In this document: positions 1 to 63,018 of the stretch, one piece after another
Layout: every line of letters starts with the position of its first letter
Position numbering within the stretch: the stretch's first letter is position 1
Assembly (NCBI GenBank): GCA_040880005.1
Contig: JBBDJG010000035.1
Location: forward strand, 1-63,018
DNA: 63,018 nt
From: Solirubrobacterales bacterium
GTDB lineage: Bacteria; Actinomycetota; Thermoleophilia; Solirubrobacterales; JBBDJG01
Direction of reading: 5' to 3'
Made by a program: the position numbers and the translations under genes
Notes under the pieces: generated by a model
What the model saw: the letters and a program-made list of their open reading frames with translations, nothing else
The model's database searches: none
What the model was told of the DNA's origin: nothing

Positions 1-89
1 AGCGGGTCGGACACCACCAGCCCGTGGGACCAGGGTGACACTGACGAACCCTACCGGCCCTCTCTACCTTGCCGGCACCACGAGCACCG

Positions 90-1664
90 TCAACTTCCTC
101 CTTCGTGCGGGGCTCCGGGTGCGTGCGCGGCCAGCTCGGGAGGCACGACCTCCGGCCGGCGCCTGAAGAACTCCGGCCGGGTCATCCAGGTGACGAGCAT
201 GAGGACCACTCCCAGCAGGATGAAGCCGGCGCCGATCACCAGCGGCGGGCCGAGCCCGAGCCATGAGTCCCCCGATTCCGAGTTCTCGGGCAGGGTGAAC
301 TGGGCGCACGACTTGACGAACAGGTACGTCAGCATCAACGCGCCGACCAGCGGGGCGACCCCGATGAAGAGGAAGTTCTTCGCGCTCTTGAGCAGCTCGC
401 GCCGGTAGTAGATCACGCACGCGAACCCGGTCAGCCCGTAATAGAAGGCGATCATCAACCCGAGCGCGGCGATCGAGTCGAAAAGGATGTTCTCGCTGAC
501 GATCGTCAGGAAGACGTACCAGACGACCGAGAACGCGCCCATCAGGATCGTCGAGACGTGGGGGGTCAGGAAGCGAGGGTGCACGTCGCCGAGCGCCTTC
601 GGCATGGCGTGAGCCCTGGCCATCGAGAGCGTCGTACGTGCCGTTGGCAGAATCGTCGTCTGGGTTGACGCGGCAGCCGACGTCAACACCGCGATGATCA
701 GGATGCGATCGAGCGGATAGCCGAACACGTCATTGCCGAGCACGCTCAGCACATCGTCGGAGTTCTCGACCAAGACTTCGGTTCCGCCATATGCCTGCGC
801 GGCGATCGAGACGATCACGTAGATCCCCACGAGGATGATCGTGGCGATGATCGCGGCTCTGCCCGGCGTGGTGGAACTCCCTTCGGTCTCCTCGTTGACG
901 GTCACGGTGCTGTCCCAACCCCAGTAGATGAACACCGCGATCAGCACGCCGCCGACCAGTGTCCCCTCGCTGGTCGAGAACGGGTTCATGTCGCCAAGCG
1001 GTATCTCGAACGGGTTGATCCAGGACAGCGATGGATCGATCCCGCCGGGCAGGGCGTCGCCCGAATAGACCTTGACCAGCGCCACGACCGCGAAGATGGC
1101 CAGGGTAACGACCTCGGCCCCCAGCAGGACCACCTGGGTGCGCGCCGACAGCTCGATGCCGATCACGCAGATCGCGGTCATGACCGCGATCCACATGACC
1201 CCCACGGCGGTGACCGCGGCCGTCGAAGCGGCCGCCGAGTCCCATCCGAACAGCAGGAACGAGTACAGGCCCGCGATCTGGGCCAGGTTTGCCATCACGA
1301 TGATGTCGGCGACTACGATCGCCCAGCCGGCGACCCAGCCGATCTGCGGCCCCATCGCCTTGGTCACCCACGAGAAGGTCGTGCCGCAGTCGGGATCGGC
1401 GCGGTTCATGTAGTAGTAGGCCGCGGCGATGAACAACATCGGAATGAAGGCGACGATGAAGATCGCGGGCGCGAATACGCCGATGCCCGCGACCGCGACG
1501 ACGAAGCCGAGCGACGCCGCCAGCGAGTAGCCGGGCGCGGTCGAGGCGACGCCGATCACCAAGCTGGAGGCGAAGCCGATCGCGCCGGTCTTCAGCCCCT
1601 TCTCGCCCGGGGCTGAGCCCGCCGGGGCAGTCGAGCCCGGTGCCGGAACCGACGCACTCTCCAA
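90..1664 (-). CDS. APC family amino acid/polyamine permease
   Basis: 524 aa, ~12 hydrophobic segments; APC-type motifs (GVASTAPGYSL, PDCGTTFSWV, YWGWDSTVTVNEE, ARTTLSMAR). Confidence 0.9.
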   Translation of the reverse strand: MESASVPAPGSTAPAGSAPGEKGLKTGAIGFASSLVIGVASTAPGYSLAASLGFVVAVAGIGVFAPAIFIVAFIPMLFIAAAYYYMNRADPDCGTTFSWVTKAMGPQIGWVAGWAIVVADIIVMANLAQIAGLYSFLLFGWDSAAASTAAVTAVGVMWIAVMTAICVIGIELSARTQVVLLGAEVVTLAIFAVVALVKVYSGDALPGGIDPSLSWINPFEIPLGDMNPFSTSEGTLVGGVLIAVFIYWGWDSTVTVNEETEGSSTTPGRAAIIATIILVGIYVIVSIAAQAYGGTEVLVENSDDVLSVLGNDVFGYPLDRILIIAVLTSAAASTQTTILPTARTTLSMARAHAMPKALGDVHPRFLTPHVSTILMGAFSVVWYVFLTIVSENILFDSIAALGLMIAFYYGLTGFACVIYYRRELLKSAKNFLFIGVAPLVGALMLTYLFVKSCAQFTLPENSESGDSWLGLGPPLVIGAGFILLGVVLMLVTWMTRPEFFRRRPEVVPPELAAHAPGAPHEGGS

Positions 1665-1759
1665 GTGATCCTCCCTCTCTCGCAGGAGACGCGGGCGCAG
1701 ACTACTCCCGCAGGCGGATCCGGTCCAGCCCTCTGGACATTCTGCCGATAGACGCTTGG

Positions 1760-2572
1760 ATGGCAGGGACCGCCCCCAGCAAGCCGGACGTCGAGCCGGC
1801 GCCGGAATCCGAGCCGTCCCCGGACGCCGTCGACCACACGGGGCAGGGCCTCGTCGGCGCGGCCCGCAACCGCATGGTCAACGAGCTGGTGTTCCTCCAG
1901 GGCGTCACCGCCACGAAGCAGACGCTGCGCGAGTGGAGCCGGCGCCCCTGGCAGGTGATGCGCGTGTGGCTGTTCTGGAGCGTCGTAATCGCCCTGCTGC
2001 TGCTGACCGCCGTTCTGGTCGTGGCGCACTTCTCGACTCCCGACCCGACCGGCGTGATCGTGCCCGGATTCAACAGCAAGGTCGATGGTCAGGACATCGG
2101 GATGATCCTCTTCCGCAACTCGCTCGTCCTGGCACTGCACGCCTTCGCTTGCATAGCCGGCTTCATCGCCGGCAACTCGCTGCCGATCTCGGCCGCCAAG
2201 CGCAGTGGCTTCTCGAGGATGGTGCACGAAAAGGCGGGGCCGCTTTCGATCGGCTTCGTCGCCTGCGCAACGACATTCTCACTCGCCACCCAGGCCTACT
2301 TCCTCGGCAACATCCTGACGACATTGGCGGCCCAGGTTGGCCTGTCGGACTTCCATCTGCTGCTGCTTCTGATCCCTCACGCTCTGCCGGAGCTGACCGC
2401 GCTGTTCCTTCCGCTCGCGGCGTGGCTGATCGCGAGCCGCCGTGACGATTGGGATCAGCTCTTGGCGGCCACGCTCGTGACCGTCGCCGTCGCGGTTCCC
2501 GTGCTGATCGTGTCCGCGATCCTGGAGGTCACGTTGTTCCCCGACCTGTTGCGGCACGCGACCGGTTCCTGA
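1760..2572 (+). CDS. SpoIIM-like (DUF95) membrane protein
   Basis: ILFRNSLV and IPHALPELTA motifs typical of the SpoIIM family, multiple TM segments; start uncertain (1760 or 1874). Confidence 0.65.
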   Translation: MAGTAPSKPDVEPAPESEPSPDAVDHTGQGLVGAARNRMVNELVFLQGVTATKQTLREWSRRPWQVMRVWLFWSVVIALLLLTAVLVVAHFSTPDPTGVIVPGFNSKVDGQDIGMILFRNSLVLALHAFACIAGFIAGNSLPISAAKRSGFSRMVHEKAGPLSIGFVACATTFSLATQAYFLGNILTTLAAQVGLSDFHLLLLLIPHALPELTALFLPLAAWLIASRRDDWDQLLAATLVTVAVAVPVLIVSAILEVTLFPDLLRHATGS

Positions 2573-2591
2573 TTCGCCCGGATCGACGCTC

Positions 2592-3038
2592 TCAGCCGCC
2601 GCGCCTGCGCACCGCACGATCCGGCGGCACCGACTCCAGCTTCGACTTCCACACGTACCTGCTCCACGCCTTGTAGCGCTTGCCGAGCCAGACGAGGTTC
2701 TCCCACGTAGCTGGATCGGACTGCTCACGCCACTCGACCAGTACGTCGCCAACGCGCTCCCAGACCACGTCGAAACCGAACGGCGCATCGAAGAACACGT
2801 CCTCGTGCAGCAGCCCGCGTGACACGAGCACGGCCGCGCTCTCATAGAAGACGAGCACGTTCATCAGCATGTCCGACTCGCGGCTGCCCTTCGGGTAGCG
2901 GTCGATCAGCTCCGCGTAGCTCTGCGCGGAGAACTCACTGAAGAACCACGCGCGTGCCTCGACCTGGCCGCTCGTCTGGGTGATCTCGAGCAGCTTCAGA
3001 TACAGGTGGCTGTCTTCGCCGAGCGGTGAGGATGCCAT
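2592..3038 (-). CDS. Hypothetical protein, DUF4760-like
   Basis: VLVFYESAAVLVSRGLLHEDVFF and WENLVWL pattern resembles DUF4760 proteins; start uncertain. Confidence 0.55.
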   Translation of the reverse strand: MASSPLGEDSHLYLKLLEITQTSGQVEARAWFFSEFSAQSYAELIDRYPKGSRESDMLMNVLVFYESAAVLVSRGLLHEDVFFDAPFGFDVVWERVGDVLVEWREQSDPATWENLVWLGKRYKAWSRYVWKSKLESVPPDRAVRRRGG

Positions 3039-3096
3039 TGCGGAGTGCATCAAGATAACGACCAGGCCCCCCGAATTGATCACCTAAACTCCCGCC

Positions 3097-4089
3097 GTGG
3101 CGAAGGTCCTGTTCGTATACAGCCGCGACTCGAGTTTTATCGCGATCGACCGCGAGATCCTGCGCGAGCGGTTCGAGCTGCGCGAGCGCGCGCAGCGGCG
3201 ACCGCTCGTCAACCCGATCGCGGTCGCGCGAGACGTCATTCGCAGCGACCTCGTATTCGGCTGGTTCGCGTACTGGCACACTTTCTGGCCGGTCACGCTG
3301 GCCTGGTTGTTGCGCAAGCCGTCGGTGTTGGTGATTGGAGGCTTCGACACTGCCAACATGCCCGACGCCGGCTACGGGCTGCAACGCGGCGGCCTGCGCA
3401 GGGCGATCAGCCGCTGGACGATGCGTCGCGCCACGCGCCTGATCACCAACTCCCACTTCAGCGCCGAGGAGATCGAACGCAACACCGGGATCGCACGCGA
3501 TCACGTAACGGTCCTGCACCACGGCGTCCCGGACCTTTTTGGCGAGCTGCCGCAGGCGCCCCGCAACCAGGTCGCGCTGACGGTCGGCGTGGTCGATCGT
3601 CCGAACCTGCTGCGCAAGGGCCTGCGTCCATTCGTCGAGGCGGCCACACGCTTGCCCGACGTGCACTTCGTCGTGGCCGGCAAATGGGAGGACGACGCCG
3701 CCGACGAGCTGCGCGCGCTCGCGGGCTCGAACGTGGAGCTGACCGGATGGCTGTCGCAGCAGCGGCTCGAGGACCTCTACCGCGAAGCGTCCGTGTACGT
3801 GCAGGCGTCGCTGCACGAGGGCTTCGGGCTCTCGGTCGCGGAGGCGATGCTGGCCGGGTGCGTGCCGGTGACGACGCGTGCCGGCGCCCTGCCCGAGGTC
3901 GTCGGCGACATCGGGGTCGCGGTAGCCGATGCCGACCCTGGCGAATTGGCTGCCGCGATCGAACGGGCGCTTGCAGGCGACGACGACGAGCCCGAGCGAG
4001 CGCGCCGCCACGTGCTCGAGAGCTTCCCGCTCGAGGCGAGGCGCGACGGAATCTTGCGTGTTGTCGAGCAGGCGTTGGGGGATACCTGA
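3097..4089 (+). CDS. Glycosyltransferase family 4 (GT-B)
   Basis: EGFGLSVAEAMLAGCVPV motif, RKG motif. Confidence 0.92.
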   Translation: MAKVLFVYSRDSSFIAIDREILRERFELRERAQRRPLVNPIAVARDVIRSDLVFGWFAYWHTFWPVTLAWLLRKPSVLVIGGFDTANMPDAGYGLQRGGLRRAISRWTMRRATRLITNSHFSAEEIERNTGIARDHVTVLHHGVPDLFGELPQAPRNQVALTVGVVDRPNLLRKGLRPFVEAATRLPDVHFVVAGKWEDDAADELRALAGSNVELTGWLSQQRLEDLYREASVYVQASLHEGFGLSVAEAMLAGCVPVTTRAGALPEVVGDIGVAVADADPGELAAAIERALAGDDDEPERARRHVLESFPLEARRDGILRVVEQALGDT

Positions 4090-4485
4090 TCACGGCCTGC
4101 CTCGAGCCGGTTCGCGATCTTCGCTGCGCAGCGCTCTGCGCACCATCTGCGCAGCGACGAACAGCAGCAGCGCCGCAAACGACAACTCGAGCGCGCGCTG
4201 AGGCAGCTCGTTGGCGACGACCACGCCGGCCACCACGCCGACGGGCGACAGCAGGCCGACGGCAAGCGCGTCCGCGATGCGCAGGTTGCCGTACTTGTAC
4301 TGCCTCCAGCTACCGGCCAGCGCGACCGGAATGATCGCCAGCAGCGATGTGGCCTCCGCCTGGATCTGCGTCTTGTCGAGCAGGATCGTGAGCGCGGGAA
4401 CGAACAGGATGCCGCCGCCCACTCCCATCAACCCGCCAACGGCGCCGGCCACGAACCCGATCAATGCGGCGAGGATCTCGTTCAT
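4090..4485 (-). CDS. Half-size TauE/SafE (TSUP) sulfite exporter family subunit
   Basis: 131 aa; GGLMGVGGGILFVP...AEATSL single repeat; ATG at 4485 overlaps the stop of the upstream half. Confidence 0.85.
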   Translation of the reverse strand: MNEILAALIGFVAGAVGGLMGVGGGILFVPALTILLDKTQIQAEATSLLAIIPVALAGSWRQYKYGNLRIADALAVGLLSPVGVVAGVVVANELPQRALELSFAALLLFVAAQMVRRALRSEDREPARGRP

Positions 4486-4844
4486 CACAGAACCAGATCC
4501 ACGGCGAGCGCAACCAGCAGCCCTGCAAACATCAGGGAGATGGTTCGACCCGACAGGCGCTGCTGCAACGCGGTGCCGGCAAGCACTCCGGCAACCGCGG
4601 GCAGGCCGACGAGCAGGCCGTCGCCAACGTCCACGTTGCCGTACCCGGTTTGAGTGGCAACACCAAAGCCGGCGATCACGATGATCGCCGCCAGCGAGGT
4701 TGCGGTCGCCTCGCGCTCCGCGTAGCCGAACCACAGAATCAGCAGCGGAACTATCACCGTGCCGCCGCCGACGCCGAACAGCCCGCTGAACGCGCCGGCC
4801 GCCGTGCCGATCGCTGCAAGCTTCGCGACGCGCTGCTTCGACAT
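4485..4844 (-). CDS. Half-size TauE/SafE (TSUP) sulfite exporter family subunit
   Basis: 119 aa; SGLFGVGGGTVIVP...ATATSL single repeat. Confidence 0.85.
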   Translation of the reverse strand: MSKQRVAKLAAIGTAAGAFSGLFGVGGGTVIVPLLILWFGYAEREATATSLAAIIVIAGFGVATQTGYGNVDVGDGLLVGLPAVAGVLAGTALQQRLSGRTISLMFAGLLVALAVDLVL

Positions 4845-4866
4845 GGTTCGAGATACTAGAGGCCGC

Positions 4867-5688
4867 GTGAGCCGGGCAGACTCTGACAAGGACGCGCACG
4901 AGCGGGCGGATGAGCTGCTCGCGCCTTTGCGCGCCGACCCACGGCGGTCGGCCCTGGTGCTCGACGTGGACGGCACGCTGGCACCGATCGTTCCCACCCC
5001 CGAGCAGGCAAAGGTGCCCGAGCGCACTCGCGAGCTGCTCGAAGCGCTTGCCGAGCGCTACGGCCTGATCGCGTGCGTCTCCGGGCGTCAGGTGCTCGAC
5101 GCGCGTCGCGTTGTCGGCATCAACTCGATCAGCTACAGCGGCAACCACGGATTCGAGTACCTCGCGGCGCACTCCGGCGAGATCGTGCTCGATCCGAGTG
5201 TCGTCGGGCAGGCGCAGCGCGTGCGGGAGTTCGCGACCGAACGCTTTTCGGGCGATCTCCAGCGCGTGGGCGTGCGCTTCGAGGACAAGGAGTCGATCTG
5301 CGCCTTCCACTGGCGCGGGGCGCCGGACGAGACCGGCACGCGGGCGCGACTCGAGCTGATCGCAGCCGATGCGCGCGACCTCGGCCTGGCGGTCCACTGG
5401 GGCCGCAAGGTGCTCGAGATCCGTCCCGACGTCGCGATCGACAAGGGCAGCGCGCTCGAATCGCTGCTGCGCCACGCCGATCCAAACGCGGCGCTGTACG
5501 CGGGCGACGACACCACGGACCTCGATGCTTTCCACAGGTTGCACGAACTGCGGGCGCAGGGAGCCCTCGGGCATGCAGTGTGCGTCGGCGTCGTCTCCGA
5601 CGAGGGGCCGGCCGAGATCGCCGAACGTGCCGACATGATCGTTGACGGGCCCGAAGGAATGGCCGACCTGCTCGCTTCACTTCGGTAA
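4867..5688 (+). CDS. otsB: Trehalose-6-phosphate phosphatase (HAD IIB)
   Basis: LDVDGTLAPI, VSGR, GNHGFE, GRKVLEIRP, DKG and YAGDDTTDLDAF motifs. Confidence 0.9.
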   Translation: MSRADSDKDAHERADELLAPLRADPRRSALVLDVDGTLAPIVPTPEQAKVPERTRELLEALAERYGLIACVSGRQVLDARRVVGINSISYSGNHGFEYLAAHSGEIVLDPSVVGQAQRVREFATERFSGDLQRVGVRFEDKESICAFHWRGAPDETGTRARLELIAADARDLGLAVHWGRKVLEIRPDVAIDKGSALESLLRHADPNAALYAGDDTTDLDAFHRLHELRAQGALGHAVCVGVVSDEGPAEIAERADMIVDGPEGMADLLASLR

Positions 5689-5691
5689 CCG

Positions 5692-6213
5692 ATGCACTTC
5701 ACCGACTTCCTCAAGACGACGGTGCTGTTGATGGCCGGCGAAGCAACCGCGTTGGGCGCGATCGCGATCGTCACCGCGGCGACCAGTGGCGAGACGTTCG
5801 TCCTGGTTCAAGCGCTCGCGTTCATAACGCTCGCCGGCATCGCGGGCGCGCTGGCCGGACGCAGGACCAAGGCTGGCACAGGCATTTCCACGCTGCTCGC
5901 CGACGCGCGCACCGAGAGCGCCCTGCCGCCGATTGAGCCGGCATCGATACTCGTCAATCGCCTCTGGCCGCTCGCTCCTTACGTGCTGCTGTTCGCGGGA
6001 GCCTCGTTCGTGTATCCGCAGGTCACGGGGATTGGCGCCGCGTTCCTGATCTTCCAGGCGCTAGCATGGCGCAAGCAGGAGAAGGCCGTGACCGCAATCG
6101 AGGAGCGCGACGGCGCCCGCTTCTACGTCGTCGGCGGCTCGCCCTTCCGGCGGATCCAACTCGTGCGGACGGTGGGCATGCGCCGCGTCACCTCGCTCAA
6201 CGGCGCCCCCTAA
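5692..6213 (+). CDS. Hypothetical membrane protein
   Basis: 173 aa, ~4 TM segments, starts 3 nt after otsB, host-like codon usage. Confidence 0.75.
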   Translation: MHFTDFLKTTVLLMAGEATALGAIAIVTAATSGETFVLVQALAFITLAGIAGALAGRRTKAGTGISTLLADARTESALPPIEPASILVNRLWPLAPYVLLFAGASFVYPQVTGIGAAFLIFQALAWRKQEKAVTAIEERDGARFYVVGGSPFRRIQLVRTVGMRRVTSLNGAP

Positions 6214-6214
6214 G

Positions 6215-7966
6215 TTACCTCGTCGCCTTGCGTACCCGCTTGCGTGTCCGCTTGCGCAGCTTGGACAGCTCGCGCCAGCTTCGCGTGTTCGCGATCTGGG
6301 CCGGTCCGAGCCACGCACGCCGCGCGGTGGCGATGCCGTAGCGCATCACGTCGAGCGTCTCGGTGCGATGCGCGTCGGAGCTGATCGCGAGTATCGCTCC
6401 GGCCTCGGCGGCCAGGCGCGCTTGCAGGTCGGAGAGGTCGCGACGATTGGGGTTGGCGTTGATCTCGAGCATCGTGCCCGTCGTTGCGGCATGCTCGACG
6501 AGCCGCTCGATGTCGAGCCGATAGGGCTCGCGGCGCAACAGCAACCTTCCCGTCGGATGGCCGATCGCATCGACGTAGGGGCTGTCCATCGCCGCCATGA
6601 TCCGCTCGGTCATGCGGCGCTCGCTCATCCGAAACGACGAGTGCACGGATGCCACGACCCAGTCCAGCTCGCCGAGCAGCTCGTCGTCGTAGTCGAGCGA
6701 TCCGTCCGGGTGGATGTTCACCTCGGACCCCGCAAGCAGGCGAAAGCCCTTGCTTGCCGAGTTGCGTTTGCGGATCTCGGCGATGCGGCGGCGCAGCGTG
6801 CCCGGCTGGACGTCGTCGCCGAAGCCGAACGAGGCCGAGTGGTCGGTGATTGCGAAATATCGGTAGCCGCGCTTGCGCGCGGCCTCCGCCATCTGCGCGA
6901 GCGTCGCGCGCCCGTCCGAAAGCGTCGTGTGACTGTGTAGGTCGCCCTTGATGTCCGACCCTTCGATCAGCGCCGGCAGCGTATGGTCGAGAGCAGCCTC
7001 CAGCTCGCCGCGACCCTCGCGCAGCTCGGGCTCGATGTAGTCGAGTCCGAGCAAGCCGTACACGTCCTGCTCCGTGGCGCAGGCATCGGTGCGGCCGCTG
7101 CGCTCGTCCTCGATGCCGTACTCGCTGACGTGCTGGCCGCGCTGCACCGCGTACTCGCGCAGCTCGACGTTGTGGCGCTTCGACCCCGTCAGGTGTTGAA
7201 GCACATTCCCGAACTGTTCCGGAGCGACAACGCGAAAATCGACGCTGAGGCCGTTGTGCGTGAGGATCTTGGCGCCCGCCTCGCCGCTCGCCTTGGTCTC
7301 CGCGACGATCTCCAGCTCGGTGAACGCGCGCGTGAGCGCGGCAGCGTCGCGCGATGTCGCGACGATGTCGAGGTCCTTGCAGGTATCGGCCATGCGGCGA
7401 GCGCTTCCGGCAATCTCGACTCGCTCCGCGGCCGGATGCACGCGCAGCTCTTCGAGGATCTCGTCGGCGATCTCGAGCACGTCGGAAAGCAGGCGCCGCT
7501 TGGGCGACCCGGCACGCGGTCGCTTGCGCAGGGCGGCAAGGATGTTCTGCTCGGCCTTCGGGCCGAGCCCCGCTATCTCGCGCAGCTGTTGACCTTCCGC
7601 AGCTTCGCGAAGCTGGGCGAGCGTCGCGATTCCGAGTTGATCGTGGATCTTGCGTGCGGTCTTTGCTCCCAGGCCGGGGATCCGCATGTATTCGACCAGC
7701 TCGCCGGGGAACTTCTGCTTCAGCTTCGCCGCAGCCGGAATCTCACCGGCCTCGAGCAGCGCCTCGATCTTCTGCTCCAGCGTCTTGCCGACACCCGGCA
7801 GCTCTGTGAGGCGCCGTTCGGACGCGAGCTGCTGCACCGACATGGGTGATTCACGCACGACCTGCGCCGCCTGGCGGTAGGCGATCACACGGTAAACGAC
7901 CGCACCATCGAGCTCGTAGAGGTCCCCCAACTCGTCGAGGGCGGCTGCAATGTCGGCGTTCTTCAT
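6215..7966 (-). CDS. polX: DNA polymerase X with C-terminal PHP exonuclease domain
   Basis: HhH motifs (LPGVGK, IPGLGAK), GSARR..KDLD catalytic motif, TGSKRHN; PHP motifs DLHSHT, TDHS, SSDAH. Confidence 0.95.
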   Translation of the reverse strand: MKNADIAAALDELGDLYELDGAVVYRVIAYRQAAQVVRESPMSVQQLASERRLTELPGVGKTLEQKIEALLEAGEIPAAAKLKQKFPGELVEYMRIPGLGAKTARKIHDQLGIATLAQLREAAEGQQLREIAGLGPKAEQNILAALRKRPRAGSPKRRLLSDVLEIADEILEELRVHPAAERVEIAGSARRMADTCKDLDIVATSRDAAALTRAFTELEIVAETKASGEAGAKILTHNGLSVDFRVVAPEQFGNVLQHLTGSKRHNVELREYAVQRGQHVSEYGIEDERSGRTDACATEQDVYGLLGLDYIEPELREGRGELEAALDHTLPALIEGSDIKGDLHSHTTLSDGRATLAQMAEAARKRGYRYFAITDHSASFGFGDDVQPGTLRRRIAEIRKRNSASKGFRLLAGSEVNIHPDGSLDYDDELLGELDWVVASVHSSFRMSERRMTERIMAAMDSPYVDAIGHPTGRLLLRREPYRLDIERLVEHAATTGTMLEINANPNRRDLSDLQARLAAEAGAILAISSDAHRTETLDVMRYGIATARRAWLGPAQIANTRSWRELSKLRKRTRKRVRKATR

Positions 7967-7988
7967 GCACGCGTACGATACGCGGCCC

Positions 7989-8756
7989 ATGGCCACGCCC
8001 CAGTTGCAGCGCGGACCCGTCTGGGTCGTGCTGCCAACATACGACGAGCGCGACAATCTCGAGCCGATCGTGCGCGAGATCCGCGGCGCGCTCGAGTCGG
8101 TCGTCCCCGATCACGTAATCCTCGTCGTCGACGACTCCTCGCCCGACGGCACCGGCGAGCTGGCGGACCGTCTCGCGGCCGCCGACGCACACGTCCAGGT
8201 TCTGCATCGCGCCGCGAAGCAAGGGCTCGGGCAGGCCTACCTGGCGGGCTTTCGCCGTGCACTGGACGCCGGTGCCGCGCTCGTGATCGAGATGGACGCC
8301 GACTTCTCCCACGATCCGGCTGACCTGCCGCGCTTGATCGAGGCGGCGGGCGACCTCGTGCTCGGCTCACGCTACGTCCGCGGCGGCGGAGTACGCGACT
8401 GGGGCCCGGCGCGGCGCTTGATCAGCCGGGGCGGCAGCCTCTACGCACGACTGGTCCTGGGAGTGCCCGTCCACGACCTGACCGGCGGCTTCAAGTGCTT
8501 TCGCCGAGCGGTGCTCGAGGCGATCGACCTCGACAGCGTGCGCTCACGCGGCTATGCCTTTCAGGTCGAGCTGACCTATCGGGCGATCAAGCACGGGTTC
8601 GCGGTGACGGAGGTCCCGATCACGTTCGCCGACCGACGCGTGGGCGAGAGCAAGATGTCGCGCACGATCGTGGCGGAGGCGATCTGGATGGTGCCGAGCC
8701 TGCGGTTTGGGCGGCGCAGGTACCGGCCGCCGAAGCAGCGCACCCGCCTAAGCTAA
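7989..8756 (+). CDS. Polyprenol monophosphomannose synthase (GT2, Ppm1/DPM1-like)
   Basis: PTYDE, VDDSSPDGT, EMDADFSHDP, DLTGGFK, GYAFQVE, GESKMS motifs. Confidence 0.92.
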   Translation: MATPQLQRGPVWVVLPTYDERDNLEPIVREIRGALESVVPDHVILVVDDSSPDGTGELADRLAAADAHVQVLHRAAKQGLGQAYLAGFRRALDAGAALVIEMDADFSHDPADLPRLIEAAGDLVLGSRYVRGGGVRDWGPARRLISRGGSLYARLVLGVPVHDLTGGFKCFRRAVLEAIDLDSVRSRGYAFQVELTYRAIKHGFAVTEVPITFADRRVGESKMSRTIVAEAIWMVPSLRFGRRRYRPPKQRTRLS

Positions 8757-8778
8757 GCTTGCGTTGTTGGTCGAGCTA

Positions 8779-8817
8779 CAGAGTTCCCGATTTTCCCGCC
8801 TAAGGGAAAATCGGAAA
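8779..8817. repeat. Palindromic repeat family B, intergenic copy
   Basis: CAGAGTTC + CCGATTTTCCC (8787-8797)/GGGAAAATCGG (8804-8814) perfect 11-bp stem; related to the element inside rarA. Confidence 0.6.
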
Positions 8818-8838
8818 TATTCGAAGGAAAGGGCGAAC

Positions 8839-9165
8839 GTGACCGGGCAAGTCGCAGACGTGACCGACGACAATTTCACCGCCGAGGTGCTCGAATCGGA
8901 GACCCCGGTGCTGGTTGATTTCTGGGCACCGTGGTGCGGGCCTTGCCGCGTCGTTTCCCCGATCCTCAAGGAGATCAACGACGAGCGCGAGGACATGCGC
9001 GTGGTGAAGATGAACGTCGACGACAACCAGCAGACCGCGGTCCAGTACGAGATCCTCTCGATCCCGACGATGATCCTGTTCAGGAATGGGCAGGTCGCGA
9101 AGAAGCTGATCGGCGCCCAGCCGAAGGCACGGATCGTCGGCGAGCTGGAACCGGCGCTAACTTAG
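8839..9165 (+). CDS. trxA: Thioredoxin
   Basis: VDFWAPWCGPC, SIPT; GTG start after a purine-rich SD. Confidence 0.96.
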   Translation: MTGQVADVTDDNFTAEVLESETPVLVDFWAPWCGPCRVVSPILKEINDEREDMRVVKMNVDDNQQTAVQYEILSIPTMILFRNGQVAKKLIGAQPKARIVGELEPALT

Positions 9166-9167
9166 GT

Positions 9168-9235
9168 TTGGGACGGCCGTAGGCCGGCCCTCCTGCATGA
9201 GGGGGGGTCGAGGGGGGCGTATAGCCCCCTCGTTG
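9168..9235 (+). repeat. Double-hairpin dispersed repeat family A, copy 1
   Basis: GGGACGGCCGTAGGCCGGCCCTCC-TGCATGAGGGGGGGTCG-AGGGGGGCGTATAGCCCCCTCGTT between convergent trxA and ileS. Confidence 0.9.
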
Positions 9236-9237
9236 TT

Positions 9238-12200
9238 TCAGCCGCTCTTGCTGAGCGCGATGGCCAGCTCGGCGCCGTCGATCATGATCACCTGCAGATG
9301 CTGAGCATTCGGCTCGACCCCGTCGATGTTCAACGCGGTGGCCAGCGTTTCCCCGGCGACGTAGCCGGAGTGCTCGCGTACGGCGTCGAGCAACGCCGGG
9401 TCGCCCGATAGCCATAGCTCAATGCGGTCTTCGACCTCGAGGCCGGCCGCCTTGCGCGCGTTCTGGATCGCGTGCACGACTTCGCGAGCCGCGCCCTCGC
9501 GACGCAGCACGTCGTCGAGGTCGAGCCGCAGCGCGACGGCGTAGCTGGCCTGACGTTCGAGCTGGTAACCCTCACGCGGCAACATCACGAGCTGAAGATC
9601 ATCGGCGGTCAACGCGTGCTCGGTCCCCTCGACATTGACGCCAATGCTCTCTCCTCGATCGAACGCGGCCGCGACGTGCGCGGGGTCGAGTGACTCGATC
9701 GCCGCCTTCGCCTGTGGCATCTTCGAGCCGAAGCGCGGTCCCAGGGCGCGGAAGTTGGGCTTGACCTCGTACTGGGCCAGCTCGTCTGCCTCGGTCACGT
9801 ACGACACGGACTTCACGTTCAGCTCGTCCAGCACAAGCCCTTCGAGGCGCTCGATCGCGGCCCGCTCGCGGTCGTTGGCGACGACGATCGCCTCCGGCAG
9901 GGGTTGACGCACCTTGACCTTGGCTTGGCTGCGGGCCGCACGGCCAAGCTCGACGGTTCGCCGCGCAACGGTCATGTCGAACTCCAGCTCCTTGTCGATC
10001 AGCACGGCGTCAGCATCCGGATAGTCGCACAGGTGCACGGACACTTCGGACCCGTCGAGGTTTGAGTAGATCTCATCCGCGACGAACGGCGTGAAAGGCG
10101 CCAGCAGCTTGGCGATCGTGACGAGCGCCTCCTGCAACGTCAGATAGGCGGCCGTCTTGTCGTCGCCGGAGCCGTCGTCGCCCGGATTCCAGAAGCGCCG
10201 ACGGCTGCGCCGCACGTACCAATTCGAGAGGTCGTCCACCAACGCCGCGATCGACCGGCCGGCCGAGGTCGTGTCGTAGGCGTCCAGCTCGTCGCGCGCG
10301 GCCGAAACGGCGCTCTGCAGCCGCGACAGCAGCCAGCGGTCCAGCTCCGGCCGCTGTGCCACCGGCAGCTCGTGCTGCGCGTGGTCGAAGTCATCGACGT
10401 TCGCGTAGAGCACGTAGAAGCTATACGTGTTCCAGAGCGTGAGCAGGAATTTGCGCACGCTCTCACCGACCGTGTCAACCGAGAAGCGGTAGCCCGACCA
10501 GGGCTGCTGGGAGGTGAAGTAGTACCAGCGGAACGCGTCCGCCCCGTGAGCGTTGATCACGTCCCAAGGCGCGACCACGTTGCCGCGGCTCTTTGACATC
10601 TTCTGGCCCTCGGGGTCGAGGATCAGGCCCAGGCAGAGCACCGTCCGATAGCTGGACTCGCCGAACAGCAAAGTCGAGATCGCGAGCAGCGAATAGAACC
10701 ACCCGCGCGTTTGGTCGAGTGCCTCGCAGATGAAGTCGGCGGGAAAGCGCTCGCGGAACTGCTCGTCGTTCTCGAACTCGTAATGGAACTGGGCGAACGG
10801 CATCGCGCCCGAGTCGAACCAGGCGTCGATCACCTCGGGCACGCGCGCCATCGGCTTGCCGCAGGCCGGGCAATCGAAGCCGACCTCGTCGATGTGAGGG
10901 CGGTGCGGGTCGTCGGGCACGGTCGCACCCAGCTCGCGCAGCTCGGCGTACGAGCCTACGCAGTGCTCGTGCCCGTCGGGGCAGCGCCAGATCGGCAGCG
11001 GCGTGCCCCAGTAGCGCTCGCGCGACAGCGCCCAATCGACGTTGCTCTCCAGCCACTTGCCGAAGCGGCCTTGTTTGATGTGGAACGGGTGCCAATCGAT
11101 CTGCTCGTTGTTGGCGATCAACTCGTCGCGCACCGCGGTCGTGCGAATGTACCAGCTTGCCTTCGCGTAGTAGAGCAGCGGTGTGTCACATCGCCAGCAG
11201 TGCGGATAAGCGTGCTCGTAGGTCTGCGAGCGGAACAGCAGATCGCGCTCGCGCAAGTCGTCGATGATCGCCGGATCGGCGTCCTTGACGAACTGGCCCG
11301 CGAAGTCGGACACGACATCCTCGTAGGTGCCGTCGGCGCGAACCGGATTGACCACCGGCAGGTCGTGTTCAGTCGCCACGCCGAGGTCGTCTTCCCCGAA
11401 CGCGGGCGCGATGTGGACCAAGCCGGTGCCATCCTCGGTCGTCACGAAGGTCGCCGGCCAGACCCGGTGGGCACGTTCGCCGAGATCGTCGAGGTAAGGG
11501 AAAAGCGGCTCGTAGCGCGTCTGCTCGAGGGCCGTGCCGGGGAAGCGCTCCAGCTCCTGCGGCCGCTCGTCGCCGAACACGGGCTCGACCAGTGGCGCCG
11601 CCAGCACGAGCACCTCGTCGCCGGCGCGGACACGAACGTAGTCAACATCCGGGGCAACAGCGACGGCCACGTTGGAGATCAGCGTCCACGGCGTCGTCGT
11701 CCACACCAGCAGCGAGTCGCCCCGCTCGATCGGCGCTTGCGGCCCCGACTCGGCGACGCGGAATCGCACGTACACCGACGGATCGGAGATGTCCTTGTAG
11801 CCGAGCGCGACCTCGTGGCTCGACAGTGCCGTGCCACAGCGCGGGCAGTAGGGAACGACCTTGTGCCCCTCGTAGAGCAGGCCCTTGTCCCATATCTGTC
11901 GCAACGCCCACCAGACCGACTCGACGTAGTCGTTCGACATCGTGATGTAGGCGTCGTCGAGGTCGATCCAGAAGCCGATCCGCTCGGTCAACTCGTTCCA
12001 GTCGCCGACGTAGGAGAAGACCGACTCGCGGCAGCGCTGGTTGAACTCGGCTATGCCGTAGTCCTCGATCTCCTGCTTGGAGCTGATGCCGAGCTGACGC
12101 TCGACCTCCAGCTCGACCGGCAACCCGTGGCAGTCCCACCCGGCCTTGCGCGGCACGCGGAAGCCCCGCATCGTCTTGTAGCGGGGAAAGATGTCCTTGA

Positions 12201-12396
12201 ACACGCGCGAGAGCACGTGATGCGACCCGGGCTGGCCGTTGGCGGTCGGCGGGCCCTCGTAGAACACGTAGAGGGGGGCACCCTCGCGCCGGCGCAGCGT
12301 CTCGTGGAACACGTCGAGTTCGCGCCAGCGCTCGAGCACGCGCTGTTCCAGCACGGGAAAGCTCTGGCTGGTCTCGACCGGACGGTAGCGCGCCAT
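9238..12396 (-). CDS. ileS: Isoleucine--tRNA ligase, type 2 (IleRS2)
   Basis: 1052 aa; EGPPTANGQPGSHH, GWDCHGLP, WTTTPWTL, SRERYWGTP, DQTRGWF, KMSKS; IleRS2-type C-terminus without a Zn finger. Confidence 0.97.
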   Translation of the reverse strand: MARYRPVETSQSFPVLEQRVLERWRELDVFHETLRRREGAPLYVFYEGPPTANGQPGSHHVLSRVFKDIFPRYKTMRGFRVPRKAGWDCHGLPVELEVERQLGISSKQEIEDYGIAEFNQRCRESVFSYVGDWNELTERIGFWIDLDDAYITMSNDYVESVWWALRQIWDKGLLYEGHKVVPYCPRCGTALSSHEVALGYKDISDPSVYVRFRVAESGPQAPIERGDSLLVWTTTPWTLISNVAVAVAPDVDYVRVRAGDEVLVLAAPLVEPVFGDERPQELERFPGTALEQTRYEPLFPYLDDLGERAHRVWPATFVTTEDGTGLVHIAPAFGEDDLGVATEHDLPVVNPVRADGTYEDVVSDFAGQFVKDADPAIIDDLRERDLLFRSQTYEHAYPHCWRCDTPLLYYAKASWYIRTTAVRDELIANNEQIDWHPFHIKQGRFGKWLESNVDWALSRERYWGTPLPIWRCPDGHEHCVGSYAELRELGATVPDDPHRPHIDEVGFDCPACGKPMARVPEVIDAWFDSGAMPFAQFHYEFENDEQFRERFPADFICEALDQTRGWFYSLLAISTLLFGESSYRTVLCLGLILDPEGQKMSKSRGNVVAPWDVINAHGADAFRWYYFTSQQPWSGYRFSVDTVGESVRKFLLTLWNTYSFYVLYANVDDFDHAQHELPVAQRPELDRWLLSRLQSAVSAARDELDAYDTTSAGRSIAALVDDLSNWYVRRSRRRFWNPGDDGSGDDKTAAYLTLQEALVTIAKLLAPFTPFVADEIYSNLDGSEVSVHLCDYPDADAVLIDKELEFDMTVARRTVELGRAARSQAKVKVRQPLPEAIVVANDRERAAIERLEGLVLDELNVKSVSYVTEADELAQYEVKPNFRALGPRFGSKMPQAKAAIESLDPAHVAAAFDRGESIGVNVEGTEHALTADDLQLVMLPREGYQLERQASYAVALRLDLDDVLRREGAAREVVHAIQNARKAAGLEVEDRIELWLSGDPALLDAVREHSGYVAGETLATALNIDGVEPNAQHLQVIMIDGAELAIALSKSG

Positions 12397-12607
12397 CAGC
12401 GAGTGATTCTAGGAGGCCGCCACCACGTCGTTGCGCGGAAACCGGGTGGCCGGGCCGGGAGGAGTCAAAACTTGCCGGCCCGGAAACACCCAGTAGTGTC
12501 ACCCCTCCGGGCGCTTGCGATCGCCCGATGTGACTTGCGCCGGCATACTACCGCACCGCATTGCCTTGCACAGCGCATCACCGTTCCCAGCCGAGGAGAA
12601 GACGCGA

Positions 12608-13054
12608 CTACGCGGCCCGGTCGAGCTTGCGGCACAGCCGGGCCAACTCGCGCTTCTCCTGATCGTCCAGCGTCGTGAAGGCATCTCGCACCCGCCGGGC
12701 GTGGTCGGGGAACAGCTCCCTCATCAGCTCCTCTCCGACGGGCGTGATCCAAATCAGCACGGCCCGGCGGTCACGCATGCTGCGCTCGCGCCGGATGAAT
12801 CCCCGCGACTCGAGCGTTCCCGTGACCTCCGAGGCGTTCGCCTTGCTGAAGCCGAGGCGATGGCGCAGCGTGCGCAACTCGAGGCAGCCGCCGGCGGACT
12901 CGAGCACGACCAGCATCGCGAAGCCGGTCGCCGAGAGACCGCGGCGTTCGACCTCGGCCGCCAATCGCCGGGTCAGCCGTGTCTCAGCACGCACGAGAGC
13001 ATCGAGCGCGCGGTGCGCGAGTGGGTCCTCCAGCAGCGTGGAAAGGTTCGTCAT
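12608..13054 (-). CDS. MarR family transcriptional regulator
   Basis: 148 aa wHTH; LESRGFIRR..DRRAVLIWIT..G motif. Confidence 0.9.
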   Translation of the reverse strand: MTNLSTLLEDPLAHRALDALVRAETRLTRRLAAEVERRGLSATGFAMLVVLESAGGCLELRTLRHRLGFSKANASEVTGTLESRGFIRRERSMRDRRAVLIWITPVGEELMRELFPDHARRVRDAFTTLDDQEKRELARLCRKLDRAA

Positions 13055-13134
13055 TTGCGGAAAAAGCTAGGCGTAGCAGCGGACAACCAAAACCCTGGGA
13101 CAATCTCGCTTGCCGCTCGCCGGCAATTGAAACC

Positions 13135-14022
13135 GTGCACTCGCAACTAGCCCACATAGCGCCCGGACCGTTCGAACCGCTCCAGCCACTGCTGGCAGCG
13201 CTCGTCGTGTACGCGTATGCGACGCGCGCTCGCACGCTGGCGCGGCGCGAGCAGCCGGTGCCCGCATGGCGACAGATCTGCTTCTACGGCGGCCTCGCAA
13301 CACTTCTGGTCGCCGTGTACTCGCCGCTCGGCGAGCTTTCCGACGAGCTGCTGTTCGCGCACATGGCCCAGCACCTGCTGCTGGCCGACATCGCGGCGCT
13401 GGCGATCGTGCTCGGCTTGACCGGGCCGCTGATCGCGCCGCTGCTGCGCGTGCGCCTGTTCGATCGCATGCGGGTGCTGAGCAATCCCCTGATCGCCCTG
13501 CCGCTTTGGGTGCTCGACCTCTACGTCTGGCATCTGCCGGTCTTCTATGAGGCCGCGCTGCGACACGAGCTGGTGCACGGACTCGAGCACATGATGTTCA
13601 TCGGCTTTGCCGTCAACATGTGGATGCCGCTGTTCGGGCCGCTGCCGCAACCGGCGTGGTTCACCAATTTCTGGAAGCTCATCTACATCATCGCGGTGCG
13701 GTTGATCGGTGCGCTGCTCGGCAACGTCTTCGTCTGGTCGGGCACGATCTTCTATCCGCACTATGCGCACGGCGAACGCGCCTGGCAGATTTCGCCGCTC
13801 AACGACCAGGGTCTCGCCGGAACGGCGATGATGATCGAGGGCAGCCTGCTCACGCTCGGGCTGTTCGCGTGGCTGTTCTTCAAGGCGGCGCGCGAGGGGG
13901 AGGAGCGCCAGCAACTCGTCGAGCTGGCCCAGTCGCGCGGGGTGCCGCTCACCGAGGAGCGGGCCGGGCGCGCCGTCGCGGCCGGTCGCGGCGCGGCGTT
14001 GCGCGAGCGGATTCGCGGTTAG
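13135..14022 (+). CDS. ctaG: Cytochrome c oxidase assembly factor, Caa3_CtaG family
   Basis: LFAHMAQHLLL, YVWHLP, HGLEH, DQGLAG..M motifs; start uncertain. Confidence 0.85.
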   Translation: MHSQLAHIAPGPFEPLQPLLAALVVYAYATRARTLARREQPVPAWRQICFYGGLATLLVAVYSPLGELSDELLFAHMAQHLLLADIAALAIVLGLTGPLIAPLLRVRLFDRMRVLSNPLIALPLWVLDLYVWHLPVFYEAALRHELVHGLEHMMFIGFAVNMWMPLFGPLPQPAWFTNFWKLIYIIAVRLIGALLGNVFVWSGTIFYPHYAHGERAWQISPLNDQGLAGTAMMIEGSLLTLGLFAWLFFKAAREGEERQQLVELAQSRGVPLTEERAGRAVAAGRGAALRERIRG

Positions 14023-14033
14023 CGGGTCTCCCG

Positions 14034-15347
<1,314 letters not shown>

Positions 15348-15452
15348 CGCAGAGGATCGCCCTCGAAATGCATCGTCGAGCACTCTAGTCCGTGCGGGCC
15401 CAAAACGAGGCTCTCGGCGGAAACTCACGGGTCGTGCGCGGTTTCATGTGGC

Positions 15453-15588
15453 GGGTGGTTGCTTACAGCCTGCCGAGCGGGTAGGCTGCTCGGTGCGAAT
15501 CCCCAACACAGAGGGCCCACGGATTTAGGAGCTTCCTCTGTGACTTGCGCCGCGGCCGGGCCGCTTGCCGGCTCGGTCGCGGCCACCC
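15453..15588 (+). ncRNA. Candidate structured non-coding element of unknown family
   Basis: Three adjacent stems (9, 8 and 15 bp) whose G-U pairs work only on the + strand; no credible ORF in the intergenic gap. Confidence 0.3.
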
Positions 15589-15616
15589 CCTTCCAATACC
15601 GGCAGATAGCCGCCCG

Positions 15617-16765
15617 CTACGGGCGGCTATCTCGTGCCGAGGCGCGCCGCAAGCTGAACCACGTGTCGCGCAAACCGAGCCGGGCGCGAAGCGCGGGCCC
15701 GGTCGTGAGAGTCGATCCGCGCGATCCGCGCACCCGCGCTCTCACTATGCGCGGCGAGGATCCGCGCTTGACCACGTCAAGTCCCTCGAACGCTCCCTTA
15801 ACCAAGTTGCCGAGCTTCGCCGTGAGCTGGCCGGTCGTGTAGCGATACGGGCCCCAGCGATGGTAGGGGGAGGTTGTGTCGTACGGATCCTCGACTCCCT
15901 TCAGCCACGGCTGCGGCTTGCTTCCGAGGAACACGTTCTGCACGTCCTCGGTGTGCCCACCCGAGGTGGAGAAGAAGTAGGTCACCGCGACCTTGCCGCG
16001 GTACGTGACGACCTCGCCGCGCGTACGTGCCACCGCTGCGTTGGTCGCCCGTGTCTCGCCGCCGACACCGCGGTAGACCTGGCTGCGGGTATCCGCATAC
16101 TGGTCGAACCCCTTGCCGCCGACGTCGGTGGCGAGCGCGTAGCTGCGCGCTGCGACGGCCTGCGCGCGCAGTTCGGCGGCCGGCCACGACGAGGGGCTCT
16201 CGCTCGCGACCACGCCCTTCACATACTGGTCGAGGCCGATCGCGTTGATCGCGTTGAGCCCCGGGCCGCTGGCGGTGCGGATCTCGATCGCGTCGCGGTA
16301 GCGCCCGCTCGAGGTTCCGTTTTGAGCGGCGCCGAGCAGTCGCACGGCCCGGCGGCCGCGCACGCTCACCGTGCCCTGCGCGGACGCAACGACACGGCCG
16401 GAGGAGTCGCGCAGGACGACCCGTGAGCCGCTGCGTCTTGCGCGGTAGGTGGATCCCGGCGCAAGCCGGCGCCCACCTGCGCTGGTCGCACCGCGTACGG
16501 CCACGCGCCCCCGGTTGGCCTGGAGCAGCACGCGCACGGTTTGACCACTGCGGTTGCCGATGCTCGTGCCCGTGTAGTAGTGGCGCAGGATCTCGCGGTG
16601 GTCGCGGCCATGGCGAGCGAGACCGTAGGCGCCGTACTGGCTCATGCCGATTCCGTGTCCCCAGCCGGCGCCTCGCAACGACCAGCGCGCGGCGGGCGCG
16701 GCGGCGGGCGCGGCCAGCAGGGCCGCCAGCACGAGGATTGAAACTGTGGCAAATCGTCTCGCCAT
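15617..16765 (-). CDS. SpoIID/LytB-domain secreted lytic transglycosylase-like protein
   Basis: Signal peptide; GWGHGIGMSQYGA, YVKGVVASE, AQAVAARSY, SQVY, FSTSGGHTE. Confidence 0.92.
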   Translation of the reverse strand: MARRFATVSILVLAALLAAPAAAPAARWSLRGAGWGHGIGMSQYGAYGLARHGRDHREILRHYYTGTSIGNRSGQTVRVLLQANRGRVAVRGATSAGGRRLAPGSTYRARRSGSRVVLRDSSGRVVASAQGTVSVRGRRAVRLLGAAQNGTSSGRYRDAIEIRTASGPGLNAINAIGLDQYVKGVVASESPSSWPAAELRAQAVAARSYALATDVGGKGFDQYADTRSQVYRGVGGETRATNAAVARTRGEVVTYRGKVAVTYFFSTSGGHTEDVQNVFLGSKPQPWLKGVEDPYDTTSPYHRWGPYRYTTGQLTAKLGNLVKGAFEGLDVVKRGSSPRIVRARVRGSRGSTLTTGPALRARLGLRDTWFSLRRASARDSRP

Positions 16766-16840
16766 CGTGGATCAAGTATCGCCATTGCGGCAAGGCGACG
16801 ATACGGTTGCAATACATTTCGCTTACAAGAGAGGCAAGCG

Positions 16841-18313
16841 GTGGCGGTCAATACCGGCATAAACGAGCACAACGCGATCGAATCGGTACCCAAGCAGCTG
16901 CTGATCGGCGGCCGGTGGGTGGACGGCTCGAGCGGCTCCCGGCTGGCGGTGGAGGATCCCTCGACCGGCGAGACGATCGCCGAGGTTGCCGACGCGACCG
17001 CGCACGATGCCCACGCCGCGCTCGACGCCGCCGCGACCGCTCAGCGGACGTGGCGCGACCACCCGCCGCGCGAGCGTGCGGAGATTCTGCGCCGCGCACA
17101 CGAAGCGCTGATCGACCGCATCGACGAGCTGGCGATGGTGATGACGCTCGAGATGGGCAAGCCGTTGGCCGAGTCGCAGGGCGAGATCCGCTACGCGGCC
17201 GACTTCCTGCGCTGGTTCTCGGAGGAGGCGGTGCGAATCGCCGGCCGCTACCAGGTCGCGCCCGGCGGTCAGGGGCGCTTCATCGTGATGAAGCAGCCGG
17301 TCGGGCCAAGCTATCTGGTGACGCCCTGGAACTTCCCGGCGGCGATGGCGGCGCGCAAGATCGGCCCGGCGATCGCGGCCGGCTGCACGGCAATCCTCAA
17401 ACCAGCAAAGCAGGCGCCTCTCAGCGCGCTCGCGCTCGCGCAGATCATGCAGGACTGCGGTTTGCCCGACGGCGTGCTGAACGTGATCACCTCGTCCAGC
17501 GCCGGCGCCGTCTCGGAGCCGATCGTCAACGACCCGCGGCTGCGCAAGCTGAGCTTCACCGGCTCGACGGAGATCGGGCGCAAGCTGATCGAGCAGTCCG
17601 CGCATCAGGTGCTGAACACCTCGATGGAGCTTGGAGGCAACGCACCCTTCCTGGTGTTCGACGACGCCGACCTCGACGACGCGGTCGAGGGCGCGTTGCT
17701 GGCCAAGATGCGCAACATCGGCGAAGCGTGCACCACCGCCAACCGCTTCTACGTCGCCGACTCACTCGCACACGACTTCGCGGCGCGTCTGGGCGAGCGG
17801 ATGGGGTCGATGAAGGTCGGGCGCGGCACCGACGAGGGCGCGCAGGTCGGCCCGCTGATCGACGACCGCGCGCGCGCCAAGGTCGATGAGCTGGTCACCG
17901 ACGCGGTCGGCCGAGGGGCGGCGGTGATCATCGGTGGGCACCGCGGCGAGGGCGCCGGCTACTTCTACATGCCGACCGTGCTAGGGAACGTCCCCGAGGG
18001 CGCACGCGTGTTGAAGGAGGAGATATTCGGCCCGGTCGCTCCGGTGAAGTCGTTCACCTCCGAGCAGCAGGCGATCGAGTGGGCCAACGACACCGAGTAC
18101 GGGCTCGTCGCCTACGTCTATACGCGCGACCTGGGACGTGCCTTCCGGGTGATGGAGGCGCTCGAGTACGGGATGGTCGGGCTCAATCGCGGCATCGTGT
18201 CCGACCCGGCGGCGCCTTTTGGCGGCGTCAAGCATTCGGGACTGGGCCGTGAGGGCGGTTTCGAGGGCATCGACGAGTACCTCGAAACGAAGTACTGCGC
18301 CGTGTCGTTCTAG
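16841..18313 (+). CDS. gabD: NAD(P)-dependent succinate-semialdehyde dehydrogenase
   Basis: TPWNFP, FTGSTEIG, MELGGNAP, RNIGEAC, EEIFGP, PFGGVKHSGLGREG. Confidence 0.88.
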   Translation: MAVNTGINEHNAIESVPKQLLIGGRWVDGSSGSRLAVEDPSTGETIAEVADATAHDAHAALDAAATAQRTWRDHPPRERAEILRRAHEALIDRIDELAMVMTLEMGKPLAESQGEIRYAADFLRWFSEEAVRIAGRYQVAPGGQGRFIVMKQPVGPSYLVTPWNFPAAMAARKIGPAIAAGCTAILKPAKQAPLSALALAQIMQDCGLPDGVLNVITSSSAGAVSEPIVNDPRLRKLSFTGSTEIGRKLIEQSAHQVLNTSMELGGNAPFLVFDDADLDDAVEGALLAKMRNIGEACTTANRFYVADSLAHDFAARLGERMGSMKVGRGTDEGAQVGPLIDDRARAKVDELVTDAVGRGAAVIIGGHRGEGAGYFYMPTVLGNVPEGARVLKEEIFGPVAPVKSFTSEQQAIEWANDTEYGLVAYVYTRDLGRAFRVMEALEYGMVGLNRGIVSDPAAPFGGVKHSGLGREGGFEGIDEYLETKYCAVSF

Positions 18314-18440
18314 TTGTACCGCCCACACACCTTGTGAACGCGACTGATCGGCGGCCGGTCCCCGATCCCTGAGTGGGGCCTGCGCTCGTTGTAGTAGGCG
18401 ATCCAGTGTGGCAGAGCCCTGCGACGGTCATCACTCGAAC
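18310..18440 (-). mobile_element. IS481-family transposase 3' remnant
   Basis: Minus-strand frame reads ...RRRALPHWIAYYNERRPHSGIGDRPPISRVHKVCGRYN*, ending at ACA next to CTAG. Confidence 0.8.
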
Positions 18441-18486
18441 GGTCGAGACCTGACCGCCCCAAAGCGATCGACCCGCAGGGGATCGA

Positions 18487-19515
18487 TCAGCCCGTGAACT
18501 TGATCGTCAGCACGTCGCCGTCGCGCACCGCGTAGTCCTTGCCCTCCGAGCGCAACTTGCCCTGATCGCGCGCGGCCGCGAACGACCCGGCCGCGACCAG
18601 CTCGTCCCACGCGATCGCCTCCGCGCGCACGAAGCCCTGCTGCATGTCGGTGTGGATCCTGCCCGCGGCCTCGGGCGCCTTCGCGCCGGCGGGCACGCTC
18701 CACGCGCGCACCTCCTTGTTGTCGGCGGCGACGGTGAAGAAGGTGATCAGGTCGAGCACCGAGTACGCGGCTGCGATAAGGCGCTCGAGCGCGCCGGCGG
18801 CGATCCCCAGCTCAGCGCGCATGCTCTCGGCTTCGGTGGGCTCCAGCTCGGCCAACTCGGCCTCGTCGCGGGCGCCGATCGCGATCGCGCCAAGGTCGCG
18901 CAGCTCCGGCGGAACCTCGTCGCCCTCGGTGACGTTCGCGACCACCAGCGCGGGCTTCGATGTCAGCAGGTCGGCCTCGCGCGGCGCGCGGCGCCCGGCC
19001 TCCAATTCGGCCACTGCGCCGCGGCAAAGCTCCGCATCGGCGATCGCCTGCTTGTCGCCGGACTTGGCCGCTTTGCCGGCCTTCTCGAGCCTCGCACGCG
19101 CGCTCTCGAGGTCTGCGAGCAGCAGCTCGGCATCGACCGCCTCGACGTCGGCCAGGGGATCGATCTCGCCGTGCGGGTGGGCGACGTTGGGATGCTCGAA
19201 CGCGCGCACGACGTGCAGGATCGCATCGACCTCGCGGATGTGGCCGAGGAAGCGGTTGCCCAGCCCCTCGCCCTCGTGCGCACCACGCACCAGGCCGGCG
19301 ATGTCGACGAACTCGATCCGCTCGCGGACCTCGGCCTTCGGCGCGAACAGCTCGAACAGCGCGTCGAGCCGCTCGTCCGGCACCTCGACGATCGCCACAT
19401 TGGGATCGATCGTGGTGAACGGGTACTCGCCCACTTCGGCGGCGGCTTGCGTGAGCGCGTTGAACAGCGTCGACTTGCCGGCGTTCGGCAGGCCGACGAT
19501 GCCGATCCGCATCAT
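18487..19515 (-). CDS. ychF: Ribosome-associated ATPase YchF
   Basis: GLPNAGKST, YPFTTIDPN, DIAGLV.GA..GEGLGNRFL, TGS domain AAGRIHTD. Confidence 0.95.
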   Translation of the reverse strand: MMRIGIVGLPNAGKSTLFNALTQAAAEVGEYPFTTIDPNVAIVEVPDERLDALFELFAPKAEVRERIEFVDIAGLVRGAHEGEGLGNRFLGHIREVDAILHVVRAFEHPNVAHPHGEIDPLADVEAVDAELLLADLESARARLEKAGKAAKSGDKQAIADAELCRGAVAELEAGRRAPREADLLTSKPALVVANVTEGDEVPPELRDLGAIAIGARDEAELAELEPTEAESMRAELGIAAGALERLIAAAYSVLDLITFFTVAADNKEVRAWSVPAGAKAPEAAGRIHTDMQQGFVRAEAIAWDELVAAGSFAAARDQGKLRSEGKDYAVRDGDVLTIKFTG

Positions 19516-20012
19516 CGCGACGAAGCCCCGATCCCGATCGCGCTGCCGAGCACGGTACCCGCGAGCACGTCGCTCGGATAGTGCAGGCCGAGGTAGGGCC
19601 GTGTGAGCGACATCAACGTCGCCGCGGCCAGCATCGGTGTGCGCGTCGCCGGGGCCGACCAGGCAGCCGCGAACGAGCATGCCGCGTGGGCGGAGGGAAA
19701 CGAGTGGCTCGACGGGGTCCGGCCGAGCGCAAGCGATCCGTCGAGGTCGGGCCTTCGCCTCGCGACCAGTCGTTTCACGCAGTAGTTGATGGCGATCGTG
19801 GCCGGCACCAGCGCCGTCATCCGCAGCCAGCGGTCGCGTCTGCCGGGGTCGAGCGTCGAGCCGGTCAGCGCGACGGCAATCCAGCAGGCGCCGAACTCGC
19901 CGACCGTCGTGTAAGCGACCGCCGCCCGCTCGATCGCCGGCGAGTGAAGGCGGCTGCGCATGGTGGCGAGCGCGGCCCGGTCGAGCCGGGCGAGTGAGTC
20001 GAGGGTCCTCAA
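19512..20012 (-). CDS. PAP2 family phosphatase
   Basis: KRLVARRRP, SFPSAH, TRPYLGLHYPSDV; start uncertain. Confidence 0.88.
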   Translation of the reverse strand: MRTLDSLARLDRAALATMRSRLHSPAIERAAVAYTTVGEFGACWIAVALTGSTLDPGRRDRWLRMTALVPATIAINYCVKRLVARRRPDLDGSLALGRTPSSHSFPSAHAACSFAAAWSAPATRTPMLAAATLMSLTRPYLGLHYPSDVLAGTVLGSAIGIGASSR

Positions 20013-20025
20013 CGCAGGGCGAACA

Positions 20026-20663
<638 letters not shown>

Positions 20664-20667
<4 letters not shown>

Positions 20668-20897
20668 AGCCCCGAGAACCCGATGCGGTGATCGGGGGTG
20701 TCGGATTTGACGAAGACGATCTTGCGCAGGTCGAGCGACACCGGTCCGTCCGCCGTGTCCAGCTCGTACCAGCCGTCGCCGCCTCGCACCTCCTTGCGGA
20801 GCTTGTCGTAGTCGCGCTCGGCGATCTGCACGGATATCGCCTGTCCGCCGGCGAATCCAATCTCGACCCGCTTGTGCCCCTTGTTGTCCTCGGCCAA
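20664..20897 (-). CDS. Small hypothetical protein
   Basis: 77 aa; AAGGAG SD before TTG; stop overlaps the next ATG (ATGA); host-like codon usage. Confidence 0.8.
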
Positions 20898-20928
20898 CTC
20901 CAGCTCCTTCGTCGATACGGATTTCGTG

Positions 20929-21339
20929 TCAGTGCTCGCGGGCGGGCTCCACCAGCTCCACCAGCACGCCCCCTGTGGAGGACGGGTGGAGGAACGCTAC
21001 GCGGCTGCCGCGGATGCCCACGCGCGGTCGCTCATCTATCAGTCTCATGCCCTGCCCGCGGCAGCGTGCCAGCACCGCCTCGACGTCAGCGCAGCGATAC
21101 GCCGTGTGGTGCAGGCCCGGGCCCTTCTTCTCCAAGTACCTCCCGACCGGCGTATCTGCGGAGAGCGGGCTCAACAGCTCCACATGGGACTCGCCGACGT
21201 CCAGCAGCACAGCCTCGACGCCCTGCTCCTTCACCGTCTCCCTGTGCACGATCGGCATCTCGAAGCCGCTCGAGTACAGCTCGACCGCGGCGTCGAGGTC
21301 CGAGACAGCGATTCCGACGTGATCGATTGCCGTGAACAT
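20929..21339 (-). CDS. mce: Methylmalonyl-CoA epimerase (VOC family)
   Basis: IDHVGIAV, VELLSP, GPGLHH, AFLHP..TGGVLVELVE. Confidence 0.93.
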   Translation of the reverse strand: MFTAIDHVGIAVSDLDAAVELYSSGFEMPIVHRETVKEQGVEAVLLDVGESHVELLSPLSADTPVGRYLEKKGPGLHHTAYRCADVEAVLARCRGQGMRLIDERPRVGIRGSRVAFLHPSSTGGVLVELVEPAREH

Positions 21340-21364
21340 CGACCGCGCAGTTTAGCCGCGCGGC

Positions 21365-23362
21365 TCAGACTTCCGGAAGCTCGGCGGCGTCGCCCGCCGT
21401 CTCCGCTCCGTTGGAGCGGTCGAAGCGGCCTGTCCGCGTGCGCGGCTCGAAATGCTGAGCGTTCTGCGGCTTGCCCTCCCGCTCGGGGAAGGTCTTGCCG
21501 GCGCTCTCGAGGGCTGCCTCGATCACCTTCTCGATCTCGTCGCGGTCGATCGTCTCCTTCTCGAGCAGCCGGGCGGCGATCGCATCGAGCATCTCCCGGT
21601 ACTCGGAGACGAGCACACGAGCCTCCCACTGCGCCTCGTCGATCAGCGCCTGTTGCTCGCGGTCACGTAGCTCGCGCGAGGAGTCGGAGAGCGATTCCTT
21701 GCCGGTGCCGTTGACGTGCGCTATGAGCTGACTGCCCATGCCGTAGTCCTCGATCATCGCGCGGCTGATCTCCACCACTCGCTTGAGGTCGTCGGCCGCG
21801 CCGGTGGTCGTGCGTTCGAACACGATCTGCTCTGCCACGTAGCCGCCGAGCAAGCTCGAGAGGTGATTCATCAGGTCCTGCTTGGACATCAGGTAGCGAT
21901 CCTCTTCGGGCAGGTTCATCACGTAGCCGAGCGCCTGCCCGCGTGGCACGATCGAGATCCGGTGGATGCGGGAGTTGGTGCGCAGCAGCTCGCCCACCAA
22001 GGCGTGACCGGCCTCGTGGTAGGCGATCACCTCCTTCTCCTTGGACGTGATCACCTTGCGGCTCTGAAGCCCGGCCACCACGCGCTCGAGCGCCCCATCG
22101 AAGTCCGAATCGACGATCGTCTCGCGCCCCGTGCGACCGGCGAAGATGGCCGCCTCGTTGCACAGGTTCGCGAGGTCGGCTCCGGTCAGGCCGGAGGTCT
22201 GACGCGCGACGTTGCGCAGATCGACGTCGGCGACCGGCTTGCCGCGCGTGTGGACGCCGAGTATCTGGAGGCGGCCGTTGAGATCCGGCGGCGAGACGAG
22301 CACCTGGCGGTCGAAACGACCCGGCCGCATCAGAGCCGGATCGAGACTGTCGGCGCGGTTGGAAGCAGCGATCACGACCAGCTCACCGCGCTCGTCGAAT
22401 CCGTCCATCTCCACCAATAGCTGGTTGAGCGTCTGGTCCTTCTCGCGCGACATGTCGAATCCGCGCTTGAGACCGACGGCGTCCAGCTCATCGATGAAGA
22501 GGATCGCCGGCGCGTGCTTGCGCGCCTCGCGGAAGAGGCGCCGGATGCGGGCAGCGCCGAGCCCGGCGAACATCTCGACAAAGCTGCTCGCGGATTGGCT
22601 GAAGAAGTTGGCACCGGATTCGTGAGCGACCGCCTTGGCGAGCAGGGTCTTGCCCGTGCCGGGTGGCCCGTGCAGCAGGATGCCCTTCGGCATGCTCGCG
22701 CCGAGGCGCTTGAAGCGATCCGGTTCGCGCAGGAACTCGACCACCTCGCGCAGTTCGTGCTTGGCCTCCTCGCAGCCGGCGACGTCGTCCCACTTGACCG
22801 AGCTGGACGACTGGGGCTTGATGCGCTGTGGCTTCTGCCGTGGCATGAAGCGCAGAGAGATCACGATCAGCGCGATGAACGCGATCACGATCAGCGGCGA
22901 GGCCCAGGTGTTGAAGACCTGCGCGATCCGGTCGAGCACCGATGTGCCCGACGCGGGCGCGACGTCTTGGCGTTCCGAGCGAGTCGTGATCGCGGCCAGC
23001 GTCCTGCCGCCGAGGATGCCCGTTATCGACACGTGAGCCTTGTCGAGCGGCTCGAGCAGTTTCGTGTCGGCCTTGCCGGTGCCCGCCGGCGAATTCACGA
23101 CGCGCGACTTCGGGTCGGAGAAATCGACCTTGTAGCGCACGCCGTCGTCGCCCACCAGTGCGTAGGCGAGCGAAACCGAGCCGTGGTCGGAAGCGTCCGT
23201 GCGGACGACCCGCAGCATTCCCTGCTTCGTCACCGTCGCCCCGGCATCGACTGGGCGTGAGATCGCGTCGCTTTCGGCCACGGCGGACGCCGGCCAGCTC
23301 ACCGGCACCACGGCCAGCACCACGAGAACCGCCACCCACAACCGGCCTGCTACGAATCGCAT
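21365..23362 (-). CDS. ftsH: FtsH-type ATP-dependent zinc metalloprotease with atypical extracytoplasmic domain
   Basis: [38 protein letters not shown]; start set at ATG 23362 preceding a signal-like sequence. Confidence 0.9.
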   Translation of the reverse strand: MRFVAGRLWVAVLVVLAVVPVSWPASAVAESDAISRPVDAGATVTKQGMLRVVRTDASDHGSVSLAYALVGDDGVRYKVDFSDPKSRVVNSPAGTGKADTKLLEPLDKAHVSITGILGGRTLAAITTRSERQDVAPASGTSVLDRIAQVFNTWASPLIVIAFIALIVISLRFMPRQKPQRIKPQSSSSVKWDDVAGCEEAKHELREVVEFLREPDRFKRLGASMPKGILLHGPPGTGKTLLAKAVAHESGANFFSQSASSFVEMFAGLGAARIRRLFREARKHAPAILFIDELDAVGLKRGFDMSREKDQTLNQLLVEMDGFDERGELVVIAASNRADSLDPALMRPGRFDRQVLVSPPDLNGRLQILGVHTRGKPVADVDLRNVARQTSGLTGADLANLCNEAAIFAGRTGRETIVDSDFDGALERVVAGLQSRKVITSKEKEVIAYHEAGHALVGELLRTNSRIHRISIVPRGQALGYVMNLPEEDRYLMSKQDLMNHLSSLLGGYVAEQIVFERTTTGAADDLKRVVEISRAMIEDYGMGSQLIAHVNGTGKESLSDSSRELRDREQQALIDEAQWEARVLVSEYREMLDAIAARLLEKETIDRDEIEKVIEAALESAGKTFPEREGKPQNAQHFEPRTRTGRFDRSNGAETAGDAAELPEV

Positions 23363-23515
23363 GCACCCAGCGTAGCGGCGATCTGGGGGCTCGACCATGG
23401 GTTTTGGACCCCATATTGGCTTTTGAGCCAAATCTGGCGCAGAACTTTCACTTGCGAATCCGCGTCGTTTTAGGTATCGATTTCTTGTTGGTACCCTGAC
23501 GCGCGAGGTGGAGCC

Positions 23516-23842
23516 ATGAGCCGGGAGCAAGCAAGGGCAACGATCCGCAAGCTTCGCGAGGAGCTTCTGGCGGCGGGGCGCGACCGCGAGGCGGAGGCGG
23601 TGGCGACGTTGGCCGGAGACTCGGACGAGGTATATCTGCGTCTGCGCAAGCGATTTTTCACGCCGTCCGAGGTCGCCGAGCGGGTCGGCGTCAGTCGTCA
23701 GACGGTGATCAAGTGGATCGAGCGCGGCGAGCTCGACGCGGAGCTGACCCCCGGCGGCCACCACCGAATCCCGGCGTCGGTGTTCCAATCCGGCCGTCGG
23801 TCGGATCGCGCCGACGTGAAGCTCGTTCCCGTCAAGAAGTAA
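23516..23842 (+). CDS. Excisionase-like/HTH_17 DNA-binding protein
   Basis: FTPSEVAERVGVSRQTVIKWIERGEL.A..TPGGHHRIP; GAGGTGGAG SD. Confidence 0.85.
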   Translation: MSREQARATIRKLREELLAAGRDREAEAVATLAGDSDEVYLRLRKRFFTPSEVAERVGVSRQTVIKWIERGELDAELTPGGHHRIPASVFQSGRRSDRADVKLVPVKK

Positions 23843-23920
23843 TTGCGGCCGCTGCAGACGTACGCTCCAACCGTTCGACATTTGCCGCGATATGCGCGGT
23901 CAACGTCGATCGGTGAGGCT

Positions 23921-24706
23921 CTAGGCGGTCTCCAACCGCAAGATCTCCGCCATCGCCGCGCGGCCGATCTCGAGCTGCTCGACGGTCGGCTCGCGCGTGG
24001 CGAACAGCCGCTGCATCTCGTAGCCCGGCCGCTTGATCGCGCGCGCCAGCGACGTCTCGCGGTGGCGCTCGGCCCACGCGAACACCTCGACGGCAAGTGC
24101 CGCGCTGCTGAGCGTGACGGCCATGTTGACGACCGGCCCGCGCGACTTGACAAGCGAGCGCGCGAGCAGGTTGCCGCCGATCGTCGCCAGCATCATCGGC
24201 GCGACCAGGTTCGAGCCGCAGCGCTCGTGCTCCTTGGGAGTGTCGGCCGGGTCGCGATCCTGCTCGTACGCGGCGATCGACTTGTGCTCCACGCCGTGAT
24301 AGGCGGCCAGGTCGGAGTCGCGCATCGCCAGCGCGGTCGGCGCTATGCCGATCAACGCGACCGCCGCCTCGCGGCCGGCGCCGGCTCGCTCGCCGCGGCG
24401 GATGACGGCAGCTAGCGCGCTGGACGCAAACATCGCGACCACGATGCGACCGTCCTCGAACGGGAGCTGCACCTGCGGCGCGCGCTTCTTGATCAGCGGC
24501 AGCAGGATCAGGGCCTCGGCCAACCTGATGATTCCACGCAGCCCCGGGATTGAGAGCAGCGGGCCCTCGTAGCGCGGCTTGCGCCCGGAGAAAACCGCGA
24601 CCGACCCGTCGCTCGCGCGAACGGCTGCCGCCCAGTGACCGGGGCCGTGCACCAGCAGGCCGTTGCGCAACGCCATCCCGCCGAGCCGAAGCTTCTCGTT
24701 CGCCAT
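23921..24706 (-). CDS. DUF1385 domain-containing protein
   Basis: LGGMALRNG, YHGVEHK, HERCGSN, TREPT motifs. Confidence 0.85.
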   Translation of the reverse strand: MANEKLRLGGMALRNGLLVHGPGHWAAAVRASDGSVAVFSGRKPRYEGPLLSIPGLRGIIRLAEALILLPLIKKRAPQVQLPFEDGRIVVAMFASSALAAVIRRGERAGAGREAAVALIGIAPTALAMRDSDLAAYHGVEHKSIAAYEQDRDPADTPKEHERCGSNLVAPMMLATIGGNLLARSLVKSRGPVVNMAVTLSSAALAVEVFAWAERHRETSLARAIKRPGYEMQRLFATREPTVEQLEIGRAAMAEILRLETA

Positions 24707-24716
24707 GACGCCCATG

Positions 24717-25484
24717 CTACGTGACCGCCTCCACGACCGTGCTCAGCGCCGCCAGCACCAGCACCCAGCCGATCGCCCGCAGCAGGCTCTCCTCCGAGAG
24801 CCTGCCGGTCAGGCGCGAGCCGATCAGCGCGCCCGGGATCGACGCCGCGGCTCCGACGGCGAGCAGGTTCCAGTCAGGCGCCCCCGAGGGCAAATGACCG
24901 AGGACGCCAGCGATGCCCACGCACAGACCGACCGTGACGTTGGTGCCGACCGCCTTCGCGGGCGCCTCGCCAACCAGTCGCAGCAACGCCGGCATCCGCA
25001 GCGAGCCGAGGATCAGCCCGACCATTCCTCCGACCAGGCCAATCGCCGCGCCCGAAAGGACCGCCGCACGGAGGTCGAGCCGTTGCTCGCCACCGGCGGC
25101 AGCTCTCTCGGCCTCCTCGGCCTCCTTTTTCCCGCGCGGGCGCAGAAGCTGGAACGCGCTGTATGCGAGCACGGCGGCGATCCCGAACAGCAGCGCATCG
25201 CCGGGGATCGCGCCCGACAGGTAGCCACCGACCACGGCGCCGACGATCGAGGGCGGTGCCATCCACGCGAACAGCCGCCAGTTGACGCGCCCCGCCCTGA
25301 TGTGGGCCGTCGAGGCGGTCGCCGCCGCAACGGCGCTGATGCCGATGTTGGCTCCCGCTCCGGTCGCGGGCGAGGACGCCAGCGCCACCACCAGCGGCAG
25401 CCGCAGGTTGCCCAGCACCAGCCCCACGAACCCGCCCAGCAGGGCGACCGTGAAGCACCAGGTTGCGAGAGCTACGTATTCCAT
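24717..25484 (-). CDS. Full-length TauE/SafE family transporter
   Basis: Two internal repeats (GGFVGLVLG.LRLP / GGMVGLILGSLRMP..AVGTN), ~8 TM. Confidence 0.85.
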   Translation of the reverse strand: MEYVALATWCFTVALLGGFVGLVLGNLRLPLVVALASSPATGAGANIGISAVAAATASTAHIRAGRVNWRLFAWMAPPSIVGAVVGGYLSGAIPGDALLFGIAAVLAYSAFQLLRPRGKKEAEEAERAAAGGEQRLDLRAAVLSGAAIGLVGGMVGLILGSLRMPALLRLVGEAPAKAVGTNVTVGLCVGIAGVLGHLPSGAPDWNLLAVGAAASIPGALIGSRLTGRLSEESLLRAIGWVLVLAALSTVVEAVT

Positions 25485-25505
25485 CTATCGGAGATACTGA
25501 GCATC

Positions 25506-26903
25506 GTGGACCGGCTGTTCGAGACTTCGCAGGCATCCGGCGCGGCGCGCGCGCGAACGACCGTGCCGCTGGCCGAGGAGCCGCTGGCGGCTCGCATGCG
25601 CCCCGCCACGCTCGACGAGTTCGTCGGCCAGCAACATCTGCTTGCGGCCGGCTCGGCGCTGCGCACGGCGATCGAGCAGGGGGCGCCGCACTCGATGATC
25701 CTCTACGGACCTCCCGGCACGGGCAAGACGACGCTCGCGCGGATAGTCGCCGCGCACGCCGGCGCCGCGTTCGAGGAGGAGAGCGCGGTCAACGCGGGTC
25801 GCGCCGAAGTGCGCGCGGTGATCGAGCGGGCAGAGGAGCGCGTGAAGGTCGCGCAACAGAGTTCCCGTTTTTCCGCGGACGAGCAGCAGAGCTCCCGTCT
25901 TTCCGCTCGCGGAAAAACGGTTCTTTTCTTGGATGAGATCCATCGCTTCAACAAGGGGCAGCAGGACACGCTACTGCCCGCGGTCGAGGAGGGTCTGCTG
26001 ACGCTGATCGGCGCTACCACCGAGAACCCCTACTTCGAGGTCAACTCGGCGTTGCTCTCGCGCGCGCGGATATACGAGCTGCAGCCGCTCGACGTGCAAC
26101 AGGTCGAGCAGTTGCTGCGCCGCGCGCTCGCGGACGCCGAGCGCGGCGTCCCCGATCCGCCCGAGGTGCCGGACGACGTGATCGAGTTCTTCGCCGTGCG
26201 CTCGAGCGGCGACGCGCGCACCGCCTACAACGCGCTTGAGCTGGCCTGCGAGACGGCGCAGCGGCTGGACCGTCCGGTCACGGTCGAACTTGCCGAGGAC
26301 GCGCTCCAGCAGAAGGCGTTGCTCTACGACAAGGGCGGCGACCGCCACTACGACTACGCGTCGGCCTGGATCAAGGCGACGCGCGGCTCCGACGTCGATG
26401 CCTCTCTCTATTACCTCGCGGTGATGCTCGAAGGTGGCGAGGACCCGCGCTTCATCGCTCGGCGGATGGTGATCCTCGCCTCCGAGGACATCGGCAACGC
26501 CGATCCGCGCGCGCTCCAGGTCGCGGTCGCGGCGGCGCAAGCGGTCGAGCACGTCGGGCTGCCCGAGTGCGCGCTGAACCTCAGCCAGGCCGCCGTGTAC
26601 CTGGCGCTGGCGCCGAAGTCGAACGCGAGCTACCTGGCGATCTCCCGCGCGCGCGGCGACGTGCGCGAACATGGAACGCTCGACCCGCCCGGTTACCTGC
26701 GCGACGCCCACTACGCGGGGGCGAAGGAGCTGGGCCGGGGGATCGGCTACGAGTACCCGCACGACCTGCCGGAGGGCGTCTCGAACCAGTCGCTGATGCC
26801 CGAAGAGCTGAGCGGCCGGCGCTACTACGAGCCGACCGATCGCGGCTTCGAGCGCGAGCTGCGCGAACGGCTGAAGCGCCGGCGGTCCAGCGAACCGGAG
26901 TAG
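25506..26903 (+). CDS. rarA: Replication-associated recombination protein A (MgsA/RarA)
   Basis: [49 protein letters not shown]. Confidence 0.95.
25857..25920. repeat. Palindromic repeat family B, in-frame inside rarA
   Basis: Two CAGAG(T/C)TCCCGT units 30 nt apart; CCGTTTTTCCGCG (25865-25877)/CGCGGAAAAACGG (25908-25920) perfect 13-bp inverted repeat. Confidence 0.7.
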
Positions 26904-26941
26904 AATCGGCCTCGGTTTCTTTCGAGCGAGGAGGATCAACG

Positions 26942-28570
26942 ATGGCCGTCAGCACCGAGACCGTACCCACGCAGATTTCGAGCAACGGCAAGGGCACCGG
27001 CGAGCTTCAGTCGTTCAACCCCGCCACCGGCGAGTTGGTCGGCTCGGTGCCGACGATCACGCCCGATCAGGTCCAGGCGGTCGTCGACGAGGTCGCGCAG
27101 GTGCAGCCTCTCTGGGCACAGCTATCGCTCAACGAGCGCGGGCGCTACATGAAGCGCGTGGCGCAGGCGCTGCTCGATCACGTCGACGAGATCGCCGGGC
27201 TGCTCACGGCCGAGCAGGGAAAGGCGCGACTCGAGAGCTACACGATGGAGATCATGCCGACGATCGACAGCCTCCACTGGGTCGCCGATCACGGTCCGAA
27301 GATCCTAGCCGACGAGTCGATCAAGTACACGCAGCCGATGCTCAAGATGAAGAAAAGCTCGTTCACCCACGAGCCGATCGGCGTCGTGGGCGTGATCGCG
27401 CCGTGGAACTACCCGTGGAGCATTCCGTTCGGCGAGGTCGCGATCGCGTTGATGGCCGGCAACGGCGTCGTGCTGAAGCCCGCTTCGCTGACCCCGTTGA
27501 TCGGCGACAAGATCCAGGAGATCTTCGAGAAGGGCGGGCTGCCCGAGGGCATCGTGCGAACCGTGCACGGCGGCGGCGCGGTCGGCCAGGCGCTGGTCGA
27601 ATCGAGCGCCGGCAAGATCTTCTTCACCGGCTCGGTCGAGGTCGGCCGCGGCGTCGGCGAGGCGTGCGCCAGGCTGATGAAGGGCTCGGTGCTCGAGCTG
27701 GGCGGCAAGGACCCGCAGATCGTCTGCTCCGACGCCAAGCTCGGCAACGCGATTTCCGGCGCGGTGTGGGGAGCGTTCTGCAACGCCGGGCAGACCTGCT
27801 CGTCGATCGAGCGCAGCTACGTGGCGCGCGAGGTCGCCGATCGGTTCATCGAGGGCGTCGTGCGCGAGGCGAGCGCGCTGACCGTCGGCGACCCGGCGAG
27901 CTGGGACACGGAGATCGGTCCGATGGTCTCGCAAGACCAGTTCGAGCTGGTCAAGGAGCTGATCGACGACGCCGTCGCGAGCGGCGCCACGCTGCGCTGC
28001 GGCGGCCCGCGTCAGGTCAGCGGCTTCCCGAAGGCCAACTTCATCGCGCCGACCGTGCTGACCGAAGTCACGCACGACATGCGCATCATGAAGGAAGAGA
28101 TATTCGGTCCCGTGCTGCCGATCGTGACCGTCGATTCCGAGCAGCAGGCGGTCGAGCTGGCGAACGACTCGCAGTTCGGGCTGGGCGCTTCAGTGTGGAC
28201 GCGCGACCGCGAGAAGGGCGAGCGCATGGCGCGCCAGATCGAGTCGGGCATGGTCTGGATCAACGACCACTCGTTCACCCACGGCGCCTGCCAGTGCTCG
28301 TGGGGCGGCGTCAAGGACTCGGGCCTCGGTCGCTCGCACTCCAAGTTCGGCTTCTACGAGTGCGTCAACGTCAAGCTGCTGACCTGGGAGCCGTCGCGCA
28401 CGCGCGACATCTGGTGGCACCCCTACGACGAGGTCGCCGGCAAGGCGGTGCGCTCCTCGGCCCGGCTGATGTACGGCCGCGACGGGCAGCGGGGCAAGGC
28501 GCTGCGCGAGGGCCTGATCCCGCTGCTGCGGCTGACCGCCCGCTCCCTGCGTGGCTCTGCGAAGCGCTAG
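26942..28570 (+). CDS. Aldehyde dehydrogenase family protein
   Basis: APWNYP, FTGS, LELGGKD, NAGQTC, EEIFGP; GAGGAGG SD. Confidence 0.93.
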   Translation: MAVSTETVPTQISSNGKGTGELQSFNPATGELVGSVPTITPDQVQAVVDEVAQVQPLWAQLSLNERGRYMKRVAQALLDHVDEIAGLLTAEQGKARLESYTMEIMPTIDSLHWVADHGPKILADESIKYTQPMLKMKKSSFTHEPIGVVGVIAPWNYPWSIPFGEVAIALMAGNGVVLKPASLTPLIGDKIQEIFEKGGLPEGIVRTVHGGGAVGQALVESSAGKIFFTGSVEVGRGVGEACARLMKGSVLELGGKDPQIVCSDAKLGNAISGAVWGAFCNAGQTCSSIERSYVAREVADRFIEGVVREASALTVGDPASWDTEIGPMVSQDQFELVKELIDDAVASGATLRCGGPRQVSGFPKANFIAPTVLTEVTHDMRIMKEEIFGPVLPIVTVDSEQQAVELANDSQFGLGASVWTRDREKGERMARQIESGMVWINDHSFTHGACQCSWGGVKDSGLGRSHSKFGFYECVNVKLLTWEPSRTRDIWWHPYDEVAGKAVRSSARLMYGRDGQRGKALREGLIPLLRLTARSLRGSAKR

Positions 28571-28653
28571 CAGCCGCTGGACGCTTATACGAGCCCCAAA
28601 GGGCCGATCCGTCAAGCGCGGCGCGGGGATCGCCACTACGTTCGAGGTGGGTC

Positions 28654-29046
28654 ATGAGAACGGAACTGAAAGTCATCGTCGCTTGCCTCGCACTCGCCGG
28701 GCTGTTCTTGCCTGCCTCGCAGGCAAACGCGATGACGAGTGGGCAGGCCAAGCGCGCAGCCAGCGAAACGGTGCGCGCGAGCGCTTCGTATCAAGAGATG
28801 GCCTCCCCGTACCGGCTCAAGGTGAGCAGCTGCCGCGCGAACTCCAAGCGAGGCACCACCTGCCGCCTGTACCGTTCGGCACCCAGTCCTTGCGCACTGG
28901 GCGGACCGCAAGAGCCCGACCAGGTCTGCGTCAACACGGTCGCCTACCGCGCATGGACGGTCCGCGTCACCGCGAGCGGCAAGAACGCCTCGGCAAAGGT
29001 CGTCGCACAGCGCGACGTCATCGGCAAGTTCGAGCCCAGCTCCTAG
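28654..29046 (+). CDS. Secreted hypothetical protein with 4 Cys in the mature part
   Basis: GAGGTGG SD; Sec signal ending ANA; 130 aa. Confidence 0.7.
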   Translation: MRTELKVIVACLALAGLFLPASQANAMTSGQAKRAASETVRASASYQEMASPYRLKVSSCRANSKRGTTCRLYRSAPSPCALGGPQEPDQVCVNTVAYRAWTVRVTASGKNASAKVVAQRDVIGKFEPSS

Positions 29047-29085
29047 AGGCCAGGGCTTCCGGCCGATAAGCGGTACCGTTGGCCG

Positions 29086-29568
29086 ATGGCCGACGGTGAG
29101 TTGACCCATCTCGACGCGCACGGCCGCGCGCGCATGGTTGACGTGGGGGGCAAGGACGAAAGCTCGCGCAGGGCGGTGGCGCAGGCGATCGTGCGCATGT
29201 CGCCCGACACGGCGGCGGCGGTCGAGGCCGGCGACGCCCCCAAGGGCGACGTGCTCGGCACGGCACGCCTCGCCGGCATCCAGGCCGCCAAGCGCACCGC
29301 CGATCTGATCCCGCTCGCGCATCCGCTGCCACTCGATTTCGTTGACGTGCGAGCGCAGGTGGATGCCGGCGCGGGCGTCGTGACGCTGACCGCCGAGGCG
29401 ACCACCACCGCCAAGACGGGGGTCGAAATGGAAGCGATGACCGCATGCGCGGTTGCGGCGTTGACGATCTACGACATGGTCAAAGGAATCGAGCGCGGAG
29501 TCGTGATCGAACAGGTTACGTTGCTCGAGAAGACCGGCGGCAAGCAGGACTGGAAGCGCTCGGGCTGA
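29086..29568 (+). CDS. moaC: Cyclic pyranopterin monophosphate synthase
   Basis: [39 protein letters not shown]. Confidence 0.96.
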
Positions 29569-30050
29569 TGCGGGCGGCGATCGTCACGGTGTCGACGTCG
29601 CGCGCGAGCGGCGACGGCGAGGACGAGTCAGGCCCGGCGCTTGCCGAGTTCGCGCGTTCGCTCGGTCTGAAGGTCGCAGCGACGGAAATCGTGCCCGACG
29701 AGCGTGAGCAGATCGAGTCGGCGTTGCGGCGACATGCTGACACCGGCTGCGAGTTGATCCTGACGACCGGCGGCACAGGGTTCGCGCCTAGCGACGTCAC
29801 CCCCGAGGCCACACGCGCAGCGGTCGAGCGCGACGCCCCCGGGATAGCGGAGGCGATGCGCTCAGCGTCTCGCGAGCACACCGACAAGTGGATGCTCTCA
29901 CGCGGCGTGGCCGGGATTCGCGGCGGCTCGCTGATCGTCAACTTCCCCGGCAGCCCGAAGAGCATCCACGAGGCGGGCGCGGCGATCGCCGCCGCGCTGC
30001 CGCATGCGCTTGCGCTGCTGAACGAGCGGCCAACCGCCCATGCCGGCTGA
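29568..30050 (+). CDS. MogA/MoaB family molybdopterin adenylyltransferase
   Basis: DESGP, TTGGTGFAPSDVTPEAT, LSRGVAG, NFPGSP. Confidence 0.92.
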   Translation: MRAAIVTVSTSRASGDGEDESGPALAEFARSLGLKVAATEIVPDEREQIESALRRHADTGCELILTTGGTGFAPSDVTPEATRAAVERDAPGIAEAMRSASREHTDKWMLSRGVAGIRGGSLIVNFPGSPKSIHEAGAAIAAALPHALALLNERPTAHAG

Positions 30051-30750
30051 CACGGGCTCGGCCATCGAGGTCAAAGACCTCGTTCGCCGCTACGGCGAGC
30101 GCGAGGCGCTCGCAGGCGTGAGTGTCGCCGTCGGCGAGGGCGAGACGCTGGCCGTGTTCGGCCCCAACGGAGCCGGCAAGACGACGTTTTTGCGCGTGCT
30201 CGCGACGCTGTTGCTGCCGCACGGTGGCGCGGTGCAGGTGCTGGGCCATGACCTGCCGGACGACGCCCAGCCGGTGCGTGCCGCGATCGGCCTGGTGGCG
30301 CACGATCCGCTGCTGTATCGCGACCTCAGCGGCCGCGAGAACCTGCGCTTCTACGCGCGTCTGTACGGGCTCGCCGATGCCGAGGACCGAATCGACGAGC
30401 TGCTCGATTCAGTGGCGATGGCGCGGCGCGCCGACGACCCGGTGCGCGAGCTGTCACGTGGCATGGTGCAACGCATTGCCGTCTGCCGCGCCGTGCTTCA
30501 CCGCCCGCAACTGCTGCTGCTCGACGAGCCGCACGCGGGGCTCGACCCCGAGGCCGCGGCGCTGGTCGAGCCGCTGATCGGGCGCGCGAGCCGAACGACC
30601 CGCGTGCTGGTGACCCACGACGTCGAGCAGGGGCTCGAGCAGGCCGACCGCGTGCTCGGTCTGCGCGACGGCCTGATGGCGCTCGACCGCCCCGGGGCCG
30701 ACGCGACACAGCAGCAGGTGCGCGCCCTCTACCGGGAAGGGCAAGTGTGA
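30040..30750 (+). CDS. ccmA: Heme ABC exporter ATP-binding subunit
   Basis: GPNGAGKT, LSRGM, LLLDEP; directly upstream of ccmB and ccmC. Confidence 0.88.
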   Translation: MPADTGSAIEVKDLVRRYGEREALAGVSVAVGEGETLAVFGPNGAGKTTFLRVLATLLLPHGGAVQVLGHDLPDDAQPVRAAIGLVAHDPLLYRDLSGRENLRFYARLYGLADAEDRIDELLDSVAMARRADDPVRELSRGMVQRIAVCRAVLHRPQLLLLDEPHAGLDPEAAALVEPLIGRASRTTRVLVTHDVEQGLEQADRVLGLRDGLMALDRPGADATQQQVRALYREGQV

Positions 30751-31418
30751 GAGCCGCCGTCGCGATCGCGCGCAAGGACCTGCTCGTCGAGCTGCGCACG
30801 AAGGAGTCGGTGCCGGCGATGTCGCTGTTCGCGATCACGACCTTCGTGGTTTTCCACTTCGGGCTCGACCGCGACACGCTCGAGGGCGAGTTGGCCGCCG
30901 GCGTGCTGTGGGTGACGCTGCTGTTCGCCGCGATCCTCGGCATCAACCGCCTGTTCGTCGCCGAGCGGGAGCAGGGCGGGTTCGACGGGATCCTGATGGC
31001 GCCGGTCGAGCGCACGGCGCTGCTGGCCGGCAAGGCGGCGGCGCTACTGATCTACCTCGTGGCGCTCGAGCTGGTCGCGATCCCGGTGTTCGGGCTGTTC
31101 TTCATCGAGTCCGGGTTCTGGCAGGCGCTGCCGAAGCTGGCCGCGATCGCGTTGCTCGCCGACATCGGGCTCGCGCTGGTCGGCGCGATGCTGGCCTCGA
31201 TCGCGGTCCACACGCGCGCCCGCGACCTGCTGCTGCCACTGCTGCTGCTGCCGCTCGCGGTGCCGGCCGTGATCGCCGCCGCCGCAGCCACCAAGCCCTT
31301 GCTGTCGATTCCGCCAGACAGCGCCGGATTGGGCAAGTGGCTGGCTGTTCTGGCTCTCTATGATGCCGTGTTCGGGCTGATCTCCTACGCCCTGTTCGAC
31401 TTCCTGATGGAGGACTGA
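30747..31418 (+). CDS. ccmB: Heme exporter protein B
   Basis: KDLLVELR, GVLWV, F..EREQG.FDG.L, LLPLLLLPLAVP. Confidence 0.92.
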   Translation: MRAAVAIARKDLLVELRTKESVPAMSLFAITTFVVFHFGLDRDTLEGELAAGVLWVTLLFAAILGINRLFVAEREQGGFDGILMAPVERTALLAGKAAALLIYLVALELVAIPVFGLFFIESGFWQALPKLAAIALLADIGLALVGAMLASIAVHTRARDLLLPLLLLPLAVPAVIAAAAATKPLLSIPPDSAGLGKWLAVLALYDAVFGLISYALFDFLMED

Positions 31419-31434
31419 GCGAAGTGTCCGCTGA

Positions 31435-31537
<103 letters not shown>

Positions 31538-31543
31538 TCCGTC

Positions 31544-32338
31544 TTGTACGGCAAGAACCTACGCTGGCTCGCGTCCGCAACCGTGCTGGCCCTCGGCACG
31601 GCGTTCACGCTCGTCTTCTTCTACGCGCCCAACGATGTCGATCAGGGCTTCGTCCAGAAGATCTTCTACGTCCACGTGCCGCTCGCGATCGTGGCGCTGT
31701 GCGGATTCGTCGCCGCCGGAGTCTTCGGCATCCAGCATCTGCGCACTCGCGACGAAGCGTGGGACGCCCGCTCCTACGTCGCGATCCACATGAGCGTGAT
31801 CTTCGGCGTCGCCGTGCTGGTGACCGGCGCGATCTGGGCCAAGGCGAGCTGGGGCAAGTGGTGGGTCTGGGACGAGCCGACGCTGGTCAGCTTCCTGATC
31901 GTCTTCCTCCTCTACGTGACCTACTACCCGCTGCGCTACTCGATCGACGACCCCGGCCGGCGCGCACGCTTTTCGTCCGCGTTCGCGATCTTCGCCGGGG
32001 CGTTCGTGCCGATCAACTTCCTGGCGGTGCGACTGGCGGAGAACCTCGTCCACCCGCGCGTGCTGAACGCGACCGCCGGCGACATGCCCGGCGAGATGCG
32101 CTTCACGTTCCTGCTGGCGTTGGCGGGCGTGGCGCTCCTCTACGTGACGCTGTTCAAGCTCGAGCTAACCGCCAAGCACACCCGCATGCAGCTCGGCAGG
32201 TTGCGTCGCGCACTCGAAACGCCCCGTGGCGCCGCGCGCGCTCGACCCCGTGTGACCGTCCCGGCCAAGCCAGACCTGATGGTTGGGGACGGCCGTAGGC
32301 CGGCCCTCCAGCATGAGGGGGGATCGAAGGGGGCGTAG
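31544..32338 (+). CDS. ccmC: Heme exporter protein C (cytochrome c biogenesis)
   Basis: IFYVHVP, TGAIWAKASWGKWWVWDEP (WWD domain), HP motif; TTG 31544 preferred over the poly-G-containing start. Confidence 0.92.
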   Translation: MYGKNLRWLASATVLALGTAFTLVFFYAPNDVDQGFVQKIFYVHVPLAIVALCGFVAAGVFGIQHLRTRDEAWDARSYVAIHMSVIFGVAVLVTGAIWAKASWGKWWVWDEPTLVSFLIVFLLYVTYYPLRYSIDDPGRRARFSSAFAIFAGAFVPINFLAVRLAENLVHPRVLNATAGDMPGEMRFTFLLALAGVALLYVTLFKLELTAKHTRMQLGRLRRALETPRGAARARPRVTVPAKPDLMVGDGRRPALQHEGGSKGA

Positions 32339-32348
32339 CCCCCTCGTT
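32283..32348 (+). repeat. Repeat family A, copy 3 (supplies the ccmC C-terminus and stop)
   Basis: GGGGACGGCCGTAGGCCGGCCCTCCAGCATGAGGGGGGATCGAAGGGGGCGTAGCCCCCTCGTT. Confidence 0.9.
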
Positions 32349-32351
32349 ACG

Positions 32352-32525
32352 ATGCCCGCGCTACCGCTCGACGAGGCAGGCAGGTACGTCGCAGGAGCCT
32401 ACGGCGTGTTCGTCGTGCTGATCCTGGTCTATGTCGTAATCATGGCCGCGAAGCTGCAACGCATCGAACGTGAGCTGAGCGTGCTGAGCAAGCTGGCCGA
32501 GAAACGGCGCCACGAGGAGGCGTAG
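32352..32525 (+). CDS. ccmD: Heme exporter protein D-like small membrane protein
   Basis: 57 aa; YVAGAYGV + single TM + charged tail; directly after ccmC. Confidence 0.75.
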   Translation: MPALPLDEAGRYVAGAYGVFVVLILVYVVIMAAKLQRIERELSVLSKLAEKRRHEEA

Positions 32526-32529
32526 AAGC

Positions 32530-33357
32530 ATGGCCGGGCCTTTCGCCCGACTGCGCGAGCGGCTGGCCTCGCCACGCGCAGGCAGCGACGACCCACTCGA
32601 GCGCAGCCGCAAGATGCTGCGCCGCTGGCGCAAGCGCGGCCGCGACTGGCCGAGCCGGCCTTACTATCCCGCGATCCTCGATATCGCTGGGCGACGCGCG
32701 CTGATCGTCGGAGCCGGCGAGATCGGCGAAGGCAAGATCGACGGACTGCTGAAAGGCGGCGCCAAGGTGAAGGTCATCTCCAAGTCGGCGACCGCGAATG
32801 TGCAGCGTTTGGCGCGCGAGGGTCAGATCGATCTCGATCTGCGCCCCTACGAGACGTCGGACCTCGACGGCTGCTTCCTCGTGATCGCCGCAACCGAGGA
32901 CAACAGCGCCAACGTGCGCGTGTTCGAAGACGCCGAGCAGCGCCAGATGCTGTGCAACGTCGTCGACGTGACCCATCTGTGCAACTTCATCCTGCCGTCG
33001 ATCGTGCGACGCGGCGACCTGGCGGTCGCCGTGTCCACTGGCGGGGCGAGCCCGGCGATGGCACGCCGGATCCGCATCGACATCGGGCAAAGGTACGGCG
33101 ACGAGTACGAAGCGGCGATGAAGATCCTCGGCGCGCTGCGGGGCGAGTTCAAGATGCGCTATCCGGCACCCGCCGACCGCAAGGTGATCTTCGAGCGCAT
33201 CGTCTACTCCGATTTCATGCGGATGGTGCGCGAAGGAGACACGGCGGCGATCGAAGCGTGGGTGGAGACGTGCATCGAGGAAGGGCCGAACTACACCTCT
33301 GCCGCAGAGCACCGAGCAATGATCGAGGCCGCATTAAGCTTTCCCCAAGCCCAATGA
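32530..33357 (+). CDS. Precorrin-2 dehydrogenase/sirohydrochlorin ferrochelatase (SirC/Met8/CysG-N)
   Basis: YYP..LD, LIVGAGEIG..K, IAATED, CNVVD...CNFILPS, VSTGGASP; start may be later. Confidence 0.9.
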   Translation: MAGPFARLRERLASPRAGSDDPLERSRKMLRRWRKRGRDWPSRPYYPAILDIAGRRALIVGAGEIGEGKIDGLLKGGAKVKVISKSATANVQRLAREGQIDLDLRPYETSDLDGCFLVIAATEDNSANVRVFEDAEQRQMLCNVVDVTHLCNFILPSIVRRGDLAVAVSTGGASPAMARRIRIDIGQRYGDEYEAAMKILGALRGEFKMRYPAPADRKVIFERIVYSDFMRMVREGDTAAIEAWVETCIEEGPNYTSAAEHRAMIEAALSFPQAQ

Positions 33358-34730
33358 GCGAACTGCTGGCAATCGGAATCTCTCACAAGACCGCGCCGGT
33401 CGAGTTGCGCGAGCGTGTCGCGCTGCCCGAAGGCCGCGCCTCGGGCGTCCTGCGCGAGCTGGTCGCGACCGAGCAGATCGACGAGGCGGTCGCGCTTTCG
33501 ACCTGCAACCGCACCGAGCTGTACATGGCGGTCGGCGACGACGTCGAGGCCGAGACGACCGCTCTCGGCATCCTCGCCCGCCAGGCCGGCATCCGGCCGA
33601 CCGAGCTGGTCGGGCACCTGTACTCGCTGCGCAACGAGGACGCCGTGCGTCATCTGTTCCGCGTCACCTCCGGGCTCGACGCGATGGTCGTCGGCGAGGG
33701 TGAGATCCAGGGTCAGGTCAAGCGCGCCTACGAGCTGGCGCTGGTGGATAACGCAACCAGCGCGATCATGAACCGTTTGTTCCGCGAGGCGCTCGCCGCC
33801 GGCAAACGCGTGCGCACCGAAACCGGTATCGGCGAGGGCAGCCTGTCCGTCAGCGCAGTTGCCGTGCAGCTTGCGCAGGAGACGCTGGGCGACTTGGCCG
33901 GCAAGCGCGTCGTGATCGTCGGGGCCGGCGAGACCGGTGAGCTGACCGCGCGGGCGTTGGCCGAGCGCGGCGTGCGCTCGGTGTTCATGGCCAACCGCCA
34001 CTACGATCGGGCGATCGGGCTGGCACAGCGCTTCGGCGGCCGGGCCGTGCGTTTCGACGACCTGCCCGCGCAGCTCGAGCACGCCGACATCGTCGTCTCC
34101 TCGACCGCCTCTCCCCACCACATCATCGAGAAGGACGACCTCGCCGCGGTGATGTCGGCGCGCGACGGCAGGCCGCTGCTGGTGATCGACATCGCCGTGC
34201 CGCGTGACGTCGATCCTGCCGTCGGCGAGCTGGAGGGTGTGCACCTGCGTGACATCGATGATCTCCAGCGCGTCGTCGAGCAGAACCGCTCCGGCCGCGA
34301 GGCCGAGGTGCGGCGCGCCGAGGGCCTGATCGACCACGAGCTGGACCGCTTCACGCGCTGGCTGGCGACACTCGATGTCGTACCGACCATCGCGGCGTTG
34401 CGCGCACGCGGGCAGGCGATCGCCAGGCAGGTGGTCGCCGAGAACAGCGGGCGCTGGGAATCGATGAGCGAGGCCGACCGCGAGCGCATCGACCTGCTCG
34501 CCGCGGCGATCGTCAAACGCCTCTTCCACCAGCCGATCCTGCGGCTGAAGGAGCGCGACACGGATCAGGCGACCTACGCGTACGTGCAGGCGCTGCGCGA
34601 GCTGTTCGGCCTCGAGACCGGCGCCGGCACGGCGTTCAAGCGCGCGGGTGACGAGGCGAAGCGCTCCGACGAGGCGGGCGGCGAGGTCACGCGCCTGCGC
34701 CCGACCAAGAGCCGCAAGCAGTCCTCGTAA
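33354..34730 (+). CDS. hemA: Glutamyl-tRNA reductase
   Basis: GISHKTAPVELRE, STCNRTELY, SGLDAMVVGE.EI.GQVK, GAGETG, DIAVPRD. Confidence 0.97.
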   Translation: MSELLAIGISHKTAPVELRERVALPEGRASGVLRELVATEQIDEAVALSTCNRTELYMAVGDDVEAETTALGILARQAGIRPTELVGHLYSLRNEDAVRHLFRVTSGLDAMVVGEGEIQGQVKRAYELALVDNATSAIMNRLFREALAAGKRVRTETGIGEGSLSVSAVAVQLAQETLGDLAGKRVVIVGAGETGELTARALAERGVRSVFMANRHYDRAIGLAQRFGGRAVRFDDLPAQLEHADIVVSSTASPHHIIEKDDLAAVMSARDGRPLLVIDIAVPRDVDPAVGELEGVHLRDIDDLQRVVEQNRSGREAEVRRAEGLIDHELDRFTRWLATLDVVPTIAALRARGQAIARQVVAENSGRWESMSEADRERIDLLAAAIVKRLFHQPILRLKERDTDQATYAYVQALRELFGLETGAGTAFKRAGDEAKRSDEAGGEVTRLRPTKSRKQSS

Positions 34731-34731
34731 G

Positions 34732-35613
34732 TTGCGGCTGGGGACCCGCGGAAGCGCGCTTGCGCTCGCCCAGGCGAGTTGGGTGGCCGGCGAGCTGCGT
34801 GCCGCAGGAGCGGCGGAGACGGAGCTGGTCACGATCGCGACCTCCGGCGACCGCGGCGCACCGGTCGGCGACAAGTCGCGCTTCGTGCGCGAGATCGAGC
34901 AGGCGCTCACGGCGGGCGAGATCGACCTGGCCGTGCACAGCGCCAAAGACCTTCCGGGTGAGCTGCCCGAGGACCTCGTGATCGCCGGTGCGCCGGCCGC
35001 CGAGGACGCGCGTGACGCGCTGGTCGGAGCGGGTTCGCTGGAAGAGCTGCGCGAAGGCGCACGCGTCGGTAGCTCCAGCCTGCGCCGGCAGTCGCTGCTG
35101 CTCGCCCACCGGCCCGACCTCGAGATCGTCGCGCTGCGCGGCAACGTCGATACGCGGCTGGGCAAATTGGCGGAGGGCACCTACGATGCGATCGTGCTCG
35201 CACTGGCGGGGCTGCGGCGACTCGGGCGCGAGGCCGAGGCCGGCGCGGCGCTGGATCCCGAACGGTTCGTGCCCGCGCCGGGGCAGGGGATCCTTGCGCT
35301 CGAGGCGCGCATCGACGATGGCGCTGCGCGCGCGGCGGCCGAGTCGATCACCGACACGGATGCGCGGGTGCGGTTGACGGCGGAGCGTGCGGTCGTGGCG
35401 GCGCTCGACGCCAACTGCGATACGCCGGTCGGCGCGCACGCGCGGGTGAACGACGAGAGGCTGGAGCTGATCGCCTACGCCGGGTCGCCCGATGGTCGCG
35501 ACTGGATCACCGATCGCATCGAGCGTCCGCTCGCCGGCCCGACCGCCGTCGGTGACGAGCTGGCGCAACGGATGCTGGCCGCGGGGGCAAAGCAGATCCT
35601 GGGCCGGAAATAG
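34732..35613 (+). CDS. hemC: Hydroxymethylbilane synthase
   Basis: LGTRGSALALAQ, AVHSAKDLP, GSSSLRR, RGNVDTRL, PAPGQG, ANCDTP. Confidence 0.96.
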   Translation: MRLGTRGSALALAQASWVAGELRAAGAAETELVTIATSGDRGAPVGDKSRFVREIEQALTAGEIDLAVHSAKDLPGELPEDLVIAGAPAAEDARDALVGAGSLEELREGARVGSSSLRRQSLLLAHRPDLEIVALRGNVDTRLGKLAEGTYDAIVLALAGLRRLGREAEAGAALDPERFVPAPGQGILALEARIDDGAARAAAESITDTDARVRLTAERAVVAALDANCDTPVGAHARVNDERLELIAYAGSPDGRDWITDRIERPLAGPTAVGDELAQRMLAAGAKQILGRK

Positions 35614-35614
35614 C

Positions 35615-35638
35615 GAGACCCGGCCGAAGCCGGGTCTC
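35615..35638. terminator. GC-rich hairpin after hemC
   Basis: GAGACCCGGC-CGAA-GCCGGGTCTC 10-bp stem right after the stop; no clear U tract. Confidence 0.45.
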
Positions 35639-35939
35639 TCGACCGATGCTTTCGCATCGGCAGTACATTCAATATAGGCCGGAAATCGCGGCCACGCAAC
35701 ACTTATCTCTGAACTTTTGTCCACGCGAAAGAGTCGCGTTACGCCTGTGAATCTGCGCAAACGTCGCACTGCTGGTCATCGACCGGTTGACGCGACGCCA
35801 GGGCTAGCGATCGGCGGACGCAACTACCGGCGGGCGTCGGCCCCGATTGCCCGCCGGCTCATTCTACGACAGAAAGCGAGTTCGCAATATAGCGGCTGCT
35901 CCTCTCTCTGACAACACTTATCGCTACGCTCGGACCCGA

Positions 35940-37454
35940 ATGTCTGAGCATGGAATCGTTCATCTCGTGGGTGCCGGGCCCGGCGATCCCGGGCTCGCAA
36001 CACAACGCGCGCTCGATCTGATCGCGCGGGCCGATGCGGTCGTTCACGACCGGCTCGTCTCGCCCCGTCTGCTGGACGGCGCGCGCGAGCGAGCCGAGCT
36101 GATCTACGTCGGCAAACGGCCCGGCGAGCCGAGCATGCCGCAGGACGAGATCAACGCGTTGCTGGTCGAGCGCGCGGGTCGCGGCCAGCGGGTCGTGCGG
36201 CTGAAGGGCGGCGACCCGTTCGTGTTCGGCCGTGGTGGCGAGGAGGCCGAGGCGCTGACCGAAGCCGGAGTCGCGTTCGAGGTCGTGCCGGGCGTCACCG
36301 CCGGCGTCGCGGCGCCCGCCTACGCCGGAATCCCGGTCACCCACCGCGAGCAGGCCTCGGCGGTCGCGTTCGTGACCGCGCACGAGGATCCCGACAAGGA
36401 CGAGAGCGCGCTCGACTGGGCGGCGCTGGCCGCCTTCCCCGGCACGCTCGTCTTCTACATGGGCGTCAAGCGGCTCGAGGCCGTCGCCGCCAGCCTGATC
36501 GAGCACGGCCGTTCCGCCGCCGAGCCGGCCGCCGTGATCGAGCGCGGCACGTTTGCGCACCAGCGCACGGTCACGGCACCGCTGGGAAAGCTGGCGAAGC
36601 GAGCGGCCGACGAGGGTATCGAGCCTCCGGCAATTACGCTCGTCGGGGCGGTCGCATCACTGCGCGAGCGGCTGGCGTGGTTCGAGCGCGCACCGCTGCG
36701 CGGCAGGACGATCGCGGTCACGCGTGCGCGTGCTCAGGCGAGTGGGCTCGCCGCGCGGCTCGCCGAGCTGGGCGCGGAGGTGATCGAGGCGCCGGCGATC
36801 CGGATAGTGCCGCGCATCGAGACCGAGGAGGTCGGGGAGGCGGTCAGCCGCCTGGTCGCCGGCGACTACGACATCGTCTGCCTGACGAGCCCGAACGGCG
36901 CCGAGCTGCTCTACGAGGCGGTGGCGCTCGAGGATCGCGACGCGCGCGCGTTCGCCGGCACGGCGATCGCGGCGATCGGCCCCGCAACGGCGGCCTCACT
37001 GCTGGAACGCGGGCTGCACGCCGACATCGTGCCGCCGCGCTCGATCGGCGAGTCGCTCGCCGAGGAGCTGCTCGAGCATGGCATGCGCCACAAGCGCGTG
37101 TTGATCGCGCGGGCGCGCGACGCGCGTGACGTGCTGCCCGAAGCGCTCGTCAACGGCGGCGGTGAGGTGGACGTCGTGACGCTCTACGAGACGGTCGGCG
37201 AGCAGCTCGACGACGTGACCATCGCGGCGATCGCCGGCGCCGACTACGTGACCTTCACCAGCTCCTCCACGGTGCGCTACTTCTGCGACGCGATCGGCGG
37301 GCCGGCGCGCTTCCCCGCCAAGGCGCGGGTTGTCTCGATCGGGCCGGTGACGAGCGAGGCCGTACGCGAAGCCGGGCTGCGCGTGGCCGTCGAGGCCGAA
37401 CAGCACGACGTGGACGGGCTGGTCGAGGCGCTGCTCGACGACGCGGCGTCATGA
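35940..37454 (+). CDS. cobA: Fused uroporphyrinogen-III C-methyltransferase/uroporphyrinogen-III synthase (CobA-HemD)
   Basis: LVGAGPGDP, RLKGGDPFVFGRGGEE, VPGVT; HemD half with VTRARAQ, LTSPNG, FTSSSTV, SIGPVT. Confidence 0.95.
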   Translation: MSEHGIVHLVGAGPGDPGLATQRALDLIARADAVVHDRLVSPRLLDGARERAELIYVGKRPGEPSMPQDEINALLVERAGRGQRVVRLKGGDPFVFGRGGEEAEALTEAGVAFEVVPGVTAGVAAPAYAGIPVTHREQASAVAFVTAHEDPDKDESALDWAALAAFPGTLVFYMGVKRLEAVAASLIEHGRSAAEPAAVIERGTFAHQRTVTAPLGKLAKRAADEGIEPPAITLVGAVASLRERLAWFERAPLRGRTIAVTRARAQASGLAARLAELGAEVIEAPAIRIVPRIETEEVGEAVSRLVAGDYDIVCLTSPNGAELLYEAVALEDRDARAFAGTAIAAIGPATAASLLERGLHADIVPPRSIGESLAEELLEHGMRHKRVLIARARDARDVLPEALVNGGGEVDVVTLYETVGEQLDDVTIAAIAGADYVTFTSSSTVRYFCDAIGGPARFPAKARVVSIGPVTSEAVREAGLRVAVEAEQHDVDGLVEALLDDAAS

Positions 37455-38254
37455 TCACGTTCCTGTCCGACTACGGCTCACGCGACGAGTACGTCGGCGT
37501 CTGCCACGGCGTGATCGAGCGCATCGCTCCCGGCACCCTTGTGATCGACGTGACGCACGGCATCCCGCCATGCGACGTGCGCGCCGGCGCGCTCGCCTTG
37601 CGACGGGCGCTGCCGTACCTGCCCAGCGGCGCGGTGCACTTGGCCGTCGTCGATCCCGGCGTCGGCACGCAGCGTCGGCCGCTCGCGATCCGCTGCGCGG
37701 ACGGAGCGAAGTTCGTGGGCCCGGACAACGGTCTGCTGTGGCTCGCCTGCGCCGACAGCGGCGGGGTCGAGTCCGCCGTCGATCTGAGCGTGAGCACGTA
37801 CGCGCTCGACCGGGTCTCGAACACCTTCCAGGGACGCGACCTGTTCGCGCCGGTGGCGGCACGACTGGCACTTGACGCCGCGGTCGAGGACGCCGGGCAG
37901 CCGATCGACCCGGGCTTGCTGACGAAGCTCGAGCTTTCCGCCGCAGCGGTTCGCAGCGGCCAGCTCCACACACAAGTGCTGACGGTGGACAGCTTCGGGA
38001 ATCTTCAGCTCGACGCGACTCCCGATCAGCTCGAGCAGATCGGACTGGCGGCCGAGCCGAGGATCGGCATCGCGATCGGCGGCAACAGGCGCGCGGCCGC
38101 GCATGGACGCACCTTCGCCGACGTTGCGCAGGGCGAGCCGGTCGTGTACGTGGACTCGACCGGCGCGGTCGCGATCGCGATCAATGGCGGCAGCGCCGCT
38201 TCCATCCTGGGTGCGGCGGCGGGAGCGGCAATCGTGCTCGGCCGATGGGACTGA
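37451..38254 (+). CDS. SAM hydroxide adenosyltransferase/halogenase family (DUF62)
   Basis: ITFLSDYG, DVTH, VVDPGVGT.RR, GPDNGLL, TFQGRDLFAP, DSFGN. Confidence 0.92.
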   Translation: MITFLSDYGSRDEYVGVCHGVIERIAPGTLVIDVTHGIPPCDVRAGALALRRALPYLPSGAVHLAVVDPGVGTQRRPLAIRCADGAKFVGPDNGLLWLACADSGGVESAVDLSVSTYALDRVSNTFQGRDLFAPVAARLALDAAVEDAGQPIDPGLLTKLELSAAAVRSGQLHTQVLTVDSFGNLQLDATPDQLEQIGLAAEPRIGIAIGGNRRAAAHGRTFADVAQGEPVVYVDSTGAVAIAINGGSAASILGAAAGAAIVLGRWD

Positions 38255-38991
38255 CGCCGCGCACGCCGGCCGAGGCGTTGGCAGGCCCGATCGTGCACAT
38301 GGGCACGATCGGCTCGACCAACGACCGCGCACGCGAGCTGGCTGCAGCGGGCGCGCCCGATCGGACCGTCCTGGTCGCTGACCGGCAGACCGCCGGCCGC
38401 GGCCGCCAAGGGCGCACCTGGGTCGCCCCGCCCGGACATTCGCTGACCTTCTCGCTGCTCGTTCGCACCGAGGACGACCAGTTGCGCGACCTGCCGATCG
38501 TGGCGGCGGTCGCCGTCTGCGAAGCGTGCGAGCGCATCGCCGGCGTCGAGGCGCAGATCAAGTGGCCAAACGATGTCTGGATCGAGCGGCGCAAGGTCGC
38601 CGGGATCCTGATCGAGGCGCGGCCGCAAGAGAGCTGGGCCGTGGTCGGCGTGGGCGTGAACGTCAACACCAGCGAAGACGAGTTTCCGCCCGAGTTGCGC
38701 GAGAGCGCCACGTCGCTTGCGATCGCGAGCGGATCGGAAGTGTCGCGCGACGAGCTGCTGGACGCGATGTTCGAGCGACTAACCGGCCTGCTCGACGAGC
38801 GACCCGAGGCGGCGCTCGACGCCTATCGCACGCGCGACGCGCTGTTCGATCGGCAGATCGAGTGGTCGAGCGGTGCCGGCACCGCCAAGGGCATCGACGA
38901 GCGCGGCAACCTGGTCGTGTTCACCGGCGAGGGCAAGCGCGTGGCGCTCGACGCCGGCGAGGTGCATTTACATGGTTTGCGGCCGCCGTAG
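38245..38991 (+). CDS. birA: Biotin--protein ligase (no HTH domain)
   Basis: STND, QTAGRGRQGR.W, KWPND, KVAGILIE. Confidence 0.94.
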   Translation: MGLTPRTPAEALAGPIVHMGTIGSTNDRARELAAAGAPDRTVLVADRQTAGRGRQGRTWVAPPGHSLTFSLLVRTEDDQLRDLPIVAAVAVCEACERIAGVEAQIKWPNDVWIERRKVAGILIEARPQESWAVVGVGVNVNTSEDEFPPELRESATSLAIASGSEVSRDELLDAMFERLTGLLDERPEAALDAYRTRDALFDRQIEWSSGAGTAKGIDERGNLVVFTGEGKRVALDAGEVHLHGLRPP

Positions 38992-39043
38992 GCGGACGCT
39001 CCAGCATGAGGGGGGATCGAAGGGGGCGTAGCCCCCCTCGTTG
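38976..39043 (+). repeat. Repeat family A, copy 4 (variant; supplies the birA stop)
   Basis: GCGGCCGCCGTAGGCGGACGCTCCAGCATGAGGGGGGATCGAAGGGGGCGTAGCCCCCCTCGTT. Confidence 0.88.
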
Positions 39044-39049
39044 TATCGG

Positions 39050-41683
39050 CTAACCGGTCGCGGCGGCGGGCTCGTCGACGTCGCGCTTCGGCTCCTGTTC
39101 CGGCTCCGGCTTCTGCTCGCGCTCCCGCTGCTCTTGAACCTTCGGCTCGCGTCGCTTGTCGGGCCCACGCCTCGCGCCCGACTTGCGTCTGCGATTCGAC
39201 GACGCCTCGCCGCCGGACTTCCTCTTCTTGGTCCGCTTGCGGCGCCGCTTGCCCTTGGGGAAGTTCCGGACAAGCTCGCGCGCCAGCGCCGACGGCTTGC
39301 GCGCCATGCGGTTGCGGGCGCCGCGCAGCACCTCTTCGCCCTCCGGCGTGTGGGTCACCGCGGCCGCGAGCAGCGCGGCCGACAGTCTGCGGTCCTGCTT
39401 GCGCGATGCATGCACGAGCCGTCGCGCGTTGCGGCCGTGCGCCGGTCCGGACGAGTTCACCAGCAGGCCGAGCAGCCGCTTGGTCTCGGGCCAGCGCGCA
39501 ACTGCGTACTCCTCGTGCGTGTCGCGCGAGTACTCGGCCAGCCGCCACAGCCACGCCTGCGCCTGGTCGCGGCGGCCGATGCGGCGCTCGGCGAGCGCCT
39601 GCAAGAGGATCTTTGCTCCCTCTCGGCGGTCCTCGCGCTGCCAGTTGCCGACGATGTCGATCGCCTCGTCGAGCGCCTCCGCGTCGCGGCGAGCCGCGAT
39701 CTCCAGCAGCGCACGCTGCTTGAGTGCCGAGTTGCGGTTGCGCTGCACGCAGGTGAGCAGGAAGCGACGTCGCAGCTCGCCGTTGGGATCGTTGTGCAGC
39801 ATCGCCTTGGCGCGGCGCCAGCCGTTGGGCACCACGCGCGCGCCGGCGAGCGCGGCCCAGACGTGCTGCTGGTCCGGCGGCAGATATTCGACGGCGATGC
39901 GCCACAACTCGCGCTCCAGCACGCGCTGGCGGCGCTCCCAGTCGTCCGTTACCGGGACGATGCGGCGCTCCACTCGCAGCCGCCGTCCGCGACCGCGGCG
40001 AACCGGCCCGACGACGATCGCGCCGCCGCGATACACGTCGCGGTCGAGCAGCTTGTGCAGCGTGACGATCGGCTCGTCGTGCGAGGTCGAGGGGTGCACG
40101 AAGTCCACCACGATGCCCGCCTCCTTGCCCGGGTTGCGGCGGGTGACACGGCCGACCCGCTGCTGGTAGACGCGCTTCGACGCGGTCGGTGCCAGGTGCA
40201 TGCAGACGGTAGCCCGGGGCGAGTTCCAGCCCTCCGCCAGCAGCATCGCGTTGGCGAGCACGTCGATCTCGCCGCGCTCGAACGCGGCCAGCGTCTCGGC
40301 GAGCTGGCGCTTGGGGGTCTCGCCGGAGACCGCCTCGGCCTTGATCCCGGCCGCTTTGAACGCGGCCGCGACATTGGTGGCGTGCTTGACGCCGGCCGTG
40401 TAGACGATCCCCGCCAGGTTCTTGAAGCGCGCGCGGTAGAGGTCCGCGACCGCCGCGTTGAACGGGCCCTGGTCGAGCAGTGCGGCCAGCTGCTCCTGAT
40501 CGAAGTCCTGATCGACCTCGCCCTTGCGCAGCGGCACGTTGGCGAGCGTGTGGACGCTATGGCCCGGCGGGATGCGAACGCAGCGAAGTGGCGCGATCAC
40601 GCCGCGGCGGGCCGCCTGCGCGAGGTCGAAGCGGCTCGTCTGGGTTGGAAAGAGGTCGGCGACGTGACGCGCGATCAGCGCGCCGGTCGCGGTCATGCCG
40701 ACGAAGATCGGGCCGAGCCAGCGACGGATCGAGGCGCTGGTCTTCTCACCCAGCGCAGTGTGGGCCTCGTCGCAGATGACGATCGTGTACGCGTCGGAGA
40801 TCTTGCCGCCGTTGCGTACGAACCACTGGTAGGTCTCGACCGTCACCGGGCCGTCGCCACGGTCCTTCGGACGCAGCAGCGGTGGGGAGATGCGGTCGCG
40901 GTAGCCACGGTCGCGCAGCTCGCCGAGGAACTGATCGACGAGGTTGCGCCGGTGGGTGAGGATCAAGATTCCGCCCGTGCGCGAGGCTTCGACAAAGCCG
41001 AGCGCGGCGACCGTCTTGCCGGCGCCGGTCGCGTGCTCGAACCAGAAGCGCCGCGCCGCGCCCGGGTCCTCGGGCTGCTCGGGTAGCTGCTCTTCTTCTT
41101 CTTCCGCGTCCGCTTCTCCGACCAGCTCTCCCTCGACCTCTTCCTCGGGCTGCTCGTCCTGCGCCTCCTCCTGCTCTCCCTCTTCCTCGATGACGGCGTC
41201 CAGCTCTTCGGCCAGCTCGCTGAGGCCGTCCAGCGCGGGCTCCTCCTCCGGCTCCTCCTCGAGCTCCTCTTCCTCTTCCTCTTCGAGATCGGGCACGTCG
41301 AGGTCCTCGACCGGCGCAGGCACGGCGCCGCCGTTGCGCATCTCGGCCTCGGCGACCAGCGCGGTCAGCGTGCCGGAAAGCGCGTCGACCTGGTGCGCGT
41401 CGAGCGTGGCGCCGTCGGCGAGCTTGGACTCGTCGGTGGCGAGCAGCCGTTCCAGCCCCAGCATCAGCGAGTACTGCTGGCGCCACTCGAGCGAGGGCTC
41501 GCCGTTGCCGGCCTCGATCTCCGCCAGCGCGGCATCGACCGCCCGGCGGCGAGCGGTTCCCGGCTCCAGTGCTTCTCGGTCGTCGTCCGCTATCGGCTCA
41601 CGCGTCCATTCCGACACGCGCTCGAGTTCGTCGCGCGATGGAAACGACGCGGCCTTCGCGGCCACTTCGGTCGTATTAGCCAT
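39050..41683 (-). CDS. Superfamily 2 DEAH helicase (ResIII/SSL2-like) with an acidic insertion
   Basis: HATGAGKT, ICDEAH, MTAT, LAEGWNSP, QQRVGRVTR; start 41683 or 41716. Confidence 0.88.
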   Translation of the reverse strand: MANTTEVAAKAASFPSRDELERVSEWTREPIADDDREALEPGTARRRAVDAALAEIEAGNGEPSLEWRQQYSLMLGLERLLATDESKLADGATLDAHQVDALSGTLTALVAEAEMRNGGAVPAPVEDLDVPDLEEEEEEELEEEPEEEPALDGLSELAEELDAVIEEEGEQEEAQDEQPEEEVEGELVGEADAEEEEEQLPEQPEDPGAARRFWFEHATGAGKTVAALGFVEASRTGGILILTHRRNLVDQFLGELRDRGYRDRISPPLLRPKDRGDGPVTVETYQWFVRNGGKISDAYTIVICDEAHTALGEKTSASIRRWLGPIFVGMTATGALIARHVADLFPTQTSRFDLAQAARRGVIAPLRCVRIPPGHSVHTLANVPLRKGEVDQDFDQEQLAALLDQGPFNAAVADLYRARFKNLAGIVYTAGVKHATNVAAAFKAAGIKAEAVSGETPKRQLAETLAAFERGEIDVLANAMLLAEGWNSPRATVCMHLAPTASKRVYQQRVGRVTRRNPGKEAGIVVDFVHPSTSHDEPIVTLHKLLDRDVYRGGAIVVGPVRRGRGRRLRVERRIVPVTDDWERRQRVLERELWRIAVEYLPPDQQHVWAALAGARVVPNGWRRAKAMLHNDPNGELRRRFLLTCVQRNRNSALKQRALLEIAARRDAEALDEAIDIVGNWQREDRREGAKILLQALAERRIGRRDQAQAWLWRLAEYSRDTHEEYAVARWPETKRLLGLLVNSSGPAHGRNARRLVHASRKQDRRLSAALLAAAVTHTPEGEEVLRGARNRMARKPSALARELVRNFPKGKRRRKRTKKRKSGGEASSNRRRKSGARRGPDKRREPKVQEQREREQKPEPEQEPKRDVDEPAAATG

Positions 41684-41943
41684 ATCGAGGCTTCCTGAAT
41701 GGTTGGACGCCGTCACAGGCTCAAGGCGGCTTGCGACGCTCGTCCCGGTATGCCGTCTCCGTTGCGGCTGCTGACGGCGGCCCCGCGGCCGGCTTCCTCG
41801 TAGCCGGGCGCGATGCCCCTGTATTAAAGCAGCGACCTGCCCCGAAAGACGAACGGCCGGTCCGGCGCCTCGCCAGGCGTCCTACGCTAGCTTTCGACCG
41901 TCAGGCGCCGATCTTGAGCTTCCCAAGCCGAATGAGGACCGAA

Positions 41944-42522
41944 ATGCGGGGCCGGGCCCGGCTGGCCTGGGCCATTGCCGTCCTGATTTCGCTGGCGATC
42001 GGCGGCTGCGGCTCGAGCCAGCCGAAGAGCGCCTATACCGCGGCGGAGCTGAAGGCGGCGGTGAAGGGGGCGCCCGAGCCGCTGGCGCGGCTGTATGCGA
42101 GGGGAGGCGAGCTGGTGGATGGCGACCCGGCCGCCTACAAGCGCCAGATCGCCGCGCTGCACGGCTACCCGATCGTGGTCAACAAGTGGGCCTCGTGGTG
42201 CGGGCCTTGCAAGCTCGAGTTTCCGATCTTTCAGGAGGTCGTTGCAAGACAGGGCAAGAAGGTGGCGTTCCTGGGCGTGGACGTGCAAGACGTGAGGGAG
42301 GACGCGGAGGAGTTTCTGAAGGAAACCCCCGTGCCCTATCCGAGCTTCTTCGACCCGCGCGGCAAGATCGCGGAGCTGCTGCCGGCAGCGACCGACGGGC
42401 TACCGACCACGTCGTTCTATGACCGCGAGGGGACGCTCGTTTACACGAAGCCGGGGCCCTACGCGACGCGGGCGGCGCTGGAGAAGGACTTGGCGCAGCA
42501 CGCGGGGGCGCCGGTCAGCTGA
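41944..42522 (+). CDS. TlpA/ResA-like thiol-disulfide oxidoreductase lipoprotein
   Basis: Lipobox-like IGGC; VNKWASWCGPC..E.P, GLPTT. Confidence 0.9.
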   Translation: MRGRARLAWAIAVLISLAIGGCGSSQPKSAYTAAELKAAVKGAPEPLARLYARGGELVDGDPAAYKRQIAALHGYPIVVNKWASWCGPCKLEFPIFQEVVARQGKKVAFLGVDVQDVREDAEEFLKETPVPYPSFFDPRGKIAELLPAATDGLPTTSFYDREGTLVYTKPGPYATRAALEKDLAQHAGAPVS

Positions 42523-42588
42523 CAGCGCAACTATGCAGGCGCATCGAACACCTGCTCAACGAAGAACCGCGCCGCCGGTTCGAGTTGA

Positions 42589-42714
42589 TCACCGAGCATC
42601 GTAGGCAAGGGCAATCGCGGCGCCACCGACCACGTACATCTCGCCTTGCACGCCGCGCTCGGCAAGCAACGAGCCGAGCGCGGTTAGCGTGTCGATGATC
42701 TCCTGGCGATTCAT
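42589..42714 (-). pseudogene. Truncated DUF6036-like nucleotidyltransferase toxin
   Basis: MNRQEIIDTLTALGSLLAERGVQGEMYVVGGAAIALAYDAR*STR; in-frame TGA just before the expected TxDxD motif. Confidence 0.7.
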
Positions 42715-42717
42715 CGC

Positions 42718-43152
42718 TCAGCACCGGTGCAGGGCGCCGCGGGAGATGAAGATTCCTCTGCGCCGGAATGCGCTGGGAGACTCGACGATCGTCATTGCCC
42801 TGAAACCGGGCACCTCGGACACGAACCAGAACCGAGCGAGGAACCGTCCTTCTGCCAGGGACCATTCCGGGCGCGCGAGCGAGTGTTTAGCCGCGAGATG
42901 CTCCGCGAGGGCGCCCAGATAGGCGTCGTAGCGTGGCTCGGCGGTCGGCTGCGGCTCGTCCCGTATGGATCGCGAACGCTGTCTGTCGTTGGCCAGCAAG
43001 CCGAACTCATCGAGCAGCTCCCGGACGGCAAACCGGAACGGCTCCCCAGCGATGACCCGCCGGGCAATGCCTGCCAAGGATTGATTGAATTGCTCGTCAT
43101 CGGGCGGGTGTTCCGCCAGCCAGTCATGCAACGTGTATTCAACCTGCTTCAT
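42718..43152 (-). CDS. Putative antitoxin partner of the DUF6036-like nucleotidyltransferase
   Basis: EP..T.EPRYDAYLGALAEHLA...RFWF...SPSAFRRRGIF pattern; ends 3 nt before the NTase start. Confidence 0.65.
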   Translation of the reverse strand: MKQVEYTLHDWLAEHPPDDEQFNQSLAGIARRVIAGEPFRFAVRELLDEFGLLANDRQRSRSIRDEPQPTAEPRYDAYLGALAEHLAAKHSLARPEWSLAEGRFLARFWFVSEVPGFRAMTIVESPSAFRRRGIFISRGALHRC

Positions 43153-43260
43153 CCGGAGCACGATAGCGGCCGGATCAGCGACGCAGGTGCTGCCGGCCAG
43201 GAGCATCCAATGAGGGGAACGAAGCGCTGTCGGTCCTCGCGTAGGCCCCGATCAGCCGAG

Positions 43261-43390
43261 CTACAGCCAGTGAACCAGGCTGGCGGGCTTGTTCGAGGGA
43301 AGCTCGTCGAGCAGCTTCGCGAGCGCGCTCACGATTCGACCCACGGTCCTCGCCGCTCCGCGGCGATACCTGCTCGGATCGACCAATACC
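43261..43390 (-). pseudogene. C-terminal remnant of a DUF5615-like PIN toxin
   Basis: VLVDPSRYRRGAARTVGRIVSALAKLLDELPSNKPASLVHWL* resembles DUF5615 C-termini; no 5' part. Confidence 0.45.
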
Positions 43391-43404
43391 AAGCCGAAGT
43401 GCGT

Positions 43405-43473
43405 CTCGGGGCGCACGCAAGCCGGGCGGCGTTGGAGAAGGACGTCAGGGAGTACTGGGGCGGCGGCTCGTAG
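43405..43473 (+). pseudogene. Duplicate 3' end of a tlpA-like gene
   Basis: CGGGCGGCG(C/T)TGGAGAAGGAC at 42469-42489 and 43423-43443 (20/21); peptide GAHASRAALEKDVREY vs GPYATRAALEKDLAQH. Confidence 0.65.
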
Positions 43474-43474
43474 G

Positions 43475-43518
43475 CCGCCGAGTCAGATTCCTCATGCGGA
43501 CCAGTAGCGCCGCCGAAG
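43475..43518. repeat. 44-bp direct repeat, left copy
   Basis: CCGCCGA(G/A)TCAGATTCCTCATGCGGACCAGTAGCGCCGCCGAAG; 43/44 identical to 44213-44256. Confidence 0.92.
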
Positions 43519-43526
43519 CGATGGCT

Positions 43527-43928
43527 TCATGCGGCGATCGCAAGAACCCGCAGGCCCGGCACGCGACGGAAGTCGCCCGCGTTACGCGTTGCAACTCCGA
43601 GGCCATGCGCCAGTCCGGTGGCGGCGATCCACAGATCGTGCGCTCCGACTGTCTCGCCTTGTGCGGCCAACTCTGCCCATATCTGAGCATGGACGCGCGC
43701 CACCGGCTCAGTGACCGGTATCGCCTCGATTCCCGCGAGTAGATGCTCGACGAACGCCTGGCGGCGGGCACGCCTGTCTCCAGCCGATCGATGGACTCCG
43801 TGCAACAGCTCGCTGATCGTTATGACGCTGATCGCGCGATCCTCTTCCCCGACAAGCGCGTCGATCGCGTTCGCAGGTGCACCCCGCTCGCGATCCGCCA
43901 GCAGGTCGGTGTCGATCAGGACGGCCAG
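43527..43928 (-). CDS. vapC: VapC PIN-domain toxin (probable CTG start)
   Basis: (M)AVLIDTD, ISVITISELLHG, HDLWIAATG, VATRNAGDF.RVPGL. Confidence 0.88.
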   Translation of the reverse strand: MAVLIDTDLLADRERGAPANAIDALVGEEDRAISVITISELLHGVHRSAGDRRARRQAFVEHLLAGIEAIPVTEPVARVHAQIWAELAAQGETVGAHDLWIAATGLAHGLGVATRNAGDFRRVPGLRVLAIAA

Positions 43929-44182
43929 GGACTCTCCGGCAGGCCCGCCTCGGTGCGAATCGCATCGAGGTCGGCCCCGAAGTCCGAGTCGACCGACGGC
44001 GCGGAGCGAAGCAAATCGCCGAACCGGCTCGCCGGCAGGAGGGTGCTGCGCACCGGCCCGATGACAGCCACCGGCGAGCCGTTCCGCACCACCTCGGTCG
44101 CCTCGCCAGCGGCAGCACGGTTGAGAATCTCCGAGAAGTTGCGAGCGGCCTCCGTGGCAGTGATCCTGTTCACAGCGCCCAT
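43916..44182 (-). CDS. vapB: Phd/YefM family antitoxin
   Basis: ITATEAARNFSEILNRAAAGE...V.RNGSPVAVIGP; overlaps vapC. Confidence 0.88.
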   Translation of the reverse strand: MGAVNRITATEAARNFSEILNRAAAGEATEVVRNGSPVAVIGPVRSTLLPASRFGDLLRSAPSVDSDFGADLDAIRTEAGLPESPWPS

Positions 44183-44185
44183 TGT

Positions 44186-44201
44186 ATCAGATTAATCTGA
44201 T
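44186..44201. promoter_or_regulatory. Perfect 16-bp palindrome, probable vapBC autorepression operator over a leaderless -10
   Basis: ATCAGATTAATCTGAT immediately upstream of the vapB ATG. Confidence 0.7.
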
Positions 44202-44209
44202 TAGGTGAT

Positions 44210-44644
44210 TCACCGCCGAATCAGATTCCTCATGCGGACCAGTAGCGCCGCCGAAGGCGTGACCTTGCCCGTGGCGTAGGTCGACAGCCGGGAGGCCGAG
44301 GTTCCGATCCGCGACGCGAAGGCCGCCCGGGAGAGTCCTGATTCGTGGATCAGGTCCGCGACCTCGGCGGCGACCGCGGCGCGCTCCTCGGCCTCCGCTC
44401 GCGCGCGAGCGCCGGCGATCACCCGCTCGAACGCGTCCGTCACACCGTAAGGGCGAGTGCCGACAAGGGTTTCCTCGACCTGGCGGGCGACCGACCCCCA
44501 GGGGTCGCGCACGATGGCCCCGGCCAGCCGCCGCCAATCGGCGAGGCCGCCGCGCTCCAGCGCGGCGCGCACGGCCTCCAAGGGCCAGACTTCGACGTCC
44601 TGGTCGGGCGACGCCGTGACGTTTCGGAACGCGAGCGCGCTCAC
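44210..44644 (-). CDS. XRE-type HTH protein (putative antitoxin)
   Basis: C-terminal SGLSRAAFASRIGTSASRLSTYATGKVTPS; GTGA overlap with the upstream NTase. Confidence 0.82.
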   Translation of the reverse strand: MSALAFRNVTASPDQDVEVWPLEAVRAALERGGLADWRRLAGAIVRDPWGSVARQVEETLVGTRPYGVTDAFERVIAGARARAEAEERAAVAAEVADLIHESGLSRAAFASRIGTSASRLSTYATGKVTPSAALLVRMRNLIRR

Positions 44645-45333
44645 TCGGCCACCATCCTTGCGGCTACTTGCCCGAGCGTTTCGACGACCGCGCTCCAGTC
44701 TTCCCAGCGGGGGTCGAGTCTGCGGTAGGAAGCGAGCTGGCGGGTGGCGGTCGGGTCGGCGGGACGAGGATCGGCGAGCTGCCGCACGAGCTGCGAGGCG
44801 ATGCCGTCCTCGCTCTCGTTCTGGTCGGCGTAGTAGCCGTCGATTGCCGCCAGCACTGCCGCGGCCGGCTTGATACCAGCGTGCTCGGCAAGCGCCGCGA
44901 CATCGAGGTAGTCGCGGGTCATGTTGCGCCGAACGATCAGGAAGGCCTTGATTCGCAGCGTCTCATCGAGGGTGGGTACGGCGACTTCGTCGCCCGAAGG
45001 CAGGCGAAGACTTGAAACCTCGAGCGGCGCGGTGCGGACCATCTGGCGCACGCCGGCCTCCACTCCATCGAGGTTCCCGAGGATCACCTTCCCCGGGGTG
45101 ACGCGATTCGTCGCCCAGCCCTCGTCGGTCTCCAGCGCGTCGAGCACCATCTCGAAGCGACCGGCGAGATCGGCGACCACGTGATCGTGGTCGAGCGATT
45201 CCCGGTGGTCGTCGTGCACGATCGCTGCCGTGCCGCCGATGAGCACCGCGTCGGGAACGAGACGTTGCAGGTGGGCCGCCGACTCGAGCACGGCCAGCAG
45301 TTGGGGATCACGGTGGCCGAGGCTTGATGACAC
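44641..45333 (-). CDS. AbiEii-like nucleotidyltransferase (putative toxin)
   Basis: LIGGTAA...HRESLDHD (GG..RxSxDxD) and K......RNMTRDYLD motifs. Confidence 0.75.
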   Translation of the reverse strand: MSSSLGHRDPQLLAVLESAAHLQRLVPDAVLIGGTAAIVHDDHRESLDHDHVVADLAGRFEMVLDALETDEGWATNRVTPGKVILGNLDGVEAGVRQMVRTAPLEVSSLRLPSGDEVAVPTLDETLRIKAFLIVRRNMTRDYLDVAALAEHAGIKPAAAVLAAIDGYYADQNESEDGIASQLVRQLADPRPADPTATRQLASYRRLDPRWEDWSAVVETLGQVAARMVAE

Positions 45334-45547
45334 TCGGTCACGTTATCAGATCCGATATGAAGTGCGCTATCCGGACCCGGCCGGCGTCAGACACACCGCC
45401 GCAGCAGTTCGGCGAGCGTGACCTCGCCGATCCGCCGTGACCCGCTCGCGAGAGAGCGCTCGCAGTTGCTCAGGGACCGCAAGGCCTTCCTCGCTCAGCC
45501 CGCCTCAATGCGAATCACCGCGAATCACCGCGGATCGGCACCCTCCT

Positions 45548-45973
45548 CTAGCCATCGCGGACCCGATCATTTGCAAAGAGCGCAACGAGCGCCTGATGCA
45601 CCACAAGGCCAGCACCAAGACATGCGAGGACTGCTGCGATGCGCCAAGCAGGCGTGTCAATGGCATAGGAGAACGGTATCGCAGCTACCAGCGTTACCAA
45701 TCCCCCGTAGTAGAAGACCCTCGCCGTCAATGGTGCAGGAGGTTTGGGGGGAAACCGCCAGCTCCATAAGTCGGCACGCGACAATAGCCCGGTAGTTAGC
45801 AAGAGGCAAACGGCCGTGCCAGCGCCAACAAGTTCCGGACTATCTGACAAAGTAGCCAGGACTATCGGGGTTAGAGCCACTACGCCCAGGCCACCAATAC
45901 ACAGCATCAGATCCCGGTGCGATGTATGGCCCTGCCCTCCACGGCGTCCAAGCTGAGCTTGGCGCTGAGTCAT
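45548..45973 (-). CDS. Putative Rhs immunity protein, ~4 TM
   Basis: 141 aa; ATGA overlap with the Rhs stop; visibly lower GC; four hydrophobic segments. Confidence 0.65.
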   Translation of the reverse strand: MTQRQAQLGRRGGQGHTSHRDLMLCIGGLGVVALTPIVLATLSDSPELVGAGTAVCLLLTTGLLSRADLWSWRFPPKPPAPLTARVFYYGGLVTLVAAIPFSYAIDTPAWRIAAVLACLGAGLVVHQALVALFANDRVRDG

Positions 45974-48900
45974 CGCGGGGGCCCTGTTGCGGCAACTACG
46001 CATCCCCAGGCTGACGCCGCTATTCCGTACGGATTTCTTGCCATGATCGAAAGGGCCATTGGAACTCCCGCGACATAAGCACACCTTCTCACTGGCGCCT
46101 TGGCATCCTCTGGGAGCGACTGGTAGGCGGTCAACCCGACCGCCAAGGCAGGTCCCGCGACCGGGATCGGACCGAGAATTGCATAGTTCCTTACTGCTCG
46201 CTTTGCTACTTGACCCACCTTCTTCGCAATCTTCCTGGCACTGAGTCCCGAGGCGCCTGCGCGTCGCCGTCTATCTACCCTCCGCAGGTAGCGCCGCACA
46301 TCGCGCCTTGCCCATCTCGCGGCCCCTTGGCACCATGCCTGTGTCTGCCCGCAACCCGTAGTCCGGCTCGTGACTCGTTTCTTCTTGCGAGATTTCGAAC
46401 CGTCCAGATCAAACGAGTTCACCGGGTCCTGACCCGCGTAGTCGTAGGCGTTGTCCGACCCGCCAGGAACGGGGTCGGTTTGTAGGAAGCGACCCATCTG
46501 CGGCACATACACCCGTGCGCCCATCGTGATCGCGCCTGAGGCGAACTGGGTCTGGCGCTCCTTGCCTCCCAGCCAGCCGTAGCGGGTATCGGTCGGCGGC
46601 GCCAGTGGCTCTTCGGGGCGGGGTACGCCGAACTCGTCTGACTCGAAGGTGTCGAGGATCGTTGCGGTCACCGAGGCGATCGCGATCACGTCGCCGTGCA
46701 GGTTCGTGAGCTGGAACTTGACGCCGTCCTGGGAGTCCTGGATCGCGCCGAGGTCGCCTCCGATCCCGCCGATCATGCGCTGCCACTCGTTGTTGCCGGA
46801 ATCGGTCCAGCTCGGCGAGTCGGAGTCGTCTGAGTAGTGCATCGTCTCGTCGGGCTTGCCGGTCGATTGCTTGATCCGCGGGCGGCGGTTGGGGTCGAGC
46901 GTAAACGTCTGCGTCTTGCCGGCCTGGGTGAGGCTTCGCACGAGGTCGTTGGTGTAGTAGGTGGCGCTCAGCTGGTCGCCTCCTGCGGCAGTTGCCGGTG
47001 TGGTCGTGATGCGGCCGAACGCATCGTATTGGAAGCCGGCGTCGGTGATGCGGTCGGCCGCATCGTAGGTGTGGTCGATCGCCTGGCCCTCCCCGGCGGT
47101 CTGGCACTGGGCGTTGGGGCCGCGGGATACTTGGCGCGTTCTGTTGGAGTCGGCGTCGAAGGAGTAGGTGCGGGTCGTGCAGCCCTGACCCGACGGCGTG
47201 TCGGCGACCAAGCTCAGCCGGCCGGCGGCGTCGTAGGTGTAGGACTGGCTCGACAAGGAGCTGTCGTGTGTGCGCCACTGGCCGTGGATCGACTCGGTCA
47301 CGCCCTCGTCGAGCTGGGTGCCGGTTCCCGCAGCGCCGCACTGGCCGGAGCCGGTCATGTAGCAAAGGCGCGTGGGGCTGCCGGACTCGTCGTAGAACGT
47401 GCGGGCGGTGAGGCCGTTGGGCAGCGTCTCGGTCAGCTGGTTGCCGTCGGCGTCGTAGGTGGCGGCGAAGGTGCCGGCCGCGAAGTCGGTGAGTCCCGTG
47501 ACCAGCCCCGTAACGGGGTCGTAGGAGTAGGTCTGGGTGTCCTTGCCGTCGTTGACGGTCTTTGGTCGGCCGAGAAGGTCGTAGGTGGTCTGCGACGTGG
47601 TGCCGTCGGCGTCAGTGTAGTGGGTCTGCCTGCCAAGCGAGTCGTACTGGCGCGTGATCGTCTGCTCGTTGCCCGTTTGGACGAAGATGCGCGTGGTGGT
47701 TGGACGACCGGTATTCGGGTCGTAGTCGGTCTGGACCTGATCGAGCGAGGTGCCCTGCGTGCCCGAGACCGACTGGGTACGCGGCCGCCCGGCAGCGTCG
47801 TAGGCGGAGATCGCTACCTTCTGATCGTTGCCGACCTGATCGGTTGCTCTTGTGGGCTGATAGAGGCTGTTGTACTCGGTGGTCGTTTGCGGCAGGTTGG
47901 GCACACCGGGCGTGTTCGGCTGTGCTTCGGGTAGCGACTTGCACGGAAGCCAACGCCACTCCGCGTGACCCATGCAGCCGGCAAGCTGGCTGAACGGATC
48001 TGCGTTGTAGTAGACGGTTCTCATGGTGTTCACATCGCCACCGGGCCCCGGAGTCCGGCTCCACATGACGAGACCATTGCCGTAGTAGCGAACGTCAGAA
48101 CGCAAGTTGAGGCCCTCCGGATCGACCGTTGTCGAGGTCGGCTGGCGCAGCGTCAGACCGAGGTCCCCCTGGTCCTGGTACGAGGTCTTGGTCACGCGCA
48201 CGTCGCGGTCGCTCGCCTCGCCCGGGATACGCGCCCCCGCCGTCTGCTTGGTCGGCAGGTGATAGCGCTCGCCGGTCGGCGTTCGGGGCAGGGCGCTGCC
48301 GTCGGGAGCCTTGTCGTACTCGGTCGTGGAGTGAGCGCGGGCCTGCACGAGCTGACCATTATCGAGCTTCACCTGATGCAGCGGCCCAAGCGTCTCCAGC
48401 AGGTCAACGCCGTCCGGGGTGTAGGTGTTCTGGGTGTCGAGCTGCTGCGCCGTAACCGCCGAACTGCTGCCCGTGGCGAGCGCCCGCAGGCGGTTGGTCG
48501 CCCCCAGCGTTCGCTTGACGTTGTCGAAGCCGTCGTACTCGGCGGTGGTGATCGCTGCGCCGGGGGAGGCGACGTTGACCTCGCGTCCCAGGCGATCGAG
48601 ATAGTGGATCGTCGCCTTCGAGTACTGGCCCGCGCTCGCGTCGGGCGGGAGGATCGCGATCGCGTCGGTGGGCACGGCCTGCTGGGCCCAGTCGTCCACG
48701 GCGCCCGGGCTCATGTCGTAGGGGGCGCCGGAGCCCGAGACCGCGACGTTGTAGTCCATCGTCCAGGTCGAAGTGCCCTGCGAGCACAGGCAGGCGCGGC
48801 TCACGCTCGCGAGACGGCCCGTGTTCGGATCGCCGCCGGCAGCCGCGTGGTTGATCGTGAAAGGCTCTTCGCCCGCGGGCGTGACCTGCGTGATGTGCCC

Positions 48901-51900
48901 GGCGGAGTCGTAGGAGTACCTCGCCTTCAAGGGCGGCGTAATGCGACCGTCCCAGGCCTCGATCAGGCGATCGTTCTCATATGAATACTGCGCGACCGTC
49001 CTCCAACCCGCGTACGAGTAGAACTCGATGCTGCCGATCTGAGCCGTCGTGTTGTAGTTGAACCTCAGGAAGCGACACTTGACCGCGGGTGATGCGTCCG
49101 GGCACTCGGACGCCGAGGATCCCGCGGCGTACGCGCGGTCGATCTTGTACTTGCCATCGACCAGCCCGTAGCCGTAGGTGATCGTGTCGGCGGAGCCGGG
49201 TGGCTGAATCGCGGTCACGGGATAGACATTGGTCGCGTCCTGGCTCGTGAACACCGTCGTCACGTTCTCCAGGTCAGTTACCTTGAACTGGTTGGGGCTC
49301 GGGCGCTTCAGCAACAGGTCCTCGCTGCCCTCCTCCGGCTGCCATTCTCCCTCCAGGTTCAGAAAGGAGAATTTCGTGCCGTCGGATGCGGTTATCGTCG
49401 CCTGTTCGTACCGCTCGGAGACGGTTACCGGATCGCCGTACTCGTCCTCGTACGTGTCCGTGAAGGTCTTCCAGCCAGTTTCGAGCCTGGAGTAGCTGCT
49501 GTTCATAGCGTCCGACGGAAGGCTTGCGGTCCAGCCGAACCCGAGCGCCCCGCCATGATCGTTCTCCCTCGTCAGTTGCCCATCGCCCCCGCCGTTCGGG
49601 TCGCGCGAGTTGTAGGTGCGGGAGAAGTTGAGATCGGCGTTGTAGGCATCGATCGACACGTCGTCGGCCGACATCGAGAAGTTGCCGGTCAGCAGATCGA
49701 CCGAGCCGGGGCCGATCGACTCGACCGCGTCCTTGGTGGCGGGCGCCTTGCGATCGAGCGTGAAGCGGATCGCGTCGCTGGTGTAGGAACCGCCCCCGCC
49801 GCCCGTGAACAGGGCGCGCACATACACCGGGCCGTCGTAGCCGGTCAGACCGGTGGTCGTCGCTGCGTCCCACACGAGCGTCGGGCTCAGTCCGCCGGAC
49901 AGGCCGACGGGGCTTGCGACCGACTGGTTGAGGTCGTTCTTGAGCTGGCCGGCAGGCACCGGCGACCACTGGCCCTCGGTCCCGGTCTTGCTGAACCAGA
50001 GCGCGATCTTGTCGAAGCCGGCGGCCTGCGCCTTGGCGCGCACCGTGATGCGGCGGCGCGTGCGCGTGCCGTCGTCGGGCTGGGTCAGCAAGCCGGGGTT
50101 GTCGAGGCGCGCCAGGCCCGCCTGGGCAGCGCCGCCAACCGCCGTGAAGTCGCCGCCGACCAGCAGCCGTTCGCGATCGGCGTCGAGATCGCGGATCGCA
50201 ACCGGGGATCCCGTCGCGGACACGTTCGGCGCAAGAGGGAACGCGAGCCCCGACTGGGGATCGAGTCCGGCAAGTCCGTTCCGCTGAACTCCCGCGATCT
50301 GCGAGAAGCGTCCGCCGACGAACACGCCGGCCGGGTCGGCGTCGATCGCATCGACCGGGCCGTCGGGGCTCGGGTTCCACGAGGTGACCGTCTGCCCCTG
50401 CAGCGAGGCAAGCCCCGCGCGGGTCGCGCCTGCGATCGATGTGAAGCTCCCGCCCACGTACAGCGTATTCCCGCTGAGCGCCATAGAGGTCACCGCACCG
50501 TTGCACGGCGGTGTCCAGGCCCCGCCGCCGGTCACGGTAGTCACAGACCATAGCTCTCTGATGTCCTGGCTCGGCTCACCGTTCTTGTTGAAGTGGCCCG
50601 CCAAGTACACGGTATCGGCGCTAGCCTCAATCGCGTTGACCTGTCCGACAAGTTCGCTCGACAAACCCGGAGTCCAGGAGAGCAAGTCTCCAGTATCGAT
50701 GCTGAACGCACCGGCGTTCGAGCTACTGACACCGCCGTGACTGAGACTTGCGCTGCCTACATAGATCCTTCCGACCGCGGACGCGAGCGCTCGCACCTCG
50801 CTCGCCTGCGGGCTCCAATCGACCAGTCCGCCGGTGTCCTGCATGAACGCCGCGAGGTTCTGCCGGGTGCTGCCGGCGATGCTCGAGAACGCACCACCCA
50901 CATACAGCTTGCCCTCGGCTAGCTCGATCGCGTTGACTCTGCCGTTGGGGTCTGGGCTCCAGCCGGTCGGCACACCGGTCGTGTCGCTCAGCTCGGCAAG
51001 GTTGTGTCGTTCGACAACGTTGGCCGCCCGGAAACGCCCGCCGGCAAATACGCGTCCACCGTACAAACCGATCGTCTTGACCGAGTTGCCGAGGTTCGGG
51101 TTCCAACTCGTCGCGCCGGCGCTGCTCAAGTCGAGCGCGGCGATCTTGCCGCGAGCCTGCCCGCCGATCGTCGTGAAGTCGCCGCCTGCATAGACCGTGG
51201 CGCCCGACACGGTGATCGAACGCACGCGCGCACCCGAGGGCGCACTCGGATTCCACGACTGCGGGGCGCCGCTTGCCGCATCGAGTGCAGCGATCCCGTT
51301 GCGAGTCGCGCCGCCGACCTGCGAGAACGCGCCGCCCGCGTAGATCCGCGTGCCGGACGCAACGAGCGCGTCCACCGACCCGTTCGAGTTCGGGTTCCAC
51401 GGGGCCGCCTGGCCGAAGGTCGAATCCACCTGGGCGATGTTGCTGCGCGGCTGGCCGCCGACGCTCGTAAACGTCCCGCCCAGGTACACCGACCCAAGCG
51501 ACGTGGCAATCGCCGAGATCGATCCGCTTTCAGGACCCACGTTGGGGTTCCAGCTTGTAGCTGTCGCGAGCGTCTTGTCGAGTTCGGCAACTCGCCGCCG
51601 CTGCTGGCCGCCGATGTAGTCGAAGTCTCCTCCCACATAGAGTTTGCTTTCATCCAGAGCAATCGCCCTGACGAGCCGCGGGTAGGGATATGGAGCCCAG
51701 CCACCCACGGCTGCGTTGGTCGGATTGAGCTTCGCGAGCCCGTTGCGGGTCACTCCGCCAACGTGCGTGAACGATCCCCCCACGTACAGATCCTGCCCGT
51801 CGTTCGCCAGCGCATACACCGAGCCTCCGCTCGCCCCCGGGTCCCAGGCCGGATCGACCGTGCCGTCGGCCCGGATGTGGGCGAGGTTGGCGCGCGGATA

Positions 51901-53025
51901 ACCGCCGACGCTGGTGAACTCCCCGCCGATGAACCAGCCTCCCAGTCCGTCGGGCGCGCTCGCGCGCACCTCCACTGCGGGCGATCCCGAGGAATCCGAG
52001 CCGGCTACCTCTGGGTAGGCGAGGTCGGGCAAGCCGCCGGTCTGTGCGAGCGACGTGAACGCGCCCACGCGGGTGCCGACCGAGTCGAAGTCGCCGCCGA
52101 CATAAACCTTGTCCTCGCCGTGGAGCGCGATCGCGTTGATCTTCGGCACCGGGCCGCTGCCGCCGTCGGGAACCTGGGTCGGCACCGGCGTCGACGAGTA
52201 GCGTCCGCGCGGCGGGTCGCAGGAGTTCGGGCCCGGCGGAACCAGCGTGCGGATGATCGAAGCGTAGGAGTTGTCCACGTACACGTCGATCGGTGCATGC
52301 TGCTCCATCGCGTCCGTGTACAGGCCGAAGCTGGCCCGCGTGCCGTACTGCCCGTAGTTGTTGGGTGCGCTCGAATCGACCACCTTCTCACCGTTGAGGT
52401 ACACCTCGTTGATCGCGTGCTCCGGGTCGCCGGCAGGCTTGTCGGAGAACTTCTGGCGCACCATCAGCCAGTTCCAGCAGCCCTCCTTGAGCGCGAAGGG
52501 GGATCCGATCGCATCAGCGGAGTCGTTGAACGTGTCGTTTGAGTGGCCGCGCACCAGCCGCGCCTTGCGGTCGCCCTCGAAGACGGCGATGCCGCCGTAG
52601 TGATCCACTCCCGCGCTCGCCGCGTCCCAGCGCAGAATGTCGAAGCGATGGCGCTGCTTGGGACCGGCGCCCGTGGTCGTACCCGGCGGAAGGTAGAAGG
52701 CAGCGCCGTAGGAGGCGTCGGCCAGGCCCGAGGCCCAGTTGTAGGAGCCCATGGCGGCGCGACCGAGCGATGTGTTGCCGTTGTAGGAGGCCTTGGCGTA
52801 GGCGCTTCCGTCGTAGGCAGACGGCGGGCCGGTGGAGCGCGTGAAGCCGAAGAACTGGTCCTGCCTGATCGAGTCGTACTGGGAGGAGATGTCGGCCGGC
52901 TCGTGGGTAGCGGTGCGCCCGCAGGCGCCGAGGCCGAGCGCGGCCGCGAGGACCAGCACCGCCGCCAGCGTGTGCCCACCGAGGCGCTTCGGGGACCGAC
53001 CGGACATCTGCCTCACCATCGCCAA
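45970..53025 (-). CDS. Lipoprotein Rhs/YD-repeat polymorphic toxin with propeller repeats
   Basis: LGAC lipobox; 14 YVGGxF repeats; GSVDLLTGNF (DUF6531-like); YD repeats; RVYVPQMGRFLQTDP...YAGQDPVNSFDLDG core end; GGAGGGAGG SD. Confidence 0.93.
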   Translation of the reverse strand: MAMVRQMSGRSPKRLGGHTLAAVLVLAAALGLGACGRTATHEPADISSQYDSIRQDQFFGFTRSTGPPSAYDGSAYAKASYNGNTSLGRAAMGSYNWASGLADASYGAAFYLPPGTTTGAGPKQRHRFDILRWDAASAGVDHYGGIAVFEGDRKARLVRGHSNDTFNDSADAIGSPFALKEGCWNWLMVRQKFSDKPAGDPEHAINEVYLNGEKVVDSSAPNNYGQYGTRASFGLYTDAMEQHAPIDVYVDNSYASIIRTLVPPGPNSCDPPRGRYSSTPVPTQVPDGGSGPVPKINAIALHGEDKVYVGGDFDSVGTRVGAFTSLAQTGGLPDLAYPEVAGSDSSGSPAVEVRASAPDGLGGWFIGGEFTSVGGYPRANLAHIRADGTVDPAWDPGASGGSVYALANDGQDLYVGGSFTHVGGVTRNGLAKLNPTNAAVGGWAPYPYPRLVRAIALDESKLYVGGDFDYIGGQQRRRVAELDKTLATATSWNPNVGPESGSISAIATSLGSVYLGGTFTSVGGQPRSNIAQVDSTFGQAAPWNPNSNGSVDALVASGTRIYAGGAFSQVGGATRNGIAALDAASGAPQSWNPSAPSGARVRSITVSGATVYAGGDFTTIGGQARGKIAALDLSSAGATSWNPNLGNSVKTIGLYGGRVFAGGRFRAANVVERHNLAELSDTTGVPTGWSPDPNGRVNAIELAEGKLYVGGAFSSIAGSTRQNLAAFMQDTGGLVDWSPQASEVRALASAVGRIYVGSASLSHGGVSSSNAGAFSIDTGDLLSWTPGLSSELVGQVNAIEASADTVYLAGHFNKNGEPSQDIRELWSVTTVTGGGAWTPPCNGAVTSMALSGNTLYVGGSFTSIAGATRAGLASLQGQTVTSWNPSPDGPVDAIDADPAGVFVGGRFSQIAGVQRNGLAGLDPQSGLAFPLAPNVSATGSPVAIRDLDADRERLLVGGDFTAVGGAAQAGLARLDNPGLLTQPDDGTRTRRRITVRAKAQAAGFDKIALWFSKTGTEGQWSPVPAGQLKNDLNQSVASPVGLSGGLSPTLVWDAATTTGLTGYDGPVYVRALFTGGGGGSYTSDAIRFTLDRKAPATKDAVESIGPGSVDLLTGNFSMSADDVSIDAYNADLNFSRTYNSRDPNGGGDGQLTRENDHGGALGFGWTASLPSDAMNSSYSRLETGWKTFTDTYEDEYGDPVTVSERYEQATITASDGTKFSFLNLEGEWQPEEGSEDLLLKRPSPNQFKVTDLENVTTVFTSQDATNVYPVTAIQPPGSADTITYGYGLVDGKYKIDRAYAAGSSASECPDASPAVKCRFLRFNYNTTAQIGSIEFYSYAGWRTVAQYSYENDRLIEAWDGRITPPLKARYSYDSAGHITQVTPAGEEPFTINHAAAGGDPNTGRLASVSRACLCSQGTSTWTMDYNVAVSGSGAPYDMSPGAVDDWAQQAVPTDAIAILPPDASAGQYSKATIHYLDRLGREVNVASPGAAITTAEYDGFDNVKRTLGATNRLRALATGSSSAVTAQQLDTQNTYTPDGVDLLETLGPLHQVKLDNGQLVQARAHSTTEYDKAPDGSALPRTPTGERYHLPTKQTAGARIPGEASDRDVRVTKTSYQDQGDLGLTLRQPTSTTVDPEGLNLRSDVRYYGNGLVMWSRTPGPGGDVNTMRTVYYNADPFSQLAGCMGHAEWRWLPCKSLPEAQPNTPGVPNLPQTTTEYNSLYQPTRATDQVGNDQKVAISAYDAAGRPRTQSVSGTQGTSLDQVQTDYDPNTGRPTTTRIFVQTGNEQTITRQYDSLGRQTHYTDADGTTSQTTYDLLGRPKTVNDGKDTQTYSYDPVTGLVTGLTDFAAGTFAATYDADGNQLTETLPNGLTARTFYDESGSPTRLCYMTGSGQCGAAGTGTQLDEGVTESIHGQWRTHDSSLSSQSYTYDAAGRLSLVADTPSGQGCTTRTYSFDADSNRTRQVSRGPNAQCQTAGEGQAIDHTYDAADRITDAGFQYDAFGRITTTPATAAGGDQLSATYYTNDLVRSLTQAGKTQTFTLDPNRRPRIKQSTGKPDETMHYSDDSDSPSWTDSGNNEWQRMIGGIGGDLGAIQDSQDGVKFQLTNLHGDVIAIASVTATILDTFESDEFGVPRPEEPLAPPTDTRYGWLGGKERQTQFASGAITMGARVYVPQMGRFLQTDPVPGGSDNAYDYAGQDPVNSFDLDGSKSRKKKRVTSRTTGCGQTQAWCQGAARWARRDVRRYLRRVDRRRRAGASGLSARKIAKKVGQVAKRAVRNYAILGPIPVAGPALAVGLTAYQSLPEDAKAPVRRCAYVAGVPMALSIMARNPYGIAASAWGCVVAATGPPR

Positions 53026-53106
53026 GACTTCCTCCCTCCCATCCGCCCGGCCGGGAAAGGGGGTCGCCCGGCCGGATTGATGGGTCGTGGCTCAGTTATG
53101 GCCAGA

Positions 53107-53136
53107 AGTTTAAGTGAGTTCCTACTTGTTTGTCAA
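53107..53136 (-). promoter_or_regulatory. Sigma70-type promoter for the rhs gene
   Basis: TTGACA-18 nt-TAAACT on the minus strand ~80 nt upstream of the start. Confidence 0.65.
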
Positions 53137-53199
53137 GCCCGGCCCTCGAACGGCGATCGGCACGGCTCCGTCCCACTCCAGCAGCGATAATCGAGTTCC

Positions 53200-54549
53200 A
53201 TGCGCCGCCGCGTCGCCTACCTCGCCCTGATCCTCCTCGCCGTCGCCGCCCTGCTCGCCGGCGCGCTCACGGCCCGCGCGGCCGACCCCGCACCCGCCAG
53301 CACGACCGGCGCCCCGCTGATCCATTCGGTCGCGCTCGACCTGACGATCAACCCGGCCTCCGCAGACTGGGTGGACACCGCCCTCAGCGACGCCGAAAAG
53401 GACGGCGCCTATCTGGTGATCTTCCGGCTCGACACTCCCGGCGGGCTCGACGACTCGATGCGCAAGATCGTCAAGGACATTCTCGAGGCGCCGATGCCGG
53501 TGGTCGTGTACGTCTCGCCCAACGGCTCGCGCGCCGGGTCGGCGGGCGTGTTCATCACCGAGTCCGCCGACGTCGCCGCGATGGCGCCGCAGACCAACAT
53601 CGGCGCAGCGACGCCGATCAACTCCAGCGGCGAGGACATCGGCGGCGCGCTCGGGCGCAAGGTCACCAACGACGCCGCCGCCTTCATCCGAGCGCTGACG
53701 CAGGCGCACGGGCGCAACCCCGACCTCGCCGAGCAGATGGTCCGCAAGGCGACCAGCGTCACCGCCGAGCGCGCCGAGCGGGCGGGGCTGATCGACCTTG
53801 TCGCGGCAGACCAGGACGCGCTGATCCGCCAGCTCGACGGCTTCGAGGTCAAGGGGCCCAAGCAGCAGACCCTGCACACCGCCGGCGCGCGCGTGGAGTC
53901 GCGCGACGTGCCGTTCAAGACCGAGCTGCTCGAGCTGCTGATCAACCCGACGACCGTGTTCCTGCTGTTCACGCTCGGGCTGATTGGGATCGGCTTCGAG
54001 GTCTTCCACCCCGGCTCGATCCTGCCCGGCGCGCTCGGCGGCATATCGCTGATCGTCGCCCTGTTCGGACTCGCCCAGCTACCGATCACGGTCGCCGGCC
54101 TGTTGCTGATCCTGCTCGCGTTCGGGCTGTTCGTCGCCGAGGCGTTCATTATCAGCCACGGCGCGCTGGCGGCGGGCGGCATCATCGCCTTAGCCATCGG
54201 TGGGCTGCTGCTGTTCGACACAGACAGCGAGGCCTACGAGGTCTCGGTGCCGATCGTGATCTTCACCGCCGCGCTGATGGGAGGGTTCTTCGCCTTCGTG
54301 ATCAACAAGGCCGTACGGGCGCGCCACGAACAGGTGCACACCGGGCACGAGGAGCTGGTCGGGATGACGGGCGAGGTGCGCGTCGCGCTCGACCCGGTCG
54401 GCCAGGTGTTCGTGCAGGGCGCGCTGTGGCGGGCGCGCAGCGGCGACGAGCTGACGATCCCGGTCCACGAGCAGGTGGTCGTCGAGTCGGTCGAAGGATT
54501 GACGCTGACCGTCTCTCGAAACAGCCCCCAGGACGGACAGAGCGACTAG
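53200..54549 (+). CDS. nfeD: NfeD family membrane-bound serine protease (long form)
   Basis: [27 protein letters not shown] region, C-terminal OB domain GALWRARS. Confidence 0.92.
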
Positions 54550-54559
54550 AGTAAGCGCC

Positions 54560-55351
54560 TTGGCCGCCGCCCTGACAGTCATCGCGATAGTCGTCTTCTT
54601 CGGCGTGATCCTGCTGGCCAGCTCGGTCCGCGTGCTGCGCGAGTACGAGCGCGGCGTGATCTTTCGGCTCGGCCGCCTGATCGCGCAGAAGGGACCGGGG
54701 CTGATCTTCCTGATCCCGATCATCGACCGCATGGTCAAGGTCGAGTTGCGCACGGTGACGCTCAACATCCCTCCGCAGGAGGTGATCACGCGCGACAACG
54801 TTCCGGTGCGAGTGAACGCCGTCGCCTACTTCCGCGTGATCGACCCCAACGCGGCGATCGTGCAGGTCGAGAACTTCCTCGTCGCGACGTCGCAGATCGC
54901 GCAGACGACACTGCGCGCAATCCTCGGCCGGGCGGAGCTGGACGGCCTGCTGGCCGAGCGCGAGCGCCTCAACGAGGAGCTCCAGCAGGTGATCGACGAG
55001 CAGACCGAGCCGTGGGGCATCAAGGTCACGACGGTCGAGATCAAGGACGTCGAGATTCCCTCCGACATGCAGCGCGCGATGGCCCGCCAGGCCGAGGCCG
55101 AGCGCGAGCGCCGCGCAAAGATCATCGCCGCCGAGGGCGAGTTCCAAGCCTCCGACAAGCTCTCCCAGGCTGCCTCCGTGATCGGCAAGGAGCCGATCGC
55201 TCTCCAGCTCCGCTTCCTTCAGACGTTGCTGGAGATCGGCGCCGAGAACAACTCGACCACGATCTTCCCGGTGCCGATCGAGCTGTTCCGCCCGATCATC
55301 GAGGCCCAGATAATGAAGGAGAAAGCCGGCGGCGGCTCCTCCTCCTCCTGA
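54560..55351 (+). CDS. Stomatin/slipin (SPFH) family protein
   Basis: [48 protein letters not shown]. Confidence 0.95.
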
Positions 55352-55352
55352 G

Positions 55353-56336
55353 CTGCGCATCGACCCCCTGACGGGGTTGAGGGTCGTGCTGGCGCCGCAG
55401 CGCGCGGACCGGCCACTGAATTTCGAGCCTTCGGTCGCGCACGACGACGCGCGCGCGCAGTGCCCGCTCGACGAGGGTCGCGAAGACCAGACACCGCCCG
55501 AGGTGTGGGCGCTGCGTCCCGGCGGCGGCGCGGCCGACACGCCGCGCAGGCTGGTGCGCGCGGTGCCGAACAAGTACCCGGTGCTGGTGGCCGAAGCGGG
55601 CGGGCTGAGCGACCCGCTCGGCAGCGGCCGTGGCGACCCGGACCTGTTCGCGTCGGGCGTCGCGACCGGAGCGCACGAGGTGATCGCGCACTCGCCCGAG
55701 CACGTGGTGTCGCTGGGCGCGCTCGGAGCGGACCAGCTCGAACACGTGACCGCCGCGTGGGCGGCGCGGCTGGCCGCGCATGCCGACGCCGCCTATGTGC
55801 ACGTGATGGTCAACGAGGGAGCTGCCGGCGGCGCATCGCTCGAGCACTCGCACACGCAGGTGTACGCGCTCGACTTCGTGCCGGCCTCGATCGCGCGCGA
55901 GCGCGAGCGCTTCACCGCACACAACACGCGCACGACGGGCGGCTGCCTGCTGTGTGACCTGCTTCAGGAAGAGGTGAAGCGGCGCGAGCGTGTCGTTGCC
56001 GTTGACGACTTCGGCGTGTTGACGGCGCCGTTCGCGTCGCGCTCGCCGTACGAGCTGAGGATCGTGCCGCGCGAGCACGCGGCGGGGTTCGGCGAGGGTG
56101 GCGAAGCGGTGGCGCCTTTGCTCGACGAGGCGGTGCGTCTGTTGACGCAGCAGCTCGGCTCCCCGCCGCCGTTGAACCTGTGGCTGCGAACCGCGCCGCG
56201 GGGTGCGGAGCACTTCCATTGGCACATCGACGTCTTGCCGCGGCTGACCGTGCTGGCCGGCTTCGAGCTGGGCACCGGCGTGAGCATCAACATCGTGCCA
56301 CCCGAGCGGGCGGCGGAGGAGCTGCGGGAGGGCTAG
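55353..56336 (+). CDS. galT: Galactose-1-phosphate uridylyltransferase (GalT/HIT) family
   Basis: [52 protein letters not shown]; start unclear (CTG 55353 or TTG 55377). Confidence 0.85.
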   Translation: MRIDPLTGLRVVLAPQRADRPLNFEPSVAHDDARAQCPLDEGREDQTPPEVWALRPGGGAADTPRRLVRAVPNKYPVLVAEAGGLSDPLGSGRGDPDLFASGVATGAHEVIAHSPEHVVSLGALGADQLEHVTAAWAARLAAHADAAYVHVMVNEGAAGGASLEHSHTQVYALDFVPASIARERERFTAHNTRTTGGCLLCDLLQEEVKRRERVVAVDDFGVLTAPFASRSPYELRIVPREHAAGFGEGGEAVAPLLDEAVRLLTQQLGSPPPLNLWLRTAPRGAEHFHWHIDVLPRLTVLAGFELGTGVSINIVPPERAAEELREG

Positions 56337-56366
56337 AGGCGGTCGGCGGGTCGGCCCGAGGCCGGC

Positions 56367-57983
56367 TCAGTGAACGGCGGACTCGTCCGGGGTACGCCCG
56401 ACAAGGCGGGCGGCGAAGCTGCGTCGCGGAGCGCTGCCGTTACCGGCTGCAGCGGCGACCAGCTCCTCTTCTTCCTCGACTGCGATCTCTTCGTCGGATT
56501 GCCCGGGAGCCGGGAAGGAGTAGTCGTCGATGCGCTTCTGGAGGTTCAGCTCGGCGTCGAAGTCGGCGTCCTCGCCGTGGCGGTAGCGGACGTCCTTGCC
56601 GGCCAGCACGCGGATGAAGATCTCGACGTACTCGGCGTCGAGCTGCTCGCCGGAGACGCGCTTCAGCTCCTGGATCGCCTCGAACGAGGAGACCGGCTCG
56701 CGGTAGGAGTCGCGCGCAGTCATCACGTCGTAGGTGTCGGCGACCGAGATCATGCGCGAGAGCTTGGGTATCTCGTCGCCCTCGAGGCCGCGCGGATAGC
56801 CCTCGCCGTTGATGCGCTCGTGGTGCGCGAGGATGATCTCGCCGACGGGGCCGTAACCCTCGACGTCGGAGACGATCTTCGCGCCCTGGTAGGGGTGCAT
56901 GCGGATCGTGTTCCAGTCGTCCTCGGTAAGCGGCGCGCCACCCTTGAGAATCGAGTCGGGGAAGATGAACTTGCCGATGTCGTGCAGCAGCCCGGCCGTG
57001 TGAACGAGGTCCTGCTCCTCTTTGGTACACCCAGCCTCGACCGCGATCTCGCGCGCGTAGCGCGCGACGGCGGCACAGTGCCGCGCCGTCATCTTGTCCC
57101 GCAGGTCGAGCGTGTGCATGAGGGCGGAGAGCACGCCGACTTGGAGGGACGCGAGCTGGCGTGTGCGGCCGTGGAGTTGTTTGGTGCGGGTTTCGAGCTT
57201 CTCGGCACGCTCCTCCGAGAGGAGAAGTTGGCCAAGAAGAATCTGAAACGAGATCAGGACGATTGCGCAAAGACCAACAGCTGGCAAGCCAACGCGATAG
57301 TAGAAGTAAGCAATTCCCAGAACCAGTAGTGCGGAAAAGAGCTCAGAGGCCAAGACAGGAGGAATCGCACGCTTTGCTACGACGATCGGAGACTTGCGCT
57401 CGACATATCCGGTGTAAGACATCATCATCGCTATGTTGCAAGCGAGGGCCACACACAACGCCACGAAGGCCACGAGATAGAAGGATCCGTCCGAAGGAAC
57501 TACGTTCATGGTCTTCGACATGGCGAAGAACGAGATGCCGCCAATGAGCGGGAACCACGCGAACGTCACGCCGTTGATAAGCAACTCGCGTAGCGGGTAC
57601 CGCTCGGGGAGCCAGCCCACCAACACCGCGGACACGCCAACGATTGCGGCTGGCGTTCCGCCGAGAAAGAGCATCGCCAAAACTAGCGCCAGGAAGCTCC
57701 CGGATACGACCAGGTGGGTTGAACCCCTGGCCTTGACTGCAACACCTTCGCTTACTGCTGCAAAGACAACGAGAAGCCCCAGGAGAGACATATCCCAGGT
57801 TGCGTCGGGACCCACGGCGGTCGCAAGTGCGACTGCCGCGAGCAACGCGAACCACTCCAATGCGATAACCCATGGGCCGGGTCGGCTTTGCAGGACGAGA
57901 CCTCCCGAATCAAGTCGATTGCCGGAACTATCGACCGAAAATGCGACTTTCTTTAGGAGTTTTGTAACGATCATTGCTGACAC
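56367..57983 (-). CDS. Membrane-sensor HD-GYP cyclic-dinucleotide phosphodiesterase (intact motifs)
   Basis: ~8 TM N-terminus; D..TARH, LLHDIGK, IRMHP..G, HHERINGEGYP.GL, SVADTYDVMT..SYR; start uncertain. Confidence 0.9.
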   Translation of the reverse strand: MSAMIVTKLLKKVAFSVDSSGNRLDSGGLVLQSRPGPWVIALEWFALLAAVALATAVGPDATWDMSLLGLLVVFAAVSEGVAVKARGSTHLVVSGSFLALVLAMLFLGGTPAAIVGVSAVLVGWLPERYPLRELLINGVTFAWFPLIGGISFFAMSKTMNVVPSDGSFYLVAFVALCVALACNIAMMMSYTGYVERKSPIVVAKRAIPPVLASELFSALLVLGIAYFYYRVGLPAVGLCAIVLISFQILLGQLLLSEERAEKLETRTKQLHGRTRQLASLQVGVLSALMHTLDLRDKMTARHCAAVARYAREIAVEAGCTKEEQDLVHTAGLLHDIGKFIFPDSILKGGAPLTEDDWNTIRMHPYQGAKIVSDVEGYGPVGEIILAHHERINGEGYPRGLEGDEIPKLSRMISVADTYDVMTARDSYREPVSSFEAIQELKRVSGEQLDAEYVEIFIRVLAGKDVRYRHGEDADFDAELNLQKRIDDYSFPAPGQSDEEIAVEEEEELVAAAAGNGSAPRRSFAARLVGRTPDESAVH

Positions 57984-58012
57984 CGGTCAAGATTTTTCGC
58001 TCAACGGCAAGG

Positions 58013-58040
58013 AAAAGGGCGCTCCCGAACGAAAGCGCCC
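58013..58040 (-). terminator. Intrinsic terminator/attenuator upstream of the HD-GYP gene
   Basis: GGGCGCT-TTCGTTCGGG-AGCGCCC followed by TTTT on the minus strand. Confidence 0.7.
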
Positions 58041-58048
58041 TCCCAAGC

Positions 58049-58131
58049 TCAGTAAGAAAGTTGATCTTTCATCCCGCCCCGAGAATCATCGGCGGAACAA
58101 TTTCTGCCTGCTATCGACGCGAGTAAGCCAT
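58049..58131 (-). other. SD-led mini-ORF or degenerate small-peptide gene
   Basis: GGAGGTG-7 nt-ATG: MAYSRR*QAEIVPPMILGAG* then, shifted, MKDQLSY*, ending just before the terminator. Confidence 0.4.
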
Positions 58132-58338
58132 TTGCAAACACCTCCAGACGACAAGCTGCCCCGTAGCCTGGACGAATGTTGGAGTCCAAGCTCACTTTCC
58201 GCTGCATATGAGGCCATACCACGTATGGCCGGTCAATTTGCCGGCCTTGGACTGCAAGGTTCGATGCAAAGCTAAAGTCTGCCATCGCCTTGCCGAAAGC
58301 GCCTTTTCTTGCCCAATCCTCATGAAGAGCGGACATTC

Positions 58339-59613
58339 ATGCGTCAGGCAATAGCTCCTCTCCGACTGCCAGGATTTCGGCCGCTCGCCCTCGGCTACAC
58401 AGTCAATGAGCTGGGTAACTGGCTTGGTGACGTTGCGCTTGCGATCTTGGTTTTCAACCACACTGGGAGCCCGCTGGCGACCGCTGGACTCTTCCTCGCC
58501 ATGCAGTTCTTGCCGGCACTCACCAGCCAATTCGTGGTCGTCAGAGGTGAGATGGCAGGCGCGAAACGGGCGCTCCCGACCATTTACGCCGCTGAAGCGG
58601 CCGTCCTCCTATTGCTGGCCCTTCTTGCTGAGAACTTCAGCTTGGCAGGCATCATTGTCCTTGCGGCGCTTGATGGGACACTTGCGATCGCAGCACGAGT
58701 TCTCCTGAGAGCAACAAGCGCCACGGTCCTAGAGCCGGTAGGCCTGCTCAGAGAAGGCAACGCGATAATTAACGTTGCATTTACTACCGCAAGCATGATC
58801 GGACCCGTGGTCGCGGGACTGGTCGTGACGGTATACGGCACAACGACGGCACTCTTGCTCGATGCGGGCTCGTTTCTCGCCGTGTCCCTGATACTGCTGA
58901 TTGCAAGATCCGTCCCGGACCTTAGAAACCGCCAAGCGAACTGGAGGAAAGAACTTCGAGCCGGGATTCGATACGTATGGGAACGCTCAACCCTTAGACG
59001 ATTGATCTGGGCCAACGCCGCGATAGTGCTCTTTTTGACCGCTGCCGTCCCGATCGAGATCGTATTGGTCAAGGAATCGCTCGGCTCTGGTGACGCTGGA
59101 TACGGAGTCCTGCTCGCGGCATGGGGAACTGGAATGATTTTGGGTGGTCTGCTCTTCGTCGCGGCGAGGCAGGTGTCACTTCAAGTACTTCTCATCGCGA
59201 GTGCAACTCTAGTCGGTTGCTCATACATCGGAATGGGAATGGCACCAAGCCTCAGCATTGCGCTCGTTGCTTCTATGGCTGGGGGTGTCGGCAATGGCGT
59301 CCTGTGGGTCGCAACCGTGAGCGCGATACAGGCCATAACGGCTCGCGAATTCCAGGCACGAGTCATGGGAGTACTCGAGCTAACTGCCTCTGCTTCACCG
59401 GGACTCGGGTTTCCTTTGGGCGGGTTGCTCGCGTACCTTTTCTCACCCCGAACGAGTTTCGTGGTGAGTGGGATCGGGGCACTCATCGTCGTACTCGTGG
59501 CCAGTTTCATCCTCAGGAACAGCGTGTGGGCGGATAGTGAACCCAGCGATGACGTGTCCGACGTGGAGAGTCTGGTTGCACTGGAGCCGATCAGCCTTCC
59601 TAATCGGCCCTGA
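58339..59613 (+). CDS. MFS transporter (DHA3/macrolide-efflux-like)
   Basis: FRPLALG...LGNWL..VAL, GSPLA, ~12 TM, FQARVMG. Confidence 0.9.
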   Translation: MRQAIAPLRLPGFRPLALGYTVNELGNWLGDVALAILVFNHTGSPLATAGLFLAMQFLPALTSQFVVVRGEMAGAKRALPTIYAAEAAVLLLLALLAENFSLAGIIVLAALDGTLAIAARVLLRATSATVLEPVGLLREGNAIINVAFTTASMIGPVVAGLVVTVYGTTTALLLDAGSFLAVSLILLIARSVPDLRNRQANWRKELRAGIRYVWERSTLRRLIWANAAIVLFLTAAVPIEIVLVKESLGSGDAGYGVLLAAWGTGMILGGLLFVAARQVSLQVLLIASATLVGCSYIGMGMAPSLSIALVASMAGGVGNGVLWVATVSAIQAITAREFQARVMGVLELTASASPGLGFPLGGLLAYLFSPRTSFVVSGIGALIVVLVASFILRNSVWADSEPSDDVSDVESLVALEPISLPNRP

Positions 59614-59735
59614 GGCGGTCCCCCCACCTTACGTCGGCTGACTTCCGTCCTTCCACACGACTGACCAAGTGGTCAGTTCCGAAAAGCAGCAAGGCTCTCT
59701 TGCTTCAACCCTAAGTGTCGGCTTATATTGGGCAT

Positions 59736-60974
59736 GTGGACTCGCGGCATTCACGACCGCCTCTTTGGCTTCTTCCCAATCGCACTGAGCAGCTACCGGC
59801 GCTGGGAACCCGTAGGCCGAGACTCGCAGCCGCTGTAAGCATTGCGATGCTCGCGGTGCTTGGTGCCGTGCTGTTCCTGTTCGCGCCTTCGTCACATTGG
59901 TCCCCTCAGGTAGTGTTCGCTGTTCTGCTGGTCGCGGGTTCGCTTTCCTACAGCGGTTCGATGCCACTGCGTGGTAGCGAAGCAGCTATCGACGCCGGCG
60001 CGTGCGTTTCCGCTTTGGCACTCGTCTTCCTTGGGCCGCTGCCGGCGCTCTGTGTGATCTGGATCCCAGACGCGATGATGATTCTCTCTGGCAAGAGGCT
60101 CGTCACAAGCTTGGCGAACCTTCTCGACGGTCTCGCATCCGTGCTCGTCGGCTGCCTCATTCTCGTCGCATTCGGTTTAACGGCGCCGCTCCAATTCGAC
60201 AATCCCGCCGCGTACCTCGCCTTGCTCTTGGTCTGTCTCGGCTACGTGGCTGTTACCTACTTTCCTGGGATCGTGATCGTCGATGTGCTGAGCGATGGCC
60301 TTGCTTTCTGGCCCGTTGTGCGTCGCGACTTTCCCAACACGATCCTCACCGAAATCGCCATGTGCGGCGCGACAGTTCTGATCGCGTTCGCCTATTGGAA
60401 GGTAGGAATCGTTGGGCTGCTGTTGGTGGTGGGGCTCGTGATGCTTCCCCGACTGCTGATTCCCTTGATGTGGCGCTCGAAGCCGATCGCGGAGCTCGAG
60501 CTCACCGATGCGACCGCTGTGTACGCAGAGTCTCTCGGTGGCGTGCTTGCCTTGGATCGATCGAGGGCAAGAGTCCTCGGCGATGCGGCGACACATCTCG
60601 GGGGACGGGCTGCGGTGTCGAACGTCGACGACTTTCAAGACGTGATGCACATCGTCTTGTACTGCCGGGAGGATTGGGATGGCGAAGATGGATTCCCCGG
60701 CGTGCTCTCGGGCAAGGACATCCCAATCGAGAGTCGCGTCCTGCGAGTGGCGGAAGCGTGGGCGAGCCTCACTGCCAGAGGCACGGCTGTGCTGGCGCCC
60801 GAGCACGCCTTGGGCGAGTTGATGGCGCAAGCCGGCAAGGAGTTCGACCCGGAGGTGGTGGCTGCGGCCAGGCAGATCGTCCAAGACGACCTGCTTCCGG
60901 TGCCATCGTCCACAGCGCGCGAACAGGCTCTAGCGAAGCGCAGCCACAAGACGGCGCCGCGCCCCGCAATTTGA
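59736..60974 (+). CDS. Membrane sensor with degenerate, truncated HD-GYP domain
   Basis: ~8 TM; C-terminal YCREDWDGEDGFPGVLSGKDIPIESRVLRVAEAW...GKEFDPEVV; no HD or HHE motif. Confidence 0.8.
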   Translation: MDSRHSRPPLWLLPNRTEQLPALGTRRPRLAAAVSIAMLAVLGAVLFLFAPSSHWSPQVVFAVLLVAGSLSYSGSMPLRGSEAAIDAGACVSALALVFLGPLPALCVIWIPDAMMILSGKRLVTSLANLLDGLASVLVGCLILVAFGLTAPLQFDNPAAYLALLLVCLGYVAVTYFPGIVIVDVLSDGLAFWPVVRRDFPNTILTEIAMCGATVLIAFAYWKVGIVGLLLVVGLVMLPRLLIPLMWRSKPIAELELTDATAVYAESLGGVLALDRSRARVLGDAATHLGGRAAVSNVDDFQDVMHIVLYCREDWDGEDGFPGVLSGKDIPIESRVLRVAEAWASLTARGTAVLAPEHALGELMAQAGKEFDPEVVAAARQIVQDDLLPVPSSTAREQALAKRSHKTAPRPAI

Positions 60975-60977
60975 GGC

Positions 60978-62214
60978 ATGGCCGTCTCGACTGAAAAGCG
61001 CGCACCGCTGTGGCTTCTTCCGCGAGAAACGAAGCCGCTGCCGGAGGTTAGGAGGCGGCGGCCGCGAGTGGCGATTGCGATCAATCTCGTTCTGATCGCC
61101 GCCGCCGTGCCGATGTTTCTGTACGTCCTTCCGACGACGCACTGGCAACCCCAGGCGCTGGCCACACTGCTGATCTGCGCAGGAATGCTCAGCATGACAA
61201 GGCCCCTCCACACCACGTCAACCACCTCGATCGACGCGGCGGTGGCAGTGTCGTTCGTGGCCATACTCCTGCTGGGCCCGCTCGTCGGCCTTGCGGTGTT
61301 GATTGCAAGCGAGGCAGTCTGGGCACTCCGCGTGTACACGCGCAGCAGTGTGCTGATCAACGCCGTTGCAAACACAGCCAACCACTGCTGGCTGTGCATG
61401 GTTTTCTCGCTTGTAATGGTGGCCGGCGATTTCCAGCCGCCCGACTCTCTGGCGAGCATGAACGTCCTACTGTTGGCGCTTGGCGCCGGGCTCGCAGCCT
61501 GCGCCACCAACATTTTGCTGCTCGGGATTACCTGCAAGACCTGGGATGGAGTCCCCTTCCGCCACGCCATTCTGTTGGACGGGCATCCAGGCAACCTTGA
61601 TCGATACGGCGTCGATCCTCTGCGGAATCGCCATCGCACTCCTCTATCAGCAAGTCGGCCTGGTCGCACTGGTAGCGCTGGTGGGATTGATCCTCTTACC
61701 GCAGCTTCTTATTTGGCGAATCATCCGGCCCGGATCAATCAACGAGTTGAGCCTTGAGGAGGCAACTCGAACCTACGCAATGATGTTGGCCGACTTGCTC
61801 GACCTTGAAGCCGACCAGAGAAGGGTGCTCGCCAGCGCGGCCCGCCAACTCGATGGTGGCAAACCGACTCTTCAAAGAGTCAACGATTTCCAACCAGTTA
61901 TGCAGGCCGTGCTTTACGCCCGCGAGCGCTGGGATGGCGAAGAGGGCGGTTTCCCGGGCGTGCTGAGTGGCGAGCAGATCCCAATCGAAAGCCGCGTGCT
62001 CGCCGTGGCGCACGAATGGAGCTCGCTCACAGCCCAAGGTACCCGCGAGCTAGAGCCCGAGGTGGCGCTCGCCGAATTGCGATCACGCGCGGGCGCGGAT
62101 TTTGATCCGCACGTGGTAGCCGCGGCCGCTCAGGCAGTCGAACAGGGGTTGGTGCCGGTCGACCCCAGCAAGCCGATCAGGCTCCGCCCTGAACCGGCTC
62201 TACGAACCAGTTAG
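60978..62214 (+). pseudogene. Paralogous membrane sensor with degenerate HD-GYP domain, frameshifted near 61581
   Basis: Frames 60978.. and ..62214 join as GVPFRHAILLD-GIQATLIDT if one G of GGG (61581-61583) is removed; YARERWDGEEGGFPGVLSGEQIPIESRVL. Confidence 0.75.
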
Positions 62215-62217
62215 TTC

Positions 62218-62847
62218 CTACCCCTTCACCATCCGCTCGAAGCCGCTCCAGACGAAGGCGGTCAGCAGGTCCACCAGCTCGGAGCGCTTTGCCTTGGGGT
62301 TGTTGCGCCACCAGGCGGCGAGCGCTTCGGCGCCGCCGGCGATGATCTCGGCGAGCTGCTCGAGCTGGCGGCGCTTGAGCCCCGCCTTCGACGCGCGCGG
62401 GTCGAGTGCCAGCAACTCGGCCAGCGTCTGCACCGCGCGGGCTCGTAGCTCGCCCTGGTACTCCACGATCTCGAGGTCGCTCGCCTGCTGCGTGAGCGTA
62501 GGCCACGCGTTGCTGCCGTCGGCGATGAACGCGATGAACGCGTCGAGGCCGCGCTCCAACCGCTCCGCCACCGGCGGCCCGGGCGCGGAGGCCTCCGCGA
62601 GCTTCTCCTGAAGAGCATCCGACGCGCGCTCCATCACCGCCATGTAGAGGTCGGCCTTGGTGTCGAAGTGCTGGTAGATCAGCGCCTCGGAGATGTCGCA
62701 GGACTTGGCCAGGTCCTGAGTCTTCAGCCCGTCGTAGCCGCGCGCGGCGAACTCGATCGAGGCCGTCGTGAGGATCCGTTCCCTCCGTGCATCGCGCGGA
62801 ATGCGCCGTTTGATCGGCTTTTCGCGCTTACCTGCTGCTTTGGGCAA
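62218..62847 (-). CDS. TetR/AcrR family transcriptional regulator
   Basis: RRERIL..A..EFAARGY.......LA....ISEALIYQHF.TKADLY; GAGAGG SD before TTG. Confidence 0.92.
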   Translation of the reverse strand: MPKAAGKREKPIKRRIPRDARRERILTTASIEFAARGYDGLKTQDLAKSCDISEALIYQHFDTKADLYMAVMERASDALQEKLAEASAPGPPVAERLERGLDAFIAFIADGSNAWPTLTQQASDLEIVEYQGELRARAVQTLAELLALDPRASKAGLKRRQLEQLAEIIAGGAEALAAWWRNNPKAKRSELVDLLTAFVWSGFERMVKG

Positions 62848-62904
62848 TTTCGCCGCCTCTCATCGGCTCAAAGGGACTCCAGACCAAGCCCATCTTAGCC
62901 CCAC

Positions 62905-62934
62905 TTGACATATAAGAGGCCACTAACTTAGTAT
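62905..62934 (+). promoter_or_regulatory. Sigma70-type promoter divergent from tetR, with small palindrome
   Basis: TTGACA-18 nt-TAGTAT; ACTAA-C-TTAGT inverted repeat overlaps the -10. Confidence 0.6.
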
Positions 62935-63018
62935 TACGGCCGGACGTCGCCGTACAGGCATGGCGGCCTCGTCCAGGGCAAGGAGACCTCCAGACCACTC
63001 CGGGCGACCCGTGCTTGC

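Follow-up and report, generated by a model that had tools for sequence, protein, structure and literature searches.

An intact Rhs/YD gene for a predicted lipid-anchored polymorphic toxin with tandem beta-propellers in a Solirubrobacterales-type actinobacterium

We found that a 63,018-nucleotide stretch of DNA from a Solirubrobacterales bacterium (the window) carries an intact Rhs/YD gene whose product is very probably a polymorphic toxin. The domains run in the order lipobox Cys35, jelly roll, 14 DUF5122 blades, Ig-like domain, DUF6531/YD shell, autoprotease, and 141-aa tail. Our preferred reading, which we hold to be somewhat probable, is that the protein is a Sec-exported antibacterial toxin that is anchored at Cys35 and acts on the membranes of neighbors, with an overlapping membrane-protein gene as its immunity gene. 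Lipid-anchored YD toxins and hydrophobic tails were known before; what is new is this layout of a known weapon class.

RESULTS

The Rhs gene is intact and lies in an accessory insert

An ORF at 45970-53025 had been proposed in a first-pass annotation made from the sequence. We confirmed that it is a single stop-free frame of 2351 aa from a Solirubrobacterales-type actinobacterium (Table 1). It starts with TTG, with GGAGG 5 nt upstream and an alternative ATG two codons downstream. One 11.3-kb contig of run X1, a possible source of the window itself, carries the gene without differences. One sigma70-like promoter match was observed against 0.7 expected by chance, and its position alone is suggestive. 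The product matches the Pfam families DUF5122 (E 4e-29), RHS_repeat (1e-13), Rax2 (7e-8), and DUF6531 (2e-7). We ruled out an assembly chimera, as homologues P0035 and P0036 show the identical domain order.

The gene lies in an accessory insert together with its downstream partner, an AbiEii/HTH pair, and a Phd/PIN pair (Pfam). The insert was absent from all nine relatives' loci examined; there, the thioredoxin-like gene is at most 1.5 kb from nfeD, and there is no Rhs gene.

Table 1. Features of the Rhs locus (positions in the window)
Feature	Position	Strand	Remarks
Accessory insert	42523..53199	.	10.7 kb, between thioredoxin-like gene and nfeD
Putative immunity gene	45548..45973	-	141 aa, four hydrophobic segments; ATG overlaps Rhs stop (ATGA)
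Rhs/YD gene	45970..53025	-	2351 aa; no internal stop; one run X1 contig spans gene
Polymorphic C-terminal cargo, putative toxin	45970..46395	-	aa 2211-2351, 141 aa
Aspartyl autoprotease motif	46396..46515	-	R2171, D2184, D2206; predicted cut after S2210
DUF6531 plug, YD-repeat shell, Rhs core	46396..49740	-	aa 1096-2210
All-beta Ig-like linker domain	49741..50073	-	aa 985-1095; precedes DUF6531
14 DUF5122/Rax2-type blades	50086..52176	-	aa 284-980
Beta-jelly-roll domain, PL20/Cip1/X122 type	52201..52920	-	aa 36-275, lineage-enriched
Predicted lipoprotein signal peptide	52921..53025	-	aa 1-35, lipobox LGA-C35
Sigma70-like promoter match	53107..53136	-	TTGACA-18-TAAACT, ~80 nt upstream of start

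A conserved lipobox is followed directly by a jelly roll

Lipoprotein signals have a basic n-region, a hydrophobic h-region, and a lipobox with a conserved Cys. The N-terminus of the Rhs protein fits this pattern: Lys/Arg residues, an uncharged stretch, and LGA-C at aa 32-35. Lgt and LspA are encoded in the 91%-complete genome. The lipobox Cys is found at a constant offset in 21 of the 23 proteins with an N-terminal jelly-roll copy and in none of the seven with an internal copy. The Sec/SPII-type lipobox that had been annotated is thus borne out, and it is highly probable from this pattern that the protein is lipidated at Cys35. The proposed membrane tethering is weakened by the family: just 3 of the 10 full-length members have a lipobox, so tethering is not a family constant. 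P0032 has an LLGC that we did not take for a lipobox: P0050, a close relative of P0032, carries Ser at that position, and the two proteins run on to an SPI-like site.

The ~220-aa domain that follows had been described as polysaccharide-lyase-like, on motifs (YGAAFYLP, WNWLMVRQKFS, and NEVYLNGEKV) that we located at aa 106, 184, and 206. An AF2 model (pLDDT 80.5, pTM 0.84) bore out this fold: it aligned with PL20 2zzj over 201 residues (Z 19.4, rmsd 2.8 Å) and with Cip1 (Z 17.8), and Foldseek gave a TM of ~0.6, in keeping with the beta-jelly-roll fold of polysaccharide lyases PL20/PL7/PL14/PL36. In addition, homologue P0035 matches PF14099 above cut-off. TrGL (2zzj), Cip1 (3zyp), X122 (8q28), and the PL36 enzyme Aly36B share the fold over the whole domain (Z 16-19) but only 11-15% identity. 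Since a shared fold proves no function, a glycan-binding or lyase role is not implied. Such lyases have a catalytic His/Tyr (or Lys/Tyr) and substrate-neutralizing residues in the groove; in the jelly-roll family alignment we saw no invariant groove His/Tyr pair of the PL7 type, and those residues that are invariant look structural. PMC10916295 gives no demonstrated lyase activity for either Cip1 or X122, both of them among the three closest folds.

The PL20 alignment begins at the model's first residue, so that the domain starts 1-2 residues past the lipidated Cys with no linker. Because it starts right after the lipid cysteine, the jelly roll is probably on the producer side, and a role as target receptor, which had been suggested together with the fold, is unlikely. 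The lipobox-jelly-roll unit also stands at the N-terminus of teneurin-like toxins, compact Rhs proteins, and sulfatases, and a profile search with the jelly-roll alignment was dominated by fused sulfatases.

Fourteen blades likely form two propellers

The 14 propeller repeats of the first-pass annotation resolved into 13 canonical repeats that match [YFLWV][VLAIF][GA]GxF at a spacing of 46-57 aa and one degenerate blade at aa 755, which fills the sole 99-aa gap. In 2000 shuffles of the blade region, the mean motif count was 0.07 and the maximum was 2. A further match at aa 1848, in the YD region, was dropped as chance. The AF2 model of the block has a pLDDT of mostly 80-97, and its best Foldseek matches are the tandem-propeller proteins BT4663, BT4673, PorZ, and 2ymu, at a low TM of 0.2-0.5. 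Taken together, repeat count, model, and matches suggest that the blades likely form two 7-bladed propellers.

The domain at aa 985-1095, which like the overlapping downstream ORF was absent from the first-pass annotation, is labeled Ig-like from its strand pattern. Many Rhs proteins in this order carry such a domain ahead of DUF6531. A metagenome scan for the propeller-Ig-DUF6531 junction returned 11 loci, all matching the blades only, and a paper that includes both DUF5122 and RHS merely models them as separate families (PMC8078820). The ectodomains of BT4663 and BT4673, which are Bacteroides hybrid two-component sensors, and PorZ likewise have tandem beta-propellers and then a beta-sandwich. 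However, at 10-13% identity and the TM given above they belong to another repeat family, and the studied protein lacks the signaling domain of a sensor.

In its strict form, the first-pass reading is a one-piece tethered protein whose propellers or jelly roll would recognize a target-cell receptor or glycan and so trigger contact-dependent delivery. The conserved lipobox, the absence of the N-terminal cleavage Pro, and the likeness of double propeller plus Ig domain to the heparin-sensing BT4663 ectodomain, the top Foldseek match, would fit, as would the retention of the propeller module by all 10 family members, whose N-termini vary. However, TM to BT4663 is only ~0.2-0.3, 7 of the 10 members have no lipid anchor, and the anchored protein has no linker between lipid Cys and jelly roll, with both modules on the producer side of the barrel. 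Moreover, the lipid anchor of a single-membrane cell sits beneath the wall. We consider this reading unlikely. Bolder still, and improbable in our view, is that the lipobox-jelly-roll unit is a mounting plate that fixes three YD barrel types (double-propeller Rhs, teneurin-like, and compact Rhs) and sulfatases to a single membrane, with the clamshell double propeller here a BT4663-like glycan sensor gating a new class of membrane-active toxin. If true, the protein would amount to a YD receptor-toxin that is tethered to the membrane and triggered by a ligand, and it would have converged on the anchored teneurins found in animals.

The YD shell ends in an intact autoprotease motif

The annotated DUF6531-like segment, YD repeats, and Rhs core end were all recovered by Pfam and NCBIfam, with TIGR03696 (Rhs core), PF05593, and TIGR01643 above cut-off. 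A phmmer search of the PDB with the whole protein gave no matches; a core profile was needed, and with it we recovered 12 Rhs and teneurin-like sequences of solved structure, at a best E of 1e-16. In RhsA, the aspartates D1324 and D1346 are 22 apart and the cut is at +4 (PMC8765631). D2184 and D2206 have the same spacing, and R2171 is 13 before the first Asp, as is the Arg of BiTLP (PMC13018210). The R/D/D spacing is constant in 10 of 10 family members. The motif is therefore intact, and cleavage activity is predicted from it. A candidate N-terminal cleavage point is G1107/S1108, at the DUF6531 boundary. Directly after this putative cut, the Pro of RhsA and WapA is never seen; 9 of 11 family proteins and 10 of 14 other loci have S/T in that position, and the rest have A, G, R, E, or N.

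The tail is polymorphic and is followed by a coupled ORF for a predicted membrane protein

Nine full-length homologues have a common chassis with 42-49% core identity, and none has the studied tail. Among 11 tails, 2 of the 55 pairs are related, and the studied tail is in neither. Polymorphic C-termini, as had been expected, are thus confirmed, although the homologues are kin and counts across the family are not independent. Two short contigs, one in X2 and one in X4, match the core at ~85-92% and diverge from 46404-46415, which is weak evidence. Runs X3 and X4 leave the tail and immunity region uncovered, to which we attach no weight. Related cores occur in 12 of the 41 genomes sampled. A tree of 19 cores gave 3 label changes for the propeller-bearing proteins, which, with the key forks open, may or may not make up a single clade.

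The tail has a net charge of about +26 and consists of two amphipathic cationic helices and then Ala/Gly-rich hydrophobic segments, the best hydrophobic window reaching just 1.64 (KD). GC3 drops at the core/tail boundary, from 0.86 in the gene body to 0.60 in the tail and 0.56 in the downstream ORF. We found no homologue of the tail by phmmer among 1.84 billion representatives, no match by blastp against 121 proteins or by tblastn against its own genome and the fetched loci, and no Pfam match. In the Atlas, the best score was 0.82, with low recognition and unrelated clusters. All but one of the 10 family tails, beta-rich ones included, are strongly basic (+15 to +31, against +4 in P0092), so charge is no marker of a membrane toxin.

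For the downstream ORF, 191 candidate homologues included none at E<=1, and there was no Pfam or NCBIfam family. Given this and the low GC3, its coding status is based on the ATGA overlap and hydropathy. We think it likely, from these sequence features, that the overlapping four-helix ORF is the immunity gene. A complex prediction of tail and ORF, folded without alignments, scored 0.01 and was given no weight in either direction. At the P0036 locus, no ORF is coupled to the Rhs gene on its downstream side; the closest one starts 160 nt off.

The tails of Rhs/YD relatives from the same order (n=13) include phospholipase A2 (two), DUF6973, and DUF4258. Next to each of the three lipid-directed tails, on the downstream side, lies an ORF with 3-4 hydrophobic segments, whereas the partner of the DUF4258 tail is soluble; the partner of the studied tail is of the membrane type. 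We judge the membrane to be the target of the tail with slightly better than even confidence. Because the tail has no homologue, that it damages membranes is something we infer.

Alternatively, the tail could enter the target and act in its cytoplasm, for example with its Arg-rich half on nucleic acid or ribosomes, the hydrophobic end and membrane ORF serving entry. Arg or Lys makes up 30 of the 141 residues, PMC3482391 describes nucleic acid-directed tails as the most frequent kind among polymorphic toxins, and a sister lipobox-jelly-roll YD protein carries the DUF4258 tail. However, searches of the tail gave no catalytic motif or family, whether nuclease or other, and its immunity candidate is of the integral-membrane type, unlike the partner of DUF4258. 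We regard this reading as improbable too.

Least probable is that the protein is no weapon at all but a surface adhesin, glycan sensor, or teneurin-like matrix-delivery protein with a nontoxic cargo or identity tag as its tail: several family tails are basic, beta-rich, and free of catalytic motifs or Pfam matches, the N-terminal half is built from folds associated with carbohydrates (sulfatase fusions account for 14 of the 18 other jelly-roll matches), and the assembly has a single Rhs copy and no orphan tail cassettes, but the autoprotease motif is intact, which metazoan teneurins are described as lacking (PMC13018210), the low-GC3 tail comes with a coupled ORF, tails are polymorphic, relatives have known toxin tails, and the island is shared with toxin-antitoxin modules.

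DISCUSSION

Relation to known toxin classes

With YD repeats and an Rhs core, the R/D/D motif, and a variable C-terminus, the protein very probably falls among the Rhs/YD polymorphic toxins. Several subclasses were ruled out. As the first-pass annotation had stated for the window, we found no T6SS/T7SS adaptor: the protein has no PAAR/VgrG or WXG/LXG N-terminus (Pfam, NCBIfam), and searches of the genome (91% complete) for PAAR and WXG100 were negative, the sole EccC match being far below cut-off. It is not a teneurin-like protein, with no TTR or NHL match in the studied protein, P0001; sister proteins P0081 and L073 match both. The TcdB/TcaC type was dismissed because the Pfam scan gave no SpvB or FG-GAP-type propeller, and the blades are DUF5122. 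Nor is it of the WapA class, defined by SPI and wall-binding repeats: it has a lipobox instead and no wall-binding Pfam family.

The protein may nevertheless work like WapA. As described for WapA of Bacillus subtilis and Streptococcus suis (PMC12704120), it has a signal peptide, an N-terminal anchoring region, DUF6531, a YD shell, a DPxG-x18-DPxG-type autoprotease, a variable tail, and a downstream immunity gene, here putative. The same source reports that S. suis WapA is cut just upstream of DUF6531, leaving the anchor behind, and that some WapA-type tails are toxic solely when exported. However, in place of wall-binding repeats the studied protein has a predicted lipid anchor; the position of the wall-binding region is taken by jelly roll, 14-blade propellers, and Ig domain; and its putative N-terminal cut site lacks the Pro. 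No sortase neighbor was seen in the window.

As described in PMC13018210, BiTLP has a YD barrel with an R/D/D autoprotease, a ~15-kDa tail, and a downstream immunity gene, and its G723/S724 cut resembles the G/S at the DUF6531 start of the studied protein; its hydrophobic tail permeabilizes E. coli just when exported. Bacterial teneurin-like proteins also have variable N-terminal adhesion modules and, in Myxococcota, SPII signals. Unlike them, the studied protein has no TTR or NHL domain, TEN_YD-shell was unreported in its Pfam scan, and its propellers are DUF5122 and placed before the plug. Gram-positive teneurin-like proteins are given as SPI in that source, whereas this single-membrane actinobacterium has a lipobox.

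Anchoring domains described by Zhang et al. (2012, PMC3482391) are also close in concept: APD1/APD2 and MAFB-N are conserved, lineage-restricted prodomains that directly adjoin a signal peptide and lipobox and precede variable effector parts, and laminin-G-headed Sec toxins have an N-terminal jelly-roll-type domain proposed as a producer anchor. All of these are other domains in another phylum, whereas the studied unit heads three YD chassis and, in addition, nontoxin sulfatases. The myxobacterial SitA proteins are likewise lipoproteins whose C-terminal toxin is polymorphic and is matched by cognate immunity, but they move by outer-membrane exchange and the characterized toxins are nucleases (PMC10433427). 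The architecture reported here was not found in the literature searched. None of the three refuting observations named at first pass (an architecture already characterized, no predicted lipobox, invariant C-termini of the homologues) was made; the concept itself is known, from the SPII-signal YD toxins among the teneurin-like proteins of Myxococcota (PMC13018210) and from the lipobox-plus-prodomain effectors described for Amoebophilus. To our knowledge, the host group has no outer membrane.

Proposed mechanism

In the membrane-toxin reading that we prefer, Lgt and LspA would lipidate and process the signal, and the jelly roll would rest on the membrane or wall glycan of the producer as an anchor. 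Propellers and Ig domain together would form a stalk, possibly with a glycan-binding cleft. The YD repeats would form a barrel in which D2184/D2206 cut after S2210, leaving the 15-kDa tail caged. Like those of WapA, RhsA, and BiTLP, the barrel would probably come free at the DUF6531 boundary, and it would act at short range; we give about even chances that it is shed from the anchored half. The tail would then bind the target membrane from outside and permeabilize or depolarize it.

Significance

In our literature searches, no paper connected this group, which is abundant in soil and sediment, to Rhs proteins or polymorphic toxins. The polymorphic-toxin concept is unchanged by the protein. What it adds is a probable YD toxin with a predicted lipid anchor in a single-membrane bacterium, where the published Gram-positive examples have cleaved signals and wall-binding domains; a mobile, lineage-specific jelly roll, common to toxins and sulfatases, that may be an anchoring domain; and a putative tail/immunity pair without homologue. 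It thus bears on how Sec-exported Rhs proteins of 250-300 kDa pass the Gram-positive wall and reach their target.

An intact Rhs/YD gene with a conserved lipobox

The Rhs gene, at the coordinates given in the first-pass annotation, is a single stop-free frame (see table), and one contig of run X1, possibly the window's own source, spans it without differences. No ORF in the host assembly (1.56 Mb, 35 contigs, 91% complete) is longer, and no other has an Rhs core. The assembly is small for its family, whose genomes measure 2.0 to 3.9 Mb, yet the longest gene here is that of this 7-kb putative toxin. Pfam (DUF5122, Rax2, DUF6531, and RHS_repeat) and above-cut-off NCBIfam matches (Rhs core and YD repeat) confirmed the proposed DUF6531-like segment, YD repeats, and core. 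By every sequence feature examined, the protein belongs to the Rhs/YD polymorphic class. As judged by their defining domains, it does not belong to the WapA, teneurin-like protein (TLP), TcdB/TcaC, or T6SS/T7SS Rhs groups. The nearest full-length genomic relative lies in G005, a genome of the host's own family.

Solirubrobacterales are single-membrane actinobacteria, and the host genome carries lgt and lspA. A family search of this 91%-complete genome found neither WXG100 nor PAAR, in agreement with the earlier reading that no T6SS/T7SS adaptor is evident in the window, and the sole EccC match was far under cut-off.

Features of the Rhs locus
Feature	Position	Strand	Remarks
Rhs/YD ORF, 2351 aa	45970-53025	-	Single stop-free reading frame
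All-beta (Ig-like) domain	aa 985-1095		Ahead of DUF6531
Immunity candidate, 141 aa	45548-45973	-	Four hydrophobic segments; overlaps Rhs stop codon by ATGA
AbiEii-family nucleotidyltransferase gene, then HTH gene	44210-45333	-	Directly downstream of immunity candidate
44-nt direct repeat, 98% identical	43475-43518 and 44213-44256		Flanks Phd/PIN (vapBC-like) pair
ORF, 162 aa	42718-43206	-	Left edge of island

The proposed lipoprotein signal, LGA-C, lies at aa 32 to 35, ahead of a jelly-roll domain that starts with a T/S-H-E motif. Among 23 kin proteins with this domain directly after the signal, 21 have a Cys exactly five residues ahead of the motif; one exception has an SPI-like Ala there, and the other begins inside the jelly roll. 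No such Cys precedes the seven internal copies (0/7). The full lipoprotein-signal pattern fits 15 of the 21 Cys-bearing proteins, the remaining 6 having starts called inside the hydrophobic stretch. Because the domain has two further conserved cysteines that are present irrespective of the lipobox, Cys35 is likely unpaired.

The three jelly-roll motifs quoted earlier were located at aa 106, 184, and 206. An AlphaFold2 model from 19 sequences (pLDDT 80.5, pTM 0.84) best matched the PL20 glucuronan lyase 2zzj: 201 residues align, starting at model residue 1, with Z 19.4 and rmsd 2.8. Cip1 (Z 17.8), X122 (Z 16.7), and PL36 (Z 16.4) came next, and Foldseek agreed. Thus, of the polysaccharide-lyase/LamG resemblance first suggested, the polysaccharide-lyase fold stands and LamG is less close. 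Since Cip1 and X122 are without demonstrated lyase activity (PMC10916295), the jelly roll is probably a noncatalytic binding or anchoring module. No linker separates the lipid Cys from the first strand; therefore, as modeled, the jelly roll must sit on the producer's membrane.

The jelly roll is enriched in one family (7/17 same-family genomes versus 4/383 others of the order). The 18 longer jelly-roll proteins comprise 14 sulfatase fusions, 2 with Tol-type repeats, 1 tandem jelly roll, and 1 Rhs protein. Predicted lipoprotein sulfatases P0124 to P0139 share the N-terminal jelly roll with the Rhs protein; we found no description of them in the literature covered. Jelly rolls also head a complete teneurin-like protein (TTR, NHL, YD, and DUF4258 tail; L073:2236-8928, +), another whose gene is split between two frames (L072/L053; L072:4474-9657, +), and a compact Rhs protein (L074). 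The two teneurin-like proteins belong to G005, a single-membrane actinobacterium, and begin with the same lipobox and jelly roll; SPI signals are reported for Gram-positive TLP members (PMC13018210).

Propellers and candidate cleavage sites

We found 13 GGxF-motif repeats at aa 308 to 955; the sole double-length gap holds a degenerate one (aa 755), giving the 14 repeats originally counted; 2000 shuffles of the region averaged 0.07 motif matches (maximum, 2). A model of aa 36 to 1095 from 39 sequences (pLDDT 83.5, pTM 0.79) has four-stranded blades. Its best Foldseek matches were BT4663, BT4673, PorZ, 2ymu, and tandem WD40 proteins, with TM only 0.2 to 0.57. Because these are tandem-propeller proteins, the modeled blades likely form two 7-bladed rings. 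Two repeats that lie seven apart, 1 and 8, have a deviating hairpin, as would be consistent with crossovers from one ring to the other.

In the core, R2171, D2184, and D2206 are candidate autoprotease residues. D2184/D2206 are spaced as D1324/D1346 of RhsA, which is cut at +4 (PMC8765631), and R2171/D2184 as R2103/D2116 of the TLP BiTLP (PMC13018210). By analogy, the predicted cleavage follows S2210 and would free 141 aa. RhsA is also cut before P305 and BiTLP at G723/S724, equivalent to G1107/S1108 here; no protein has Pro directly after this putative cut, where 9/11 family proteins and 10/14 other loci have S/T. Streptococcus suis WapA is cut just ahead of DUF6531, and its wall anchor stays behind (PMC12704120). 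The barrel here may be shed as well. We consider strictly tethered, receptor-binding delivery unlikely.

A polymorphic tail with a coupled membrane ORF

The core is 42 to 49% identical to those of nine homologues. Among 11 tails, only 2/55 pairs are related, and the window's has no partner; homologue C termini are thus polymorphic, not invariant. GC3, 0.86 in the gene body, is only 0.60 in the tail and 0.56 in the ORF that follows. No tail homologue was found in sequence-database, Atlas, or Pfam searches, and none was found for the immunity candidate. We regard a nontoxic role as the least probable alternative.

The tail has a net charge of about +26, two amphipathic cationic helices (moments 0.91 and 0.82), and an Ala/Gly-rich, modestly hydrophobic end (best window, 1.64). 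Charge alone is not diagnostic of tail type, because 9/10 family tails are strongly basic. Scanning 13 relatives' tails against Pfam gave toxin-type families in four (phospholipase A2 twice, DUF6973, and DUF4258; two of the four below cut-off) and no meaningful match in nine. DUF6973 is, we presume, a lipid-directed lipocone domain. Ten relatives' downstream ORFs have at least two hydrophobic segments (five), one (two), or none (three). All three ORFs 3' of lipid-directed tails have at least two, and the ORF 3' of the DUF4258 tail has none. The P0036 locus lacks a coupled downstream ORF. We think a cytoplasmic target for the window's tail quite improbable; its neighbor has four hydrophobic segments, unlike that of the DUF4258 tail.

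In genome G024, Rhs genes end in phospholipase A2 tails and an orphan cassette ends in DUF6973 (L017:3223-12818 and L018:9589-12392), a small membrane-protein gene following each. The C termini of P0021, P0032, P0035, P0036, P0043, and P0106 are strongly basic and apparently beta-rich, with no Pfam match. From their sequences, the two related tail pairs (32% and 40% identity) may represent new families of cargo. Two short contigs of run X2 are about 88 to 90% identical to window 45576-45746 and 45828-46067, covering the end of the tail and the candidate immunity ORF. In both contigs, a deletion and an insertion of one base each, within 7 nt, leave the reading frame intact; the contigs possibly represent a related strain carrying this cassette.

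An accessory island

At all nine relatives' loci (9/9), a thioredoxin-like gene adjoins nfeD, and the order of the helicase and SPFH genes is conserved too. In the window, 10.7 kb is inserted between thioredoxin-like gene and nfeD, containing the Rhs pair, an AbiEii/HTH pair, which is type IV toxin-antitoxin-like, and a Phd/PIN pair (Pfam). The 44-nt repeat duplicates the HTH gene 3' end, as after site-specific insertion, and the 762-bp repeat-bounded unit with Phd/PIN is a separate contig in runs X1 and X2. A degenerate copy (72%) of the thioredoxin-like gene 3' end inside the island (42454-42506 versus 43408-43460) suggests integration at the end of that gene. The ORF at the left edge had no Pfam or NCBIfam match and by eye looks like the antitoxin member of another pair. 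GC drops to 0.57 to 0.62 over about 5 kb at 57000-62000, where an MFS transporter and HD-domain genes lie; this may be a second segment gained by acquisition.

A rare fusion of common modules

We searched with aa 30 to 1100 and examined the best 120 of 1207 matches, most of them secreted proteins that share these repeats but are otherwise unrelated. The complete propeller-Ig-DUF6531-YD chassis occurs in at least nine homologues (P0021, P0022, P0032, P0035, P0036, P0043, P0092, P0106, and P0116); also among the matches listed, P0050 is a truncated chassis and P0081 is teneurin-like. Three of 10 chassis proteins (P0035, P0036, and the window's) begin with lipobox and jelly roll; others begin with signal, beta-helix, and jelly roll, with a pair of jelly rolls, with a region of disaggregatase-repeat type, or with a signal only. 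Among the matches listed (401 genomes of the order), only G000, the window's assembly, and G005 have the full blade-Ig-DUF6531 junction, and at least 75/401 have part of it (Ig/DUF6531 or blades alone). Thus, by sequence, two modules that are common in the order are rarely fused as they are here. A tree of cores (19 rows) did not separate one fusion event from several. Within about 60 kb, G005 has three YD genes headed by jelly rolls, and also a propeller-Ig remnant.

By analogy, the protein likely works like WapA and BiTLP. It would be exported by Sec and lipidated, its YD barrel would fold with the tail caged inside and cleave itself, the tail would attack the target membrane from outside, and the membrane ORF would give protection. 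We favor this model as a whole, by a modest margin over its being wrong in some part.

Its ingredients have precedents: laminin-G-headed Sec toxins and lipobox-plus-prodomain effectors (PMC3482391), SPII signals in Myxococcota TLPs and a hydrophobic membrane-active TLP tail (PMC13018210), and the SitA lipoprotein toxins (PMC10433427). The architecture, which the first-pass annotation did not recognize, had no match in the mostly open-access literature covered (main texts of key papers), and the supplementary architecture tables of PMC13018210 and PMC3482391 could list it. That literature yielded nothing joining Solirubrobacterales with Rhs or Thermoleophilia with polymorphic toxins, and nothing related on DUF5122 with Rhs. 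The Rhs protein is real and intact, an architecturally rare form within a known class of weapons, distinguished by a lineage-specific prodomain with a predicted lipid anchor and a putative tail/immunity pair outside classified families.

Follow-up and report, generated by a model that had tools for sequence, protein, structure and literature searches.

Features of the locus

The window, meaning the whole stretch of DNA that was analysed, comprises 63,018 nt of a Solirubrobacterales bacterium (contig JBBDJG010000035.1 of assembly GCA_040880005.1, a genome that is 91% complete), and the locus described here occupies positions 56367..62214. The following elements were recognized:

56367..57893, minus strand: gene for a MASE9-like sensor with eight membrane helices, a coiled coil and a complete HD-GYP domain (Pfam HD_5 and HD)
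57928..57955, minus strand: predicted WhiG/sigma-28-like promoter motif (TAAAG-N15-GTCGATAG), 35 nt 5' of the CTG start
58011..58040, minus strand: terminator-like hairpin with a T run, separating mini-gene and enzyme gene (10-bp stem, -17.1 kcal/mol, TTTTCC tail)
58111..58145, minus strand: mini-gene encoding MAYSRR (Shine-Dalgarno (SD) sequence GGAGGTG at 58145-58139, ORF 58131-58111)
58339..59613, plus strand: MFS transporter, H+ antiporter/EntS-like (Pfam MFS_1 and MFS_3)
59715..60974, plus strand: intact, catalytically dead paralogue of 419 aa (start approximate), consisting of the sensor domain and a truncated HD-GYP domain without metal ligands
60978..62214, plus strand: second dead paralogue, split into ORFs 60978-61757 and 61480-62214 by a one-base frameshift near 61570

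The original prediction, made from the sequence alone, had described a divergent locus of visibly lower GC content. The ORF map bears out the divergent layout, and the GC content is 59.7% over 57201-62200 versus 66.6 +/- 1.5%, with only 0.07% of 5-kb windows equally low. In up to 17 relatives the same genes, at the identical chromosomal place, have GC3 values of 0.83-0.96 versus 0.63-0.76 here, so that the low GC content is a peculiarity of this genome and no property of the signalling system. The fast-diverging low-GC block comprises the sensor half of the enzyme, the peptide gene, the MFS gene and the dead sensors, and the catalytic half lies outside it (dS 1.76 vs 0.64). A distant horizontal arrival of the locus was rejected, because the flanking genes match those of the relatives and the tree places the dead genes inside the family (support 100/99); allele replacement within the window's family is a conceivable history. 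The neighbours of the mini-gene in the window are HD-GYP, MFS, TetR and GalT genes. Searches yielded no Rfam match in 55000-63018 at E <= 1 (no known RNA family or riboswitch), no tRNA in the window and no sigma-70 site in the intergenic region.

The active sensor-HD-GYP enzyme

The complete HD-GYP domain claimed for one of the proteins was confirmed, with HDIGK, HHE and GYP all present and Pfam HD_5 and HD matched; the structure model agrees with the HD-GYP structure 4mcw (Z 20.2). The ORF finder placed the start at 57983; most likely, to judge from the sequence, the true start is the CTG at 57893, which is preceded by an SD sequence and gives 508 aa. The relatives' genes also start with CTG behind an SD sequence in 15 of the 16 cases examined and with TTG in the remaining one. 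The gene is present as a single copy in all 18 genomes of the window's family. The metal ligands (H, HD, H, HH, D) and the motif HHExh(D/N)GxGYP are invariant in 16/16 aligned proteins and align with those of PmGH, and the position of the third-metal Glu is occupied by Met, which assigns the enzyme to the bimetallic type. In the guanine-recognition motifs KPG and RxY[KR], the Lys and the Arg are each displaced by one residue relative to PmGH, and an Asp, invariant in 16/16, occupies the position of PmGH Arg314; the substrate assignment is uncertain for these reasons, and the messenger set by the enzyme is probably c-di-GMP. The element G[CT]CGATA lies 31-40 nt 5' of the start at all 17 family loci examined; the WhiG promoter consensus was taken from the accessible text of PMC8325347, and WhiG itself is represented in the window's genome by a profile match over the cut-off.

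The sensor domain

The best Atlas matches of the sensor were MASE9 clusters (0.94, 216/256 features), in which 22-54% of the members carry MASE9. The MASE9 model PF20972 had no match among the window's proteins at its curated cut-off of 24.3 bits, and two relatives scored 18.6 and 16.2 bits, spanning most of the model below that cut-off. The sensor models predict eight membrane segments and an intramembrane hairpin, the architecture described in the accessible text on MASE9-HD-GYP proteins (bioRxiv 10.1101/2021.11.05.467447), where MASE9 is also reported on GGDEF-EAL proteins. The domain is accordingly filed as MASE9-like, a remote similarity at the level of models. GGDEF-EAL proteins sharing the sensor were also found, and a mini-gene is present at 2/7 of their loci.

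The predicted fold resembles that of the S-components of ECF transporters (RibU, ThiT, BioY, FolT, CbiM/NikM), with Z 11-13 overall (12.3-12.4 for the active model) and an rmsd of 3-4 A over about 160 residues, values which for helical bundles constitute only moderate support; Foldseek alone yielded no match at E <= 0.001. The models thus predict a vitamin-binding S-component-like fold with a pocket for a small ligand. S-components are oriented with the pocket opposite to an inward-opening one. The sensor differs from them in its fusion to a signalling domain and in a predicted inverted topology, as the charge bias makes it likely that the pocket opens to the cytoplasm.

The mini-gene family and the linked MFS transporter

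An SD-led mini-ORF had been proposed to precede the active gene. It is indeed there (MAYSRR, 58131-58111), with the hairpin and T run behind it, and similar hairpins trail other mini-genes of the window's family. By sequence, the MAYSRR gene is one member of a family of genes only 5-6 codons long, with the pattern M-G-[YFW]-R-x, relatives of which were found at the same place in related genomes; a contig of a co-occurring strain carries the mini-gene with two synonymous changes and a Tyr-to-Trp change at the aromatic residue. The peptides are basic, 5-7 aa long and leaderless, and their sequences hold no export signal. At residue 2, 98 of the 99 copies found by the patterns used have Gly, and residue 5 is mostly non-aromatic (N, K, R). 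Arg4 is encoded by CGC, CGG, AGG, CGT and CGA, and three start and three stop codons are in use, a variety which supports selection at the peptide level. Stop-codon readthrough was dropped, because the homologues, which use all three stop codons, terminate at the same position.

A mini-ORF of the strict pattern was found at 42 of 66 examined sensor-HD-GYP loci versus 0.3-0.8 expected on two backgrounds; the pattern was derived from the first matches, the upstream search range was enlarged for three genomes once matches were known, and the genomes are related, so that the counts are not independent. The strict-pattern ORF is absent nearby at the other 24 loci. The first patterns, with an obligatory terminal Arg, missed most copies and outside the window's family gave only control level. 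The mini-gene occurs in three arrangements relative to the sensor gene (upstream, downstream on the opposite strand, downstream on the same strand), and in 10/18 genomes of the window's family mini-genes occur only away from the active locus. They are often multicopy in this family, mostly with one peptide per genome that differs between species. The dispersed copies have one ECF-type promoter in common, and a search by promoter motif that ignored the peptide gave 21 matches leading to 17 five-codon ORFs, whose peptides do not vary within any of the four genomes concerned (MGYRH seven times, MGYRN four times, MGYRK three times and MGYRH three times); gene conversion could also have produced uniform copies. 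Most mini-genes of the family also stand behind an operon encoding an ECF sigma factor and a STAND-TPR protein, whose product is a possible second receptor. Literature searches with the peptide strings and system terms returned unrelated papers only and none on this 5-6-codon gene family.

The predicted MFS exporter was verified by Pfam MFS_1 and MFS_3, and the NCBIfam 2A0121 and EntS models match below their cut-offs. Its linkage to the active gene, like that of the mini-ORF, had been named as a point on which the proposed circuit could fail; elsewhere in the order, an MFS gene adjoins 60/66 and a mini-ORF 42/66 of the examined loci, and the idea was not refuted. Among 301 genomes sampled from the order, 118 contain the sensor: 100 have both sensor and MFS, 18 the sensor only, 9 the MFS only and 174 neither. 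The corresponding numbers in one family, f4, are 50 with both, 2 with the sensor only and 37 with neither, and the mini-gene pattern occurs there in 25 of 48 sensor-positive genomes versus none of 37 sensor-negative ones. These distributions suggest that the trio of mini-gene, sensor enzyme and MFS is maintained throughout the bacterial order, and that the MFS is likely the carrier of the peptide.

The catalytically dead paralogues

The stated relationship of the three sensors was corroborated by homology of the active and dead families over 355 columns (hhalign probability 99.9). Both paralogues show the replacement of HHE by YCRE/YARE and of GYP by GFP, the missing HD segment and the common N-terminal motif PLWLLP, as had been described. 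That they keep only the C-terminal half of the fold is correct as to the loss of HD, but the HD-GYP fold in fact retains its first two helices. The dead proteins lack the coiled coil, the HD motif and the HxxxG segment; in 12/12 aligned, the HD and HxxxG segments are deleted and HHE and GYP altered. Of the two paralogues originally counted, the first is intact, but the second forms no single ORF; the letters at the frameshift near 61570 are identical in contigs of runs X1 and X2 (one study, both flagged as possible sources), and this copy is probably a recent pseudogene.

The two copies are sisters (96/95 support), i.e. a lineage-specific duplication, and the relatives have at most one dead paralogue per locus. 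The argument for a maintained subfamily drawn from the window's two copies is therefore weak, one of them also being broken, but the subfamily itself finds support in homologues under purifying selection: the dead family occurs in 28/301 genomes with dN/dS of 0.25-0.48 (0.31-0.40 for the intact window copy versus relatives), and neutral decay, the outcome that would have counted against the proposal, was not upheld. A metagenome scan with the dead family gave 4 strong matches and 76 mostly generic HD-GYP loci, the latter serving as control; a pattern scan of genome contigs with a dead protein gave a single weak, irrelevant match.

An SD-led ORF of 5-7 codons lies just 5' of 18/21 unlinked dead genes (strict pattern in 11), and in 10/10 genomes with both, the dead-locus peptide differs from the active-locus peptide (in G010, from the dispersed copies). 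Since unlinked dead genes mostly have a mini-gene of their own, the role that fits the sequences best is that of a receptor for a separate peptide. The suggestion that the dead proteins are dinucleotide-binding effectors is unlikely, because they no longer possess the metal ligands, the tyrosine of GYP or the guanine motif YR. A complex prediction for the active and dead proteins (score 0.00, mark 0.32) was counted neither way.

Proposed mechanism and alternatives

The reading preferred here, with a probability of roughly 0.57, is that a leaderless peptide signal is moved by the MFS transporter and read by the membrane HD-GYP enzyme, which tunes a cyclic dinucleotide. The earlier idea of an exported-signal or quorum-like circuit is well supported as a hypothesis, because the dead homologues are conserved and the MFS and mini-ORF are syntenic; the mini-ORF encodes the likely signal, probably a species-specific density or kin signal. 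The mini-gene would yield the mature peptide of 5-6 residues directly, with no leader or processing site, Met presumably being removed after translation (residue 2 is mostly Gly). The neighbouring MFS would carry the peptide across the membrane, and its cytoplasmic level would climb only once neighbours have filled the outside pool. The peptide is predicted to bind the inward-facing pocket of the enzyme, where its Arg may pair with the conserved acids D49/E184, and binding would tune the breakdown of the cyclic dinucleotide, probably c-di-GMP. As the enzyme gene stands behind a WhiG-like promoter, the active enzyme may, in the window's family, feed back on the c-di-GMP/RsiG/WhiG switch. For the dead paralogues the most likely role is to receive or sequester a second or a foreign peptide dialect, with protein contact and not nucleotide binding as their mode of action.

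The same sensor might bind the peptide as a gauge internal to the cell, reporting sigma-factor or translation activity without an intercellular message, the MFS being a drain that sets the half-life. The pocket predicted to face the cytoplasm, the dispersed copies under one ECF-type promoter and a peptide without export signal agree with this, but the species-specific peptides, the other peptides at dead loci and the strain allele are traits of a kin signal which a gauge does not need, and it is considered unlikely. That the peptide is a biarylitide-like RiPP precursor modified by an unlinked enzyme, the exported product being the real ligand or effector, is rated quite improbable: biarylitide precursors are of equal length and their pattern MxYxH accommodates MGYRH (accessible text of PMC13417212), and a methyltransferase-like gene (annotated by eye) is inserted beside the mini-gene in two genomes, but the neighbours, read by eye, include no conserved modifying enzyme, residue 5 is mostly N, K or R and not aromatic, and the intergenic space of most active loci holds nothing further.

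There is little probability that the mini-ORF acts in cis as a leader or belongs to a small RNA, with the peptide as a by-product and the sensor reading another small molecule carried by the MFS. Its frequent position 5' of the enzyme gene with a terminator in between and the structured transcript leaders would suit such a role, but mini-ORFs are also found downstream, on the opposite strand, as tandem copies and at a great distance from all sensor genes, a separate promoter motif precedes the enzyme gene beyond the terminator, and conservation is at the peptide level, with no Rfam match and a folding z of only -1.8. Least probable of all is that the main receptor is cytosolic, namely the STAND cyclase-TPR protein of the ECF sigma operon, RopB-like, the HD-GYP link being secondary. 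Tandem mini-genes do follow this operon in most genomes of the window's family, with the promoter motif at the end of its sigma gene; against this, mini-genes found outside the family sit at sensor/MFS loci, the operon's sigma factor was not found in the window's 91%-complete genome, and the mini-gene pattern in family f4 tracks the membrane sensor.

Comparison with known systems

As far as the accessible text of PMC10518010 goes, the leaderless communication peptides of the SIP-RopB type are mature products of ultrasmall ORFs without secretion or cleavage signal, with codes that vary between species; they mostly have 8-10 hydrophobic residues and act on cytosolic RRNPP transcription factors in Firmicutes. 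The present family shares with them leaderless 5-7-codon ORFs, a gene beside the candidate receptor and species-differing peptides, but differs in having peptides of 5-6 basic residues, often multicopy genes, a linked MFS, a candidate membrane phosphodiesterase receptor and a distribution in Actinomycetota; no cytosolic RopB/RRNPP receptor was found among the window's neighbour genes. Compared with MASE9-HD-GYP proteins as described in the text cited above, the sensor falls below the Pfam cut-off, the guanine motifs are shifted, and a candidate ligand gene and a transporter are linked.

In the accessible text of PMC6205966, HdgA and HdgB of Streptomyces are membrane HD-GYP proteins, one active and one degenerate, whose genes stand together, by description a similar pair in an actinomycete. 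The dead proteins of the present family are, unlike these, internally deleted, patchy in distribution and often unlinked with a mini-gene of their own, and that text mentions neither a peptide gene nor an MFS. Biarylitides, in the portion of PMC13417212 available, derive from 18-bp pentapeptide genes which escape annotation and are defined by a linked cross-linking P450; some mini-gene copies fit MxYxH, but residue 5 is usually non-aromatic. No cytochrome P450 gene was found among the window's flanking genes, and none was recognized by eye near the other copies.

Significance

The available literature passages name no ligand for MASE9-type sensors, and no membrane HD-GYP enzyme under the control of a peptide signal came up in the literature searches. 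The locus supplies a candidate ligand for the MASE9-like sensor that is cheap to synthesize and for which naturally occurring cognate and non-cognate variants can serve as internal controls, which makes this standing question directly testable. With 18-21 bp, the mini-genes are of the size of the smallest known genes, which annotation pipelines overlook. A broader joint reading, held at somewhat less than even odds, is that an order of soil and sediment Actinomycetota may share a cell-to-cell language of unprocessed peptides of 4-6 residues. Each species would have its own dialect, an MFS reserved for the purpose would exchange it, and inverted S-component sensors that control a cyclic-dinucleotide phosphodiesterase would read it on the cytoplasmic side. 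Other dialects would be overheard or soaked up by the dead paralogues, and the block of sensor, peptide and exporter genes would diversify in the manner of the agr specificity cassette. If this is true, the peptides would be the first ligand class for MASE9-like sensors, and membrane pseudo-phosphodiesterases such as HdgB may have a role as receptors of a second peptide.

Locus organization

The locus is flanked by nfeD, a band-7 gene, galT and tetR. Its features are listed below; 'active' denotes a membrane sensor with a complete HD-GYP domain, 'dead' a paralogue without the HD-GYP metal ligands.

56367-57893, minus strand: membrane protein with complete HD-GYP domain (active gene)
Ahead of the CTG start of the active gene: WhiG-like promoter motif
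Between mini-ORF and enzyme gene: terminator-like hairpin with a clean 10-bp stem
58131-58111, minus strand: mini-ORF MAYSRR with SD GGAGGTG, between MFS and enzyme
58339-59613, plus strand: MFS
59715-60974, plus strand: intact paralogue with truncated HD-GYP domain (dead copy 1)
After copy 1, plus strand: second dead paralogue, interrupted by a frameshift near 61570 (dead copy 2)

The CTG start of the active gene (57891-57893) lies behind a strong SD, is conserved in 16 of 17 loci (the window and 16 relatives) and is a start that gene callers miss. In a genome scan, only a handful of 97 SD-led short ORFs, MAYSRR among them, had a strong downstream hairpin. Elsewhere in the window, a 2351-aa ORF (45970-53025, minus strand) is, by eye, rich in repeats towards the N terminus and of RHS/YD type towards the C terminus.

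Mini-gene family

Judged by comparison across genomes, the mini-ORF is a member of a real gene family. Rank and spread served to select 72 of the 118 sensor-positive genomes; these yielded 73 loci, 66 of them with an HD-GYP output. A strict-pattern mini-ORF (SD, start, G/A, F/Y/W, 5-7 codons) was present at 42 of the 66: 8/18 in the window's family (f1) and, in other families of the order, 26/30 (f4), 2/3 (f3) and 6/15 (f2). Chance would yield 0.3 for 66 loci, given 7 other matches in 3.1 M strand-bases of the window's genome, or about 0.8 with 76 generic HD-GYP loci as control (5 matches in 0.82 M). The pattern was derived from the first matches, most f4 and f2 loci being fetched later, and in three genomes, where a gene is inserted, the upstream search window was enlarged to 1.7 kb. 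The SD-led mini-ORF that the original prediction placed ahead of the active enzyme thus recurs beside HD-GYP genes elsewhere. A methyltransferase-like gene is inserted between mini-gene and HD-GYP gene at L060 (G003) and L061 (G008), and a different extra gene at L065 (G011).

The mini-ORF lies either upstream or downstream; the downstream ones are on the opposite strand (where up to 4 stand in tandem) or on the same strand. Length is five codons in 62 of 99 copies, six in 36 and seven in one; starts are ATG (77), GTG (19) and TTG (3), all three stops are present, and Arg4 is encoded by five codons of both CGN and AGR types. The ten f1 genomes lacking a mini-gene at the sensor locus all carry copies elsewhere, up to 9 each. 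With the ECF-type promoter motif of dispersed mini-genes (GGAAGA-N16-CGTCTG) alone as query, 21 matches were obtained in 5 genomes: 17 precede a five-codon ORF, 2 fall at the 3' end of an ECF sigma gene, and the other 2 (G005) have no five-codon ORF within 140 nt. The motif-led peptides are uniform per genome (MGYRH seven times in G016, MGYRN four times in G014, MGYRK three times in G009, MGYRH three times in G004). Among mini-gene copies at large there are exceptions to this uniformity: G016 also has MGYRY once, and G002 has MGFRR next to MGYRR. A stricter genome-wide pattern occurred in 48/112 sensor-positive versus 15/179 sensor-negative genomes, the latter rate being about control level, and within f4 in 25/48 versus 0/37.

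Several other settings were observed. At L388 (G014:C37) and L390 (G004:C6), and also at L086, L088, L089, L323, L325, L331 and L359, tandem mini-genes come after an operon that encodes an ECF sigma factor, an 86-aa protein and a STAND cyclase-TPR protein; the GGAAGA-N16-CGTCTG motif lies inside the last codons of the ECF sigma gene itself, and a search of the window's genome did not recover this sigma factor. At f4 loci L146-L162, a conserved repeat, TGCACAAG twice and then TGTGCTACAA, separates the divergent MFS from the mini-gene and is likely an operator or promoter. At f2 loci L264, L267 and L268, mini-ORFs MGYTGR, MGFKTGR and MGARNH precede GGDEF-type proteins with the same sensor. An SD-led MAWRR ORF matching the family pattern (G000:C26:41648-41665, plus strand), with no clear terminator, lies between ffh and a sulfite-reductase-like gene; it is possibly a second mini-gene copy, or chance.

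Transporter linkage, predicted structure and catalytic site

The active gene is single-copy in all 18 f1 genomes, with the MFS divergent from it at every locus, which extends the predicted MFS association beyond the window. Across 301 genomes of the order, sensor and MFS occur together in 100, sensor alone in 18, MFS alone in 9 and neither in 174, counts that depend on the chosen score thresholds and, since the genomes are kin, describe a pattern rather than a P value; the f4 figures are 50, 2, 0 and 37.

The predicted models (dead protein, pLDDT 77; active protein, pLDDT 72, pTM 0.45) have a membrane domain matching ECF S-components (5kbw, Z 12.0, rmsd 3.3, 160 aligned; 4m58, Z 12.9); these Z scores are moderate for helical bundles, and more than 10 S-component entries outrank unrelated membrane proteins. 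In transporters, the S-component pocket faces out. One extra helix separates the S-component core from the cytoplasmic domain, and the alternation of loop charges agrees with this, so that the sensor core is predicted to sit the other way round than in transporters; this topology was checked through alignment ranges and charge bias. Acidic D/E49 and E184, conserved in 16/16 active proteins, are plausible partners of the peptide's Arg. The sensor domain is MASE9-like, with a score below cut-off. Every metal ligand is retained in the catalytic domain, as expected of the complete HD-GYP membrane protein originally proposed, and both guanine motifs are shifted; as bioRxiv 10.1101/2021.11.05.467447 links the motif to c-di-GMP specificity, c-di-GMP is only a candidate substrate.

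Low GC and allele divergence

The low-GC character originally ascribed to the locus holds for the sensor half, MFS and dead copy 1 (GC3 0.63-0.76), but not for the catalytic half (0.90; flanks 0.90-0.94) or for relatives (0.83-0.96 across the same genes). Between window and relatives, dS ranges from 1.5 to 1.8 for the sensor half and from 0.4 to 0.6 for the catalytic half, a gap that is small in 5 of 6 other pairs (exception G010/G013, 0.76 versus 0.46). Sequencing run X2 contains short contigs of a divergent allele, with 52 differences over 432 bases in the sensor half and 24 over 231 bases in the mini-gene region, where the peptide's codons show two synonymous changes and one replacement of Tyr by Trp; these are single, unphased contigs of depth about 4, with two changes near a contig end. 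The low-GC block thus spans the parts that would set specificity, as the agr variable region does; the alternative explanation is that selection has relaxed in a genome that is small and evolves fast.

Dead paralogues

Dead proteins are homologous to the active family along their whole length. The predicted changes in HHE and GYP (at its tyrosine) and the loss of the HD segment were confirmed; the YR motif is also altered, and the coiled coil and HxxxG segment are absent. The family is conserved, with homologues in 28 of the order's 301 genomes and none in 322 genomes of the class's other orders, for each of which only 4 candidates were scored. Pairwise dN/dS is 0.25-0.48 (15 pairs), compared with 0.16-0.46 for the active gene's sensor half and 0.04-0.39 for its catalytic half, all by simple Nei-Gojobori with dS distorted by GC bias.

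The window's two copies represent an old lineage-specific duplication (support 96/95). Two dead paralogues had been predicted; copy 1 is intact, whereas copy 2 is broken. Its dN/dS is still 0.32-0.40, so the frameshift is probably recent. Identical letters at this site in contigs from two runs of one study argue against an assembly slip, although both runs are possibly the source of the window DNA and hence not independent.

A dead gene directly follows the MFS in 8 f1 genomes, including the window's. At 21 unlinked loci, an SD-led 5-7-codon ORF lies within about 300 nt upstream in 18 (strict pattern in 11) and none was found in 3. The dead-locus peptide differs from the active-locus peptide in 10/10 genomes with both (e.g. 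MGYRRG versus MGWRRG), the comparison in G010 being with dispersed copies. In G063, where no match to the active sensor was obtained, a dead gene is accompanied by an MFS and a peptide of its own. At L032 (G029:C101:3300-5500), a dead paralogue with its mini-gene sits directly behind the end of an integrase-like gene and a tRNA-like stretch (by eye), which suggests mobility. In alignments A1/A2 (loci L124-L131), the PLWLLP N-terminal motif (window 59757-59820) and a Pro/Leu/Arg tail at the C terminus (LHRLPLP in members from f2 and f4) are seemingly mutually exclusive, and appear as if one element had switched protein ends.

Known systems and proposed mechanism

Parts of the system resemble leaderless communication peptides and biarylitide genes, as well as MASE9-HD-GYP proteins and HdgA/HdgB; the system as such does not pass the tests that define the first two families. 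A literature search, with most subscription journals outside its coverage, found no description of a peptide/MFS/HD-GYP system. The WhiG-like promoter motif is present at 17/17 loci examined, and WhiG in the window's genome; passages of PMC8325347 and PMC12871210 describe the WhiG promoter consensus and feedback on DGC/PDE genes.

We slightly favor (probability roughly 0.57) a system in which a leaderless peptide is moved by the MFS and read by the membrane HD-GYP enzyme, with the dead paralogues serving another dialect. The peptide would be synthesized in its final form, probably lose its Met, be carried across the membrane by the MFS and bind the sensor at the cytoplasmic side, its internal level rising once kin have filled the pool outside. 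The enzyme would then alter the messenger level and the WhiG-like promoter ahead of its gene would close the regulatory loop, while the dead paralogues may read or absorb another peptide dialect.
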